A stretch of DNA of 60,059 nt, counting the filler, from Hausera hauseri (Eukaryota), in assembly GCA_046269625.1 (NCBI GenBank). It is 11 parts of 11 records of this genome, joined end to end, with 100 filler letters (N's around TTAATTAATTAA, not from the genome) between each part and the next. Parts side by side here need not be neighbours in the genome. Positions count along the whole stretch, not along the records: positions 40,726 to 46,290 come from JBJURY010229962.1; 10 more parts are not named here. The stretch is one strand, 5' to 3'. The notes beneath the pieces are model-generated. The model was not told the DNA's origin and did no database searches. It was given only the letters and a program-made list of their open reading frames with translations. The position numbers were made by a program, and so were the translations under genes. Numbering within the stretch: position 1 is the first letter of the stretch; each line of letters starts with the position of its first letter. Of this stretch, positions 1 through 60,059 are shown in pieces.

Positions 1-260
1 ATGGTGTGGATGTGATATTCCAGCAAGTCCCACATTGGTTGGAAAAACATAACTAAGACTGCCGAGTACTGACCCCATAATCCCCAGACATGAACCCAAT
101 TAAGAATCTATTGTAGCATGTCCGTGGTCATGTTAGCTCTATGGATTCCATTTTACGTCCCTACAGGAGCTGTGGCATGCACTGCAAACTAATTAAAATT
201 ATATATCTAAAATATCCTGTGTATTTGCGGGTGATTCCAGCCAGAAGGTGCTGGAGGCCA
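1..260 (+). mobile_element. Tc1/mariner transposase 3' remnant
   Basis: About 75-110 translates P*SPDMNPIKNL, a degenerate WPxxSPDLNPIENLW motif. Confidence 0.55.
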
Positions 261-949
261 AAAAATCTAATTTGCTGTCATCCATTTAAATACTCGAATT
301 TTTTTTTCTTATTTGTTTTTGTTGTTTGTTTTAATATTAATGTCAAAAAACTTAAAATATATAATAAATACAAATCTTGGCTCTACAAAAGAGCGTTGTG
401 TACAAGTTTATTTAGTTTTTATCTACAGGTACCTTTAAAGAAAGCTGGGAGCCACTTATCTGGCTTGGTTTGAAATATCCTGTTTTTGGAATATTATTTG
501 TCCCTACACCTTTAGTAACAGTTTAACATCACAGTGCCCAATAATGGTTTTACAAATTTGTAGAAAGGAACGGGATTGAACCACACAGAACTCAGACCCT
601 AAATGTCCATCATTAGTGCTCCGACTTGTGGTCTGTGTGATTTCCAGGTGTCCACAAACTTTTGTTCACTTAATGTACATTGTATTAAAAAGTATATTTA
701 GTATAAAGACATTTTAGAACCAGGTGTGGAAAACAATAACAATAATAAATATGTGACGTGTGTATGTTGAACATACTTAAAGATTGTAGAGTTTATTTAC
801 ATATTTTAATATCAAAATTAGAACTATTAGAACTGTAAACATGACTCATTGACATCATTTGTTTTTTTATCTTTCCCGGTCAGAGTTACAAAAGGTCTTG
901 TGCCACCCAAAAGCCAGGAAATTCAAATTATTAAACAAATATTTAATAA

Positions 950-1835
950 AAAGGCTCAATTAATAATTTAATAAAACTCAATTAGAAATTAAATCTAAAC
1001 CTAAAGTTACAAAAGATGACGGCTGGTTCGACAAAGACTGTTCAAAGTTAAGAAAATAACTTCCAATAAATATCAAACCAAAAACAAAAACATACAAACA
1101 ACAATAACAAACAACTTATTTACTGTGAAACCCTCAAACGATATAAATATACACTAGGAACCAAAAACATCTCGGAACATCCAAAATTAATTAACACATA
1201 TTAAACAATCAATACAAACCAATTCTGGAACAACTGGAACAAATTAAAAAAGATCATGAAGGATTAGCTATCCAGAATGGGGACATCAGGACAAACAGTT
1301 TCCAATCACTTTTTAAAATCATAGAGTTAGATCCAAATTCTGAACAAAATCAAAGCATGAACAGATAAGAGGAACTGGAATTATTAAAGAGCACCAGAAT
1401 CCTTTAGATTATCTGATTACTGAACAAGAGCTAAAAATCAACACTAAAAATAATTTAAAGAAATCATCAGGATCTGATGAAATCCTGAATGAAATAATTA
1501 AACACTGTAGCTCAACATTTCACCTGGCCATATTAAAAGTCTTTAACTTGGTTCCTGAATTCAGGGAATAAACCTACACTCAGAACCAAGATCTTATAGC
1601 ATCAATCTGTAAAAGTGGAGATAAAGTTGATCCTAATAATTACCAAGGCATCTGTGTGAGCAGTAATCTGGGGAACTTATTCTGTAGTTTCATTAATTCA
1701 AGATTTTTAAGTTTCCTTACCAAACACAATGTGCTGAGTAAAAGTCAGATTTTTACCAAACTACTGCACAATCGATCACATTTACACCCTAAACACCCTG
1801 ATCCAAATACAAGTAGTTCAAAATAATTTGACATA
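950..1835 (+). mobile_element. Non-LTR retrotransposon (LINE) ORF2 remnant, 5' part
   Basis: Degenerate SGSDEILNEIIK and KSGDKVDPNNYQGICVSSNLGNLFCSFINSR, typical of the pre-RT and early RT region of LINE ORF2. Confidence 0.75.
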
Positions 1836-2689
1836 ACTATGTGCTTGTGTTACATCTACTGGGTAACTGTTGGTCAAGAGGTGTTGTAGGGACATTAACT
1901 AAGGGGTGTAAGTGTATGAAGGAAACTTGGTGTCAGTGCACAAATACATCAAAATTCAGTAAGCATGGTACTTTCTTATTTAATAAAATAAAATGATACT
2001 GAACAAAAAGAACCAACGTGTGTATACTACATGGAAGCATATGTAAAACATGTAATACGAAAATAAACCTGAAGAGGGAGAGCACGGACTGTACCAAAGC
2101 AAAAAAAAGAATAAAACAGGGCTACACTAAAACAGATTATACCAGTTAAGCTAATGAAAGAATACACATATACTCGACCTCCTCCATTGGGTGTCTAATA
2201 CACAGGAAAGGCCTACGTCTGCACCAGTTATGTGTGCACACTTCTTACCCGTTCTACCCTCCTAGAGGAGAAAGACAAACATACAAACTGATATAGATCA
2301 CCAAACAAAGTACTCATAAACAGGTAGTTATGGCTAACAAAACTGAAAAGGTCAAGGCTATACGAAGTTAGGCAGCTTAATGGTTTAAACTACAATATAA
2401 CTACAAATACAAGGAATCAAACCACCACCAAGCTTCTAACTAAGAGTTAACACTAGAACCCCAACAAAAAATTGCCACCATGCAGATCTCAGGTGCAGTT
2501 TATCTGTCCTATACAACTCCTCTTCCAGGCCTAGAGGCTGCTTTGGCAGTAGATAATTGGCTGAGGATGTCTGGAGGCCAACAGGGTCAACAATGATAGA
2601 CATTCCCCTGTACCTATAGAGGGAGAGTAAGAGAAAAGAAGAAGGAAGAAACAAACTTCTTGTATACATGCTCACACACAACCGCCTAT

Positions 2690-3730
2690 TTTCAGTGATT
2701 TAAAAAAGCTTTGGATGCAATTTGGCATAAAGGTCTGTTTTATAAACTGCTAGAAAGTGGTGTAGCAGGGTAAAACTTATGATCTTATTAAATCCAGGTA
2801 CACTGAAAAACAGTGCTGAATAAGAATCAGCACTAAGAGAACAAATCCCAAAATATAAAACTGCTGCAGTATTCACATGATCAGGTCCTGCTGTCCCCCA
2901 GTGCTCAGGCTCTAATGATGCAACTGGAGCTGCTACAGAAGTACTGTCAACCTCAAAAAGACTAAAATTATGATATTCCAAAGGGTAACAAACACACATT
3001 TACTTTAGGAAATCAAAAAGCCGAACATAATAAAACTTCTGTGCAAAAAAAAAAAACATTTGGAGAATTCCAATACGTATCTGGCTCAAAATTTTTAATC
3101 AATAATTGAACCGATTGCTCTACATTGAAGTGTAGTATTGGGTTTGCTCTACACACGTTAATTTAATAATTGAGACAAACATCCATTAGAAACCATGCAC
3201 ACAGAGTTCTGTAAAAGCATCCTAAAAGTGCACAAACACAACCAACAATGTGTGAAGGGCAGAATTAGGACAATTTCCTCTCATTCTAAACATACAGGGA
3301 GGAGCAAACAACTCCAATCTTGTACCCCAATCTTCTCATTATAAAACCCTGAAACACCAAGAGCTGAGCAAAGATACCAGAACCTTCATCCAACTGGACC
3401 TGAGTCACTATACTGAAACACCTCTAACACACACCAACACACACGCACATATACTCATAAGACACACATGCACTACTAACACACACCAACACACTACTAA
3501 CACTCAGAAAGAGCAAAAACATGCAAACTCAATTAAAAATAAACCAAATTACTCAGAATTAAATATCTGAATTATTCAGAAACTGAAACTAAACATTCAA
3601 GTGAAATGCAGTGTTATTTGTCCCTAAACAGACCCCTACAGTGCAGCAGATTATTTGAGCACAGTATTCAACCCTAAATTAAGAAACACCTTAATTAAGT
3701 ACAGACTGAATTCACACAATCTGGTCATGG
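2690..3730 (+). mobile_element. LINE ORF2 remnant, 3' part (continues the 950-1835 element)
   Basis: DLKKALDAIWHKGLFYKLLESG, a frameshifted DFxKAFDxxWH RT motif. Later CKSILKVH...TNNV*RAELGQFPL and LTKYRL-like C-terminal motifs. Confidence 0.7.
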
Positions 3731-3853
3731 AGAGGAAGTGCCACACCCGGTCCTGGTTACCCCAGAGGTGTCCCAGCTGTGCACTCTCACAGTAGAGACA
3801 GACCTGCACTTCCTCACACAGTGTATCAAGTACAAACATTGTGGGTAACCAGA

Positions 3854-3884
3854 TCTCTCTCTCTCTCTCTCTCTCTTTCTCAAA

Positions 3885-3937
<53 letters not shown>
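3854..3937. repeat. Compound (TC)n/(CA)n microsatellite
   Basis: Seen directly. Confidence 0.97.
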
Positions 3938-3940
<3 letters not shown>

Positions 3941-4732
3941 TGGACGGTTGTCCTTTTTTTCTTAAACATGTTTTCTTTTTAGACTTAAAACTGGATCTGC
4001 TCTGGATTTCTAATTTCTCCCAAAAATCAATGATTCAGCTTTTGTAGTCTACACACTATTTTTATGTGCTATTACACTGATTTCACCTCTTTTTAGATAC
4101 TTTTTAACATTTTTTAACATACACTCAAATTAAAATCCAGTTTTTGTCTTGGTTGAGACCATTGGGCAACAGAATGTATGACCATCAAAGTGTTCAATAA
4201 AGCTTCAGTTCATCAAAACAAAACTGCAGGAGAGAGTCGCTCAGGTAAAATAAACTATTTTATAAAACAAAAGATGATGTAAATGATGCAGAGGAAGTTT
4301 TTAGATTTCACACCACAAAACTGTTGCATATCAATAGAATGCTCATTTACCTTGTTTAGAAATTATTTACCTGCTTCTAAAAGAGCACAAACATTTTTAA
4401 TCATGCATACTAAGGTACAAGCAGCTGATCAAAGCTGTGAGTAAGAAAGGGTGCAATGAAGAAAAAAATAAATATAAGGTCCATAAGGCAACTAACTGGT
4501 TAGCCTTTGTCTTGTTTAGATTATCTTTCTTGTGGTGAAATTATTCTTAGCATCGTTTGCTCTGGTAATTTTTTGTTTTCCTTATTATTATTGTTATTAT
4601 TAATGTTTCTCTTATTTTCATTATTATCAATCATTGTTTCTTTGACAAGAATGGTGGACTGCAGAGATGCAGAACTCACTATTTGTTACAATAAAATTAG
4701 CTGCATAGCACTAATGCAATGATAATAATAAC

Positions 4733-4736
<4 letters not shown>

Positions 4737-4777
<41 letters not shown>
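4737..4777. repeat. (TG)n microsatellite
   Basis: Seen directly. Confidence 0.97.
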
Positions 4778-4780
<3 letters not shown>

Positions 4781-4799
4781 TATAGATCTGAAAGAAGGG

Positions 4800-5700
4800 A
4801 GACTCTAGAGGAGAAAAGGCACAAATAGTCTGTAATAGCCTGCCAACCCCAACAAACAAGTACCTCAGTTTTTGTTTGGGGCAGTTTGCAATGGTAGCAA
4901 CATTTTTCTATTGTGGGCCTCAGTTTGGCCAAGGTAGCACTTGGTGGGATTGGCTGCAAGTCTGATCTACCAGAGGCAACAGAATACCTTTACGAGGTGT
5001 ACCACATGCACTGCTAATGTGGATGAGTGAATAATTATATCATCCAGGTAGGCAGCAAGGGCCTGAACCAGATGAAAGTCCATTAGTGGATGGAGGCTTT
5101 CTAGGTGAGGAAAGGAATTCTTGACCTTGCTCCATATGAAAAGTCAGTAGAAACAGAGGGGAATGCAGGATAGGGTCTTTTCAAATTGCCTCAAAGGGAA
5201 TGGTGTGCCAAGTGCATGACTGAGTCAATGCGAGACCTGGGCAAAACCAGTACTTCCTCTAGCCCTTCAGGAGTCTGTTGATCTCGATTATACTAGATTA
5301 TTTTTATAACAAACTGAGCACTGAGGAGTGGTTGGTCAGAACGAGGAATCCCATTTATCATCATGTCGTTCTCCCATGCCCGTCTCAGTCTGTCATCCTT
5401 CCCTTGCTCCCAAGAGAAACTACCTGCTGCCTGGACGTCTTTAAAGAGGGAGTAGAGAGGGTTAGAAACGATGTGGAGCTCTATTTCAGCATTAGCCTCT
5501 TCACTCTCTACAGCCCGTGAGCAGCCAGCGCTGATTGGGGTGAGACCTTGGTGTGTTTCTGTGGCATGGAACGGGTGCTTGATTGAGAACTTCTTCAAAT
5601 CCGGGTAAATCATGGCTCACGAGAAAAGACACAGGAAGGTGTTGGACCAAGCCTACAGAAAGGGACCAGGACTTTTGAGACTTTCTAAGACACGCATGGG
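4800..5700 (-). mobile_element. Gmr1-like Ty3/Gypsy pol remnant with internal deletion
   Basis: In order on the minus strand: protease C-terminus (VGLVQHLPVSFLVSHDLPGF), pre-integrase region (EQGKDDRLRRAW...VMHLAH), then RT LAAYLDDIIIH near 5025-5060 and ANPTKC. Integrase-before-RT order matches Gmr1 elements of fish. Confidence 0.65.
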
Positions 5701-5739
5701 TGACAGGGACATTCTGTACATTCTGCAAGGCTTATGGTA

Positions 5740-5848
5740 ACACCCTGGATGGTGCGCCAGTCCATCGCAGATACTTACATGGCAATTCAGTGTCTCCAAT
5801 TATCCAGGTAGCATGTCTTTGGACTGTGGGAGAAAGCAGAGTACCCAT
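5740..5848. mobile_element. Teleost SINE-like fragment
   Basis: CACCCTGGATGG..CCAGTCCATCGCAG...GCATGTCTTTGGACTGTGGG, a motif common in fish SINEs; recognised from memory. Confidence 0.55.
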
Positions 5849-5948
5849 NNNNNNNNNNNNNNNNNNNNNNNNNNNNNNNNNNNNNNNNNNNNTTAATTAA
5901 TTAANNNNNNNNNNNNNNNNNNNNNNNNNNNNNNNNNNNNNNNNNNNN
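5849..5948. other. Artificial contig spacer (first of ten)
   Basis: 44 N + TTAATTAATTAA (stop codons in all six frames) + 44 N. Identical spacers at 12113-12212, 16449-16548, 25914-26013, 30784-30883, 35694-35793, 40626-40725, 46291-46390, 50395-50494 and 54578-54677. Confidence 0.98.
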
Positions 5949-8934
5949 ATTAAATACTATATTTTCCACGAATCTTTCAGCTATTGTGTCTGCCTTCATA
6001 TCAGGCATTGGTAGGGCAACAACCCATCTATTAAAATAGTCAAGGAAGACTAAAATGTATTTGTTTCCATTTCGTGTCAACGGCAATGGCCCCGTTATAT
6101 CCATTGCGGTAAACTTGAATGGCGCTGGAGGGTTGTCCCATACCTTTAGTGCTGCTTTGAATTTTGATCCTGTGTTTTCCGGGTAGCACATAGCTTGCAG
6201 CTCTCCCACCATTCCTGTACATCTTTTGTTATCGTTGGCCAAAAGTATTTCCGTTTTAATTTGTTTAGTGTCTTATTGGCCGATTGGTGTCCACCAAGTA
6301 ATCCATCATGATACTGAGTCAGTAAAACTGCTCTATTTTTCTTAGGAATTACTAACGCAGGTCCGTTTTGACTAATAAAATATAGAAATCCTATTTTTTC
6401 CTCGTAAGCTTCGCTGAATCGAGTCAGGTGACGGGTTAGTTCTCTGTCAACTGGTATGGTTTTGTCTTTTATGTACTTCCTAATGGCTTTTATTTTAACG
6501 TCTTCATTTTGATTTGCCTTAATTTTTTCGACTGATCTATCCACACTCCATACGGCTGCGACTACTGCCTTTTTTGTTTCGGTTTTATCGGGTATTCTCG
6601 ATAAGTAGTCGGCATTGGCATTTCACGTTCCATGCTTATACTGGAAATTCAATGTATACGGTTGCAACTTTAGAGCCCATTGTTATAGTCTGCTATTTGG
6701 ATTCTCATGCTGCTTTAGCCATTGGAGCGGTCTATGATCTGTATAAATCAAGAGCAGTTTATTTTCACTAATATATGGTAAAAATACTTCCAAGACAAAG
6801 ATTACTGCTAATAACTCTTTTTCTATTACAGCATATTTCTGCTGATGCATATTAAGTTTTCGTGAAGCATAAGCTACAGGGTGTTCATTTCCATCTTCGC
6901 CTTTCTGTGATAATACTGCTCCTACTCCATAATCACCTGCGTCTGTCGCCAAAATAAATGGTTTGGTCATGTCTGGATAGATTCATATAGGAGCCGTTAA
7001 TAGTCTTTCCTTTAAATATTCAAAAGCTTTTTGACATTCGTTTGTCCATATAACTTTATCTAGATTTTCACGTAATAATTCATACAACAATTTCTCAATT
7101 TTGCTAAAATCATTTATGAATCTTCGATGATAGTTTGCTAAACCTAGAAATTGCCGTAATTCTCTAACTGTACCTGGCTTGGGAAAATCTCTTATTTTTC
7201 ATAAAAGCTTGTCCTGAGGTTTTAAATCATACATGTCTACTTTATGCCCGAGGAAATCTACCTGTGCTTGAGCAAATGAACACTTCTTGGAATTTATCTT
7301 TAAACCCATTATTTCACATCTATCAAAGTGATCCTGTAGATCTTTTAGATGTTGTTGAAAATTTGGTGATGCTATTATTACATCATTTATATGTACCATG
7401 GCATGTGGAGCGTCTAAGAGTAGGTGTTCTGTTTTTCTTTTGAATGTTGGCGGTCCATTTTTAATCCAAACGGCATCCTATTAAATTCCCATAGCCCTTC
7501 TCCAATTGAGAAAGCCGTCTTTGGTTTATCTTCTTCTTTGACCTCCACTTGCCAATAACCCTTTTGTAGATCGATGGTTGTGAATATGGTCGATCCGTGT
7601 AGTTTGTCTAGTGTCTCGTTAATTCTTGGTAGTTGATATGTATCCGTCTCCGTTATTTCGTTCAAAGCTCTATAGTCTATACAAAATCTCAGTACCATCT
7701 TTCTTTTTAACCATCACTACGGGCGCTCTCCATGGGGAACAACTTGGTCGAATTATTTTATTTTCTCTCATCTCTTATTATTTTACGAGCTTCCTGTTTC
7801 TTATCATATGCTAATCGATACGGTCTTTTCTTAATTGGCTTGTCCTGCACGTCTTTCAACTTAATGACATGGTGTATTACTTTCATTGTGCCTAGATCAT
7901 AGTCAGTTTGTGCAAATCGACTGGCATTCTTTTCTAGTAATTCGATTAGCATCTTCTTTTCTTCCTTACTTAGAATTTCGCATTTTTGCAACCTCTCGTT
8001 CCAGTCGATATTTGTGGTTTTATTTCTTTTGTCTTCGTCTGGTTTCTTTTTCAGTTTTTCTGTCATAATCTTTTCTATTTTATCTGCATCTGATATTCCT
8101 GAGCAGGTTTCTTTTATTATTTCTTTAGTTATTGTTACTTTTCCCAATCTAGTATCCTTCCGTAATTGTTTTTCTTTATTTGTTGTATTACAAATTCGTA
8201 AGTGGACTTTTCCATCTCTTACTTTATCTACGTGAGGGGCGATTAAGACTTCGTATTTTTCCTTGACTTGCGGGAATGATTCACAATAAATTATCTCCGG
8301 TAACGTTTGACTCTATTTTTCCGGCGACTATTATCTCAGATCGTGATGGGATTGTGATGTCTCTTATTAGTGAGACCATTCCTTCGTTATGATCTTCACC
8401 GAACGTCTTAAGTTGACATGTTCTCATATTTATGTAAGCGTTCTCCAATTGGTTTAATATGTCGCACCCAATTAAAATCTCATTAGTCAAATTATCTGCT
8501 ATTCTTATGGTATATTTCAACATTTGTTCACCGATCTTAATTTTAGCATTTAAGACCATCTTGATTTCTTCTTCCGTGCCGAATGCTCCTACGTTTACCA
8601 ATGTGGTAGTTGGTCTTTGTAATTTCTTTTTTAACTCCTTTGGTAATTGGCTTCTTCTCATTATTGTTGTTGTAGATCCTGTGTCTAGTAAAGCCATCAT
8701 TGGATACACGTTCACCTCTATTTCTATTTCTGGTCTTATAGGTGGTTGTCGTTCGTTTTTATCCTCAACGGTGTACGTAGTTTCGTGTTTATAGGGGGTC
8801 AAATTTTCATCAAGACTTTGTTTCATCTGTTGCACTTGATGTATAGGATATAGTCCTGTATGTACTACGTACTGGGGAGCCGAAGGATTTATTAACGGTT
8901 GTTCATTATACATTTGTCCATGATATTTGTCCAC
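5949..8934 (-). pseudogene. pol: Gypsy pol (PR about 8440-8740, RT about 7190-7800, RNase H about 6590-6990, IN about 5949-6400), frameshifted
   Basis: ORF fragments 8281-8934, 7758-8147, 7414-7698, 7199-7399, 6683-6970, 6146-6544 and 5949-6242 carry the canonical motifs. Confidence 0.92.
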
Positions 8935-9138
8935 GGGGTCTAGACGAGGTAAATCCGTTATTAACTTCTGTCTATACTTCGGTTTTCATGTCTTTAGTAC
9001 TAGTTGTTTGATACTAGGTACTTGTTTCTTTGCTTTCATCTGACTATCGGCATCATTATCGTTAGGTATATGATACAAGGATTCTTTTTTGTCCTTCCTT
9101 TGTAGTATCTTCCTCTTCCATCCTGCATCGTGATTTGC

Positions 9139-10960
9139 TAAGAAACAACTTGCTACTGCCGGTATTACCGCTATTAAAATTTTTTATGAGCCCCCTACTG
9201 CTGCATGTATTCCATAAGCTTTACCTAGTGCCGTAAATACTGTCCGTATGGCGCTAATAATGGAATATATAGCTAGAAAACCGGAAGCTGCTTGACCGAA
9301 ATATAAGAACTTTCCCCACATTTTCGCCATAACGTTTTTTGTTACTTTCTTTAAATAATCCTTACCCATTAGGTTTTCCTATTGCAGTGATTCTTCGCTA
9401 TCCCACATTACTCACCTAGTTAGTTCTGTTATAACTCTGTCTTTGTTAAGGAAACAACAACATTCGTCGATAATCCTCTAGATTTTGTTGTTTATAAATT
9501 CCTCCCTGAGATATTCCTGTTAAGGGTTCATATTTTTGATTCCTTTGCAGATTAATTAAACTTAATGTCTCCGGTTTGGCACTGGCTCTCTTTTTGGCAT
9601 TATAATCCACTTGCCGTTATCGATTTTAAACATTGGCGACATACTGAAGGTGTAATTATATAATGGACTAGGCTTCACATTAATATCTAATAGTATTCTG
9701 GTTACTGGCATGACATATTTCGCTAATGTATGGTAAACTACAGGTAATTCCATTGTACATTCGTCCGTTCGTCTGATTAATACTTCTACCTTCTTGCATT
9801 CTATTGTTATCAGTACCTCGCCCATTACACTTCCGATAATCCCGTCGCCGAAGGGCATTACTGGTGCTACCATGTCCGGATTTGTTATTACCAATGCCAT
9901 TTTATTACGCGTTATTTCATAGTTCAACTTACATTCATTTATTACTATTTCTCTATATAAACCTCTAATTTCTTTCCTTACACAATTAATTAGAAAATCA
10001 ATCTTATTACCGAAATATTGTGTTAACTTGATATCTTTCTTATCTATTTTGATTTTCGCCCCGGGTATTTCTATTCTAGACAAGAAAATACTCTTATAGT
10101 TGGTTTTTGATATTTCTTCGCCGCACTTATTTGCTACTCCGGTGACTTTAAATCGCATCATTTCTTCTGGACTTTCCGAATATACAAATGTAGCTACCTC
10201 CGTCATCTTGACTTCCTTTGTTCCTTCTTTATATGTCACTGTCTCTTTCCGCCCTTTCCCTACTGTCTTGTTAAACTTTCCTTCCTTTAACAGTGTCAAC
10301 CGACATTTACTTGCTGAGGTTTCCTATGTCATTTTCGACTCTCCAGTATCACATTAGCCATTATCATGTTCGCACTCACTCATAGTCGTCATCAATTTTG
10401 TTTTTCATATTCTTTCAACTGGATCTGATAATCTTCGATGGCTACCGTTCTAGGCGCAATAGTACCTCCAACATCATAATCCACTCCATTTACAGGTGAC
10501 TTCCATTGTTTTATATATTCTTCCTGCCCTGAAAATTCTTGTATATTTTATTCCTGTTTCGAACTGGCAGTAGGTAAGCGTTTTGTATAGTCATAATGCA
10601 AATCTTAAAAGCAACCTGGCATTCAGCTCGTGATATTATTATTGGTCCGAAAGGTGTTGTGGGCTCGTTTATGGCCGAATTTCCAGAATAATAGGCACAA
10701 TTTAACAGGAAAAATGATCTTTTTACATAACATTCCCTAATTTTTCTTTGATAAATTCGGATTCTTGATATACCCAGTATGTAAGGCCACTTGTAGTTGC
10801 TACTTGTTCTGGGTCAACTTCTGGGCACTTCTCTAAATCCACTAGAGAGTACTTCCGTCCTTCGCTAGGTGTAGAGTAGTCATAAGCCACTATACATACG
10901 GCTTTCGGCATTAATAATGACGTTATTAGGAGAATTTGAAGAATCTCCACTATTAACATA
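9139..10960 (-). pseudogene. Chuvirus-like (class III, gB-type) envelope glycoprotein with internal signal peptide
   Basis: Signal peptide MLIVEILQILLITSLLMPKAVC, then IVAYDYS...YSLVDLEKC, CNGVDY, ECKLNYEI, GEVLITIECKKVEV, CTMELPV, PVTRIL, and C-terminal WGKFLYFGQAASGFLAIY..AYGIHAAVGGS*KILIAV membrane region. These match chuvirus G motifs as I recall them. Confidence 0.82.
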
Positions 10961-12212
10961 CCTGTTATGCCTGGTCTAGAGGTGTTTGGCTGTGTCGCAG
11001 TTGGCGTATCTGTTAATCTTTCACGTTCTCCTGACCTTACTATATTGGTCATTAAGCTGGTCAGCCATTTACCTCTACATTGAGCCAAGTTTCCTAGCGT
11101 ATCTTTCAAAATTTTTACGGCTGTCTTTATATTTCTTTCAATCTCTTCTAGATTTTGAGTCTGATGATTAATTACTATTATTTTATATAAGAAATAAGAT
11201 ATAGCCGTTTGGGCTTTTTCTCGAGTAATTCCAGTTACGAACATTTTTTCTAAAATATCCAGTTCATGCACTTCGTTTATACGTTTTTCATCTAAGTTCT
11301 CACAGAATTGTCTATTTATTCGCAGCATATTATTACGTAACGTTGTGAACAATTCGTCTGCAATTATTACCTGCATGTCAAATAAGGCAAATGACGTATG
11401 CAACTTAGCTAATAACGTTCTTAGTAATGGATCTATATCCACCGATTCGGGAGTGCCATTTGTTCCTGCTAATAATAAACGTCTTACTATTTCTTTGTTC
11501 TTATCATTTCTGTTACAAATGTCACTTATTTTTGTCCCTTTTTGCCTACTTCTTCTTATAGCTTCCGTCTGAACTGTAACATCTTGCGTATCACCCCTAG
11601 GGATTCCTTCTACTCCGTGTAGTTCTATTTCCCTTAAGATATTCTATACTGTCGCCTGTGCTCTTGCCTCTGGATGTATTTCAGTTATCGTTATCGGATT
11701 GTATTTCTCACTTCTACATCCCATTCTTAATAATTTATCGTAGTTACATAGTGTCCCTCCATAATAATTTAATTTATAAGGACTCCCCTGGTAAAAGGTT
11801 AAAATCCTCAATCTTTTCTCTTAGCGTTTGTATATCGTCTGCTTCGTTCATCCTAATGACCCTCATATCTTGGTTTCATTCCCTTACCGTTATCCGTATG
11901 ACTTCATTTCTTCCTTTCTCGTCTTCGGCAGCTTTGGCCAATACTGTCCTGCTTATTTCTCTTATAGGACTCGTATCTTGGGCTAATAATACCAACTGAG
12001 GTAAGATCTCGTTCATCCTTTCTACCGTTACTTTATTGGTAAGTATCTTCAATATTGTGGTAGTCGTTTTATCTACATCGAGTATATTATCAGGACCGAC
12101 AGTCATTACTGCNNNNNNNNNNNNNNNNNNNNNNNNNNNNNNNNNNNNNNNNNNNNTTAATTAATTAANNNNNNNNNNNNNNNNNNNNNNNNNNNNNNNN
12201 NNNNNNNNNNNN

Positions 12213-26013: not shown

Positions 26014-29000
26014 TCGGCTGACGGTAAACTCGGTCTGAGTGTCTACCTGAATGGATTGTCCTGCCTTATTAACAGAGATTCTCTGGATATTCTCGTCTAA
26101 TAACTTTATATCTGGGTTAGTGAATCGTAGCATATCGCTAGGTTTTATTCCATGATGCTTGTACCAAGCAGGTACGACGAATTGGAATTGTGGTTTTGTT
26201 TTATAGATTTTAGATACGTTCCTTAGGTACAGACGATAGGTGATGTTGNNNNNNNNNNAATCTATGTCGCAACATTGCGTATGTTCTCCTGGCTCAAAAT
26301 CAAAATTTTTTGTTTCTTTTTAAAATTTTGAAACCTACCAAAATCGTAGTATGGTTTCCTAGCCTTAAGTCCAACGCATGTGGAGTTAGGCGAGTAATAG
26401 TGAATTGTTATTGATTGTAATAATCTTACATCTCCTTGTCTTTGACTTTCTTCGACTGTTGGTTTCTTTTCCGTTTTAATAGCCTCCAGTCTTTCTTCAT
26501 TTTTCCGAATTCCGTATAAACTTTCTAGTTTAGATTTTTCACGCCCCCATTTAGCTTGTATTCTCGGAATATAAGAAGCAATTAGCGATAATGCTAAAAC
26601 TATTTGAACGTACGATATCGGTCTTGCAAGTACTGAGGAAGTTTTTTTTCGCGTTGGCGTAAATTGTAACGTTTATTGAGTCGTATCTCCGTGTTGACAA
26701 CTCTTTGTATTGACACTACTTCTTCCTTTTCATTCTTGTTGATGTACACTGTGTGCGACGTAACTCAGGTAACTTTGTACGGTCCTCTGCCGATACGAGT
26801 TAATTTTAATGAAGTGCCTTTTTTGGCTACGGGATAGTGTACATAAATCCAATTTCTTTGCTCTAAATCATTCGGTCTTGTCTTCTGCTCATATTGTTTT
26901 TTAAACTGTTCTTGATATTCTCGAGATAGTTCCTTTGCGATCTCCTAATATTTTTGTAATCGTGTCCGTAGTACTTCTGCAAAAATTTGTTCTAAATCTT
27001 CGGGGTTGTCTGTGTATGACGTTATTCGTAAATCCGTTGGTAACACTGCTTCACGTCCATACATCATGCAAAATGGTGTGAATCCTGTCGTTGGATGTGG
27101 TGTGGTATTAATTGCAAATTGGGTTCCTTATAGAAATTCATTTTAATCTTTCTGATCCTTGGCTACCACCGTGGATAATATACGTATGACGGTAGCGTTC
27201 ATTTGCTCGACCATTCCGTTACACTGAGGGTGATATGCGGTAGTGGTCAATCGTTAGATTTTGAATATCTTAGTGATCTTCTCGAATAGTTCGCTAGTGA
27301 AGTTTCTTTCCCGATCTGTGAATATCTGACCTGGAGGTTTGTATCGGCAAATAAGTTTTCTCACTACGGCTTCTGCCAAGGTTTCCGCCTTTTGATCGAT
27401 TAGCGCTATAATTTCGACAAAATGAGTTAATCTGTCAATACAAGTTAAGATATACTTATTGTTCTTGTGAATTGTAGGAAGAGGTCCTACGGTATCCATA
27501 GATATGGCCTACATAGGTCTATGGGGTACATTAATTGATTTTAATTCGGCCATGTAGTTTTTTGTCTTCTTTTTTTTAGTCGCGCTTACTTCGCAGGCAT
27601 TTATCCAGTTCTTTACATTAATATAGATACTAGGCCAAAAATATTTANNNNNNNNNNATGTGTCCGGCTAAACATGAGTCATATTCCAACGTTAGCACTT
27701 TGGTTTGTAACCTTTTGAAATAGCTATCAATTTTCTTCCTTTCCGTTCGTAATATAAAATATCCTCATTGTTGTTGTCATTTAAGACGCAATATTTATGT
27801 CTGTGTCTGTGTATATGTTTCTTTAATTGTCGTTCTTTTGGTATAATGTCTTTTTTAGCAAATTTTATAACCTGCTGAATAACTTTATCCTTTCTTTGTT
27901 TTAAGGAGATTTTGATGGCTTTATCAAGCGCTAAGGCGCATTGGCGATCTACTATTGCCTCAAGTTGGCTTTTCTTCATTACCATGATTGCGCTTGTTTC
28001 AGTCTTTAATCTCGATAGTGCATCGGCATCTACATGCATATTTCCTGACTTATACTGGAATTCGATATTGTATCTCAATATTTCTTCAATCCATCTGTAA
28101 AATCTGCATGTCGGATTATTCGCTCGTTCCTTTAAAGTCGTGACGGCTTTGTGATTAGTAACAATTATAATTTTCTGTTCGTATACGTAAACGTTGAAAT
28201 GTCGAAGTGCTTCCTTTACGTCTAGGGTTTCTACTTCGGTAGAAGAATCATTTTTCTTGGCTTTATTCAAGGAACGTCCTCCATAAGAAATCGGGTGTTC
28301 TAATTCTTTATCTTCTCTTTTCTGCGCTAATTTATGTAAAATGCTTTCTTTACTGGCATCTGTTTTGATTATAAAAAACATGTTGAAGTCTGGGTATCGT
28401 AAAACAGGTTCACTTGTTAATATCTTTTTCATTTCATCGAAAGCTTTCTGTTCGACGTCTGTCCATTTCCGTTTAATTTCTTTTTTAAGTAGCCGGTATA
28501 GAGGTCCACTAATTTTTGAATTATCCGGCACGTACTTTGCGTAATATCTGCATAGTCCTAGCCAGTGCCTTAATTCCTTCTGGTTTTGTGGTTCTATACA
28601 GTCTGATAAATTATTTAATAATGATTTATCTGGCTTTGATCCTACTTCTCTAACTATATGGCCAAGGTAGGATACGGCATTTTGAGCCAATTTCATTTCT
28701 TCGAATTTACTTTCAATCAGGTTTGTTCCAGTCTCATCAATGTATGTTTGATATCCTTTAAATGTTCTTCTTCGGTCCTTGACACTATCATTATGTCATC
28801 TAAGTATGCAAAAGCATAATCCAATCCCATTAACATTTTGTTCATCATTCTTGTAAATATGGATGGTCTGGTAGTAATACCGAACGGCATGACGTTAAAT
28901 TTATAAACACCATCGTGTGTCTTAAATGCTGTCTTATAACGATCTTCACCATCAATCTCCACTTGCCAATATCCGCATTGTAAATTCAGAGTGGTAAACC

Positions 29001-30783
29001 ATTTTGCTCTTGAGAGTATGCCAAATCCTCTTTCATTTACGGTAATGAGAAGGAATCTTTTATCATAAGATTATCTAAGGCTCTGTAGTCAATAAAAATC
29101 GATGTTTTGTGGTACCTTTCTTTTTAACCATGAGGATTGACGAATACCAAGATCTATAACTAGGCCTAATAATATTGGCCTTAAGCATTCCTTCGACTTC
29201 TTTCGTTATTTCGGGTCTTAGTAAATGTGGCGGAGGGTACCATTTTGGCATCTTTTGGTCTTCCAAGTCTATTTCTTCGTTCGAACCAGGCTTTTTCTTA
29301 AGTGGAATAATCAATTTCAATGCTTTTGCTCTACCGATATCTTCTTTGTCTTTAGCGATAATCGATTTGTAGCGGCACAATAATTCGTAGAATCGACAAT
29401 AAGATTCAGGGGCGAACTTAGTTTCAACGTGAGGTAGAAATTCGGCATACTTATACGGATTTTCTTCAACAGTTACTGACAACACCCTATATGTATCTCC
29501 TAGAGTGGTATAGGTATAAAGCTTGACAGGAGTTGGTGCATTATTTGATATTCTGATCGGTACACGACCGGAGTGTACTCTTGTCAGTACGTTACTGAGC
29601 GTTATATTTTATTCAATGTCTCTCTTGGTTTGAAATATACCGGTTGATCGTCATCTTGCTGAATTTGCCCGTGAATTATCACTTTTGTTCTCGGTGGAAT
29701 ATCTTCGTCTACGGGAATCCGTATCTCTCCAAATTTTCTATCCTTAGCGTTTTTCACGCATTTATTTGGCGTGATTTCTATTAATTTCCCTATCTGTAAG
29801 TCGATTGCTATATTTGGTAATCTTTGCAGTAAATCACATACTAGAACTACGTCGTCAGTTAATTGCTCCATAACTGAAAATTCGTGATGGAAAAACTGTC
29901 CAACTATTTGAACTTCTGGGTTCCATTTGAACATCGGTTTCGACATTTGACCAAGAGCTCCTGTACTTCCTGGATCGTTCATTGACGGTGGATATAAATA
30001 TCCTCTTAGCGTTTGAGGTATTAAACCATTTTTGACGTAAGACATCTCAAAACCTGTATCAATTAACGCATAAACTTCCCAGTCTTCGATAACTATTTTA
30101 GCGAAAGGTCTTCATTCTATTACTGTTCCGAAGCAGTTTGATGCTACTTTTGGGCGTTTAGTCACCGATATTTTATGTCCACTGATTCGGATTTCTGGGG
30201 AGGATACTATGTTTTCCGCCAGCTGCCTTAATTCTCCATTTGGATATAGTTCATTATTTTCGATATTTAATTCTGCCACTTCATGAGTAGTAATTAACGG
30301 TTCTCGATTGTTATTGTGTAATTCGGTATTCTGGAAGGTTCTTAACCTCGGACTGTCCCACACCGTTGATCTAGTTTCTATATTCCGAGGTTCTCTGGGG
30401 AAATACAACAACTTGGGATCGTCCGTGGATTGTCGATAACACATTTTCCGGAGGATCCCATATCGTTTCGTTCATTTATAAGGGTCCTCTACATTAATTG
30501 TCCTTTTATGAATTTCCGTCTGATATGAACTCATGGATCGTTTGTCACAGTCTTCATAGAATGGAACAGTAGGAGGTAGCATAGGCGCTTTGATGGCAGA
30601 ATATGTCTTATGTCTGTTTATTCTTGAAAGTGTTTCTCCTCCCTTAGGCTCGTCATTGTCTGAATTATTTCTTTGCGTATTATGTTTTATGAATTTTCGC
30701 TTGTACAAAAACGTAGGCCTTCCTTTCCTTTTACGATGATAATATCCGACATGGCGCTCTACGTCCGTTTTCCATGTGTTCTC
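26014..30783 (-). mobile_element. Family B copy 1: glycoprotein tail - PR - RT - RNase H - IN - post-IN secreted-type domain (decayed)
   Basis: WKTDVERHVGYY tail shared with contigs 7 and 8; LIDTGF; GYWQV and AYLDD; IKTDAS; MDTVGPLP; GPYKV; then RPISYVQIVLALSLIASYIP. Confidence 0.9.
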
Positions 30784-30883
30784 NNNNNNNNNNNNNNNNN
30801 NNNNNNNNNNNNNNNNNNNNNNNNNNNTTAATTAATTAANNNNNNNNNNNNNNNNNNNNNNNNNNNNNNNNNNNNNNNNNNNN

Positions 30884-33800
30884 TCTCATAAAGGAAGGAA
30901 GAAAGGTAATAAGAAAATAATTGACGTAGAGATTGGATCAAGAGAAACGTCAACAGAGAGGGACGAGGTAGTGAAAGGAAAGAAAAGAGGAAGAAAGAAG
31001 AGTACCTTAGTACACCCTCATTGGACGAAGATGAACCTGAAGCTACACCAATATTTGATGAAGTTATATCAGATCAAGTAGTAAGGAACCCAGGTGTAGA
31101 CTTAGACGAGGAGGAGGATATCAATCAGGCAGTATTGGCTGTAGACCCCGGTAATATAATTAATGTGGATAAAACGACTACTACGATATTGAAGATAATT
31201 ACCAGTAACGTAACGATAGAAGGAATAAACGAAATCTTACCTCAATTGGTATTATTAGACCAAGATGCCAGTCCTGTCAGAGAAATAGCCAGGACAGTAT
31301 TGGTTAAGCCGTAGAAGATGAGAAAGGCAAAAATGAAGCTATACGAATAACGGTAAGAGAAGGAAACCAGGACATGAGGGTCATCAGGATGAATGAAATT
31401 GATGACGTACAAACTTTAAGACAAAAGATTGAGGAGTTGGAGCCTTTTTATCAAGGGATTCCTTATGGATTACATTATTATGGAAGAACACTATATAATT
31501 ACGATAAGTTATTGAGAATTGGATATAGAAGTGAGAACTACAATCCAATAACGATAACCGAAATACATCTAGAGGCAAGAACACAGGCAACAGTGGAGAA
31601 TATCCTAAGGGAAATTAAACCACAGGAAGTACGAAATGCCATGGGTGATACACATGATGTCACAGTTCATACGGAAGCCAAGAGAAGAGGTAGGCCGAAA
31701 GGGACAAAAATAAGTGACATTTGTAACAGAAAAGATAGGAACGAAGAAATAGTAAGACGTTTGTTATTAGCAGGAACAAATGGCAGTCCTGAATCGGTGG
31801 ATATAGATCCATTACTAAGAACGTTATTGGCTAAGCTGCATACGTCATTTGCCTCATTTGACATGCAGGCAATAATCCCAGACGAACTGTTCACAACGTT
31901 ACGTAATAATATGCTACGAATAAGTAGGCAATTCTATGAGAATTTAAATGAAGAACGGATAAATGAACTGCATGAGCTGGATAGTTTGGAAAAAATATTT
32001 CCAACTGGAATTACGCGAGAGAAAGCTCAAACGGCTATATCTTATCTACTATACAAAATAATAGTAATTAATCATAAGACACAAAATTTAGAAGAGATTG
32101 AGCGGAATATAAGGACAGCAGTAAAGATTTTGAAAGATACGTTAGGAAACTGGGCTCAATGTAGAGGCGGATGGCTAACCAGCCTGCCGACTAATATAAT
32201 AAGGCCAGTAGAACGAGAAAGATTGACAGATACGCCAACTGCGACACAACCAAACACTTCTAGACCAGGCATAACAGGTATGTAAATACTAGAGATTTTT
32301 CAAGTTCTCCTAATAACATCATAACAGGATGCTCATACATAATAAAAGGATGCTCATGGAAAATCATAATAGCTATAATACCCTCAGTAGCAAGTTGTTT
32401 TCTAGCAAACCACGATGCACGATGGAAAAGGAAAAGATTACAAAGGAAGGATGTAAAAGAATCTCCGTATAGTGTACCTGATGATGACGATACAGAATAT
32501 AGTCAAGTAAAAGCAAAGAAACGAGAAGCTGCAATCAAACAACTAATGCTGAAGACACGGAAGCTAATAACGGACTTACCCCGTCTAGATCATGTGGATG
32601 GATATCATGGACAGTTATATAATGAACAACCATTAATAAATCCTTCAGCTCCCCGATACGTAGTACAAACAGGACTATATCCTATACATCAAGTGCAACA
32701 GATGAAACAAAATTCTGATGAAACACGAATCTACGTATACAGTTGACGATAAAAACGAACGACAGCCACCTATAATACCAGAAGTAGAAATAGAAGTGAA
32801 TGGATATCCAATGACGGCTCTACTAGACACTGGATCCACAACAACAATAATGGGAAGAATCCAATTGCCAAAGCAGTTAAAAAGAAAACCACGTATACCA
32901 ACAACTACCTTGGTAAATGTAGGCGTATTCGGCACAGAGGAAGAAATCAAGTTGGTCTTAGATTCCGAAATCAAGATCGGTGAACAAATTTTGAAACATA
33001 CTATAAGAATAGCAGATAATCTGACTAAAGAAATTTTAATTGGGTGCGATATACTAAACCAATTGGAAAATGTTCATATAGATGTGAAAACTTGACAACT
33101 CAAGACGTTCAATGAAGATCGTAACGAGGGAATGGTTTCGCTAGCAAGAGACATCACGATTCCACCACGATGCGAGATAGTGGTGCCTGGAAAAATAGAA
33201 AGTCGTGTCGTACCAGAGATTATATATTTTGAACCGTCCCCACAGGTTATGGAAAAATATGAAGTTCTAATTGCCCCTCACGTGGATAAAGTAAGAGATG
33301 GAAAGATCCACTTACGAATCTGTAATACAACAAAGAAAAACGATTACGGAAGGGTACTAGACTGGGAAAAATAACGATCACTTAAGAAATAATAAAAGAA
33401 GAAATCTGCTCAATAATATCAGATGTAGATAAAATAGAAAAGATAATGACCGCCAAAGTGAAAACCAGACGAAGATAAAAGAAGAAATAAAACCACGAAC
33501 ATCGATTGGAACGAGAGGTTACAAAAATGCGAAATTATAAGTAAGAAAGAGAAGGAAATGTAATTGAATTGTTGGAAAAGAATAATAGTCGATTTGCACA
33601 AACTGATAATGATTTAGGCACAAAGAAAATAATACAGCATAACATTAAGTTAAAGGACGGACACGACAAGCCAATTAAGAAAAGAGCATACCGATTAGCA
33701 TACAATAAAAACAGGAAGAACGTAAGATAATAAAAGAAATGAGGGAAAATAAGATAATTCGACCGAGTTGCTCCCCATGGACAACGCCAGTGGTAATGGT

Positions 33801-35693
33801 TAAAAAGACGGAACTGAGATTCTGTATAGACTATAGAGCCTTGAACGAAATAACAAAGATGGATACATATCCCTTACCAAGAATTGACGAGATAATAGAT
33901 AAACTACACGGATAGACCATATTCACAACCATCGATCTACAAAAGGGTTATTGGCAAGTGGAGGTTAAAGAAGAAGATAAACCAAAGCCAGCCTTCTCAA
34001 TTGGAGAAGGGTTATGGGAGTTTAATAGAATGCCCTTTGGATTAAAGAATGGACCGCCAACGTTTCAGAGAAGAACAAATCTCCTGCTGTTAGATGCCCC
34101 ACATGCAATGGTATATATCGATGATGTAATAATAGCATCACCAAATTTTCAAGAAAATCTAAGGGATCTACAAGACCTCTTAGATAGATGTGAAATAATG
34201 GGTTTAAAAATAAATCCAAAGAAATGTTCATTTGCTTAAGCAGAAGTAGATTTCCTCGGACATAGAGTAGATAAGCATGGCGTAAAACCTCAAGACAAGC
34301 TTTTAGGAAAAATAAGAGATTTTCCAAAGTCAGGTACAGTTAAAGAATTACGTCAATTTTTAGGTTTAGCAAACTATTACCAAAGACTCATAAAGGATTT
34401 TAGCAAAATCGCGAAACCTTTGTATGAATTATTACGTGAAGATCTAGATAAAGTAATCTGGACAAATGAATGTCAAAAAGCTTTTGAATATTTAAAAGAT
34501 AGACTATTAAAGGCTCCTATATTAATTTATCCGGACATAACCAAACCATTTATTTTGGCAACAGACGCAAGTGATTATGGAGTAGGAGCAGTATTATCAC
34601 AAAAGGGCAAAGATGGAAAAGAACACCCAGTAGCTTATGCTTCACGAAAACTTAATAAGCATCAGAAGAAATATGCCGTAATAGAAAGAGTTATCAGAAG
34701 TAATTTTTGCCTTGGAAGTATTCTCACAATATATTAGTGAAAATAAACCTCTCTTGATCTATACGTATCATAGACCGCTTCAATGGCTAAAACAGCATGA
34801 AAATCCCAACAGCAGACTACTACGGTTGGCTCTAAAGTTACAACCCTATACATTGAATTTCCAGTATAAGCCTGGATCGCGAAATGCCAATGCCGACTAC
34901 TTATCGAGAATACCTGACAAGTCAGAAACAAAAAGGCACTAGTCGCAGCCGTATGGAGTATGGATGGATCAATCGAGAAAATTAAGACGAATTAAAAAGA
35001 AGACGTTGAAATAAGGCCCATTAGAAAGTACATAAAAGACAAATTCATACCAGTTTACAGAGAGCTAACCCGTCACCTGGCTCGATTAAGCAAAGCTTAT
35101 GAGGAAAAAAAAGGATTTCTACACTTTATTAATCAAAACGGACCTGCGTTAGTAATTCCTAAGAAAAATAGAGCAGTTCTACTGACGCAATTCATGATGG
35201 ATTACTTAGAGGACACCAATCGACCAATAAGACACTAAACAAGCTAAAACGGAAATACTTTTGGCCAACGATAACGAAAGATGTACAGGAATGGTGCAAG
35301 AGCTGCAAGCTTTGTGCAACCCGAAAAAACAGGATCAAAATTCAAAGTACCCCTAAAGGTATGGGACAACCCTCCAGCGCCATTCGAGTTTACCGCAATG
35401 GATATAACGGGACCATTACCATTGACTAGGAATGGAAACAAATATATCTTGGTCTTCATCGACTATTTCACCAGATGGGTGGTTGCCCTACCAATGCATG
35501 ATACGAAGGCAGACACAATCGCTGAGAGATTTCTGGAAAATATAGTATTTAATTTTGGAGCTACAAGAATCCACTTGACCGATCAAGCGTCAAATTTAAC
35601 TGGAACTGTAATGCAGTCATTATACGACATCTTGAAGATATTGAAATTACGATCCACGCCGGGACATCTGGAGAATAATGGAATGGCTGAGAG
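30884..35693 (+). mobile_element. Family A copy 2: Ubl/AT-hook/helical region - glycoprotein deleted - PR - RT - RNase H - IN
   Basis: Collinear with and very similar to contig 2 (DIDPLLRTLLAKLHTSF, LLDTGS, YIDD, TDASDYG, MDITGPLP), but lacks about 1.7 kb of glycoprotein. Confidence 0.92.
31341..32285 (+). CDS. N-terminal polyprotein segment: ubiquitin-like domain (about 31341-31572), AT-hook (RRGRPK), helical domain
   Basis: Open frame IRITVREGNQDMRVIRMNEIDDVQTLRQKIEELE..GIP..LHYYGRTL...; homologous segments in contigs 2 and 7. Confidence 0.6.
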   Translation: MRITVREGNQDMRVIRMNEIDDVQTLRQKIEELEPFYQGIPYGLHYYGRTLYNYDKLLRIGYRSENYNPITITEIHLEARTQATVENILREIKPQEVRNAMGDTHDVTVHTEAKRRGRPKGTKISDICNRKDRNEEIVRRLLLAGTNGSPESVDIDPLLRTLLAKLHTSFASFDMQAIIPDELFTTLRNNMLRISRQFYENLNEERINELHELDSLEKIFPTGITREKAQTAISYLLYKIIVINHKTQNLEEIERNIRTAVKILKDTLGNWAQCRGGWLTSLPTNIIRPVERERLTDTPTATQPNTSRPGITGM

Positions 35694-35793
35694 NNNNNNN
35701 NNNNNNNNNNNNNNNNNNNNNNNNNNNNNNNNNNNNNTTAATTAATTAANNNNNNNNNNNNNNNNNNNNNNNNNNNNNNNNNNNNNNNNNNNN

Positions 35794-38700
35794 AACAAAG
35801 TAATTCGTAAAATCGGCAGTATGATTCGGGCAAATTTAATTGTAATGTAGGGTGGAAATTCGGTACATTTATAAGGTTTCTCTTGAATAGTGACTGACGA
35901 GGCTCTATACGTTTGTCCCAAAGTAGTATTGGCATATAGTTTGATCGAAGTGGGCGCATTATTCGCTATCCTGATCGGTACACGCCCTGTTGACACCTTC
36001 GTTAAAATATTACTGAGTACGATGTTTGGATTAAGCGATTCCTTTGGCTCAAAATATACTGGCTGATCGTCATCTTGACGTATCTGAGCATATATTAATA
36101 TTTCGATTCTGAGATGTATGTTTTCATCCACGGGAATTCACACCTCTCCGAAATTTCTGTCTTTAGTGGTTTTAACTCCTTTTATTAAGTTAAGTTCTAT
36201 CAATTTCCATGCATTGAAATCTATCGCTATGTTGGGTAGTTGTCTCAATAGGTCGCACCCTAATACTACATCATCCGCTAATTGTTCCATTATTGAGAAT
36301 TCGTGATGAAAAGATTGTCCCATTATATGAATTTCTGGTCTCCATCGGAATGTGCTTTTAGACGATTGACCGAAAGCTCATACACTTCCTGGGTCTGTTG
36401 TGGGAGGTGAATATAATTGTTTCCGTAGGAATTGCGGTATTGAATCATACTTTATCAGTAATATTTCGGATTCTATATTTAACAGTGCGTAAACTTCCCA
36501 ATCTTCCAATTGAATTTTTCGAAGGGCCTACCTTCAATTACCGTACCGTAATAACTTAGTGCTATTTGGGAGTATCGTATCGTGGACACCTTGTAGCGGT
36601 TGACGGTAACTTCTGTGGCTCCAACTGTCTGATCGATTAATTGTCTTAACTCTCCAATTGGGTATAGTTCGTTATTCAGACCATTCGCGTTTTCTAATTT
36701 CTGTTTTTCAACTGGCGGCTGGATTTTTTGGTTTTTGAAATGGTGTGTTTCGCGGCCTCCAGTAAATGTTGAATGCCTTTCGTTTGTTCTAGGTATTCTA
36801 GGTGAATAAATTATACCGTGATCGTCGACTGCTGATTGACAATGCGGGGCAGACGTTTTTCTGTTTTGTGGATCTTACGCAATATCCCGTAGTGTTTTGT
36901 TCCTTCGTAAGGATCCTCTAGACTAAACGGCTTCCGATAGACCCCTGTCTGGCACGAACTCATAGATTGTTACTCACAGTCTTTATATATAGGTGCCGTT
37001 GGCGGCAGTATTGATAATGGTAATTTCATAACAGAGTAGTTTTTGTGCCTATTCGTTTTGGAGACAACGTCTCCTCCATTAGACTCGTCATCGTCAGAGT
37101 TATTTCTTCTTGTCTTACTATCTATTACGTTTTGCCTGTAATCGAATATGCGTCTTTTACGTTTTCGATTATAGTAGCCAACGTGTCGTTTCACATCCGT
37201 TTTCTATCTAATCTCTTCATAAGCATTTAAGAATTTACCGAGAGGTGTTATAATAGCTGTTAGAATCTTACACAAGAATCCTGTCAAAGTGAATATCCCG
37301 TATTCATTTATAATCGCTTGAATTATTGCTTTGATCAGTTGAATCAAGAAATAAATTGCTAGGAATCCTGACGCGGCTTGTCCAATTATCAGGAATCTTC
37401 CAATATTTTATACAATATTCCCGTAGTTACTTTTCGGTAGAAGTTAACACCGAGCAAAGATTCCAATTTCGCTTGATGTCGCGAGTCCTCTAGTATTGTA
37501 TGCTTCGCTTTGTTTAATTTATGTCTGCGTTGACGGAGAAAAGCGAGGAATTATCTGAACGCCTCCACGTCTTTCGGTCGATAAATGCCCTTTGCGGCTG
37601 TATCTTGAAATTTATCATCGGTTATTACTTTTATTAAGTTTGTTTCTGTTAGCTTGGTCGGTGGCGTAATTATGCCGCCGTTTGGAAAACTTACCCAGCG
37701 ACGTCTGAACATTGGTTCTCCCAGGTTGGTCTTGCAGTCTCTCAGAATTGTCGGTTAAGTAGAGTTTGCCAACAGTACTCTAGTAATTGTTGTTACTAGT
37801 CTTGGTACGTCTTGGTATATTACTGGAAGTTCCTGTATACACCTCTTCTCTTCCACATTAATAGGTACATCTTTTTGATATTCATAGGTCAGTAGGACTT
37901 CTCCGGTTACCCGTCCGAAAACGCCTTCTTCGGAATTATTGGTGACGCTAATTCGGGGTTAGCATATATTAAAGCCAGTTTAGTCCTCATGACTATCAAG
38001 TCCAATTTGCAGTCATTTGTTATCATTTTGTGATATAACTCGGCTATTCGAGCTTGTACTTTATAGTAGAAATAGTCGTCTCTATTTTTCAAATAATCCT
38101 CAATTCGAATATCTTGAGTCTCGAGCTTAAACGTCCTGGCGTTTATCTTCGTCTCAGCTACACAGAATGCTTCACAATTGGTGGCGTACATTATGACATC
38201 GCATCTTGTGATTACATCTTCACAAATTTTAATCCATAAGTATCAGAAATCAGTATAGTAGGTGTGGACTGTTCGGCTACATTTCGTGTTAGAGTTGTTT
38301 CCGTGCTACTTATGTATTGTTTCCCTGTAGTCTCATTAAATTTAAGTTCTTTAATTCTGATAAAATTGCAATCGGTCTTGGCTGGGGGTTCCCAAATTAC
38401 CACGGAGCTTCTAAAAGAGCAAGTACTGTCCTGAATGTGGCACTTCTGGTTTTCCGTGTAAAGTTTAGTAACGCTATGGAACATTACTTTTTGTAGGCGC
38501 ATCTCGGTTTTGTAAAAATCCACCACTACGATGTTCGACTCCAGCCCTTTTCCAGTATCGTATTCTGCGCCATTACAATGTCCGGTGTGCATATCTAGTT
38601 TTCCAGCTGCCACTTTATATACTCTGATTATCTTTCTTTGTTGCATTTCTAATTCCATGCCATCCCATTTTAATCTTCCAGTCTCTCTAGCTTGCTTACA

Positions 38701-40625
38701 ATGCTGGCTTTCTAAGTTCATCGGAATTGGTGGGGTTGTTGGCTTGATTATCGATGAATGCCCATGTACCAGTCCACAATGGAAAATACTACGGGATCGT
38801 TGCAACTTACATTTTATTCCGTCTAATGTAACTAGTTCGTGCTGTTGATACAGCACTTAATTTTTCTCTTTTGTTTTTAGTTTATGTGGTCTCGCATCTT
38901 CACACATTTCTATGTCCATTAATGAGTATTTTTGGCCAAGTTTAAATTTGTCGCAGTCGTACACTGTAACTGCACCCATTTGTCTTATTAACATCATCAC
39001 GATTAAGAAGTTAATTAACCAGTTTGGCTCGTTTCCTCTATTATTTCCAGCTACGTTTCGTAACAAGTCTTCAAATCTATTATTGCCAAGGAAGGGTTTA
39101 TTTTGATGTTCGTCTTTTTCAAATAATTTGGACCAATTTACTTCTCGGGACAGTTTCCTGACAGCCTTCCTTGCCAAGCTAGTGGTCTTATTAAATTCGT
39201 TTTTTCGGACCGGATTGGTTTTAACGGCCAAATATAGCAACGCTTTTCTTAACTCCTCCACGGTGTTCTCTACTATAATTTTCTCGATTACCGCTTCATC
39301 GCTTAAGGTGCTTCTGGATAATTTACACCGAAAATTTTTCATGGCCTTGGCTGCATTAAATATAGTCTTCTCTTTTTCGTCTAGTATATCACCACCGAGA
39401 CTAGAGTGATTTTTTCATGAGTTCATTCAGTTCTTCGTCATCTGCACTGAGGGTCGGTACGGACATTTGTCTCAATTTTCTGATTAAGTCCCTATTATAA
39501 TCGATTTCTTTTCGTGTCTTTCGCGGCCTACCGACAGGACGCTTCTGTTTCGTTACAGTCGGTTCGGTATCACTGGTTGGTACTAGATACTTATCATATT
39601 GTTCCTTGTCTTCGTCTGTTTGCAAGTATTTGAGGTACATTGCTGCATCTCGAACTCATACAATTCATCCTACCCACTGTTCAGTCTTTGCTTTCCTTGT
39701 GGCCTCTTGTTTCGTCAGTGGGAATCGTTACTACTATCCGGTTTGCATCGTCTGGAATAATTCCGACTTCTATTAGTAGTTCCAGTTTGTCTAATATTTT
39801 TCCTCTAAAATAAAGTCTACAGATCAGCTCATTTGTATGGCCATTGCTCCTTAACCACAGTGCTACATCCTTTACAAGATAACGTGTAGTAAACTCGTGC
39901 TCATTCTCGTCCATCCAGTCGGGCGTTATTCTTACTTTAATCGTCTCTTTGGGCCTTGTCTTTAAGATTTTAGCATATTATTTGATTAAAAGTTTAGGTG
40001 CAGCACTATAAATCGTACCTTCGCTGGCTAATTTAGTTAGGGTGGGAACTAACTGCCTTAATTGATTTTCAGTAAGGTTTACATTGATTAACTTAATCAG
40101 ATCATTTTCAGTTTGTGCTGAATCCAGAAGCATCTTCACGCTGAATTTCTGATCTGGTGGACACGCCTCCGTTTTGTACAAGTGCACCGGAGTTTTCGGG
40201 TTTTTGGCGAATATTGCATTCAGATACGCGTCCCATTCGTTTTCTTTTTCGGGTAGTCCGAAATCAATCTCCGGAGTTTCTAACGGTCGGACTAAGTTCG
40301 CATCCTTTATTGATTCTTTTAGTTCCCTTAGTTTTTGTTGCATTATAACCATTTGCGTGGTTTGGAAACAACGTCATTTTCCGGAAGTTTGGCGTAATAT
40401 TGTTAGCAGCTGACATAATTCTTCAGCTGATATAAATCCTTGTTCTTGATAATTAGTTAGCTCAGATGCTACGTCTCTTTGCCATCTTTGCACAAATTGT
40501 GACTTGTCAGCCTTTTCTGCTTCTGTAAGAGCATACTTAGTTTTATAAATTTCGAGTTCTTTAGTTAGTTCGTCTAATCTTACCGCTCTCTGTTTGGTTT
40601 TAATGCAAGTTTCTTCAACTTGTCG
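35794..40625 (-). mobile_element. Family B copy 2: coiled-coil/Ubl/AT-hook region - chuvirus-like glycoprotein - PR (decayed)
   Basis: RLYFRGKIL Ubl-like motif; VGRPRK; signal peptide and glycoprotein; EGRP..WEVYALLN protease start and VVLGCDLL. Homologous to contigs 5 and 8. Confidence 0.88.
37230..39022 (-). pseudogene. Chuvirus-like envelope glycoprotein, family B
   Basis: WLINFLIVMMLIRQMGA / VTVYDC...YSLMDIEMC; IFHCG; CNGAEY; NDCKL; GEVLLTY; CIQELPV; TRVL; IGQAASGFLAIYFLIQLIKAIIQAII membrane region. Confidence 0.85.
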
Positions 40626-40725
40626 NNNNNNNNNNNNNNNNNNNNNNNNNNNNNNNNNNNNNNNNNNNNTTAATTAATTAANNNNNNNNNNNNNNNNNNN
40701 NNNNNNNNNNNNNNNNNNNNNNNNN

Positions 40726-43700
40726 GGGATAGGTTAAAATAGCCAACTGTACAATAAAATGATAAATAACGACTGTAAATTAAATATGGAAATTATGAGG
40801 ACAAAATTAGCCCTTATTTATGCGAATCCTAAGTTAGCCTCACCTATCATTCCCATGAGAGAAGAAAATTTTGGTCGAGTCACTGGTGAAGTAGTACTAA
40901 CATATGAATGCGAGAAAAGAGACGTACCAATTAATGTCGAGGAAAACGATGCATACAAGAACTTCCTGCGATCTATCAGAATACTCGGCGCTTAGCTATG
41001 CCTCTCACCAGAGTGTTGCTCGATAATGCGACACAACCAACCATTATAAAAGATTGTAAAGCAAGTTTGGGCGAACCAATGTTTAGGCGTAGCGAAACAG
41101 GTTGGATTAGCTTACCCAATGGAGGTGTCACTATTATTCCTAAAAAACTAAATGGGACTAATTTAGCAAAAGGAATTACCGACGACAAGCTCCAGGATAC
41201 ATCTCAAAACGGCATTTACAGACCAAAAGAGATCGAAGCTTTTCGACAATTTCGTGATTTTCCACGACAGCGAACACACAAATTAAACCGAGCTATGTCA
41301 TCAGTAGTAGACGATACCCGCCACCGGGCTAAATGGGAATACTTGCTTGACGCGAACCATTACTAGCGAGTAACCACAGAAATACTCTATAAAATATGGG
41401 GAGGATTTTTAATTTTTGAACAAGCTGCATCTGGATTCTCAGCAATCTATTTCATGGTACATCTGGTAAAGGCGGTAATCCAAGCGGTTATAAATGGGTA
41501 TGAAATATTCACGCTAACAGGATTTTATTGCAAGATCTTAACCGCGATTATCACACCGTTTGGCAAAATGCTAAAAGCATACGAAGAAAATCGATGGAAA
41601 AATGACGTTGAACGCCATGTCGGCTACTATAATTACAAACGTCGAGCAAGACCCATACTTTGACTGAAACGTATGGTTAAAAAACCAATGACTCGAACAA
41701 ATAACTCCAATGATGACGAGCCTAAGGGAGGAGATGCGATCCTCAGACAAAATAGACACAAAATTTATTCAGTAATTAGAGCACCTTTACCCATCATGCC
41801 GCCAAAGGCTCCAATATACGAGGATTGTGACAAAACATCTATGATGTCATATAGATCAGCATTCTGTTAGAAACCCTTCAGCTATGAAGATCCTTATGAA
41901 GGAACAAAACAATATGGAGTCTTAAAGAAGATGCAAATCACTAACCAACGACGAGCGGAAGACGACCATGGGATATTGTACTCACCGAGGATAGCTCGAA
42001 ATATAGAAACAAGATCAACAGTATGGTGAACGCAAGGAGTAAACTCGTTCTAAAAGCCAATAGTACAAGAACTATTAATTAGAAACAATACGAATAACAT
42101 GGCAGTTAACGACTTATACCCTAACGAAGAACTGAAACAGCTGACCGAAAATATTATTTCATTACCAGAGATAACGATAAACGAACATAAAATTTCCTCG
42201 ATTAAACGACCAAAAGACGTGTCAAGTTGTGATGGGTCAGTCATTGAAGGAAGACCCTTTACAAAAGTTATTATAGAAGATTGGGAAGTCTAAGGTTTAA
42301 TAGACACCGGATCAGAGAAGTCGTTTATCAAATTAGAATCGATACCGCCGACACTCCGAAAGCAACTGCAGCCGGCATCATCATCAGACCCAGGCAGCAT
42401 GGGAGCCTTCTGGCAAGAATCCAAACCAAAATTTAAATGGAGTCCTTTAGTCCAATTAATGGGCCAAATTCTACTACATGAGTTTGCCATAATGGATCAA
42501 TTAACCGATGATGAAGTGCTAGGTTGTGACATACTGAAACAATTACCCAATATCGCAATAAACTTACAGATTGGAAAGCTACTAGAACTTGGACCAGTGA
42601 AAGGAATTAAAACAATGAAAGAAAGGAAGCAAGGAGAAGTATGGATCCCCGTCGACGAAAATATTCCGCCTAAAACCGAAATGCTAATTTATGCTCAAAT
42701 CCGCGAAGAGGACGATTAACCAGTATATTTTGAGCCACAAGAAGACGTTAATCCAAATATTATACTCAGTAACATTTTGACAAGAGCAGCGAGAGGAAGA
42801 GTACCAGTCAGATTAGTGAATAACGCACCAACTCCTGTAAAATTATATGCCAATACTACTTTGGGTCATACTTATAAGGTATCAGCAATAACGATCGAAG
42901 AAAAGCCGTACAAATATGCCGAGTTTCCACCTCATGTTGAAACTAAATTTTCGGCAAAAGCATATTGTCAGTTTTACGAACTACTATGCAAATATAAGTC
43001 AATTATTGCCCAAAATAAAGAAGGCATAGATAGAGCGAAAACCTTAAGATTAACCATTCCATTAAAAAAGAAATCTGGATTTAATGACAAAATTGATTTG
43101 GAAGAGCAAAAAATGTCAAAATGGTACCCACCGCCTCATTTATTAAGGCCCGAAATAACTAAAGAAGTGGAACGCATGTTAAAGGCCGACATAATACGAT
43201 CAAGCTACCGATCTTGGTACTCACCAATACTTATGGTCAAGAAAAAGTGTACCACAAAACATCGATTCTGTATAGATTACCGAGTCTTAAATACATTGAT
43301 GATGAAGGACTCATTTCCACTACCATCAGTAAAGGAAGCTCTAGACAGATTATCAGGAGCAAAATAGTTTACCACACTGGATTTACAATCCGGATATTGG
43401 CAAGTAGAAATTGAAGAAGATGATCGTTATAAGACAGCATTTAAAACGCACGATGGAGTTTATGAATTTAACGTCATGCCGTCTGGTATAACAACCGGCC
43501 CAACTATTTTTACTAGAATGATGAGCAAGATGCTAATGGGACTAGCTCATGCGTTTGCGTATTTAGACGATGTAATGATAGCGTCCAGAACAGAAGAAGA
43601 ACACCTAAAGGACATCAAGGATACTCTTATGCGATTGGAACAGGCAGGATTGAAACTAAACCCAAAGAAATGCAAATGGACACAAAATGCTTTGTCTTAT

Positions 43701-46290
43701 CTCGGACATATAGTCAAAGAAGGAGGATCGAAGCTAGACAAATACTTATTAAACAAAATATCAGATTGTATGGAACCCAAAAATCAGGAAGAATTAAGAC
43801 ATTGGTTAGGCTTATCGGATATTATGCCACCTACGTATCAGACAATTCGAAAATAAATGCGCCGTTATATCGGCTATTGAAAAAAGGCATCAAATGGAAA
43901 TGGACCGATGTAGAACAGAAGGCGTTCGACGAAATGAAGAAAATTTTAACAATTGAATCAGTGTTAAGATACCCGGATTTCAATTTACCATTTATAATTA
44001 AAACAGACGCAAGTAAAGAATTATCTCAAAAATTGAATACGAAGAATTTGAGCATCCAGTTGCATACGGAGGACGATAGCTTAAGAAAGCTGAGACAAAC
44101 TATTCAGTCACTGAATTAGAGACACTAGTCGTAAAAAAAGCATTGAGACATTTAATGTCGATGTCTACGGACAGAAAATTACTATAGTTACCGATCATAA
44201 AGCTGTCACGACGTTAGAAGGACGGGCCAATAACCCACAATGCAGATTAAATTGGTGGATTGAGGAATTTTCGCGATACAATATTGAATTTCAATATAAA
44301 CCCGGAAGCAAACACATCGACGCAGACGCTCTATCAAGACTTAAAACAAAGACAAGCGCAATTACAGCCATGAAATAAATCAAGCTCGAAGAATTGGTCG
44401 AGCGACAGCAGACCCTGACACTAAATAAAACGATCAGAATTTCTGCAGAACAAGCTAAAAATAAAGTCATCCAACAGATAGTTAAATTTGTAGAGCAAGA
44501 CGAGATAACAAAAGGACGTCAACTAAAGAAACACTTACAGAGACACGGACACAAATATTATGCATCAAATTCGGATAATATTGTATATTACGAATGAAAG
44601 GGATGGAAATTGGTAGTTATTCCAAAAGGATTACGAACGAAAGTGTTAATGGCCGAACACGATTCACATTTAGTCAAACATGTCATGAAAGAAAAAATTA
44701 GAAAGGATATTGAATAAGTACTATTGGCCAAGTGTTTATATCGACGTGGAAAATTGGGTGGACGCTTGTGAAGTCTGCGCAACAAAACAAAGAAAATTGA
44801 AAAACTATATAGCAGAATTAAAACCTATCGACGTACCAGATAGATCTATGCAAGATATGTCTATGGATATAGTATGACCTTTACTTACAACTCATTAAAA
44901 TAACAAATATATTTTGACATGCGTAGATTGTTTAACGCACTTTGTGGAATTAATCGCATTAATTGATCAGAAAGCGGAAACATTAGCAGACGCAGTAGTA
45001 AGGAAAATCATCTGCAGATACAGACCGCCAGATCAAATATTGACCGATAGAGGAAGAAACTTTACAGCGAACTATTTGACAAAATTTCTAAAATCTTCCA
45101 AATCGAACGTATAAATACAACAGTTATACGTGTCTTATCAACCGTAGTAGCGAAGGATCAAAAAGACTGGGATGAATTTTTAGAAGGAACACAATTCGCT
45201 ATCAATACTACCCCACACCCCGCCACAGGATTTACACCATTTTTATGATGTATGGACGCAAAGCGATTTTACCTACGGACTTAAGAATGACTCCGTATCA
45301 CGCAAATCCAGAAGATTTAGAGCCAAACTTCGCAGAAGTCCTACAAATGAGACTACAAAAATGATGGGATATAGCTAAGACGCTTACTCTCGAGTATCAA
45401 GAACATTTTAAGAAAAAATATGATAAGAAGGCCAAACCTCATGATCTAGAAAAAGGAAACTGGGATTACGTATACTATCCAGTTGCAAAGAAAGGTACAT
45501 CATTAAAACTCACTCGCACTGGATGAGGTCCCTACAAAGTTATTCGAACCACACCAACTACGGTGTACATTAAGAAAAATGGCAAAGAAGAGGTAGTATC
45601 TATTCAGAGAGTTGTTAAAACAGAAATAAAACCCGAAAGACGTTACAATTTGCGATCTAGCTCGCAGCAAGATAGAAAGAAAACAAAAACATCCTCCATA
45701 ATCAATAGACCAATATCGTACATTCAAATAGTGTTAGCACTCTCGCTAATTGCCTCCTATATCCCGAAAACACAAGCTAACTGGTGGTACGACAGTAGAA
45801 CGAGATTGAATGTTGCTAAAACAGAAAAGAATTCAACAGTCGAAGTAAATCAAAGACAAAAAGATGTAAGATTATTACAAGCAATAAGGATCCACTATTA
45901 TTCGCCTAACTCCACATGCATTAGATTAAAAACACGAAAACCACTCCGAAATTCTGGAAGGATCCAAGTTATCTTAGATGATGTAATAACAAAGAAAACA
46001 AAGAACTGTGACTTTGAGTCCGGAGAACGTACGCAATGTTGCGACATAGATTTCGAACATACTTATAATCTGACCTATCTAATGTACCTACCAAAATTAT
46101 CTAAAATTTACGAAATAAAACCACAATTCCAACTAGTTATTCCTGTTTGGAATAGGCATCATGGAGTAAAACTGAACGAAATGTTGCGATCCACTGACCC
46201 AGACATAAGACTGCTAAACGAAAATATCCAGAAAATCTCTGTGAATAAGAAAAGACAATGTATTCAAGTAAATACTCGGACGGAACTAAC
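40726..46290 (+). mobile_element. Family B copy 3: glycoprotein C-half - PR - RT - RNase H - IN - post-IN domain
   Basis: NDCKL, GEVVLTYEC and QAASGF..IY (glycoprotein); LIDTGS; FCIDYRVLN, DLQSGYWQV and AYLDD; IKTDAS; CEVC; LTDRGRNF; GPYKV; RRYNLRS; then a hydrophobic segment. Confidence 0.92.
45700..46290 (+). CDS. Signal-peptide-led, Cys-containing domain fused after integrase (unknown function, truncated by contig end)
   Basis: In frame with the integrase GPY motif. ISYIQIVLALSLIASYIPKTQA / NWW...; NxS/T sequons; conserved in contig 5 (26014-26625, minus strand). Confidence 0.65.
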
Positions 46291-46390
46291 NNNNNNNNNN
46301 NNNNNNNNNNNNNNNNNNNNNNNNNNNNNNNNNNTTAATTAATTAANNNNNNNNNNNNNNNNNNNNNNNNNNNNNNNNNNNNNNNNNNNN

Positions 46391-49300
46391 AGCACTTGAA
46401 AAACTCGCCTTACTGGCTGATAAAAGCTTTGATATCCTTCAATCAAACAACTCACAACCAGTAGCTGTTGCAACCCCGCTTACGCAATCACAAACGGATA
46501 CGACTATGTTCACACAGCAACTAAAAGTAATGCAAAACAATTTGACTCCCTGCAATAGTCAATTTCAGCCATTACAGCTCAGCTAAATACTTTAGCTGTA
46601 TCTTGACGAGTTGAGACCCGCCACTTGCGTGAGCGTATCCTCTCTAGGCATTCTTTTAGTCACAAATCGCCGGACAGACAAATAATTTGTTTTTATTACG
46701 AAACGTTCCATAGAGACGCAAAGAAGTATATTTTAGGTTGTCGCTTTTATACCGAGCGTTTTTCAGTGGACACCCCCACTTGTATATATCACACAAAGTA
46801 TCAGTCCAAGGCTTTGTCATGTGTGCCAGGATGCAAACATTATAAAAAAATTTCAGCTTTTGTCCATTGTCTTCTCCTCCTCGCTGTTCTCTTTATTCAT
46901 CTTCATTTTCCCAAAAAATCTCAAAAAACTAATAACGCCGCCAGATGCCACGGCACACTTTGGCATAAGCAACACCGCCTCTTTAGTCTTTCTGTTGAAA
47001 GCTGCACTGTTATTTGGAGACACCTCACACAGACTTTCTTATCGACTGAGGAGCTGCTTTTTCACTTCCTCCTTTGTCCTTCTCTCCTACATATGATGCA
47101 GTTTTTCTCCTCCCCTCTTCACTGCATGTGGTCAACCCTTACAAATAGCAGGTATCACAAAATTGTCTTTCACATTCTCCAACCTGCCATGCAAATTTTC
47201 TTGGAAATTTTACTTAGCCATTATTAGATCGTCCATAATAGTCTCCGATTTCCTAGTTGCATACGATTTGTTAGTCGACTGTAAGCATGGATGTTCTCTG
47301 CGTAGAAATTCAGTTGTAGATGCCAACAAATGCCCACCAGACAACCAGTCGGTCAACTTCTTGTCTTCCTCTGTTCATTCAAATATGGATTTGACATGCT
47401 GTTCGTCTACTGATAACAACATGGTTAATATTTCATCCATATTTTCAATTACATCAAGTGGGACCAAGTCAATTTTGAAAAAATCGGTTGAATCGAATTT
47501 CATTAGTAGCATCCTAAGCCATTCTACGTTAGTCGCAGCAATTGACTCTTCCAATCATATTTCCCCATCATTCTTATCGCTAGAGGCCAATTTAAAATCC
47601 TACATCACAACTTCTTGCTTCCGCACACTCAAAAAGGACGTCAACTTCAAGTCGCCTTCTACAACTTATCACCACATAGTCATCGAACACCAAAGACCTA
47701 TTAGACAAAAGGTCAGACCACTGTCACCTTGTAGGCGAAAAATCGTTGAATCAGAGTTCAATAAACTCGAAAAGGCTGGCATTATTCGAAGATCAAAATC
47801 ACCATGGGCTTCACCATTGCATGTAGTAACAAAGAAAGATGGCACTTACAGACCATGTGGTGACTGTCGGCAGTTAAACAACCTAACAGCCCTGGATGCT
47901 TACGCTTTACCTCTCATAAAGGACATCCTGCACAGTTTTACTAATACTAATACGTACTCGACAATTGACTTGCATAAAGCTTACTATCAAATTCCGGTTG
48001 CACCTGATGATATTCCCAAAACTGCTGTTATTATTCCATTTGGCGTCTATGAATATATCTTTGTGTCATTTGGTTTATGTAGTGCTTCCCAAACTTTTCA
48101 ACGACACACTGATACCGTCCTCTCAGGCCTTGACTTTGCGCATCCATACATTGATGACATATTAGTTGCCTCTAAATCTGGTAAACAACATCAAGAACAC
48201 TTTCGTATCATCTTTCACAGACTACATCACAGGAATTTGCAAGTCAACTTCTCCAAGTGTCATTTTATTCAAAAACGTGTAAATTTCCTGGGTCACGTCA
48301 TCACGCCTCACGGCTACTCCCCACAACCGGAAAATATAACGCTACCTATAGTTTCTTTCACGTTATATCCGTCGATTTAAGGTTTTTGATAGATATTGGT
48401 CCTCAAAGATTCGATTAATTTTTTTTAATTGAAAATTGTGATCCACGAAATATGAGACAGTGACAGATCAGTTCGAAATAATATTTGGGCGATTTTGTTA
48501 TATTCCAGAATATCATACAATATGGCTACAAATACAAGCCTTGAAACTACTCGCAAACTGTATTTTAGTGGAAGGATTAGTATAAAACAAAAATTCCAAC
48601 TATCCAGCAATAATTCAAAATACAAATAACGCACATCAAGTAGACTAAAAAACTGAAATAACCATAATTGAACTATCCAAATAATCAATGAAAATACAGA
48701 TTTGCCAGTCTGATAATAAGAGAAATACTGTTATTTTTGTGTGGGGCAATGTGGGCACCACACTACCAACGATAATTACGGATATGAGGAGTTTCTTAGG
48801 CACACTTCACTTCATTCACAAATATGTACCGCATTGTTCTGAGCTTACAGCACCTTTTGCACATTTATCACCCGGAAAAAAGAGGCAGTCAATCCACTGG
48901 ACTCCTGATTTAGCCACCAAATTCGATGAGTTACGCGAAGGCGTAAAAACCGTCGAAATACGGGCCTATCCAGAGCGCAACGCAGATCTTATACTTACCA
49001 TCGATGCCTCTACCACAGCTGCTGGTGCAGTACTACACCATATCTCTAACGGCGTTGATGAACCATTAGAATTTTACTCCCGAAAACTCATACAACCCGA
49101 AAGCCATTACTATACGTTTGACAATAAAATATTTGCCATAGATTTGCCAGTAAAACATTTCAAACACCTACTTCTCTCTCGTCTATTCGTTATTCAAACT
49201 GACCACAAACCTCTCCTGCATATCATGTCGTTAAAACAGCCATCACCGAGGCAAGAACGACATGTATCATACTTGTCTACATTCAATTTTGTTTTACAAT

Positions 49301-50394
49301 ACATTTCAGGCACAGACAATTTGGTAGCAGATTTTCTATCGAGGTCGGTTGGCTCCATTATAGTTGAGCCGATTTTCTCACCGAAGTTTTAAAGGCCAAT
49401 CAACCGTTTGCTGACTTCCTGGGTTTTTTTAAATCCTTCGATATCATTGATGGTATTGCTTTTGATACGTCGAATTCCGGTAAAAAAAGATCACTCCAAC
49501 TCTACCTTTGCAAAAGCCAGCTTTCCTTCATACGCATTCACTCCATTATCCAGATTCGATAGAAACCTTTCGCCTGCTTCAACGTTATGTAATTTGGCCA
49601 TCAATACGCAAAGATATACAGGGCTGAGTTAAGGAATGCGTAGCCTGCCAAAAATACAAAATCAACAAACACCTCAAACCGCCGCTTTACCATTTCCCCT
49701 GTACATCGCGCTTTCATACAGTTCATCTTGATCTCGTTGGCCTTTACCTTATAACAACGGATATCAATATAATCTTACTATGATGGATCGTGCTTCTCGC
49801 TGGTCTAGAACCGTTCCTCTACGAGCAACAAACACTTATTCAATAGCCGATGAATTTATAAAAATCTGGATCAGTCGTTTTGGTTCCCCACGTTACATAA
49901 TAACGGATCAAGGTCCACAATTTGAATCAGAATTCTTCAAATCACTCATAAAACACCTGGAGATATCACATTTCCACACAACTCCATATCATCCTCAAGC
50001 AAATGGCCTCCTTGAAAGATTCCATTGAACAATGAAAGTCTCTTTAAAAATTTTAGCTGACAATCATCGCAATTGGACGTCCATCCTACCATTTGTTCTA
50101 CTAGGGTGGCGCAACACACCTTGGACCACTGTCGGTTGAGCTCCAGCCGAGGTACTCTTTGGGACTCCAATTCGGGCCTTATTTGAACTTCCTGATCTCG
50201 ATGACAACCCCAAGGATGAAAACATTCGTGCAGCACATTCTCTCTTCGTCGAGGTCAGCTCAAATTCATTCTGTTGTCTCTTTAACAACAACAAATGCTA
50301 TATTCCGAAGGATTTACGCTCCCTCAAGTTTGTGTGGCTGAAGGATCAACGTTCATATTTCGAACTTGAAGCCCGCTTTCTTCATTGACGACAT
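46391..50394 (+). mobile_element. Conventional Ty3/Gypsy element (gag end - PR remnant - RT - RNase H - IN) with two insertions
   Basis: ICFYYETFHRDAKKY..GC gag end; SPWASPLHVVTKKDGTYRPCGD, YIDD, TIDAS, TDHKPL, CVACQ, ITDQGPQFES and TPYHPQANG. Unrelated inserts at about 46780-47210 and 48345-48760. Confidence 0.9.
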
Positions 50395-50494
50395 NNNNNN
50401 NNNNNNNNNNNNNNNNNNNNNNNNNNNNNNNNNNNNNNTTAATTAATTAANNNNNNNNNNNNNNNNNNNNNNNNNNNNNNNNNNNNNNNNNNNN

Positions 50495-53400
50495 AAATTG
50501 TCAAGCATTATTAAAAAGAAGAGGAAATTTCCCGGCAATAAAAACACCATTAAAACCGGTACCAGTTTTAGCATCACCGTTTGTCTGTATAGGCGTTGAC
50601 GTACTTGGACCACTACCCACCACTGCTAGAGGAAACACATGCGTACTTACAGCAATAGATTACCATTCAAAATTTTCAATAGCGATGCCAATGATAAACC
50701 AAACTACAGATTTTATTGCCAGGAGATTAGTCGACGACGTAATATTTGAATACGGAGTACCAATGACAATGGTATCCGATAGAGGAAGCAATTTTTGCAG
50801 CGAACTTATGGAAAAAGTGCTAGCGATACTAGGAGTTAGCCATAAATTTACCTCACCTTATCATCCCCAAGCCAATGGAGCAGTGGATGCGTTTAACAAA
50901 CAATTTTCGATTATGATATATAGTTACGCATATGACCACCCAGCTGATTGGGATCTGTATATAAAACCTTGTGCATATGCTTATCGACAGAGTCCCCATA
51001 CGACAACTGGAGAATCGCCATTCTTTTTTATATGGTAGACGAGATATTATGCCAATCGATTTAGAATATAGACCACCACAGTCACAACTGATGGAAGAAC
51101 CGGATGATGCAACAATTCTACAAGAAGGATTACAAGAAGCACGGATCAGGGCCGGATTAAAAATTAAATATCACCAAGGAAATTACAAGGATCAATATGA
51201 CAAAAAGGCAAAACCTCATGTATATTGAATTGGAGACTTAGTTAATATATTAGATGAGACCTGTAAACTAGGCGAAAGCCCAAAATTGAAATTACCATAT
51301 AAAGGACCATACAAGATACTAAAAATAACCGAATCAAGTGTAGAACTATAGAATTTGTCCAATCCTGATAAAACCTCTTGGATGAGTGTGCAACGATGCA
51401 GACCAGTAGCCAAGGAGCGTAAATTAGAACAAACTTCACCTTGCAGATACCCATTAAGGAATAGAATGCAGTTGGAAGATAAGAATGAAACGATGACATT
51501 TATATATGATGGATCAAACAACACAGTAATCACAACTATAACTATAAATAAAGTTAAAATAGAATCATTAATAGATGTAGGAGCAGAAAAAACTATTTAA
51601 ACAAGGCTACGATGGAAACTTTAAAACTGAAATTGATCGAAAGCAGCGAGATAAACCACAAGTTAATAAATGGAAACCAGTTAAAAGTAATAGGTATGGT
51701 TACAGCCCTAACTAAATTAAGAAATAAACGATCAAAGATCCTGTATCATATACTAGAAAATACCACAATTCCCTGTATCATAGGTCGAGATACGCTAATA
51801 GATTATGATATAGTGATAGACGTAGCTATGAATTCGCTAGAAAAAACGAAAGATTTGGAGAAATATCGAAAAAACGTGAGCGAATTGGAAGATGAAATAA
51901 AAAGGTTAGGATTATTATATAATATGCATCATCGTCAGAACTATGACGATTATCCTTTATTAATACCAATATTAGTCAAAGTATACGGTAAGTATGTTAA
52001 ATCGGAACTCGATACCACTACTCCGTTGACCCGCATAAACTTACGACTATATAGACGAATTACACATTATATACCCGAGGCGTGTGGAAAATTGGATTTG
52101 ACTATAGGATATATTGACGTTACTTGTTACGCCAACCCACAAGAGTCGTATTCTGATTTTATTATTGGTTTAGATGTACTATACAAACTGACAGGAACAG
52201 AACTAAAAGTTATTGGAAGATTAATTGTATTTTACAGCAATGGTTATCAAGATACAAAACCTCAACCTAACGATCAATGGTGGTTCCCGCCAGGGGAAGA
52301 GACCGTTTCACCCTCATTAAATCAAGTTACATTAAAGCAAACGATCGAAAAAAATACAGAATTTACACGAGCTGGGAAAATAAGGCAAACTCGAATAATA
52401 GAAACATCTTCATCCATTATTCCTGCAATGATTTTCGGAAACCCCTTTAATTTGTCTACCATAACTTTAATAACCTTAATACTACTCATAATATTTGGAT
52501 GCGCGAACACCCAACCAACCTCAACAACTACCATGACTAACTACAGGAGTAGTGCAGTTATACTATTGTTGATATTTGTGTATTATATGTTTCAAAGTAG
52601 TATGACAAGTGACGAAGAAGAAGCAGATAATCTCTCTTCGAATGACTATGCAAGAAGACAAGTACTCTTACCCTCAGTAGCTACTATAGACACCTATTCA
52701 GTATCTATCATAACGAATGTTCCGAAGAAGCCACCACGAAATTCCTTACGAGACTTTTCAAGACCTATATCAACAACTTCTATTTATCCCGACTTAACAG
52801 GAGTACAAACAACAAATGAATTCCAAACACCTGCAAGTTACACCATTATAAATAAGAAATTGGAAGAAGCAGAAGAAAATATTAAACTCCAAAAGGAGAA
52901 AATTAAAAGATACCAGCCTGACGAAACCAAGAAACCACCAATAAATTATAAAATTAGAACAATGAGATAAGATTCACTGAGAAAGTGCAACGTAAAGATG
53001 TCAAACCAATTGAGCAAAATTATGCAGAACTACCCTAACAGAAAGGGAAAAGTCTACCACCACTCCCTTTAACGAGAGGCTGCAAACCGACATCGATTGA
53101 AGAATTTCCTATTAGCCACCCTAGAACGTATTAATCGCGCACAACAACTAGTTAAGGGACCCATAAACAGTGTAACGGAATTAAGGGACCTTCTTGATAA
53201 ATATCACGAAAAGTGTGGGATAAAAGATGAACAATATAGGCCCATAATGCAAATAATTTGCGAAGATCTAAAATTGGATTCCAGTATACTGACTCCACTA
53301 GATACACTTCTGATAAAGATAAGTTGTGAAGAGGTATATTACACAATTACCGACTTGAACAGTCCAGAAAAATCCAAACATCATGACTATGTAGCCCCCA

Positions 53401-54577
53401 GCCGAACATTAAAAATCTAAAAACATCATAATCTAAATATAAGAGGCCGAGAACTCATTAATGGAATAGAAGTAAAACGAGCTTGGAACCAAAGAATGGG
53501 ACAACCTCTCGATATCAACCTCCCTCCAAAACAATGGATGAAAATCGATCAACTACAGTTTGCAAGAAACAGTATTAAATATTTTGATGAAACTGCAAAC
53601 GAGACAAGCGCCATGCATATTCAAGACGTTCAAAAAAAGATAAAAAGCGAGAATCCTCAGGAATACAGGGCTATTCTACGTTCTCATTGGGAACGTTACT
53701 CTTTATGGGAATATGTTTCCTATCTATGATCAATATAGTAAGTGCAGCTGAGACAACATTTCAACATCCGAGTCCCACGTGGACCTCAACAATACTATGG
53801 ATACTCTTTTTGCTAATGATAGGCAAATTCTTTAGTGATGACGATGATGAGTCTAACGGATATAGTAGAATAATAAGTACCCCTAACCCTATCTGAAACA
53901 ATTATTTCAATAAAGAAAAATCTAAAATACCCAATGACGTAAATAGTACAACAAACAAACTGCACGCAAATAATGTAGAAACACAATCGGAATATTCCTA
54001 CAGTAACCAGTCAACGGAAGAACGTTCAGATTGTCGAGAATTGGTGCAGATCCCAAAATAAGTCAGAAAAACACAATTCTCGAACTCTCCAATCGACAAG
54101 CCGTTATTTCAAAAGCAATATTATGAACAAGTACAATCTGATGATGATTCTTCCAATTTAATACACGTTGTGAAAGAATATCAAAAGGAAAAAGTATTTC
54201 ACCACTGTTCCTCTCATATGGAGAAGAGAGTCCCATACCCAAACCAATTGAAAGGTTGGAAAACAATCAATTTTTAAAATGACCTCCATCCAAAGAAACG
54301 GAAATATTACTGCCCTAAAGGAATATTCCAGGAAAATTATATCAATACCGACGAATGGAAGAAATTACATAAGCCGATACAGGAAGCTATGGAATAATTA
54401 AACAAAAATGGAATTGTATGGGAACAATATAAAACTAAAAGGGTAATTGCACCAGATATAATAGAAGCGATACAGGAAGATCTTACCTTGACACCGATGA
54501 CAACAACGTCCGAGACTCACACAATACTACTCACCATTACAAGTGTATTAAACCCAGTAATGGGATATAGTTATACA
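50495..54577 (+). mobile_element. Retroelement-like segment: Gypsy-type integrase followed by two retropepsin-like domains and membrane modules
   Basis: GVDVLGPLP, VSDRGSNF, SPYHPQANG and KGPYKI (integrase); SLIDVGA...IIGRDTL; ELDTTT...IIGLDVL; several hydrophobic segments. Confidence 0.75.
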
Positions 54578-55539
54578 NNNNNNNNNNNNNNNNNNNNNNN
54601 NNNNNNNNNNNNNNNNNNNNNTTAATTAATTAANNNNNNNNNNNNNNNNNNNNNNNNNNNNNNNNNNNNNNNNNNNNATAAATGTTATTGTTGAAATAAT
54701 GTCTGTCTTCTTTATTGACTTGGAGGGATTTGTGGATAATAATAATGAATACATTATAAAGGAGCTATGTATAATGCGAGTGGATGTTTCATCCACTACA
54801 TTATGTATTTGCGTAAGTGAATTTTAGTATACTACATGTGATGTATGCTATTTGTATGCCTGCAGTGCATTGTTTTACAAACAAGGCTCAAGCAACAAAT
54901 GCTTATTTGCCACAACATCATCATAAACTGACTTGGGGCGAATATAATACCCAGTTTTGCGAAGATTGCCTTATTCGAGATATTGGGAATATGTGTGATA
55001 GAAATGAATCCATGTTCTATGTTAAGGATTATGCTGATGGGCGAAAGATATTTAATAGCACATTTCCAGAATTGCGAATATGTGCATATGAATGTAGCGA
55101 TTTGGTGGCTATACCAAAGAACATTACATGTATTTATCATTAACATGGTTCACACTGTGCTTTTGAAAAGTGTTTAGCGTTATGTCGAAGTTATATTGTT
55201 ATGAAATATATGTGTTATGAAATTAGTTGGTCTTATCCTATATAGTAGTTACTTAGTTTCACTTGGCCTTATCCTATATCCCGCATTACTTGGTCAAAAT
55301 CTGGAGTCAATTATTACAACAAACATTGGTATAAAATATACAACTCATGTCTGATAAGTACAACAACAATGTTCATATTTACATTAGTGCAGCATGTCCA
55401 TGAGCCAGTGTGCTGATTCAGTCTTAAGAATGTGCCTTTTGTGATCGAACTAATGGAATCTTTTCTTCCGCAGCGCAACCGTGGCAATCTGATGTTCCCG
55501 GGACTGGATCCTCTTCATCTCGCTGACTATATGAGTTTG

Positions 55540-58500
55540 TTCCCGCAACACTCTCAAAATCTGCAAAGCTTATGTCTTTAGCTAATGTGGCCCTTTGAAC
55601 TTCTTTGTCTTGTTTATTTACCTGACCACTTACATCGATGGCGTACATTTTTTATCTCAACACCACGAAACGCGTGATGATCTTCCCATTCACATTGTCT
55701 TTAAACTTCCCGAAGACCTTCTTGTTGGCGGTTGGATAATTTGAATGATCCTTCGGATAGTCCGAGGTATCCATATATTGCGCCAATTTTGCGTACTTCT
55801 CAAAGACATAATCTGTGCGGATCTGGTATATGAAACTATCCGTGTCCATGTACATTAGCTTGAGCTCTTTGAATGTTGGGACCATGGTGTAATGAAAGTT
55901 ATACATCAAGGTCTTGGATAGATCCAATGTGGACATGCCCATATATATAGGTTTGTTGAACTCAAGTGATGTCTTGAGCATATGGATGCTCACCAGGTTC
56001 TCCGTGTAGATTGTGCTGCTGTGGAAGTTGGGCTTAGCGATGAGTTTCTTTGCCCTATTCCAGTCATATAGCAGCTCGATGTTTATTTGGTTCCGGATGT
56101 TCTCCATAGTTTTGTCAAAGGCCGAGTTGTTATACAGCTTGAATTAGTCCTTTTCAAACTCATTTTTGGCATTGGCCCTCAACTGGGTATTGAGGTCTAT
56201 GTATGGATTCAGCCATTTGGACTGGCTGAACTGCAGGACCCGATGAATCCTGATGACTTGGAGTCCATTTTGGATGGCCTGTTGGAGATTTATGTAGTGG
56301 GCTACATACCTCTCCCTGTTTTTGAGGTAACAGAACAGCTTCTTATGCTTACCATTTGGCGGCCTCTTGCTCTCCGGGAGAAAAGGCAGCTCATGCCTTG
56401 TGTGGATGCTATGTGGGTATTTCACAACCACCTCCAGTATGTAGCCCGTATCTCCATTGGGATCCAGGACTTGCGGCTGCTCCACCCATTGAAAGTTATC
56501 ATAGTGCAATGGGTTGCTCATTGCCCATCCATACAGAATGTTGGCATCCAGGTATGATATATATGAGGATTCTTTGGATGGATCATAATCTGCCATGTAT
56601 TTGTTGTTGTCCTCACTGTACCTGTGAATGACCCGGCATATTCCGCTCCTGATGCCTCTCTCAATCATGAGGACCATATTGTAATCCTTCAAGATCTGGA
56701 GCTTTATGCCGGTATAGCGCAGCATATGTGCCCAACTCATTTCTGGAGCTGTAAAGAAATAGGCTGGATCTAACTTGTGGCTCTTAAGGGTCACATCCCG
56801 GAAGCTTTCGAAGACATCAATATGCAACAGGACATCTGTAAGGACATAGATATCACTGTATTCCCCTATTGTCCTGCAACGGAAGTTCTGCCACACTCTT
56901 TAGGTATGCTCATAATCAGCATCGCTAATATGACTGTATGACAACTGACTATAGAAGTCCTCCTTGGCCAGTAATGCATCTTCATTTAGTGCTTTCCATG
57001 ACGTTATATAGTCATAGGGGAACACTCCTTTCCGCTTCACCAGATCAAATGTATTCAGGAAGAACCTCTTCGTCTCCTTGAGCTCATCAGCTGGAAGGTT
57101 TTTCACGATGCTGTCCAGTGACGAGCTTATGAAGCGGAAGCTATCAATGAAGCAAAGTCTGATGCGGCCCACATGCTTCGTGAAGGTGATGTACTTCTCA
57201 CTATTTGGAATCACATCAATGTTCCCCTCAATATTACCCAATTCTTGAACAATGAAGTGGGAATCGTATCGACTAAGATTGTGGAATACCACGGGAGCAT
57301 ATGTACATGTCTTGCAGTGTAAGTTGCAATTGTTGCACGCTGCACCTCGGTATATGCCTGTAAAATGGCAGTGATCCCTGACTCTCCCATGTGAATGGCT
57401 TTCTGCATAACTAGAATGTTGATGCTTTGTGCCATTCACATTTTTCTTCCTGCGACATCACCATGTAGCCCTTATGCTGCTGCAACATGTTTTCAAGTTT
57501 GTGGGTATACTGTTCCAGACGCTGCATAAAATGTGTTGCTGCATTTAGACTCCTGCATAATTAGCGTTCTTTGTCCAGTCCTTTGCATACATGCAGTATT
57601 ATGATAACCTATGGTACTGGTATTCTGTAGTACTGCTTTGCTGTGAATTGGGGCTGCAGTTGTGAACTGGACTGAGAATGGCCTCAAAGTCACAATATAT
57701 GACAATCGGCACCTTCTGCATCTTCTCGAACTCCTTGAATTCCAGGTAATCCTCCTTGGTGAATTATGCTCGGATGCAATTCTTTCTATTGCAGTAGGTC
57801 TTGTGCTCCTCTAGCTTTTCTGCGGCTGTCTCCATTAAAATGGGTAAAGCATCTTTTGCATATTTCTAGCCTTGATTTATGCTTGGATATTTGGGATCCT
57901 ACGAGGCGCTAAAAATTCTTGATCCAGTTTAAATGCCTCGTTTTTCCATCATCTAGCAGGAGCAGATCCCTATGATCCTCCAATTCCTCCTTGCACACAT
58001 GTAAGGGAAAAATTTGTTCTCCTCCAATTCGAAGATGTTGATGGAGATATTGGTCACTCTTTTAAATTTCACGACTTCATCTAGGCTTGGCGGGAATGAA
58101 ATACAGCTGAAGTCGTATGTGTACTGCACTTTGTCATATATCCAAACTCGGGAAACATTATGTTGATCTTGGACTAGTTTTGACAAAATAGAATACATGA
58201 AACACATTGTCCTCATTATGAACATTGATGCATGTCTTTTTCTTAACTATTCATTCAGGAAGCGGTATGTAGGAGCTGCTTCCCATGGGAGAATACTTGT
58301 GCACATGGACAAGTAACCCCTTTATTGTTGCTAAAGTCCAACCGCTCTTCTTGTCCTGGCTTTCCTCGGCTTCGCGGATGAGCGTTGCATAATCCTCTGT
58401 AATGAAATCCTTAATGTTAGAGGATTTCAATAGTGGTCTGTTCTTTACCTTAAGGCTCTACTAAACAGCTCTCCTTTGACATTAGTGAAGGTGGCTTCCA

Positions 58501-58620
58501 ATTTGAAGTTCACCTTAAGGGCCTTCAGCTCCAACAAGTTGTCCTGGAGAATTCCTGCTGTCTCCTTTGAATATTCCAGGAATTCATGGGGCGATGTCTG
58601 CTCCACTGCTGCTATGAAGT
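55540..58620 (-). pseudogene. Protein-primed family B DNA polymerase (Polinton/Maverick-adintovirus type) with endonuclease VII-like insert, decayed
   Basis: VRDHCHFTGIYRGAACNNCNL; FHNLSRYDSHF; FIDSFRF; RKGVFPYDY; YLDANILYGWAM; KLYNNSAFDKTMEN; YMDTDSF. Confidence 0.92.
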
Positions 58621-58621
58621 A

Positions 58622-59263
58622 TCACCGCACTTTGCTCTTCAGTACAGCTACATCAACTGGCCGCTGTCTTTGGCTTTTTGATGGATCATCTGTTGCTACT
58701 TCTGATATGCGTTTTAGTCCTGCATCGGGCCTTGCTGCTAAAGCAGGCAGTACAACTGGCTGTGCTGCCAAAGCAGGCTGCTGCTCATTAAATATGACCT
58801 TCTTTGACTTTGATGTGAAGTCAGTCAAATGATGTTTGTGATCTTCATAAAACTGTATGTATTCTCCATCACACACAGCCTCATATCCTGGGCAGATATA
58901 ATAGATGATCCTATTGAATTTGTGTCCATAATAGCTCCTCATGATATTGTGGTAATTTTGAGGTTTGTGTATTGCACATGTGCAATGCTCGTGTGAACTG
59001 CATCTTTGATTTTCCTTTGGCACGAAAGTCGTTATTGCAATATTGGTACTTAATATTTGTTCTTTCGACTTGGTGAAGGAAATCAAGTGTTGTTTATGAA
59101 CATTGTAAAAGTCTTCGTAATTGGATTGGCACACTGCCTCACATGTTGGACATATATAATAATGAACCCTGTTGTACATATTGCTAAAATACTTCTTCAT
59201 AATATTGTGGCAATTTTCAGGCTCATGGATTTGAGCCCAGCATTCTCTGTAGAGTTTGCACAT
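58622..59263 (-). CDS. Tandem Cys/His-repeat protein, probably the N-terminus of the PolB ORF
   Basis: Two repeats of about 70 aa (IH.P.N.HNIM..Y....NR..YYICP..EAVC...Y..FY..HK.HL..FT.). TTTTAG directly precedes the ATG. Confidence 0.6.
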   Translation of the reverse strand: MCKLYRECWAQIHEPENCHNIMKKYFSNMYNRVHYYICPTCEAVCQSNYEDFYNVHKQHLISFTKSKEQILSTNIAITTFVPKENQRCSSHEHCTCAIHKPQNYHNIMRSYYGHKFNRIIYYICPGYEAVCDGEYIQFYEDHKHHLTDFTSKSKKVIFNEQQPALAAQPVVLPALAARPDAGLKRISEVATDDPSKSQRQRPVDVAVLKSKVR

Positions 59264-59393
59264 CTAAAAATCAACCAATTATTTTAAGGAGCACAACTAA
59301 AAATTCACCATTCATTGAAGTGATTTTGAAAATAATAAAATATGTAGCCATGTCACAATACACTTTTGTTTCATTGCATCAATTAAATTAAAT

Positions 59394-60059
59394 ACATGGC
59401 GGCGCCAACTTGAAATAGGTTTTCCTATATTGGAAATCTAATGAAGTGGTCAGGATCTTCGAATAATTCATGCTTGACCGAGTTTTCAAGTTCGAATCGA
59501 TAATTAATCCACTTCGAATAATGTATTCGAATATCTAACACCAGATTCAGATTCGACATACATGACATCATATCCATCCCCGCTATTCGATTTATCGATT
59601 TCCGCTTCACTGGGCTTTAAGTGCACATTTGGTGAATTCGAAATATTGATTTTGTACCTATATAGTACATTTCCATGGAATACTTTTTATGTATAAGGGA
59701 GTGCTAATATATGAGGAATCGATTCCCTCTGTTAGATTTTTCTAATAGTTCGATATTCAATATTCGATCTCAAAAATATTCGAATTTTGAATATCTGACT
59801 CGAGATTTGAGATCGTCATAGTCGATTTCCTATCCTTCCCCGCAAATTATAATATCGAATTTTGACTCCTTAGGGCCTAAAAACCTATGCGGAATTTGTT
59901 TCAGTTGCTATTTGGATCGATATTATTCGAAAACTAATCGATAAATTTAAATTCTTACTGTACATCCATATATGGCACCATGTTTCTGTTTGAATGCACC
60001 CGGTCACATGTCCTAATCATCAATATTCGAAATATCAGAAATCCGATATTATTAATTTT
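59394..60059. promoter_or_regulatory. TCGA-dense non-coding region upstream of the PolB ORF
   Basis: 20 TCGA tetramers between 59459 and 60030, often as TATTCGA or ATCGAT; YY1-like ACATGGCGGC near 59394. Confidence 0.45.

Follow-up and report, generated by a model that had tools for sequence, protein, structure and literature searches.

The window, a 60,059-nucleotide stretch of Hausera hauseri DNA (GCA_046269625.1) composed of short contigs joined by N spacers, contains Burro-like GAG-ENV-POL Ty3/gypsy elements that encode a real ubiquitin-like domain (Ubl) under selection, a type of cargo that is already known. We favor, with a probability of roughly 0.6, the reading that this Ubl, kept by selection inside the polyprotein, serves as a fixed module for docking to the host and not as a conjugated tag. 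That docking would be directed toward host ubiquitin-proteasome or cell-survival proteins is a more tentative proposal.

Related elements were present on five of the contigs. Copy A1 occupies a whole contig (5949..12112, minus strand) and is ∼85% identical to copy A2 (30884-35693, plus strand). Family B, a distant relative of family A, comprises copy B2, again a whole contig (35794..40625, minus), together with B1 (26014-30783, minus) and B3 (40726-46290, plus), whose contigs end before the Ubl; the mutual identity of these three is ∼68%. All copies of both families are decayed, and with contigs of 4.8-6.2 kb, the Gag of the window copies is off-contig and element size and LTRs are outside the view. 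Of the 128 window ORFs of at least 85 aa, 111 were scanned with Pfam. The matches followed the gypsy order of protease (PR), reverse transcriptase (RT), RNase H (RH), and integrase (IN), and in A1, B2, and B3, the protease was preceded by a Monjiviricetes fusion glycoprotein. The composite order is Gag, helical module, Ubl, AT-hook-like motif, weakly Bcl-2-like domain, mononegavirus-type Env, PR, RT, RH, and IN, the Gag part being visible only in P0002, a relative of family A (39% identical over 332 aa). In a single frame, P0002 leads from a Gag-like start with a CCHC knuckle through the Ubl and a Bcl-2-like region into the glycoprotein. The pol region of A2 (32706..35693, plus), which contains many breaks, encodes protease, a weak dUTPase-like linker, RT, RNase H, and integrase; for the region between PR and RT, three of four PDB matches in a profile search were dUTPases (best E 0.53) and no Pfam dUTPase match was obtained. 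Contigs of the public run X1, which may be the window's own source and whose depth does not equal copy number, matched A2 with 17,836 pieces and B2 with 8,822 pieces and covered 30 of 30 bins, those of the Ubl included. Thus, the Ubl belongs to a repeated family and is not a one-off insertion.

The initial annotation had proposed a ubiquitin-like segment at the same position of both families, and the two peptides are indeed found at the coordinates it gave: in A2 at 31341..31571 (plus), inside the ORF 31308-32282, and in B2 at 39720..39944 (minus), inside the ORF 39684-39977. In A1, one stop and a gap of 2 nt interrupt the domain (about 11671..11899, minus). Counted by hand, the end of the Ubl is separated from the env signal sequence by 238 codons in A2 and 233 codons in B2, consistent with the positional match. 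Evidence for the A2 segment came from profiles, ESM Atlas, and dN/dS; that for the B2 segment came from ESM Atlas and a joint profile.

Judged by these comparisons, the family A segment is almost certainly a Ubl. Neither window segment had a Ubl match in Pfam or NCBIfam, and no single-sequence E-value against the PDB was significant for A or B, with nothing relevant returned for B. With a profile built from family A only, the top three PDB matches were the RAD23A UBL (E 0.16-0.17), and four of nine matches were Ubl. When the B segment was included, 13 of 14 matches were Ubl-containing chains (best E 0.0089), among them 2daf and 1wx8, which we take to be UBL domains. A control profile, combining A with a neighboring non-Ubl segment of B, retrieved no Ubl among three matches, and other segments of the same elements likewise gave none (0/4, 0/6, 0/4, and 0/3). 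The ubiquitin pattern that had been recognized by eye is, therefore, borne out by the joint profile. Searching 1.84 billion proteins with this profile resulted in five matches, namely P0002, one multi-ubiquitin protein, and three repeat artefacts; the representative-search matches P0001, P0003, and P0005 were discarded as such. Adding P0002 to the profile raised the share of Ubl to 17 of 20 PDB matches (best, RAD23A UBL, E 0.0014), a result that is partly circular because P0002 had been picked with an already Ubl-leaning profile. The Ubl of P0002 itself matched Pfam ubiquitin with an E-value of 0.031, short of the cut-off, and word-index homolog searches and metagenome/viral locus scans gave no match. 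In the ESM Atlas, a ubiquitin cluster was ranked fourth for A (0.90; 145 features) and first for B (0.93; 172 features), 10 of 10 named matches of B belonging to one clan. A core leucine and a turn glycine around strand 3, and a leucine after that strand, are present in A1, A2, B2, and P0002 and presumably correspond to ubiquitin positions 43, 47, and 50. In single-sequence AlphaFold models of low confidence (pLDDT 51 and 48), the order of strands and helix was compatible with a beta-grasp for B (two strands, a helix, and three strands) and partly so for A; fold searches with these models of pLDDT ∼50 gave a best Z of about 4 and no Ubl among the listed matches. Taken together, the segment matches integral Ubl domains by sequence profile, and a beta-grasp fold is predicted. 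Pfam matches to the Ubl clan at 17645-18043, 26265-26672, and 42720-43364 (E 0.1-0.15) were taken as noise. A second Ubl suspected by eye in family A (31129-31305) was rejected, since none of its three PDB matches was Ubl and its counterpart in P0002, by alignment, is a helical segment.

The annotation had described the two proteins that contain the Ubl as barely alignable, which holds for the Ubl region and does not hold for the RT, where A and B are ∼51% identical (53/104). BLASTP found no match between the A and B Ubl segments. A local alignment contained 8 identities in 30 positions, in register (shuffle p 0.004 versus 0.73 for the control), and hhalign gave an E-value of 0.042 at a probability of 1% (control E 0.97). 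It could be argued that a whole Ubl exists in family A only and that the B segment is a half-domain or a look-alike: taken alone, B lacks any PDB or Pfam Ubl match, its putative second strand is polar and weak, and BLASTP assigns its first half to a rival register, aligned to the helix before the Ubl of P0002 (E 0.007 and 0.027). However, the segment upstream of the B Ubl is collinear, without gaps, with the pre-Ubl helix of P0002, at a score reached by none of 500 shuffles, which places the first strand of B in Ubl register and favors the register originally proposed over the rival one. Ubiquitin at rank 1 of the ESM Atlas, and the fact that B improves the joint profile where the control segment destroys it, further render a half-domain unlikely. 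On the strength of its sequence, the B segment is probably a full Ubl.

The Ubl of family A is under purifying selection. Between A1 and A2, dN/dS was 0.14 over 74 codons, and of the 35 differences, 22 fell on third codon positions (p 3e-7). The same pair, the only one on which these ratios are based, gave 0.13 for RT, 0.10 for integrase, 0.20 for protease, 0.16 for the Bcl-2-like domain, and 0.37 and 0.32 for the flanks of the Ubl. In this pair, the Ubl is thus as constrained as reverse transcriptase, and it persists in families whose accessory regions can no longer be aligned. The absence of a C-terminal Gly-Gly, already remarked upon for A2 and B2, extends to A1 and P0002; the A2 and B2 segments each read on into the polyprotein, which supports the view of an integral, non-conjugatable domain. 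The predicted surface of the domain is different from that of ubiquitin. In a register set by hand from HMMER-printed UBL alignments, A2 and P0002 have His at the place of Ile44, A1 has Asn, and B2 has Tyr. At the places of Leu8 and Val70, for which the register is less certain than for 44, A2 carries Gly and Thr, B2 carries Asp and Thr, and P0002 carries Tyr and Ala. With positions assigned by ubiquitin numbering, which we assume to apply here, the hydrophobic Leu8/Ile44/Val70 patch is absent in A2, B2, and P0002.

The modules adjoining the Ubl were preserved to varying degrees. Upstream of it, a helical module (31129..31305, plus, in A2) is frameshifted relative to A1 and shared with B2 (∼39930-40160, minus) and P0002. 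Downstream, an AT-hook-like basic motif is found in A2 (31680..31703, plus), kept in P0002, and degenerate in A1; a pattern match occurs after the Ubl of B2 (39518..39544, minus), and these two account for two of the four pattern matches in all six frames of the window. In P0002, AT-hook-like motifs at residues ∼305-312 and ∼583-590 flank the helical module and the Ubl, and A2 has an upstream basic cluster at ∼30970-31000. The next domain of A2 is helical and weakly Bcl-2-like (31737..32180, plus). Its Pfam Bcl-2 match (E 0.025) and that of P0002 (E 0.055; profile positions 6-100 of 100) are sub-threshold; no Pfam Bcl-2 match was obtained for A1 or B2, and Bcl-2 was not among the PDB matches. 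B2 has a frameshifted helical domain at the matching place (39115..39502, minus), without significant homology to that of family A (p 0.33 and 0.28).

Farther downstream and upstream of pol, the Env of A1 (9200..10945, minus) consists of a signal sequence, a mononegavirus-type fusion glycoprotein (Pfam Monjiviricetes_fusion, E 2.6e-26), a membrane region, and a tail, which continues into PR in one frame, stops aside. That of B2 (approximately 36900..39021, minus) matched the same family with E-values of 1.5e-12 and 1.3e-6. In A2, the signal sequence and the last membrane segment are left without the ectodomain that should separate them (remnant, 32280..32347, plus); ∼1.7 kb of ectodomain and membrane region found in A1 is absent, and the frame spanning the Ubl and the Bcl-2-like domain is still open. 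Contigs of X1 showed a loose end at 32347, which fits the env side of this deletion. The env signal sequence lies ∼30 residues past the Bcl-2-like domain (32172-32322, plus; 10945-11059, minus) and could serve, in addition, as a tail anchor of Bcl-2 type. Just before the protease, the env tails of A1, A2 (32642-32653, plus), and B2 contain a tetrapeptide of late-domain type, presumably the conventional Tsg101 ligand.

The layout of the elements is very probably Burro-like. For planarian Burro elements, which are described as giant Ty3/gypsy elements above 25-30 kb in length with LTRs, a "Ubi2/SUMO-like" motif (PF11976) before BCL-2 and an env in frame between gag and pol have been reported (PMC6431247). 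A Ubl in a Gypsy polyprotein is, therefore, not new: Burro carries this cargo at this position, in print since 2019. As described for Burro/GYPSM1 (PMC6431247), the likeness extends to an N-terminal Gag with a CCHC knuckle, seen here in P0002, a Ubl directly before a BCL2-like domain, sub-threshold here, a mononegavirus-like env that follows BCL2 and precedes the protease in the same frame, and a dUTPase-like region between PR and RT, weak here. Differences were observed as well. Burro ORF1 is given as 4,873 aa, and its cargo between Gag and Ubl as MATH, BIR, RING, and ankyrin (PMC6431247), whereas in P0002, the Ubl begins 460 aa after the protein start and none of these four domains was found before it (Pfam, E ≤ 0.1), the same region being off-contig for the window copies. 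P0002 is, therefore, far more compact, and family A appears more compact than Burro proper; ORF1 of D. tigrina is likewise reported to be without MATH (PMC6431247). The Burro Ubl is labeled SUMO-like there, whereas RAD23 and ubiquilin UBLs were the closest PDB relatives of the present domain; all of these comparisons with Burro draw on its published description. The term AT-hook does not occur in the main text of that paper. Compared with published Burro, the selection evidence, the RAD23/ubiquilin-like signal, and the AT-hook neighbor are additions, albeit modest ones.

GAG-ENV-POL errantiviruses are reported from Nematoda, Bryozoa, and Platyhelminthes, and the gene order of the present elements is that of Smed_errantivirus_1-6 (Platyhelminthes, HSV/gB-type; PMC13524379). 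By eye, the Env of A1 has cysteine spacing and several motifs in common with the six "Platyhelminthes_C1a" rows of that study, none of which looks identical to it, and the Env of B looks like another subtype; the main text of the study mentions neither ubiquitin nor Bcl, and its supplementary files do not mention ubiquitin (PMC13524379). Burro is mentioned without domain detail in the relevant parts of PMC11410931 and PMC8532177, and the layout of families A and B is not described in the accounts of Troyka (PMC12440569) and Cer1/CERV (PMC10309623), as far as these sources were available. Functional studies of a Burro-type Ubl were not found in the open-access literature. According to a second-hand report, B-IAP, an apoptosis-blocking cargo of Burro1, protects planarian stem cells (PMC13465017), so a soluble domain of 75 residues would be an easy handle on how such elements engage host ubiquitin and apoptosis pathways.

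How might a docking module of this kind operate? RAD23 and ubiquilin bind proteasome receptors through a hydrophobic patch. Together with IQUB and UHRF1, they provide the best profile matches of the Ubl, and their integral UBLs, too, lack Gly-Gly and are embedded in a larger protein; the E-values are modest, however (best 0.0014), and the patch is replaced in the present domain. Cleavage by signal peptidase at the env signal sequence, inside the polyprotein, would free Env and leave a cytosolic Gag-helix-Ubl-AT-hook-Bcl-2-like product. The signal sequence retained on this product could provide the kind of tail anchor that Bcl-2 proteins usually have. Through a surface other than the canonical one, the Ubl would then bind a host partner; a proteasome receptor or a shuttle partner is the most plausible candidate because RAD23 and ubiquilin UBLs are the closest relatives of the Ubl in the structural database, and binding may tune the turnover of the anti-apoptotic module. 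A more specific version is quite unlikely. In it, the compact elements would release a Ubl-AT-hook-Bcl-2-like protein with the env signal sequence as tail anchor, and its His/Tyr-substituted Ubl of RAD23/ubiquilin type would be a selective decoy for proteasome receptors, ensuring the survival of host stem cells and, with them, of the element. Alternatively, the Ubl may act in cis only, as a fast-folding, solubility-raising, or stabilizing spacer in a long polyprotein that has no host partner. Ubiquitin fusions are known to aid expression, the canonical binding patch was lost while core positions were kept, and selection on the Ubl resembles that on other folded domains. Nevertheless, a Bcl-2-like domain is consistently the neighbor of the Ubl, and Burro has MATH and BIR next to it as well, all of them related to ubiquitin or apoptosis, and His at the Ile44 position is common to A2 and P0002 despite only 37% identity of their domains; a pure spacer is thus rather unlikely.

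The adjacency of Ubl and AT-hook in A2, B2, and P0002 is also reminiscent of UHRF1, whose UBL was the top single-sequence PDB match of A (E 0.32), and could point to a module that sits on chromatin and, on the AT-rich DNA of the element itself, counters silencing or serves as a decoy. With the deeper A+B+P0002 profile, however, UHRF1 fell to place 13 among 20 matches, the hook of A1 is degenerate, and the signal sequence farther downstream would hold the product at a membrane unless a protease frees it, so this explanation is doubtful at best. The initial annotation had suggested a ubiquitin mimic, for example in ESCRT recruitment or as a decoy; in the former case, ESCRT would be engaged by way of a patch of the Ile44 type. 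Budding is plausible because the elements encode an envelope glycoprotein, and the residue of B at the Ile44 position is aromatic. Yet ESCRT mimicry is unsupported because Gly-Gly is lacking and patch residues are replaced in all four sequences; in addition, the env tails already contain the late-domain-type tetrapeptide, and the Ubl is intact in the env-deleted A2, although that deletion may postdate insertion. Such a mimic is very improbable. The same applies, to an even greater extent, to a processing signal cut by a host deubiquitinase. Pestivirus polyproteins carry ubiquitin insertions as signals of this type, and the Ubl does reside in a polyprotein that needs processing, but none of A1, A2, B2, and P0002 has Gly-Gly or a single-Gly end after the last strand, and the element has a protease and a signal-peptidase site of its own. 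Docking of the integral Ubl to a host partner remains the reading we prefer, and a decoy role by way of a different surface is conceivable.

Other features of the window were noted in passing. After the integrase, B3 (45527-46290, plus) and B1 (26014-26672, minus) have an extra ORF with a hydrophobic, signal-like stretch and cysteines; it had no significant Pfam match and may encode a second surface protein. At 46391-50394 (plus), there is one more gypsy pol, with RT, RNase H, and integrase, for which BLASTN gave no link to families A or B. A distinct gypsy gag with a CCHC knuckle and a protease fragment (12213-14799, minus) adjoin a DDE_3 (Tc1/mariner-type) transposase fragment. Judging from the Env, a flatworm host is plausible, but the G+C content of the non-element contigs is 37-40%, higher than the value given as under 30% for S. 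mediterranea. Another element, at 50495-54577 (plus), encodes an integrase followed, by eye, by two aspartic-protease-like stretches, and also has a 470-aa ORF with hydrophobic segments and no Pfam match.

Follow-up and report, generated by a model that had tools for sequence, protein, structure and literature searches.

A conserved Tyr-Pro motif in the tails of chuvirus-type glycoproteins of retrotransposons and viruses, a likely ALIX-type late domain

Where does a retrotransposon that carries a captured viral glycoprotein keep its budding signals, in Gag or in the glycoprotein itself? The question arose from a 60,059-nucleotide stretch of Hausera hauseri DNA (assembly GCA_046269625.1; 11 joined contigs, the whole of which we call the window), in which decayed elements carry late-domain-like peptides between a glycoprotein and a protease. 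Published late domains are P(T/S)AP, which binds TSG101, YPXnL (n = 1-3), which binds ALIX, and PPxY, which binds NEDD4-type ligases (passages of PMC12789967 and PMC7995964). An earlier note on this DNA had proposed a fixed P(T/S)AP and LYP pair as in HIV p6.

The contigs of the window are fragments of 4.8-6.2 kb. Contigs 2 and 6 (family A, 85% identical) and contigs 5, 7 and 8 (family B, about 68% identical) hold decayed Ty3/gypsy copies. A Pfam scan of all contigs other than 1, 3 and 4 gave the gene order PF24664 "Monjiviricetes fusion" glycoprotein, then protease, RT, RNase H and integrase; the PF24664 match was above cut-off in contigs 2, 7 and 8, and glycoprotein and protease matched in the same frame in contigs 2 and 8. 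Env lies in frame upstream of PR-RT-RH-IN, as in Burro, and the five copies are dead Burro-like Ty3/gypsy elements. Troyka was rejected as their identity since it has no env. The window elements gave no Pfam dUTPase match at E values up to 0.1. Family B is a high-copy repeat in the host, with 1,673 contig pieces of sequencing run X1 falling on 1.1 kb of contig 7. The following features of contigs 7 and 6 frame the motifs:

37321..39012, minus strand: contig 7 chuvirus-type fusion glycoprotein, stop- and frame-broken (PF24664, E = 1.9e-27; tblastn pieces in three frames)
38971..39024, minus strand: contig 7 internal signal-peptide-like segment before the glycoprotein, its function proposed from sequence
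37321..37368, minus strand: contig 7 membrane anchor (hydropathy peak 2.2), with a weaker hydrophobic segment (peak 1.8) behind it
36471..36488, minus strand: contig 7 degenerate protease active-site region, aligning to the DTG motifs of contigs 5 and 8
39696..40247, minus strand: contig 7 pre-glycoprotein region with a putative ubiquitin-like domain as in Burro (tblastn to residues 576-753 of relative P0114)
31308..32285, plus strand: contig 6 ORF ahead of the glycoprotein, with putative ubiquitin-like and GRP (AT-hook-like) parts and a weak Bcl-2-like one (E = 1.4e-63 to relative P0001)

The ubiquitin-like and Bcl-2-like assignments before env are indirect, made through relatives. By phmmer, the contig 7 region matched P0116 and P0114 at E about 1e-9 and P0118, which has a Pfam ubiquitin match, more weakly; the contig 6 ORF matched the Bcl-2-hit region of P0002 at E = 2.6e-5, and Pfam Bcl-2 directly at a weak E = 0.14. 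A single-sequence fold of this ORF was unusable (pLDDT 39.8), and an Atlas search returned no match to it. Contig 6 lacks about 1.7 kb of glycoprotein (at 32322-32352) relative to contig 2, with tail and motifs kept. Behind the integrase, contigs 8 (about 45700-46290, plus strand) and 5 (about 26600-26020, minus strand) carry a second signal-peptide-like segment and an unknown protein. Contig 10 (50495-54577, plus strand) holds an integrase core, then protease-type segments seen by eye and a signal peptide, and is possibly the 3' part of a related element. Contig 11 (54678-60059, minus strand) holds a decayed protein-primed type B DNA polymerase (PF03175, E = 4e-14) unrelated to the motif.

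All the peptides that had been quoted for families A and B were recovered, each between the PF24664 glycoprotein and the retropepsin:

37005-36991, minus strand: contig 7 PPTAP, a candidate TSG101 site of accessory kind (PTAP alone at 37002-36991)
36670-36638, minus strand: contig 7 ELYPIGELRQL, YPX3L-type, a candidate ALIX site
41799-41813, plus strand: contig 8 PPKAP, not a P(T/S)AP
42111-42143, plus strand: contig 8 DLYPNEELKQL (YPX3L), in a frame common to the anchor at 41433-41480 and the protease DTG at 42294-42311
30576-30562, minus strand: contig 5 PPTVP, not a P(T/S)AP
30252-30220, minus strand: contig 5 ELYPNGELRQL (YPX3L), in a frame shared with the protease DTG at 30069-30052
8889-8875, minus strand: contig 2 NPSAP (family A)
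8856-8833, minus strand: contig 2 GLYPIHQV (family A)
32639-32653, plus strand: contig 6 NPSAP (family A)
32672-32695, plus strand: contig 6 GLYPIHQV (family A)

The paired reading held in part. Both contig 7 peptides are there, but a break in the copy leaves them out of frame with each other: a stop comes a few codons past PTAP, and the frame is disrupted near 36873-36841. Contigs 5 and 8 keep both motif blocks in one stop-interrupted frame with the protease. Across family B the LYPx3L half stood in all three copies, whereas a true P(T/S)AP occurs in contig 7 alone. In family A, NPSAP and GLYPIHQV are present but the closing Leu of LYPx3L is not, so that YPX(1-3)L is matched in family B and not in family A. 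Contig 2 keeps NPSAP, GLYPIHQV and the protease DTG (8694-8677) in one stop-free frame (ORF 8281-8985; Pfam RVP and PF24664 in the same frame); contig 6 has a frame break ahead of the protease and lacks most of its glycoprotein.

The six frames of the window contain four P(T/S)AP and many LYP. Conservation above the linker background, which the earlier note had put forward as a check, gave a divided answer within the window: the ELYP block is identical at 7/11 positions across family B, where the overall figure is 84/236, yet identities of 8/11 and 9/11 are found in blocks elsewhere in the linker. Since those blocks are equally conserved, the window alone cannot separate chance from signal, and the motif excess over chance comes from relatives. 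Two variants listed from runs X1/X2 fall inside the contig 7 PTAP codons and both are synonymous; among the variants listed, the exact PTAP is kept within contig 7's own subfamily. A separate comparison, covering 40 of 373 differences, has little bearing on the LYP codons. The family A LYP region shares 43 identical bases (8859-8817, minus strand, and 32669-32711, plus strand) with no synonymous change in copies about 85% alike, which could be chance or an RNA-level signal.

We then turned to relatives. A search with only the N-terminal half of the glycoprotein ectodomain returned 107 proteins, among them stop-free glycoprotein-Pol polyproteins, and YP was present in 9/9 linkers that reached a protease. 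A second search, with a query that included one relative's linker, added 14 proteins. A membrane-anchor profile matched 49/127 proteins, four of which were dropped for tail length (3, 21, 24 and 993 residues), leaving 24 fused tails in 12 clusters and 21 stand-alone tails in 17 clusters, the clusters being mutually non-alignable. A first word-index protein search and metagenome scans found no relative, and viral scans run with one protein at a time gave either nothing or L001 itself (a chuvirus-like contig described below).

Tyr-Pro was close to universal in the fused glycoprotein-protease linkers (YP in 23/24, hydrophobic-YP in 19/24, strict YPX1-3L in 15/24), with P(T/S)AP in 3/24. By cluster, YP was found in 11/12 (shuffle mean 3.8), hydrophobic-YP in 8/12 (1.0) and strict YPX1-3L in 8/12 (0.89). 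No shuffle reached any of these three counts. A quick tree groups the fused glycoproteins in a single clade, set apart from the stand-alone ones, so the clusters record retention rather than independent origins, and the shuffle counts should not be read as true probabilities. YP ranked top of 1,600 residue pairs in the fused clusters, and neither PY nor FP was enriched. The stand-alone clusters had hydrophobic-YP in 11/17 (shuffle mean 0.66) and strict YPX1-3L in 5/17 (0.59), and three further stand-alone tails, found later by an ectodomain query, all had LYP. Median identity between fused and stand-alone glycoproteins is 21.9%.

Within the proteins the motif is concentrated in the linker. Hydrophobic-YP density per 1000 residues was 4.4 in the linker, compared with 0.4 in the pre-glycoprotein region, 0.4 in the ectodomain and 0.7 on the Pol side. 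Motifs of any such type occurred in 3/24 pre-glycoprotein regions and P(T/S)AP in 0/24, and the tails of the elements' second membrane protein, taken as a control, had YP in 1/12. The claim that the glycoprotein tail carries the budding signals is well supported at the sequence level for YP, which is about 11-fold denser in the linker than on the Gag side and also occurs in free glycoproteins of the chuvirus-like kind.

P(T/S)AP in these tails is sporadic, yet enriched family-wide: 2/12 fused clusters (shuffle mean 0.10), 3/17 stand-alone clusters (0.18) and 3/9 glycoproteins from IMG/VR (0.13), all small numbers. It occurred together with a YP-type motif in 2/12 fused and 3/17 stand-alone clusters, above shuffles. 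A fixed p6-like pair was nevertheless an overstatement, given this limited co-occurrence and an aligned block that reads PPKA, not PPTAP, in three intact relatives (P0114-P0116). In nine aligned linkers, contigs 5 and 8 included, Tyr and Pro are invariant and make up two of only three invariant columns; with more copies aligned, conservation above the linker background therefore holds for YP but fails for the family-B P(T/S)AP at the homologous position.

The closing Leu is less constant. It is missing from 4/12 fused clusters, 12/17 stand-alone clusters (six of these 12, or 6/17 overall, have no YP at all), 7/9 IMG/VR glycoproteins and family A, and two viral tails end 2-3 residues after the Pro. 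The invariant core is thus hydrophobic-Tyr-Pro, not YPXnL. Where the Leu is present, both one-residue and three-residue spacings from YP are found, within the published n = 1-3 range (a passage of PMC12789967). All three published late-domain types occur among these tails, and the tail of P0122 has all three (P(T/S)AP, YPXnL and PPxY).

Several relatives have features of their own. In many of P0005, P0007, P0108 and P0110-P0119 the glycoprotein is followed by two or three retropepsin-like domains, and in some another lies past the integrase; the window copies have one protease domain. A hydrophobic, anchor-like segment lies within the last 400 residues of 12/16 long relatives. P0118, which has ankyrin repeats, carries YPX3L in the linker behind its glycoprotein as well as in its second membrane protein's tail. 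P0013 is annotated as coming from a Flavobacteriaceae MAG; this intact polyprotein of glycoprotein and Pol is probably eukaryotic contamination.

The IMG/VR collection yielded 15 loci, nine with a PF24664-type glycoprotein, and eight of the nine glycoproteins adjoin an L-polymerase-like ORF (confirmed by Pfam in L001 and L003; in the other six recognized from their similarity to L001). YP was present in 7/8 tails of these polymerase-bearing contigs and P(T/S)AP in 2/8 (PTAP with MYPNV in L001, PSAP with YPDL in L003); strict YPX(1-3)L was found in 2/9 of all the IMG/VR glycoproteins. We found no protease motif in the ORFs of the eight contigs, and with YP present there the signal belongs to the glycoprotein tail. 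The ninth glycoprotein lies in L002 (L002:50-5684), a pol-env gypsy retroelement that encodes it as a separate ORF with PSAP only in the tail. In L011 (9093-10436) the glycoprotein tail lacks YP and the ORF in the nucleoprotein position holds VYPSL, a single case that may reflect a hand-over of the motif.

A hand count placed Tyr on column 647 of the 653-column PF24664 model in 18/18 matches that reached column 648 or beyond, a result only partly independent as the Pfam seed may contain some of these viruses. With the motif common to fused and free glycoproteins at the same Pfam column, we regard it as an old feature of the glycoprotein, so that neither a remnant of Gag nor a protease site is left as its source. 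The p6-like position follows from the fusion of the glycoprotein C-terminus to the protease.

These data bear on several other readings of the motif. One is that retropepsin cuts at Tyr-Pro and so releases the protease from the tail of the glycoprotein. Retroviral proteases do cleave aromatic-Pro sites, and in the cluster representatives YP precedes the catalytic motif by 29-91 residues; the same Pfam column is nonetheless occupied in chuvirus-like contigs where no protease motif was found, and the YP motif is not repeated on the Gag side, where processing is needed as well, so that we hold this reading to be very improbable. Hardly any weight is left for the earlier note's suggestion that the motifs are a p6-like Gag remnant from insertion of the glycoprotein into an ancestral gag. 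Intact relatives do run in the order zinc knuckles (upstream in 16/24 fused relatives), extra domains, glycoprotein, motif and protease, but Gag-less viruses, in whose contigs no protease motif was found, end their glycoproteins in the same motif at the same profile column, and the 30-residue ELYP region matched no PDB chain of at least 20 residues at E values up to 10. We give equally little credence to chance matches in a low-complexity linker: other linker blocks in the window are as well conserved, and chance stays plausible for the family-B PPTAP specifically, but for YP it is refuted by the shuffle and in-protein controls and by the invariant Tyr and Pro columns.

Two further readings keep the motif functional. 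YPxL/I/V fits the Tyr-x-x-hydrophobic consensus of clathrin adaptors, and the motif could be a sorting signal that routes the glycoprotein to the assembly membrane. The consensus fits 11/23 YP-bearing fused linkers, and a comparable ambiguity was noted for gypsy Gag (a passage of PMC3383448). The remaining 12/23 and all five window copies lack a hydrophobic residue at Y+3, however, Tyr-nonPro-x-hydrophobic is not enriched (10/12 against a shuffle mean of 7.8 in fused clusters, 4/17 against 4.7 in stand-alone clusters, 1/9 against 2.6 in IMG/VR), and the co-occurring P(T/S)AP points to ESCRT; we consider an adaptor signal unlikely. Rather unlikely too, though deserving some weight, is that YP engages ESCRT through another partner (ALG-2 or another Bro1 protein) or serves multivesicular-body or exosome sorting instead of virion scission. 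The frequent absence of the closing Leu would suit this, a Tyr-Pro-rich stretch in a hartmanivirus glycoprotein tail is a predicted ALG-2 binder (a passage of PMC6261641), and E-cadherin uses a tail PTAP for vesicle sorting (a passage of PMC9511404). Against it, most tails have a single YP preceded by a hydrophobic residue, and many are exact YPX1L or YPX3L.

The reading we favor, and judge rather probable from these sequence patterns, is that the hydrophobic-Tyr-Pro conserved in the tails of chuvirus-type glycoproteins, in gag-env-pol retrotransposons and in free L-G-N viruses, is an ALIX-type late domain. The glycoprotein itself would then bring in ESCRT for budding, in place of Gag or a matrix protein, with P(T/S)AP (for TSG101) and PPxY as optional helpers. 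What we observed is the conservation of the motif, its place behind a membrane anchor, its scarcity on the Gag side and the in-frame glycoprotein-protease fusion of intact relatives. There is a precedent in that EIAV p9, an ALIX-binding late domain, released particles when placed on a glycoprotein tail; against the reading, HIV p6 attached to a spike tail released few particles or none (passages of PMC10121106).

In the proposed mechanism, a single polyprotein would be threaded through the ER membrane at the internal signal peptide, with the ectodomain lumenal and the tail and Pol cytosolic. The window motifs lie behind the anchor in frame with Pol, and two hydrophobic peaks follow the ectodomain; we argue the topology from Pol, which must be cytosolic and so calls for an odd number of anchor passes. 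Glycoprotein tails would then cluster and bind ALIX, ESCRT-III would cut the bud neck, and the tethered Pol would be carried into the bud and freed by the protease. More tentatively, and with somewhat less than even confidence, we propose that fusion glycoproteins of the chuvirus type drive their own budding: in jingchuviruses a late domain present in tails across the family would stand in for the matrix protein, and the retrotransposons that captured such a glycoprotein would have acquired both fusion and ESCRT-driven exit at once, Pol being packaged through its fusion to the budding tail and not to Gag.

The element type and the motif class are already known, and the tail motif as a family-wide glycoprotein feature is apparently unreported. 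A full-text literature search, with most subscription journals outside its coverage, found no paper reporting a tail YP motif in chuvirus-type glycoproteins in its title or the opening of its abstract. Sacco and colleagues reportedly described nematode env-before-pol elements in 2022. The term "late domain" has 0 occurrences in the main text of PMC6431247 on Burro, as have "late domain" and "ESCRT" in that of PMC13524379, and "late domain" and "motif" in that of PMC10084718. ESCRT use by env-bearing gypsy elements was stated to be unknown in 2012 (a passage of PMC3383448). The motif bears on that question and on how chuviruses bud without an annotated matrix gene, and its retention across glycoproteins only about 22% identical offers a peptide-level handle on both. 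If the proposal is true, capture of one gene could turn a retrotransposon into a cell-leaving particle, and nature would here offer an equivalent of the vaccine particles engineered with ESCRT-recruiting glycoproteins.

The closest known elements are Burro/GYPSM1, the giant Ty3/gypsy elements of planarians (Arkhipova and Yushenova 2019, PMC6431247). As described in passages of that paper, they resemble the window elements in having env between gag and pol in one frame, with matches to mononegavirus glycoproteins, and perhaps in ubiquitin/SUMO-like and Bcl-2-like domains upstream of env; the window copies differ in being truncated and decayed and in having one protease domain. The GAG-ENV-POL HSV/gB-type errantiviruses of nematodes, bryozoans and flatworms (Chary and Hayashi, passages of PMC13524379) are alike in gene order and glycoprotein class.

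Retroviral L domains (PTAP and YPXnL in HIV-1 p6, EIAV p9, RSV p2b; passages of PMC12789967 and PMC7995964) share the motif types, their combination and the pre-protease position. Here, unlike in retroviruses, the motifs lie in the glycoprotein tail and not in Gag, YP is constant and PTAP accessory, and homology to p6 is not detectable; the motif also stands apart from the zinc knuckles, with extra domains and a glycoprotein of 600 residues in between, whereas HIV-1 p6 directly follows nucleocapsid. Cases in which a membrane or non-structural protein, in place of matrix, carries a proposed or engineered ESCRT-recruiting motif are the hartmanivirus GP2 tail (PMC6261641), bluetongue NS3 (PMC7995964) and spike-EABR (PMC10121106), according to passages of these sources; these are unrelated proteins, the hartmanivirus case being an ALG-2 prediction and the spike artificial. 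The nearest viral counterparts are the chuvirus-type viruses with PF24664 and L-G-N(-VP4) gene content (passages of bioRxiv 10.1101/2023.02.24.528524), whose glycoprotein is of the same family and has the same C-terminal YP motif as that of the elements. In the viruses, PF24664 is a free gene product with a short tail, whereas in the elements it is a polyprotein-internal domain that tethers Pol.

Follow-up and report, generated by a model that had tools for sequence, protein, structure and literature searches.

The window analysed here is a 60,059-nucleotide stretch made of 11 contigs of Hausera hauseri (GCA_046269625.1) with N-spacers between them, and five of the contigs carry Ty3/gypsy-type elements in which a viral fusion glycoprotein (G) lies upstream of pol (Table 1). 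Two families can be distinguished, family A (contigs 2 and 6) and family B (contigs 5, 7 and 8, the last being JBJURY010229962.1 at 40,726..46,290), and all five copies are broken. The order G, protease (PR), reverse transcriptase (RT), RNase H (RH) and integrase (IN), which the original prediction had assigned to two divergent families, is present as a whole in contigs 2 and 8 only; the other three copies are incomplete, as contig 5 begins inside the G tail, contig 6 is without about 1.7 kb of G (a blastn gap against contig 2) and contig 7 stops before RT. Gag is absent from every window contig. Separately, many diverged copies of these elements were observed in run X1, possibly the source of the window itself, and the word share in run X2 was small (0.08).

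Table 1. Positions of element features along the window.
Feature	Contig (family)	Position	Strand	Basis
C-terminal half of gB/chuvirus-type G, broken (frame change near 40940 plus stops); hydrophobic anchor about 41436-41492	8 (B)	40738..41660	+	PF24664 on three pieces; hydropathy peak (anchor)
Coding linker, G anchor to protease, same frame	8 (B)	41601..42254	+	Stop counts, third-position excess
Retropepsin-type protease	8 (B)	42255..42600	+	PF00077 E=0.0012; alignable to contig 2 and 6 proteases
PR-RT spacer	8 (B)	42601..43130	+	Coding signal p=6.7e-11; no Pfam match
RT, RNase H and integrase, with stops and frameshifts	8 (B)	43131..45660	+	Pfam; Ty3 RT top in PDB; tblastn with intact relatives
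In-frame post-integrase extension, putative ectodomain, truncated by contig end	8 (B)	45661..46290	+	ORF, hydropathy, contig 5 match
Cargo region, internal signal segment at about 10968-10912, and start of G; a single stop-free ORF spans 11643-10726	2 (A)	10726..12112	-	Bcl-2-like domain about 11451-11029
Fusion glycoprotein ectodomain and anchor, broken	2 (A)	9105..10725	-	PF24664 E=2.6e-26; tblastn
Linker, protease, RT, RNase H and integrase (truncated by contig end)	2 (A)	5949..9104	-	Pfam
Likely ubiquitin-like domain, AT-hook-like motif, Bcl-2-like domain (31785-32192)	6 (A)	30884..32322	+	Profile and model matches
Derivative with env deleted, comprising G tail, linker, PR, RT, RH and IN	6 (A)	32323..35693	+	blastn gap against contig 2; Pfam
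Cargo region upstream of a near-complete but broken G, with a signal segment at about 39018-38962; linker and protease follow	7 (B)	35794..40625	-	PF24664, tblastn
Single-frame G tail, linker and protease, followed by RT, RH, IN and post-integrase extension	5 (B)	26014..30783	-	Stop counts, Pfam, contig 8 match

The glycoprotein is of the Monjiviricetes/chuvirus type, as had been proposed. PF24664 is matched upstream of the protease in contig 2 (Table 1), contig 7 (E=1.5e-12 and 1.3e-6) and contig 8 (6e-5, 1.9e-7 and 6.4e-12), and with E values down to 2e-97 in database relatives; G of contig 8 shares 29-46% identity with G of the relatives P0121, P0001 and P0273. A class III (gB-type) fold is predicted from this Pfam family and the available text on related envelopes (PMC13524379). 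The gypsy-type Pol of the original prediction also held: Pfam places PR, RT, RH and IN in this order in contigs 2, 6 and 8, and the top PDB matches of RT are 4ol8 (E=9e-43) and Ty3-G Gag-Pol 7q5b (6e-42), followed by 8r0s (7e-32) and foamy virus (8e-19) in a database that has few retrotransposon RTs. A BEL/Pao Pol was rejected, as no BEL/Pao-specific Pfam family was found among 150 ORF pieces and RT matches Ty3. The window elements, with Ty3-like RT and gypsy-type RNase H and H2C2 integrase domains (Pfam), thus differ from Anakin, which in the accessible part of its description has the same glycoprotein family on a BEL/Pao backbone (Dezordi, 2020). In two unfinished quick RT trees, family A grouped with nine relatives (SH-aLRT 81) and family B formed an unplaced long branch; the second tree used 33 chosen proteins of the 129 with RT, with P0008 put in the G-first set despite having no PF24664 match.

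In contig 8, all seven ORF starts listed in the original prediction share one frame. Over 40935-43856 (974 codons) this frame is interrupted by 9 stops, compared with 82 and 64 for the two alternative frames (binomial P=4e-22). The first piece of G (40738-40992) lies in a different frame, and a further frame break occurs near 43815. The catalytic motif of the protease lies near 42303, ahead of the ATG at 42399 with which the original prediction had marked the protease. The linker carries 4 stops in frame against 14 and 23 in the alternative frames, together with a third-position excess relative to contig 5 (p=1.2e-11) and contig 7 (p=1.5e-7). Similarly, the contig 2 linker has one stop in frame against 11 and 13, and the G tail-linker-protease frame of contig 5 has 3 stops in 394 codons against 33 and 28. 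In contig 2, the stretch from the glycoprotein membrane region to the protease had been described as broken only by the stops at 9184-9186 and 8986-8988; both are present and the contig 6 counterpart of the former is a sense codon, but six extra in-frame stops lie inside G (9564-9381), and the pairing of 8986-8988 with contig 6 hinges on gap placement because this stop abuts an 18-nt gap there.

This coding constraint bears on whether G and pol are neighbours merely by chance, either because a chuvirus endogenous element, or env belonging to a tandem element upstream, came to lie beside a gypsy pol, or through an assembly artefact. Jingchuvirales glycoprotein fragments are often gypsy-flanked without capture, according to the available part of one survey (PMC10084718), and the contigs are short (4-6 kb, with ends inside the ORF) with no LTR pair found in the window. 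However, the junction is identical in two divergent families and constrained at codon level, and intact single-ORF polyproteins elsewhere refute such an origin, which is considered extremely improbable.

It is also very unlikely that Env and Pol were separate products of programmed frameshifting, readthrough or splicing, with the common frame incidental. Frame changes do occur in two linkers, contig 6 having lost 17 nt at 32721, which shifts the frame between the G tail and the protease, and contig 7 having two frame changes, and equal amounts of Gag and Pol would be unusual; moreover, three relatives (P0129, P0131 and P0139) terminate shortly after G, via a stop or the contig end. Against this, the frame is kept in contigs 2, 5 and 8, and none of eight contig 8 stops coincides with one in contig 5, nor any of seven with one in contig 7; no stop or indel position common to the window copies was found. 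The linker frame changes of contigs 6 and 7 are read as probable decay. Ten relatives are uninterrupted, with PF24664 followed by RT-RH-IN in one intact protein (P0001, P0002, P0118, P0121, P0123, P0125, P0134, P0140, P0273 and P0275).

These intact single-ORF relatives back the ancestrally continuous Env-Pol frame that had been predicted. Of 12 database matches with E<=1e-30, ten were scanned, and in eight of these a protease follows G in the same protein; a hydrophobic segment with a conserved G start is present in all nine relatives inspected. N-terminal Gag or zinc-knuckle matches were found in P0001, P0118 and P0121, Gag-to-G continuity is seen in relatives including P0169, and P0275, at 4844 aa, carries ankyrin repeats. 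A word-based search with a G fragment against longer proteins returned none of 1025 candidates. The predicted Env-Pol polyprotein is supported, but its extent was underestimated, the unit being longer, with Gag and cargo first and usually continuing beyond integrase. The nematode endogenous retroviruses of Sacco and colleagues reportedly have a continuous gag-env-pro-pol ORF.

The cargo preceding G in contig 6 includes a Bcl-2-like domain, which matched Bcl-xL in a profile search (E=3.4e-4) and was modelled by AF2 with a pLDDT of 78. In a Foldseek search with this model all 40 of the matches listed belonged to the Bcl-2 family, the best at E=0.011 and none at E<=0.001; an Atlas search with the stretch gave nothing usable, and a single-sequence fold of 31308-32282 was unusable (pLDDT 40). 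P0169, a close relative of contig 6, is 48% identical to family A across the stretch. In family A a Bcl-2-like domain before env is shown by lines of evidence that agree but are individually weak, and in family B it is no more than suggested. The domain lies directly before the internal hydrophobic segment, which in turn precedes G. A ubiquitin-like domain is likely in the contig 6 cargo, with a weak Pfam ubiquitin match (E=0.031) in P0169 only.

A similar layout is known from the giant gypsy-like LTR retrotransposons of planarians called Burro, in which, in the part of the description available, env lies in frame between gag and pol alongside Ubi/SUMO and BCL2 motifs (Arkhipova and Yushenova, 2019; PMC6431247). 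At the level of description, the single ORF of Burro/GYPSM1 is paralleled by the env-pol frame of the window and the Gag-to-G continuity of relatives, and its BCL2-like motif before env by family A, Burro having a Ubi/SUMO-like motif as well. Where Burro has a dUTPase-like region between PR and RT, contig 8 has a constrained coding spacer. Burro env matches mononegavirus fusion glycoproteins, a further likeness, and in some hosts Burro copies are likewise decaying, present as fragments broken by stops and frameshifts. In contrast, domains of the MATH, BIR, Smc or ankyrin kind were not seen in the truncated window contigs, and the accessible Burro description names no membrane module after integrase, unlike family B. 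The available part of PMC11410931 holds nothing further on Burro domains.

A second precedent is the GAG-ENV-POL gypsy elements with gB-type Env reported from several clades in nematodes, bryozoans and flatworms (Chary and Hayashi, 2026; PMC13524379). These 'ancient errantiviruses' share the Ty3/gypsy Pol, the chuvirus-like gB-type Env and the position of env before pol, and sometimes have the ectodomain between two transmembrane segments, as is predicted here; they are intact, whereas the window copies are dead. The accessible text states no single frame and does not mention polyprotein, Bcl, Burro or fibronectin, and its figures may show single ORFs. The same source credits nematode endogenous retroviruses with a flipped ENV/POL order in a metavirus (Sacco et al., 2022).

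Given these accounts, it is very unlikely that the elements represent, as first proposed, enveloped Metaviridae-like viruses of a lineage not yet described, with an Env-Pol architecture that is new. The closest proteins carry uninformative names and family B is unplaced in the RT tree, yet Burro was published with the same order, in-frame position and Ubi/BCL2 cargo (PMC6431247) and gB-type elements are catalogued from three phyla (PMC13524379), an outcome the original prediction had itself allowed for. The central layout has been published before, and the main addition is two decayed families. Contigs 2, 5, 6, 7 and 8 are very probably decayed copies of two Ty3/gypsy families with a gB/chuvirus-type G in frame before PR-RT-RH-IN, and probably formerly encoded a Burro-like Gag-cargo-Env-Pol polyprotein that is predicted to have threaded the ER membrane several times.

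On balance, the segments point to a chain with cytosolic Gag and cargo, an ER-lumenal G cleaved at its start, Pol as a fusogen tail and a second exported ectodomain, with Kyte-Doolittle scans as the sole basis for membrane topology. Gag and cargo would remain in the cytosol while the internal hydrophobic segment directs G to the lumenal side of the ER, where signal peptidase could cleave at the conserved G start and leave Gag-cargo membrane-anchored, the Bcl-2-like domain then being placed as in a tail-anchored Bcl-2 protein. At the anchor of G the chain would come back to the cytosol, and Pol would therefore form the tail of the fusogen, to be packaged with it until the protease releases the enzymes. 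Beyond integrase, a third hydrophobic segment may export another small ectodomain, which would have an anchor of its own. The tethered-Pol mechanism of the original prediction fits these predicted segments; the window copies now cannot follow this route, and infectivity finds no support here because all of them are broken. A 1:1:1 ratio of Gag, Env and Pol is odd for particle assembly. Splicing to boost Gag levels is possible and compatible with a single Env-Pol frame.

In family B and in eight of the ten intact relatives, the chain does not end with integrase but runs on in the same frame into a second module consisting of a signal and an ectodomain. In contig 8, an ORF runs uninterrupted from the integrase C-terminus (45527-46288), with a signal-like segment at about 45713-45763, and its extension matches contig 5 (E=2e-41 and 2e-34) with a third-position excess (p=0.015). 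The module of relatives shows a weak FN3 likeness (PDB profiles at E=0.03 and 0.13; an Atlas match of 0.84, as a lead only), and the Pfam FN3 family was found in none of five pieces. No description of the module was found in the literature searched, although the figures and sequence files that go with the text of PMC13524379 may show one.

The putative post-integrase ectodomain could be an attachment partner of the fusogen. Tentatively, and with considerable doubt, the whole might be an entry apparatus of two glycoproteins, made within a single polyprotein that crosses the membrane four times: a gB-type fusogen placed between Gag and Pol and, downstream of integrase, a type I membrane protein that evolves fast, is FN3-like and serves as attachment or trigger partner, like gH/gL or gD for herpesvirus gB; the Bcl-2-like domain, using the envelope signal as tail anchor, might keep producer cells alive. 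The available text of PMC13524379 treats as open the question of how retroelement envelopes of gB type gain entry to cells when the partner proteins of herpesviruses are lacking. A concrete candidate for this missing partner is the second membrane module that most of the intact relatives carry in frame.

The window is made up of 11 short contigs with N-spacers between them. Comparison by blastn paired contig 2 with contig 6 at ~85% and grouped contigs 5, 7 and 8 together at 67-69%, matching families A and B of the original prediction. A Pfam scan covering 150 of 161 stop-free pieces placed a Monjiviricetes fusion glycoprotein (G, PF24664) in contigs 2, 7 and 8, 5' of protease, reverse transcriptase (RT), RNase H and integrase and on the same strand. 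The G-first order proposed for both families stands, and is held whole only by contigs 2 and 8: in contig 6, ~1.7 kb of G is missing and a further 17 nt are deleted ahead of the protease, contig 5 starts within the G tail, and contig 7 has two frame changes in the linker (between the G membrane anchor and the protease) and ends before RT. Contig 2, in which the glycoprotein membrane region had been described as reading into the protease across only two stops, has six additional ones inside G. All window copies are dead. A large and old family, with damage private to single copies, is pointed to because 15,935 contigs of run X1, possibly the window's own source, map to contig 8 across all 30 bins, with 11,966 of them <95% alike to it and most mapped depth reading otherwise at its stop at 41364.

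The seven contig 8 starts cited for an Env-Pol polyprotein do share one frame, and 40935-43856 has 9 stops in its 974 codons, compared with 82 and 64 in the other two frames. Within the linker, the G/protease frame has four stops in contig 8, two in contig 5 and one in contig 2 (binomial P for the deficit 3e-5, 6e-6 and 5e-5, respectively), other frames having 11-23. Furthermore, linker differences between contigs 8 and 5 number 115/217 at third positions vs 54 and 58 at the others (p=1e-11), and third-position excess is also found between contigs 8 and 7 (p=1.5e-7) and contigs 2 and 6 (p=0.01). No stop is common to the aligned copies compared in either family. Together, these observations show that the linker was once protein-coding, in the frame of G and protease.

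Intact relatives were found among database proteins. PF24664 occurs in three of the best 120 of 716 matches to the contig 8 frame, two of these ranking first and second; P0001 (2871 aa) carries Gag at 67-160, G at 558-1205, protease at 1289-1382 and RT at 1606-1764, followed by RNase H and integrase. A HMMER search with the contig 2 G-linker-protease frame gave 12 matches at E<=1e-30, 10 of which were scanned: eight have a protease C-terminal to G within the same protein, and the remaining two, P0129 and P0131, extend only a short way past G. Ten proteins in all, with uninformative names, carry G then RT, RNase H and integrase within one ORF, bearing out the single Env-Pol reading frame and thus arguing that the ancestral unit is a Gag-to-integrase polyprotein enclosing Env. 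One single-ORF relative, labelled as a bacterial MAG protein, is likely contamination. Several relatives (P0125, P0273, P0275, P0128, P0130, P0001) have two or more protease-like domains, some past integrase; such stretches number up to seven in P0275 (4844 aa), which also carries ankyrin and C2H2 motifs.

In the cargo region ahead of G, a stop-free ORF of contig 2 (11643-10726) links a helical domain, by way of a hydrophobic segment, to the beginning of G. Against PDB, the contig 6 counterpart matches BOK alone (E=1.2), a 7-sequence profile matches Bcl-xL (E=3.4e-4), and a structure model (pLDDT 78) returned only Bcl-2 family members in all 40 Foldseek rows listed, none at E<=0.001. A ubiquitin-like domain 5' of this Bcl-2-like domain is a weaker match (E=0.031 in P0169). 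GRP motifs, presumably AT-hook-like, occur in the cargo of both families, at ~31690 (+) and ~39540 (-), and in P0121, P0128 and P0169.

After integrase, an ectodomain is bracketed by two clear hydrophobic segments in seven of the ten full-length relatives; in P0121 one of the two segments is clear and the other weaker, and both are lacking from P0118 and P0140. In contigs 8 and 5 the frame runs past the integrase C-terminus into a common signal-like segment and more coding sequence; the two match here at E=2e-41, with third-position excess at p=0.015. For the P0008 module Atlas proposed fibronectin type III with high confidence, which is a lead only; the top PDB matches to a module profile are short pieces of EphA2 (E=0.03) and PTPRF (E=0.13), which we take to be FN3 domains, and Pfam found no FN3 family in these modules. 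The window's own module has no significant match to those of the relatives. The post-integrase membrane module is the residual lead.

The contig 10 element has its best tblastn matches in two G-first relatives, P0273 and P0275, and so probably represents a third family of the G-first group, seen here at its 3' end. The contig 11 polymerase fragments are likely a decayed Polinton/Maverick, and the contig 4 161-aa frame, which has no Pfam match, is possibly a host secreted-protein exon.

Other elements and features in the window
Feature	Position	Strand	Contig	Source
Small RT-region remnant	4820-5098	-	1	
Gag-like ORF with zinc knuckles, and DDE_3 (Tc1/mariner-type) transposase fragment	13009-13961 and 14146-14529	-	3	
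161-aa frame, signal-peptide-like start, Gly/Leu/Val-rich repeats	16608-17093	+	4	
DUF6451 match	18342-18581	+	4	Pfam
Separate gypsy-type pol (RT, RNase H, integrase), no glycoprotein match	47097-50388	+	9	Pfam
Integrase, then 470-aa ORF containing protease-like sequence and two hydrophobic segments	50496-52970	+	10	
Protein-primed DNA polymerase B fragments (PF03175)	55652-57457	-	11	Pfam

Hydropathy and the conserved G start suggest a membrane-threading scheme. The Gag-cargo block would be cytosolic, an internal signal anchor after the cargo would place G in the lumen, and the G anchor would return the chain so that Pol is cytosolic, followed by a second signal, a small ectodomain and an anchor. 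Cleavage by signal peptidase would part the chain into three blocks, from which the enzymes would be freed by the element's own protease; the earlier idea of Pol tethered to the membrane is included. The scheme leaves an excess of Gag over Pol without explanation.

The RT is Gypsy-type as proposed, with Ty3 as best match. In a quick RT tree, not run to completion, family A joins nine relatives (eight G-first proteins and P0008; SH-aLRT 81) and family B is a long branch without placement; another quick tree, likewise incomplete, gave a similar picture. Chary and Hayashi (2026; PMC13524379) describe gypsy elements of GAG-ENV-POL order whose ENV is gB-type, in several clades and in Nematoda, Bryozoa and Platyhelminthes, liken this ENV to Chuviridae envelopes and cite Sacco (2022) for the nematode cases, so the lineage is not undescribed in kind. 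The feature is real and of a known kind, its copies dead. That the window elements work like Burro, planarian giant gypsy-like LTR retrotransposons with an in-frame env between gag and pol (Arkhipova and Yushenova, 2019; PMC6431247), is well supported, as a claim apart from membership in Burro proper.

Follow-up and report, generated by a model that had tools for sequence, protein, structure and literature searches.

A candidate fourth coding module, predicted to encode a membrane glycoprotein, behind the integrase of a decayed gB-type errantivirus-like element in Hausera hauseri

A decayed Ty3/gypsy element in the genome of Hausera hauseri (GCA_046269625.1) carries, behind its integrase, an additional open reading frame, here called ORF4, which is led by a predicted signal peptide (45707-46290 in contig 8, where it is cut by the contig end), is coding and is under purifying selection. 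The reading put forward here, held at a probability of about 0.5, is that ORF4 represents the fourth coding module of a GAG-ENV-POL errantivirus-like element and encodes a type I membrane glycoprotein. The full-length protein would comprise a cleaved signal peptide, a helical spacer, two disulphide-bonded FN3-like repeats, a Thr/Ser stalk, a third FN3-like domain, a transmembrane (TM) helix and a short tail. The reading is bounded by the material, since the copies are dead and truncated, three sequences are known and the function is inferred.

Element copies and their layout in the window

The window, that is, the whole stretch of 60,059 nt analyzed, is made of 11 contigs joined with N-spacers. 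Contigs 5, 7 and 8 are homologous to each other, with about 65-69% DNA identity, and a second family is formed by contigs 2 and 6. Decay is visible in all element copies, and the main frame of contig 8 holds 7 stops in 829 codons, or roughly 4.6% neutral change at each site. This contig holds a decayed Ty3/gypsy element whose gB-type env is located 5' of pol: its Pol domains follow the order RVP, RVT_1, RT_RNaseH_2 and rve, which is the PR-RT-RNase H-IN order of Ty3/gypsy elements (Metaviridae), and the C-terminal half of env (40935-41660) precedes the protease, which begins at 42240 (Table 1). The gB/class III-type env family (PF24664) was found above its cut-off in contigs 2, 7 and 8. With this env piece on one side and ORF4 on the other, contig 8 supports the proposal of the initial annotation that secretory-pathway proteins flank Pol. 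No gag family was found in a Pfam search with the upstream ORFs of contigs 2, 6 and 7, and Rfam gave 0 matches across the window. LTRs and PBS were not seen, the contigs stopping within ORF4, and tblastn found no further ORF4 pieces in the other nine contigs, where the family A contigs end within the integrase.

Table 1. Positions of the contigs and features discussed, counted along the window
Feature	Position	Strand	Evidence or remark
Contig 5	26014-30783	minus	
Contig 5 ORF4 homologue, interrupted by a 16-nt frameshift and by a gap of 10 N, truncated at the contig end	26014-26624	minus	
Contig 5 C-terminal end of Pol, closed by a stop of its own and overlapping, in a different frame, the ORF4 signal peptide	26600-26764	minus	
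Contig 5 A8 run of slippery-heptamer type, in the Pol frame and directly ahead of the signal peptide	26642-26649	minus	absent at the contig 8 junction
Contig 7, third copy of family B	35794-40625	minus	
Contig 7 env signal peptide, internal to an open frame, followed by the gB-type N-terminal half	38212-39414	minus	PF24664 E 1.5e-12
Contig 8	40726-46290	plus	
gB-type (class III) envelope C-terminal half with hydrophobic anchor segments, decayed	40935-41660	plus	contig 8; PF24664 E 9.9e-25; two hydrophobic windows
Linker sharing the frame with env tail and protease, in-frame stops by decay	41664-42290	plus	ORF starts 41367, 41664, 42054, 42294 and 42720 in a single frame
Retroviral-type aspartic protease	42240-42716	plus	PF00077 E 1.1e-6
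Reverse transcriptase and RNase H, interrupted by stops and frameshifts	43368-44116	plus	PF00078 E 1e-29; PF17919 E 1.7e-10
Integrase zinc-finger region and core	44580-45063	plus	PF17921 E 0.015 (below cut-off); PF00665 E 2.3e-9
Integrase C-terminal tail, with motifs that we take to be GPY and RYNLR	45245-45656	plus	translation; dN/dS 0.09 vs contig 5 over 45290-45652
Pol/ORF4 junction, 19-nt indel vs contig 5	45657-45706	plus	near the silent-divergence change point (45713, support 45605-45773)
ORF4 predicted signal peptide, no Met at its start in contig 8	45707-45778	plus	near-identical in contig 5 and P0001; hydropathy; helix 16-28 of the P0001 model
N-terminal spacer, in contig 5 longer by 12 codons	45779-45862	plus	36-nt in-frame indel; motif common to contig 5 and P0001 absent in contig 8
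Repeat 1, predicted beta-sandwich, FN3-like (low confidence), C...C...CC pattern	45863-46111	plus	
Repeat 2 start, cut by the contig end	46202-46290	plus	period 113 aa

Coding evidence, architecture and predicted fold of ORF4

As the initial annotation had claimed, the frame stays open beyond the integrase, running through 45527-46290 in contig 8 for 254 codons without a stop up to the contig end, with 170 aa following the residues TQA. At contig 8's own stop rate such a stretch has a probability of 0.12, so the open frame is no sign of special preservation. The coding evidence comes instead from the comparison with contig 5, which contains a homologue (tblastn 2e-64). The dN/dS between these copies, proposed earlier as a check on the frame, is 0.325 (182 codon pairs; CI 0.205-0.491 from 400 bootstraps), well below 1, and none of the 182 codon pairs holds a stop in the ORF4 frame, whereas each of the five other frames has 13-20 such pairs. 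The dN/dS of these control frames ranges from 0.50 to 1.34, with two of the five also below 1, near 0.5. Post-insertion decay in both copies inflates dN/dS, so selection would have been stronger while the elements were active. The integrase tail gives 0.09 against 0.33 for ORF4, showing that the ORF4 protein evolves faster.

By phmmer over 1.84 billion representatives, the only relative is P0001 (479 aa, E 7.6e-19), a singleton on a 4939-nt contig, so that the family consists of contig 5, contig 8 and P0001, the last with a start set by the gene caller and a putative link to a retroelement. P0001 as a query returned only itself among 3340 candidates, with 5.8 billion clusters covered; a further word-index homologue search gave 0 of 32 candidates, and of 54 pattern matches in GTDB genomes none was confirmed. 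The alignment of P0001 with the contig 8 ORF4 covers 207 columns at 36% identity; it begins at the signal peptide, with no similarity upstream, and goes on until contig 8 ends. P0001 has a Met directly ahead of the conserved block and a predicted signal peptide 10 residues from its N-terminus, followed by two repeats patterned in Cys, a region rich in Thr and Ser, a third domain of beta strands, a TM helix and a tail. It holds four sequons and one strong C-terminal hydrophobic segment (windows starting at 424-437), and its tail ends in a Tyr-x-x-hydrophobic motif, presumably of the Tyr-based, sorting-type class. The membrane anchor sought downstream was thus found in the homologue, while both window copies end before it: the single C-terminal TM helix and the tail are found in P0001 only (hydropathy, AF2 model). 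Since both window copies are cut off, the type I topology of ORF4 is taken from P0001, on which basis it is very probable.

The proposed signal peptide is backed by conservation, by the -3/-1 pattern and by hydropathy, although its hydrophobic core alone is marginal, being reached by 66 of 1000 shuffles. The call depends on near identity in the three sequences, a small-residue -3/-1 site, its position in P0001 and the C-terminal membrane helix of P0001. The same marginal core, together with the in-frame position of ORF4 behind the integrase in contig 8 and the chromodomains that lie C-terminal to the integrase in some errantiviruses (PMC13524379, in the part of its text available), would suit a cytoplasmic integrase extension, such as a chromodomain- or SH3-like targeting domain with an incidental hydrophobic stretch. 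This is extremely unlikely: the integrase tail plus ORF4 matched 0 Pfam families at E<=1, integrase-extension families included, ORF4 lies out of frame with the integrase in contig 5, and P0001 has an N-terminal signal, a C-terminal TM helix and paired Cys.

The annotated Cys residues and sequons are present in contig 8, with five Cys and three sequons (N102, N128 and N181); contig 5 lacks two of the five Cys and keeps two of the three sequons, none of which is found at the same place in P0001. An internal repeat about 110 aa apart had also been described. Within contig 8 the pair scores 33, a value matched by 49 of 500 shuffles, and no repeat is detected in contig 5 alone, but the repeat becomes significant once P0001 is added: repeats 1 and 2 of P0001 score 83 against each other (0/300 shuffles), and repeat 1 of contig 8 scores 71 against repeat 2 of P0001 (0/1000 shuffles). 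At the level of sequence, then, the ORF4 repeat is real once P0001 is included, with a period of about 113-115 aa and four Cys per repeat in a C...C...CC pattern. The third domain of P0001 matches repeat 2 weakly (16/500 shuffles) and does not match repeat 1 (345/500 shuffles).

In the case of the fold, the model obtained for P0001 with AF2 from a two-row alignment (pLDDT 42) contains a signal helix, another helix that is long, strands grouped in three clusters, and a helix at the C-terminus. When this pLDDT 42 model was compared with 48,161 chains by VIA-align, a fibronectin type III module came first (Z 7.6, rmsd 2.3, 81 aligned); the rows that followed were mostly FN3 or cytokine-receptor chains, none reached Z 8, and Bacteroides Ig-like DUF3244 proteins lay within 1 Z unit of the top FN3 match. 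Foldseek gave no PDB match at E<=0.001, with a listing dominated by FN3 and cytokine-receptor chains. The ESM Atlas leads for P0001 are FN3 membrane proteins at 0.85-0.87, under 0.9, and include FNDC5, IL11RA and a CMV US glycoprotein; the fragment from contig 8 had no usable Atlas match. The single-sequence AF2 model of contig 8, unusable at pLDDT 35, matched generic jelly-roll/CBM sandwiches and not FN3 (best Z 5.7). One BFVD match at E<=0.001, to an uncharacterized protein, has a TM of 0.12 and was set aside as not meaningful. At the sequence level, the Pfam fn3 family is not matched at E<=1 by P0001 or the contig 8 ORF, and searches with ORF4 and P0001 gave nothing significant in Pfam (best CATSPERE_NTD1, E 0.059), PHROGs (best E 0.059) or NCBIfam (best E 0.012, far below the cut-off) and 0 matches at E<=10 among PDB sequences. 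Judged from the models, ORF4 is likely a tandem beta-sandwich protein, and an FN3-like version of that fold is fairly probable.

The Pol/ORF4 junction, expression and exchange

ORF4 had been annotated as fused to the integrase and conserved in contig 5. The homologue is there; the fusion, on the other hand, is not kept, being present in contig 8 (one of the two window copies) and absent from contig 5 and P0001. Just past RYNL, contig 8 has 19 nt more than contig 5, in which the Pol frame ends at its own stop 17 codons past RYNL and ORF4 lies in the -1 frame relative to Pol. On these alignments the integrase-ORF4 fusion is probably specific to one copy. Neither window copy offers an in-frame Met in the interval that separates the ORF4 signal peptide from the closest stop upstream.

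A separate product is slightly favored: ORF4 would be made apart from Pol, and the in-frame join in contig 8 would be a by-product of the junction indel. The separate Pol stop of contig 5 and a similarity to P0001 that sets in at the signal peptide favor such a product. P0001 fits it, as it is free-standing, its Met directly precedes the conserved block and nothing upstream resembles integrase, and the Pol of contig 5 terminates in a P-x-Y-L-x-D tail, which we take to resemble the usual Gypsy Pol ends. Both points speak against a native polyprotein (Gag-Env-Pro-RT-RH-IN-ORF4) that would enter the ER twice via internal signal peptides, with contig 8 keeping the original join and contig 5 as the lesioned copy. 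That arrangement, possible although doubtful, agrees with the absence of a Met near the signal peptide in either copy, with the env tail and protease kept in one frame in the three contigs checked (2, 5 and 8), with env signal peptides that in contigs 2 and 7 are internal to long open frames, and with 19 junction codons that are stop-free in the ORF4 frame of both copies, the +1 frame of contig 8 having an internal stop. Frame-shifting indels between the window copies are many, however, and 0 of 1569 candidates of 610-2000 aa proved to be a relative with integrase tail and ORF4, in a weak search with larger sizes outside its range. A precedent is the Atlas belpaovirus, whose Gag-Pol-GN-GC polyprotein places secretory glycoproteins after the integrase in one ORF, according to the available part of PMC9094657. 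The polyprotein alternative touches expression only, and the protein would be the same in either case.

A -1 ribosomal frameshift at the end of Pol, yielding a minor Pol-ORF4 product from which signal peptidase would free the glycoprotein, is rather improbable. The A8 run of contig 5 lies in the Pol frame directly 5' of the signal peptide, ORF4 follows in the -1 frame, and runs of at least 7 A number only 2 in the 4770 nt of contig 5; yet the contig 8 junction has no such heptamer, the downstream RNA shows no stable structure in six of six folds (z +0.37 to -0.67), and P0001 carries its own Met.

Silent divergence between contigs 8 and 5 about halves near the ORF4 signal peptide. At fourfold sites, 9 of 38 differ in ORF4 versus 140 of 237 in pol (p 7.5e-5), a count for which per-tile best frames were used in pol and which can inflate pol divergence; in exact frames, synonymous differences amount to 31 of 118 in ORF4 versus 49 of 92 in the integrase tail (p 1e-4). 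Over 293 codons, the change point falls at 45713, with 96 of 177 differing before it and 30 of 116 after it, a contrast reached by 0 of 1000 permutations, and third-position composition is equal on its two sides (GC3 0.32). The simplest reading of these counts is that ORF4 was exchanged between subfamilies after pol had diverged, with a crossover near the junction indel; template-switch recombination at the pol end is quite probably how it would have moved. Synonymous constraint over 580 nt is the alternative to exchange; at the junction, none of six folds showed a stable RNA structure.

The lower silent divergence could also mean a recent capture, in which a piece of a host gene was transduced into the 3' region and has no role in the element; the FN3 type I architecture is typical of cellular proteins, and P0001 could be the host gene itself. 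Such a passenger is very unlikely, given purifying selection between element copies, the position shared by two subfamilies with pol close to saturation at silent sites, and the lack of a cellular orthologue family in the 1.84 billion representatives or the 5.8 billion clusters.

Possible function and relation to known elements

A type I protein that has tandem sandwiches and lacks any enzyme motif is predicted to be a binding protein. Herpes- and paramyxoviruses use separate binding proteins, and herpesvirus gB requires partner proteins for binding and triggering. As the element also encodes a gB-type fusogen, the role for ORF4 that asks for the fewest assumptions is attachment, and by this analogy the protein might be displayed on particles or producer cells to serve adhesion or attachment for the fusogen, a tentative assignment that falls somewhat short of even odds.

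A decoy or interference role ranks close behind attachment. ORF4 would in that case mimic a host receptor on the producer cell, be it as an immune decoy, a receptor down-regulator or a superinfection-exclusion factor. The structural matches to FN3 and cytokine-receptor chains, the presence of FNDC5, IL11RA and a CMV US glycoprotein among the Atlas leads, the Tyr-based motif at the end of the P0001 tail, the faster evolution of ORF4 than of the integrase and the apparent module exchange would all suit a mimic, but every fold lead is under its confidence threshold, no receptor sequence similarity was found among PDB sequences at E<=10, and fast evolution and swapping suit an attachment protein equally. 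The mimic is a possible role, a little less probable than attachment.

The env-before-pol order has already been published, and ORF4 itself is apparently undescribed in the searchable literature. The nematode non-canonical ERVs reportedly have one continuous gag-env-pro-pol ORF, and their extra ORFs are said to encode a small hypothetical protein or an Upf1-like helicase and not an FN3-like membrane protein. Contig 8 resembles them in having env before pol, and the frames found here suggest a single ORF too. Their flipped env/pol order was described by Sacco et al. 2022, as cited in PMC13524379. According to the available part of PMC13524379, GAG-ENV-POL errantiviruses with HSV/gB-type env occur in Nematoda, Bryozoa and Platyhelminthes and share with contig 8 the Ty3/gypsy PR-RT-RH-IN order and a class III gB-type env before pol; they are described with three ORFs, while the copies studied here are decayed, carry ORF4 in addition and have no visible LTR or PBS. 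In the main text of that paper, as available, 'fibronectin', 'accessory', 'polyprotein' and 'extra ORF' each occur 0 times.

As would be the case in the ORF4 element, Atlas virus has separate attachment-like (GN) and fusion (GC) proteins; however, it is a BEL/Pao element with a class II fusogen, and both of its glycoproteins are phlebovirus-derived and lie 3' of pol (PMC9094657, available part), whereas the two glycoproteins of the ORF4 element flank pol and are mutually unrelated. Variable accessory ORFs of Gypsy elements are a further parallel. The bdelloid ORF3 encodes env, TM, GDSL or DEDDy proteins (PMC5408684), and sORF2/FAST-like proteins occur in the MDG1 group (PMC11952523); bdelloids and, in the second source, some lepidopteran elements have accessory ORFs after pol. 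As far as these two sources were available, some such ORFs are membrane-bound, some lie 3' of pol and modular exchange is seen, as in the reading of ORF4. They either take the place of env or encode enzymes or short TM proteins (63-230 aa), in contrast to ORF4, which at about 480 aa is multi-domain and additional to a fusogen. FN3 surface proteins, such as fibronectin modules, cytokine receptors and FNDC5, share with the ORF4 model the predicted tandem beta-sandwiches and type I anchor, but ORF4 has no sequence-level match to them, has its own C...C...CC pattern and is modeled with low confidence. The literature search found no report of the ORF4 gene among the matches listed, although subscription papers, Repbase annotations and bioRxiv supplements could hold one; it returned no paper on a second glycoprotein or attachment protein in gypsy elements, and 'fibronectin type III' appeared in no retroelement paper among the matches listed.

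A comparison of the space behind pol was drawn from supplement 1 of PMC13524379, in its available part, with the Pol stop set 3000 nt before the end of the listed region, following our reading of section 15. Rows without LTR coordinates were dropped (32 of 55 GAG-ENV-POL and 4 of 16 control), and mollusc rows were excluded, as most of their 5' LTRs end well beyond 3000, a hint at another anchoring; by hand, some of these also have about 2 kb. Among the remaining GAG-ENV-POL elements, 17 of 23 leave 1 kb or more from the inferred Pol stop to the 3' LTR (median 1314 nt) and 9 of 23 at least 1440 nt, compared with none of 12 env-last elements from Odonata and Blattodea with at least 1 kb (median 364). 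The contrast between GAG-ENV-POL and env-last insect elements is a lead only.

Taken further, and on speculative ground, a Ty3/gypsy errantivirus lineage may have acquired a two-component entry system: the gB-type fusogen would come from the region before pol, and an attachment protein with host-like FN3 repeats, unrelated to the fusogen, from the region after the integrase, possibly by cleavage of a single polyprotein with two entries into the ER. The module for attachment would then have been swapped between subfamilies at the pol end, much like a tropism cassette, and many published GAG-ENV-POL elements have 1-2 kb of unannotated sequence behind pol that may serve as a general slot for genes of this sort. 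ORF4, a putative second surface protein that is under selection and apparently exchangeable, offers a concrete candidate for the means by which the gB-type Env of errantiviruses finds its target cell, and may also explain why env can sit 5' of pol.

Copies of families A and B

The two copies of family A, contigs 2 (5949-12112) and 6 (30884-35693), are 85% identical, and about 1.7 kb, comprising most of env, is missing from contig 6 relative to contig 2; contig 6 is an env-deleted derivative. The ORFs upstream of env in families A and B had zero matches to the gag families of Pfam. That of contig 7 (family B) carries a GRPRK motif, which we take to be AT-hook-like, and the contig 6 ORF contains basic motifs resembling it. 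The family A env signal peptide (within 10723-11643, -) has a Q-I-L-L...P-K ending that by eye recalls the signal peptide of ORF4, the ORF behind the family B integrase.

Contigs 8 and 5, both of family B, end (at 46290 and 26014) within 10 nt of one homologous position, inside the second Cys-patterned repeat of the ORF4 protein (repeat 2). The assembly may have broken here at a segment of higher copy number.

Further features of the window
Feature	Position	Strand	Remark
ORF upstream of env	39401-40625	-	contig 7
ORF upstream of env	10723-12112	-	contig 2
ORF upstream of env	30884-32285	+	contig 6
Further Gypsy-like element	50495-54577	+	contig 10; integrase tail, GPYK..RYPLR end
Signal/TM hairpin, in ORF	51558-52967	+	downstream of integrase tail
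Signal/TM hairpin, in ORF	53591-53893	+	downstream of integrase tail
Type B DNA polymerase pieces	55652-57457	-	protein-primed; PF03175
ORF, signal-peptide-like start	16608-17093	+	Gly/Leu-rich
ORF, signal-peptide-like start	15393-15701	-	
Tc1/mariner-like transposase fragment	14143-14529	-	recognised by eye

The Gypsy-like element of contig 10

A Pfam search of this element gave no convincing match. Its integrase tail continues beyond the RYPLR end into retropepsin-like motifs, whose likeness to the family A protease is weak, with a score reached by 43 of 500 shuffles. An acidic run lies behind each signal/TM hairpin, and the similarity between the two hairpin regions was reached by 18 of 500 shuffles.

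Other elements and genes

The two ORFs with signal-peptide-like starts are probably host secreted genes; the Gly/Leu-rich one had zero Pfam matches. The polymerase pieces, noted along with an internal repeat near ~58800-59221, probably represent a decayed Polinton/Maverick.
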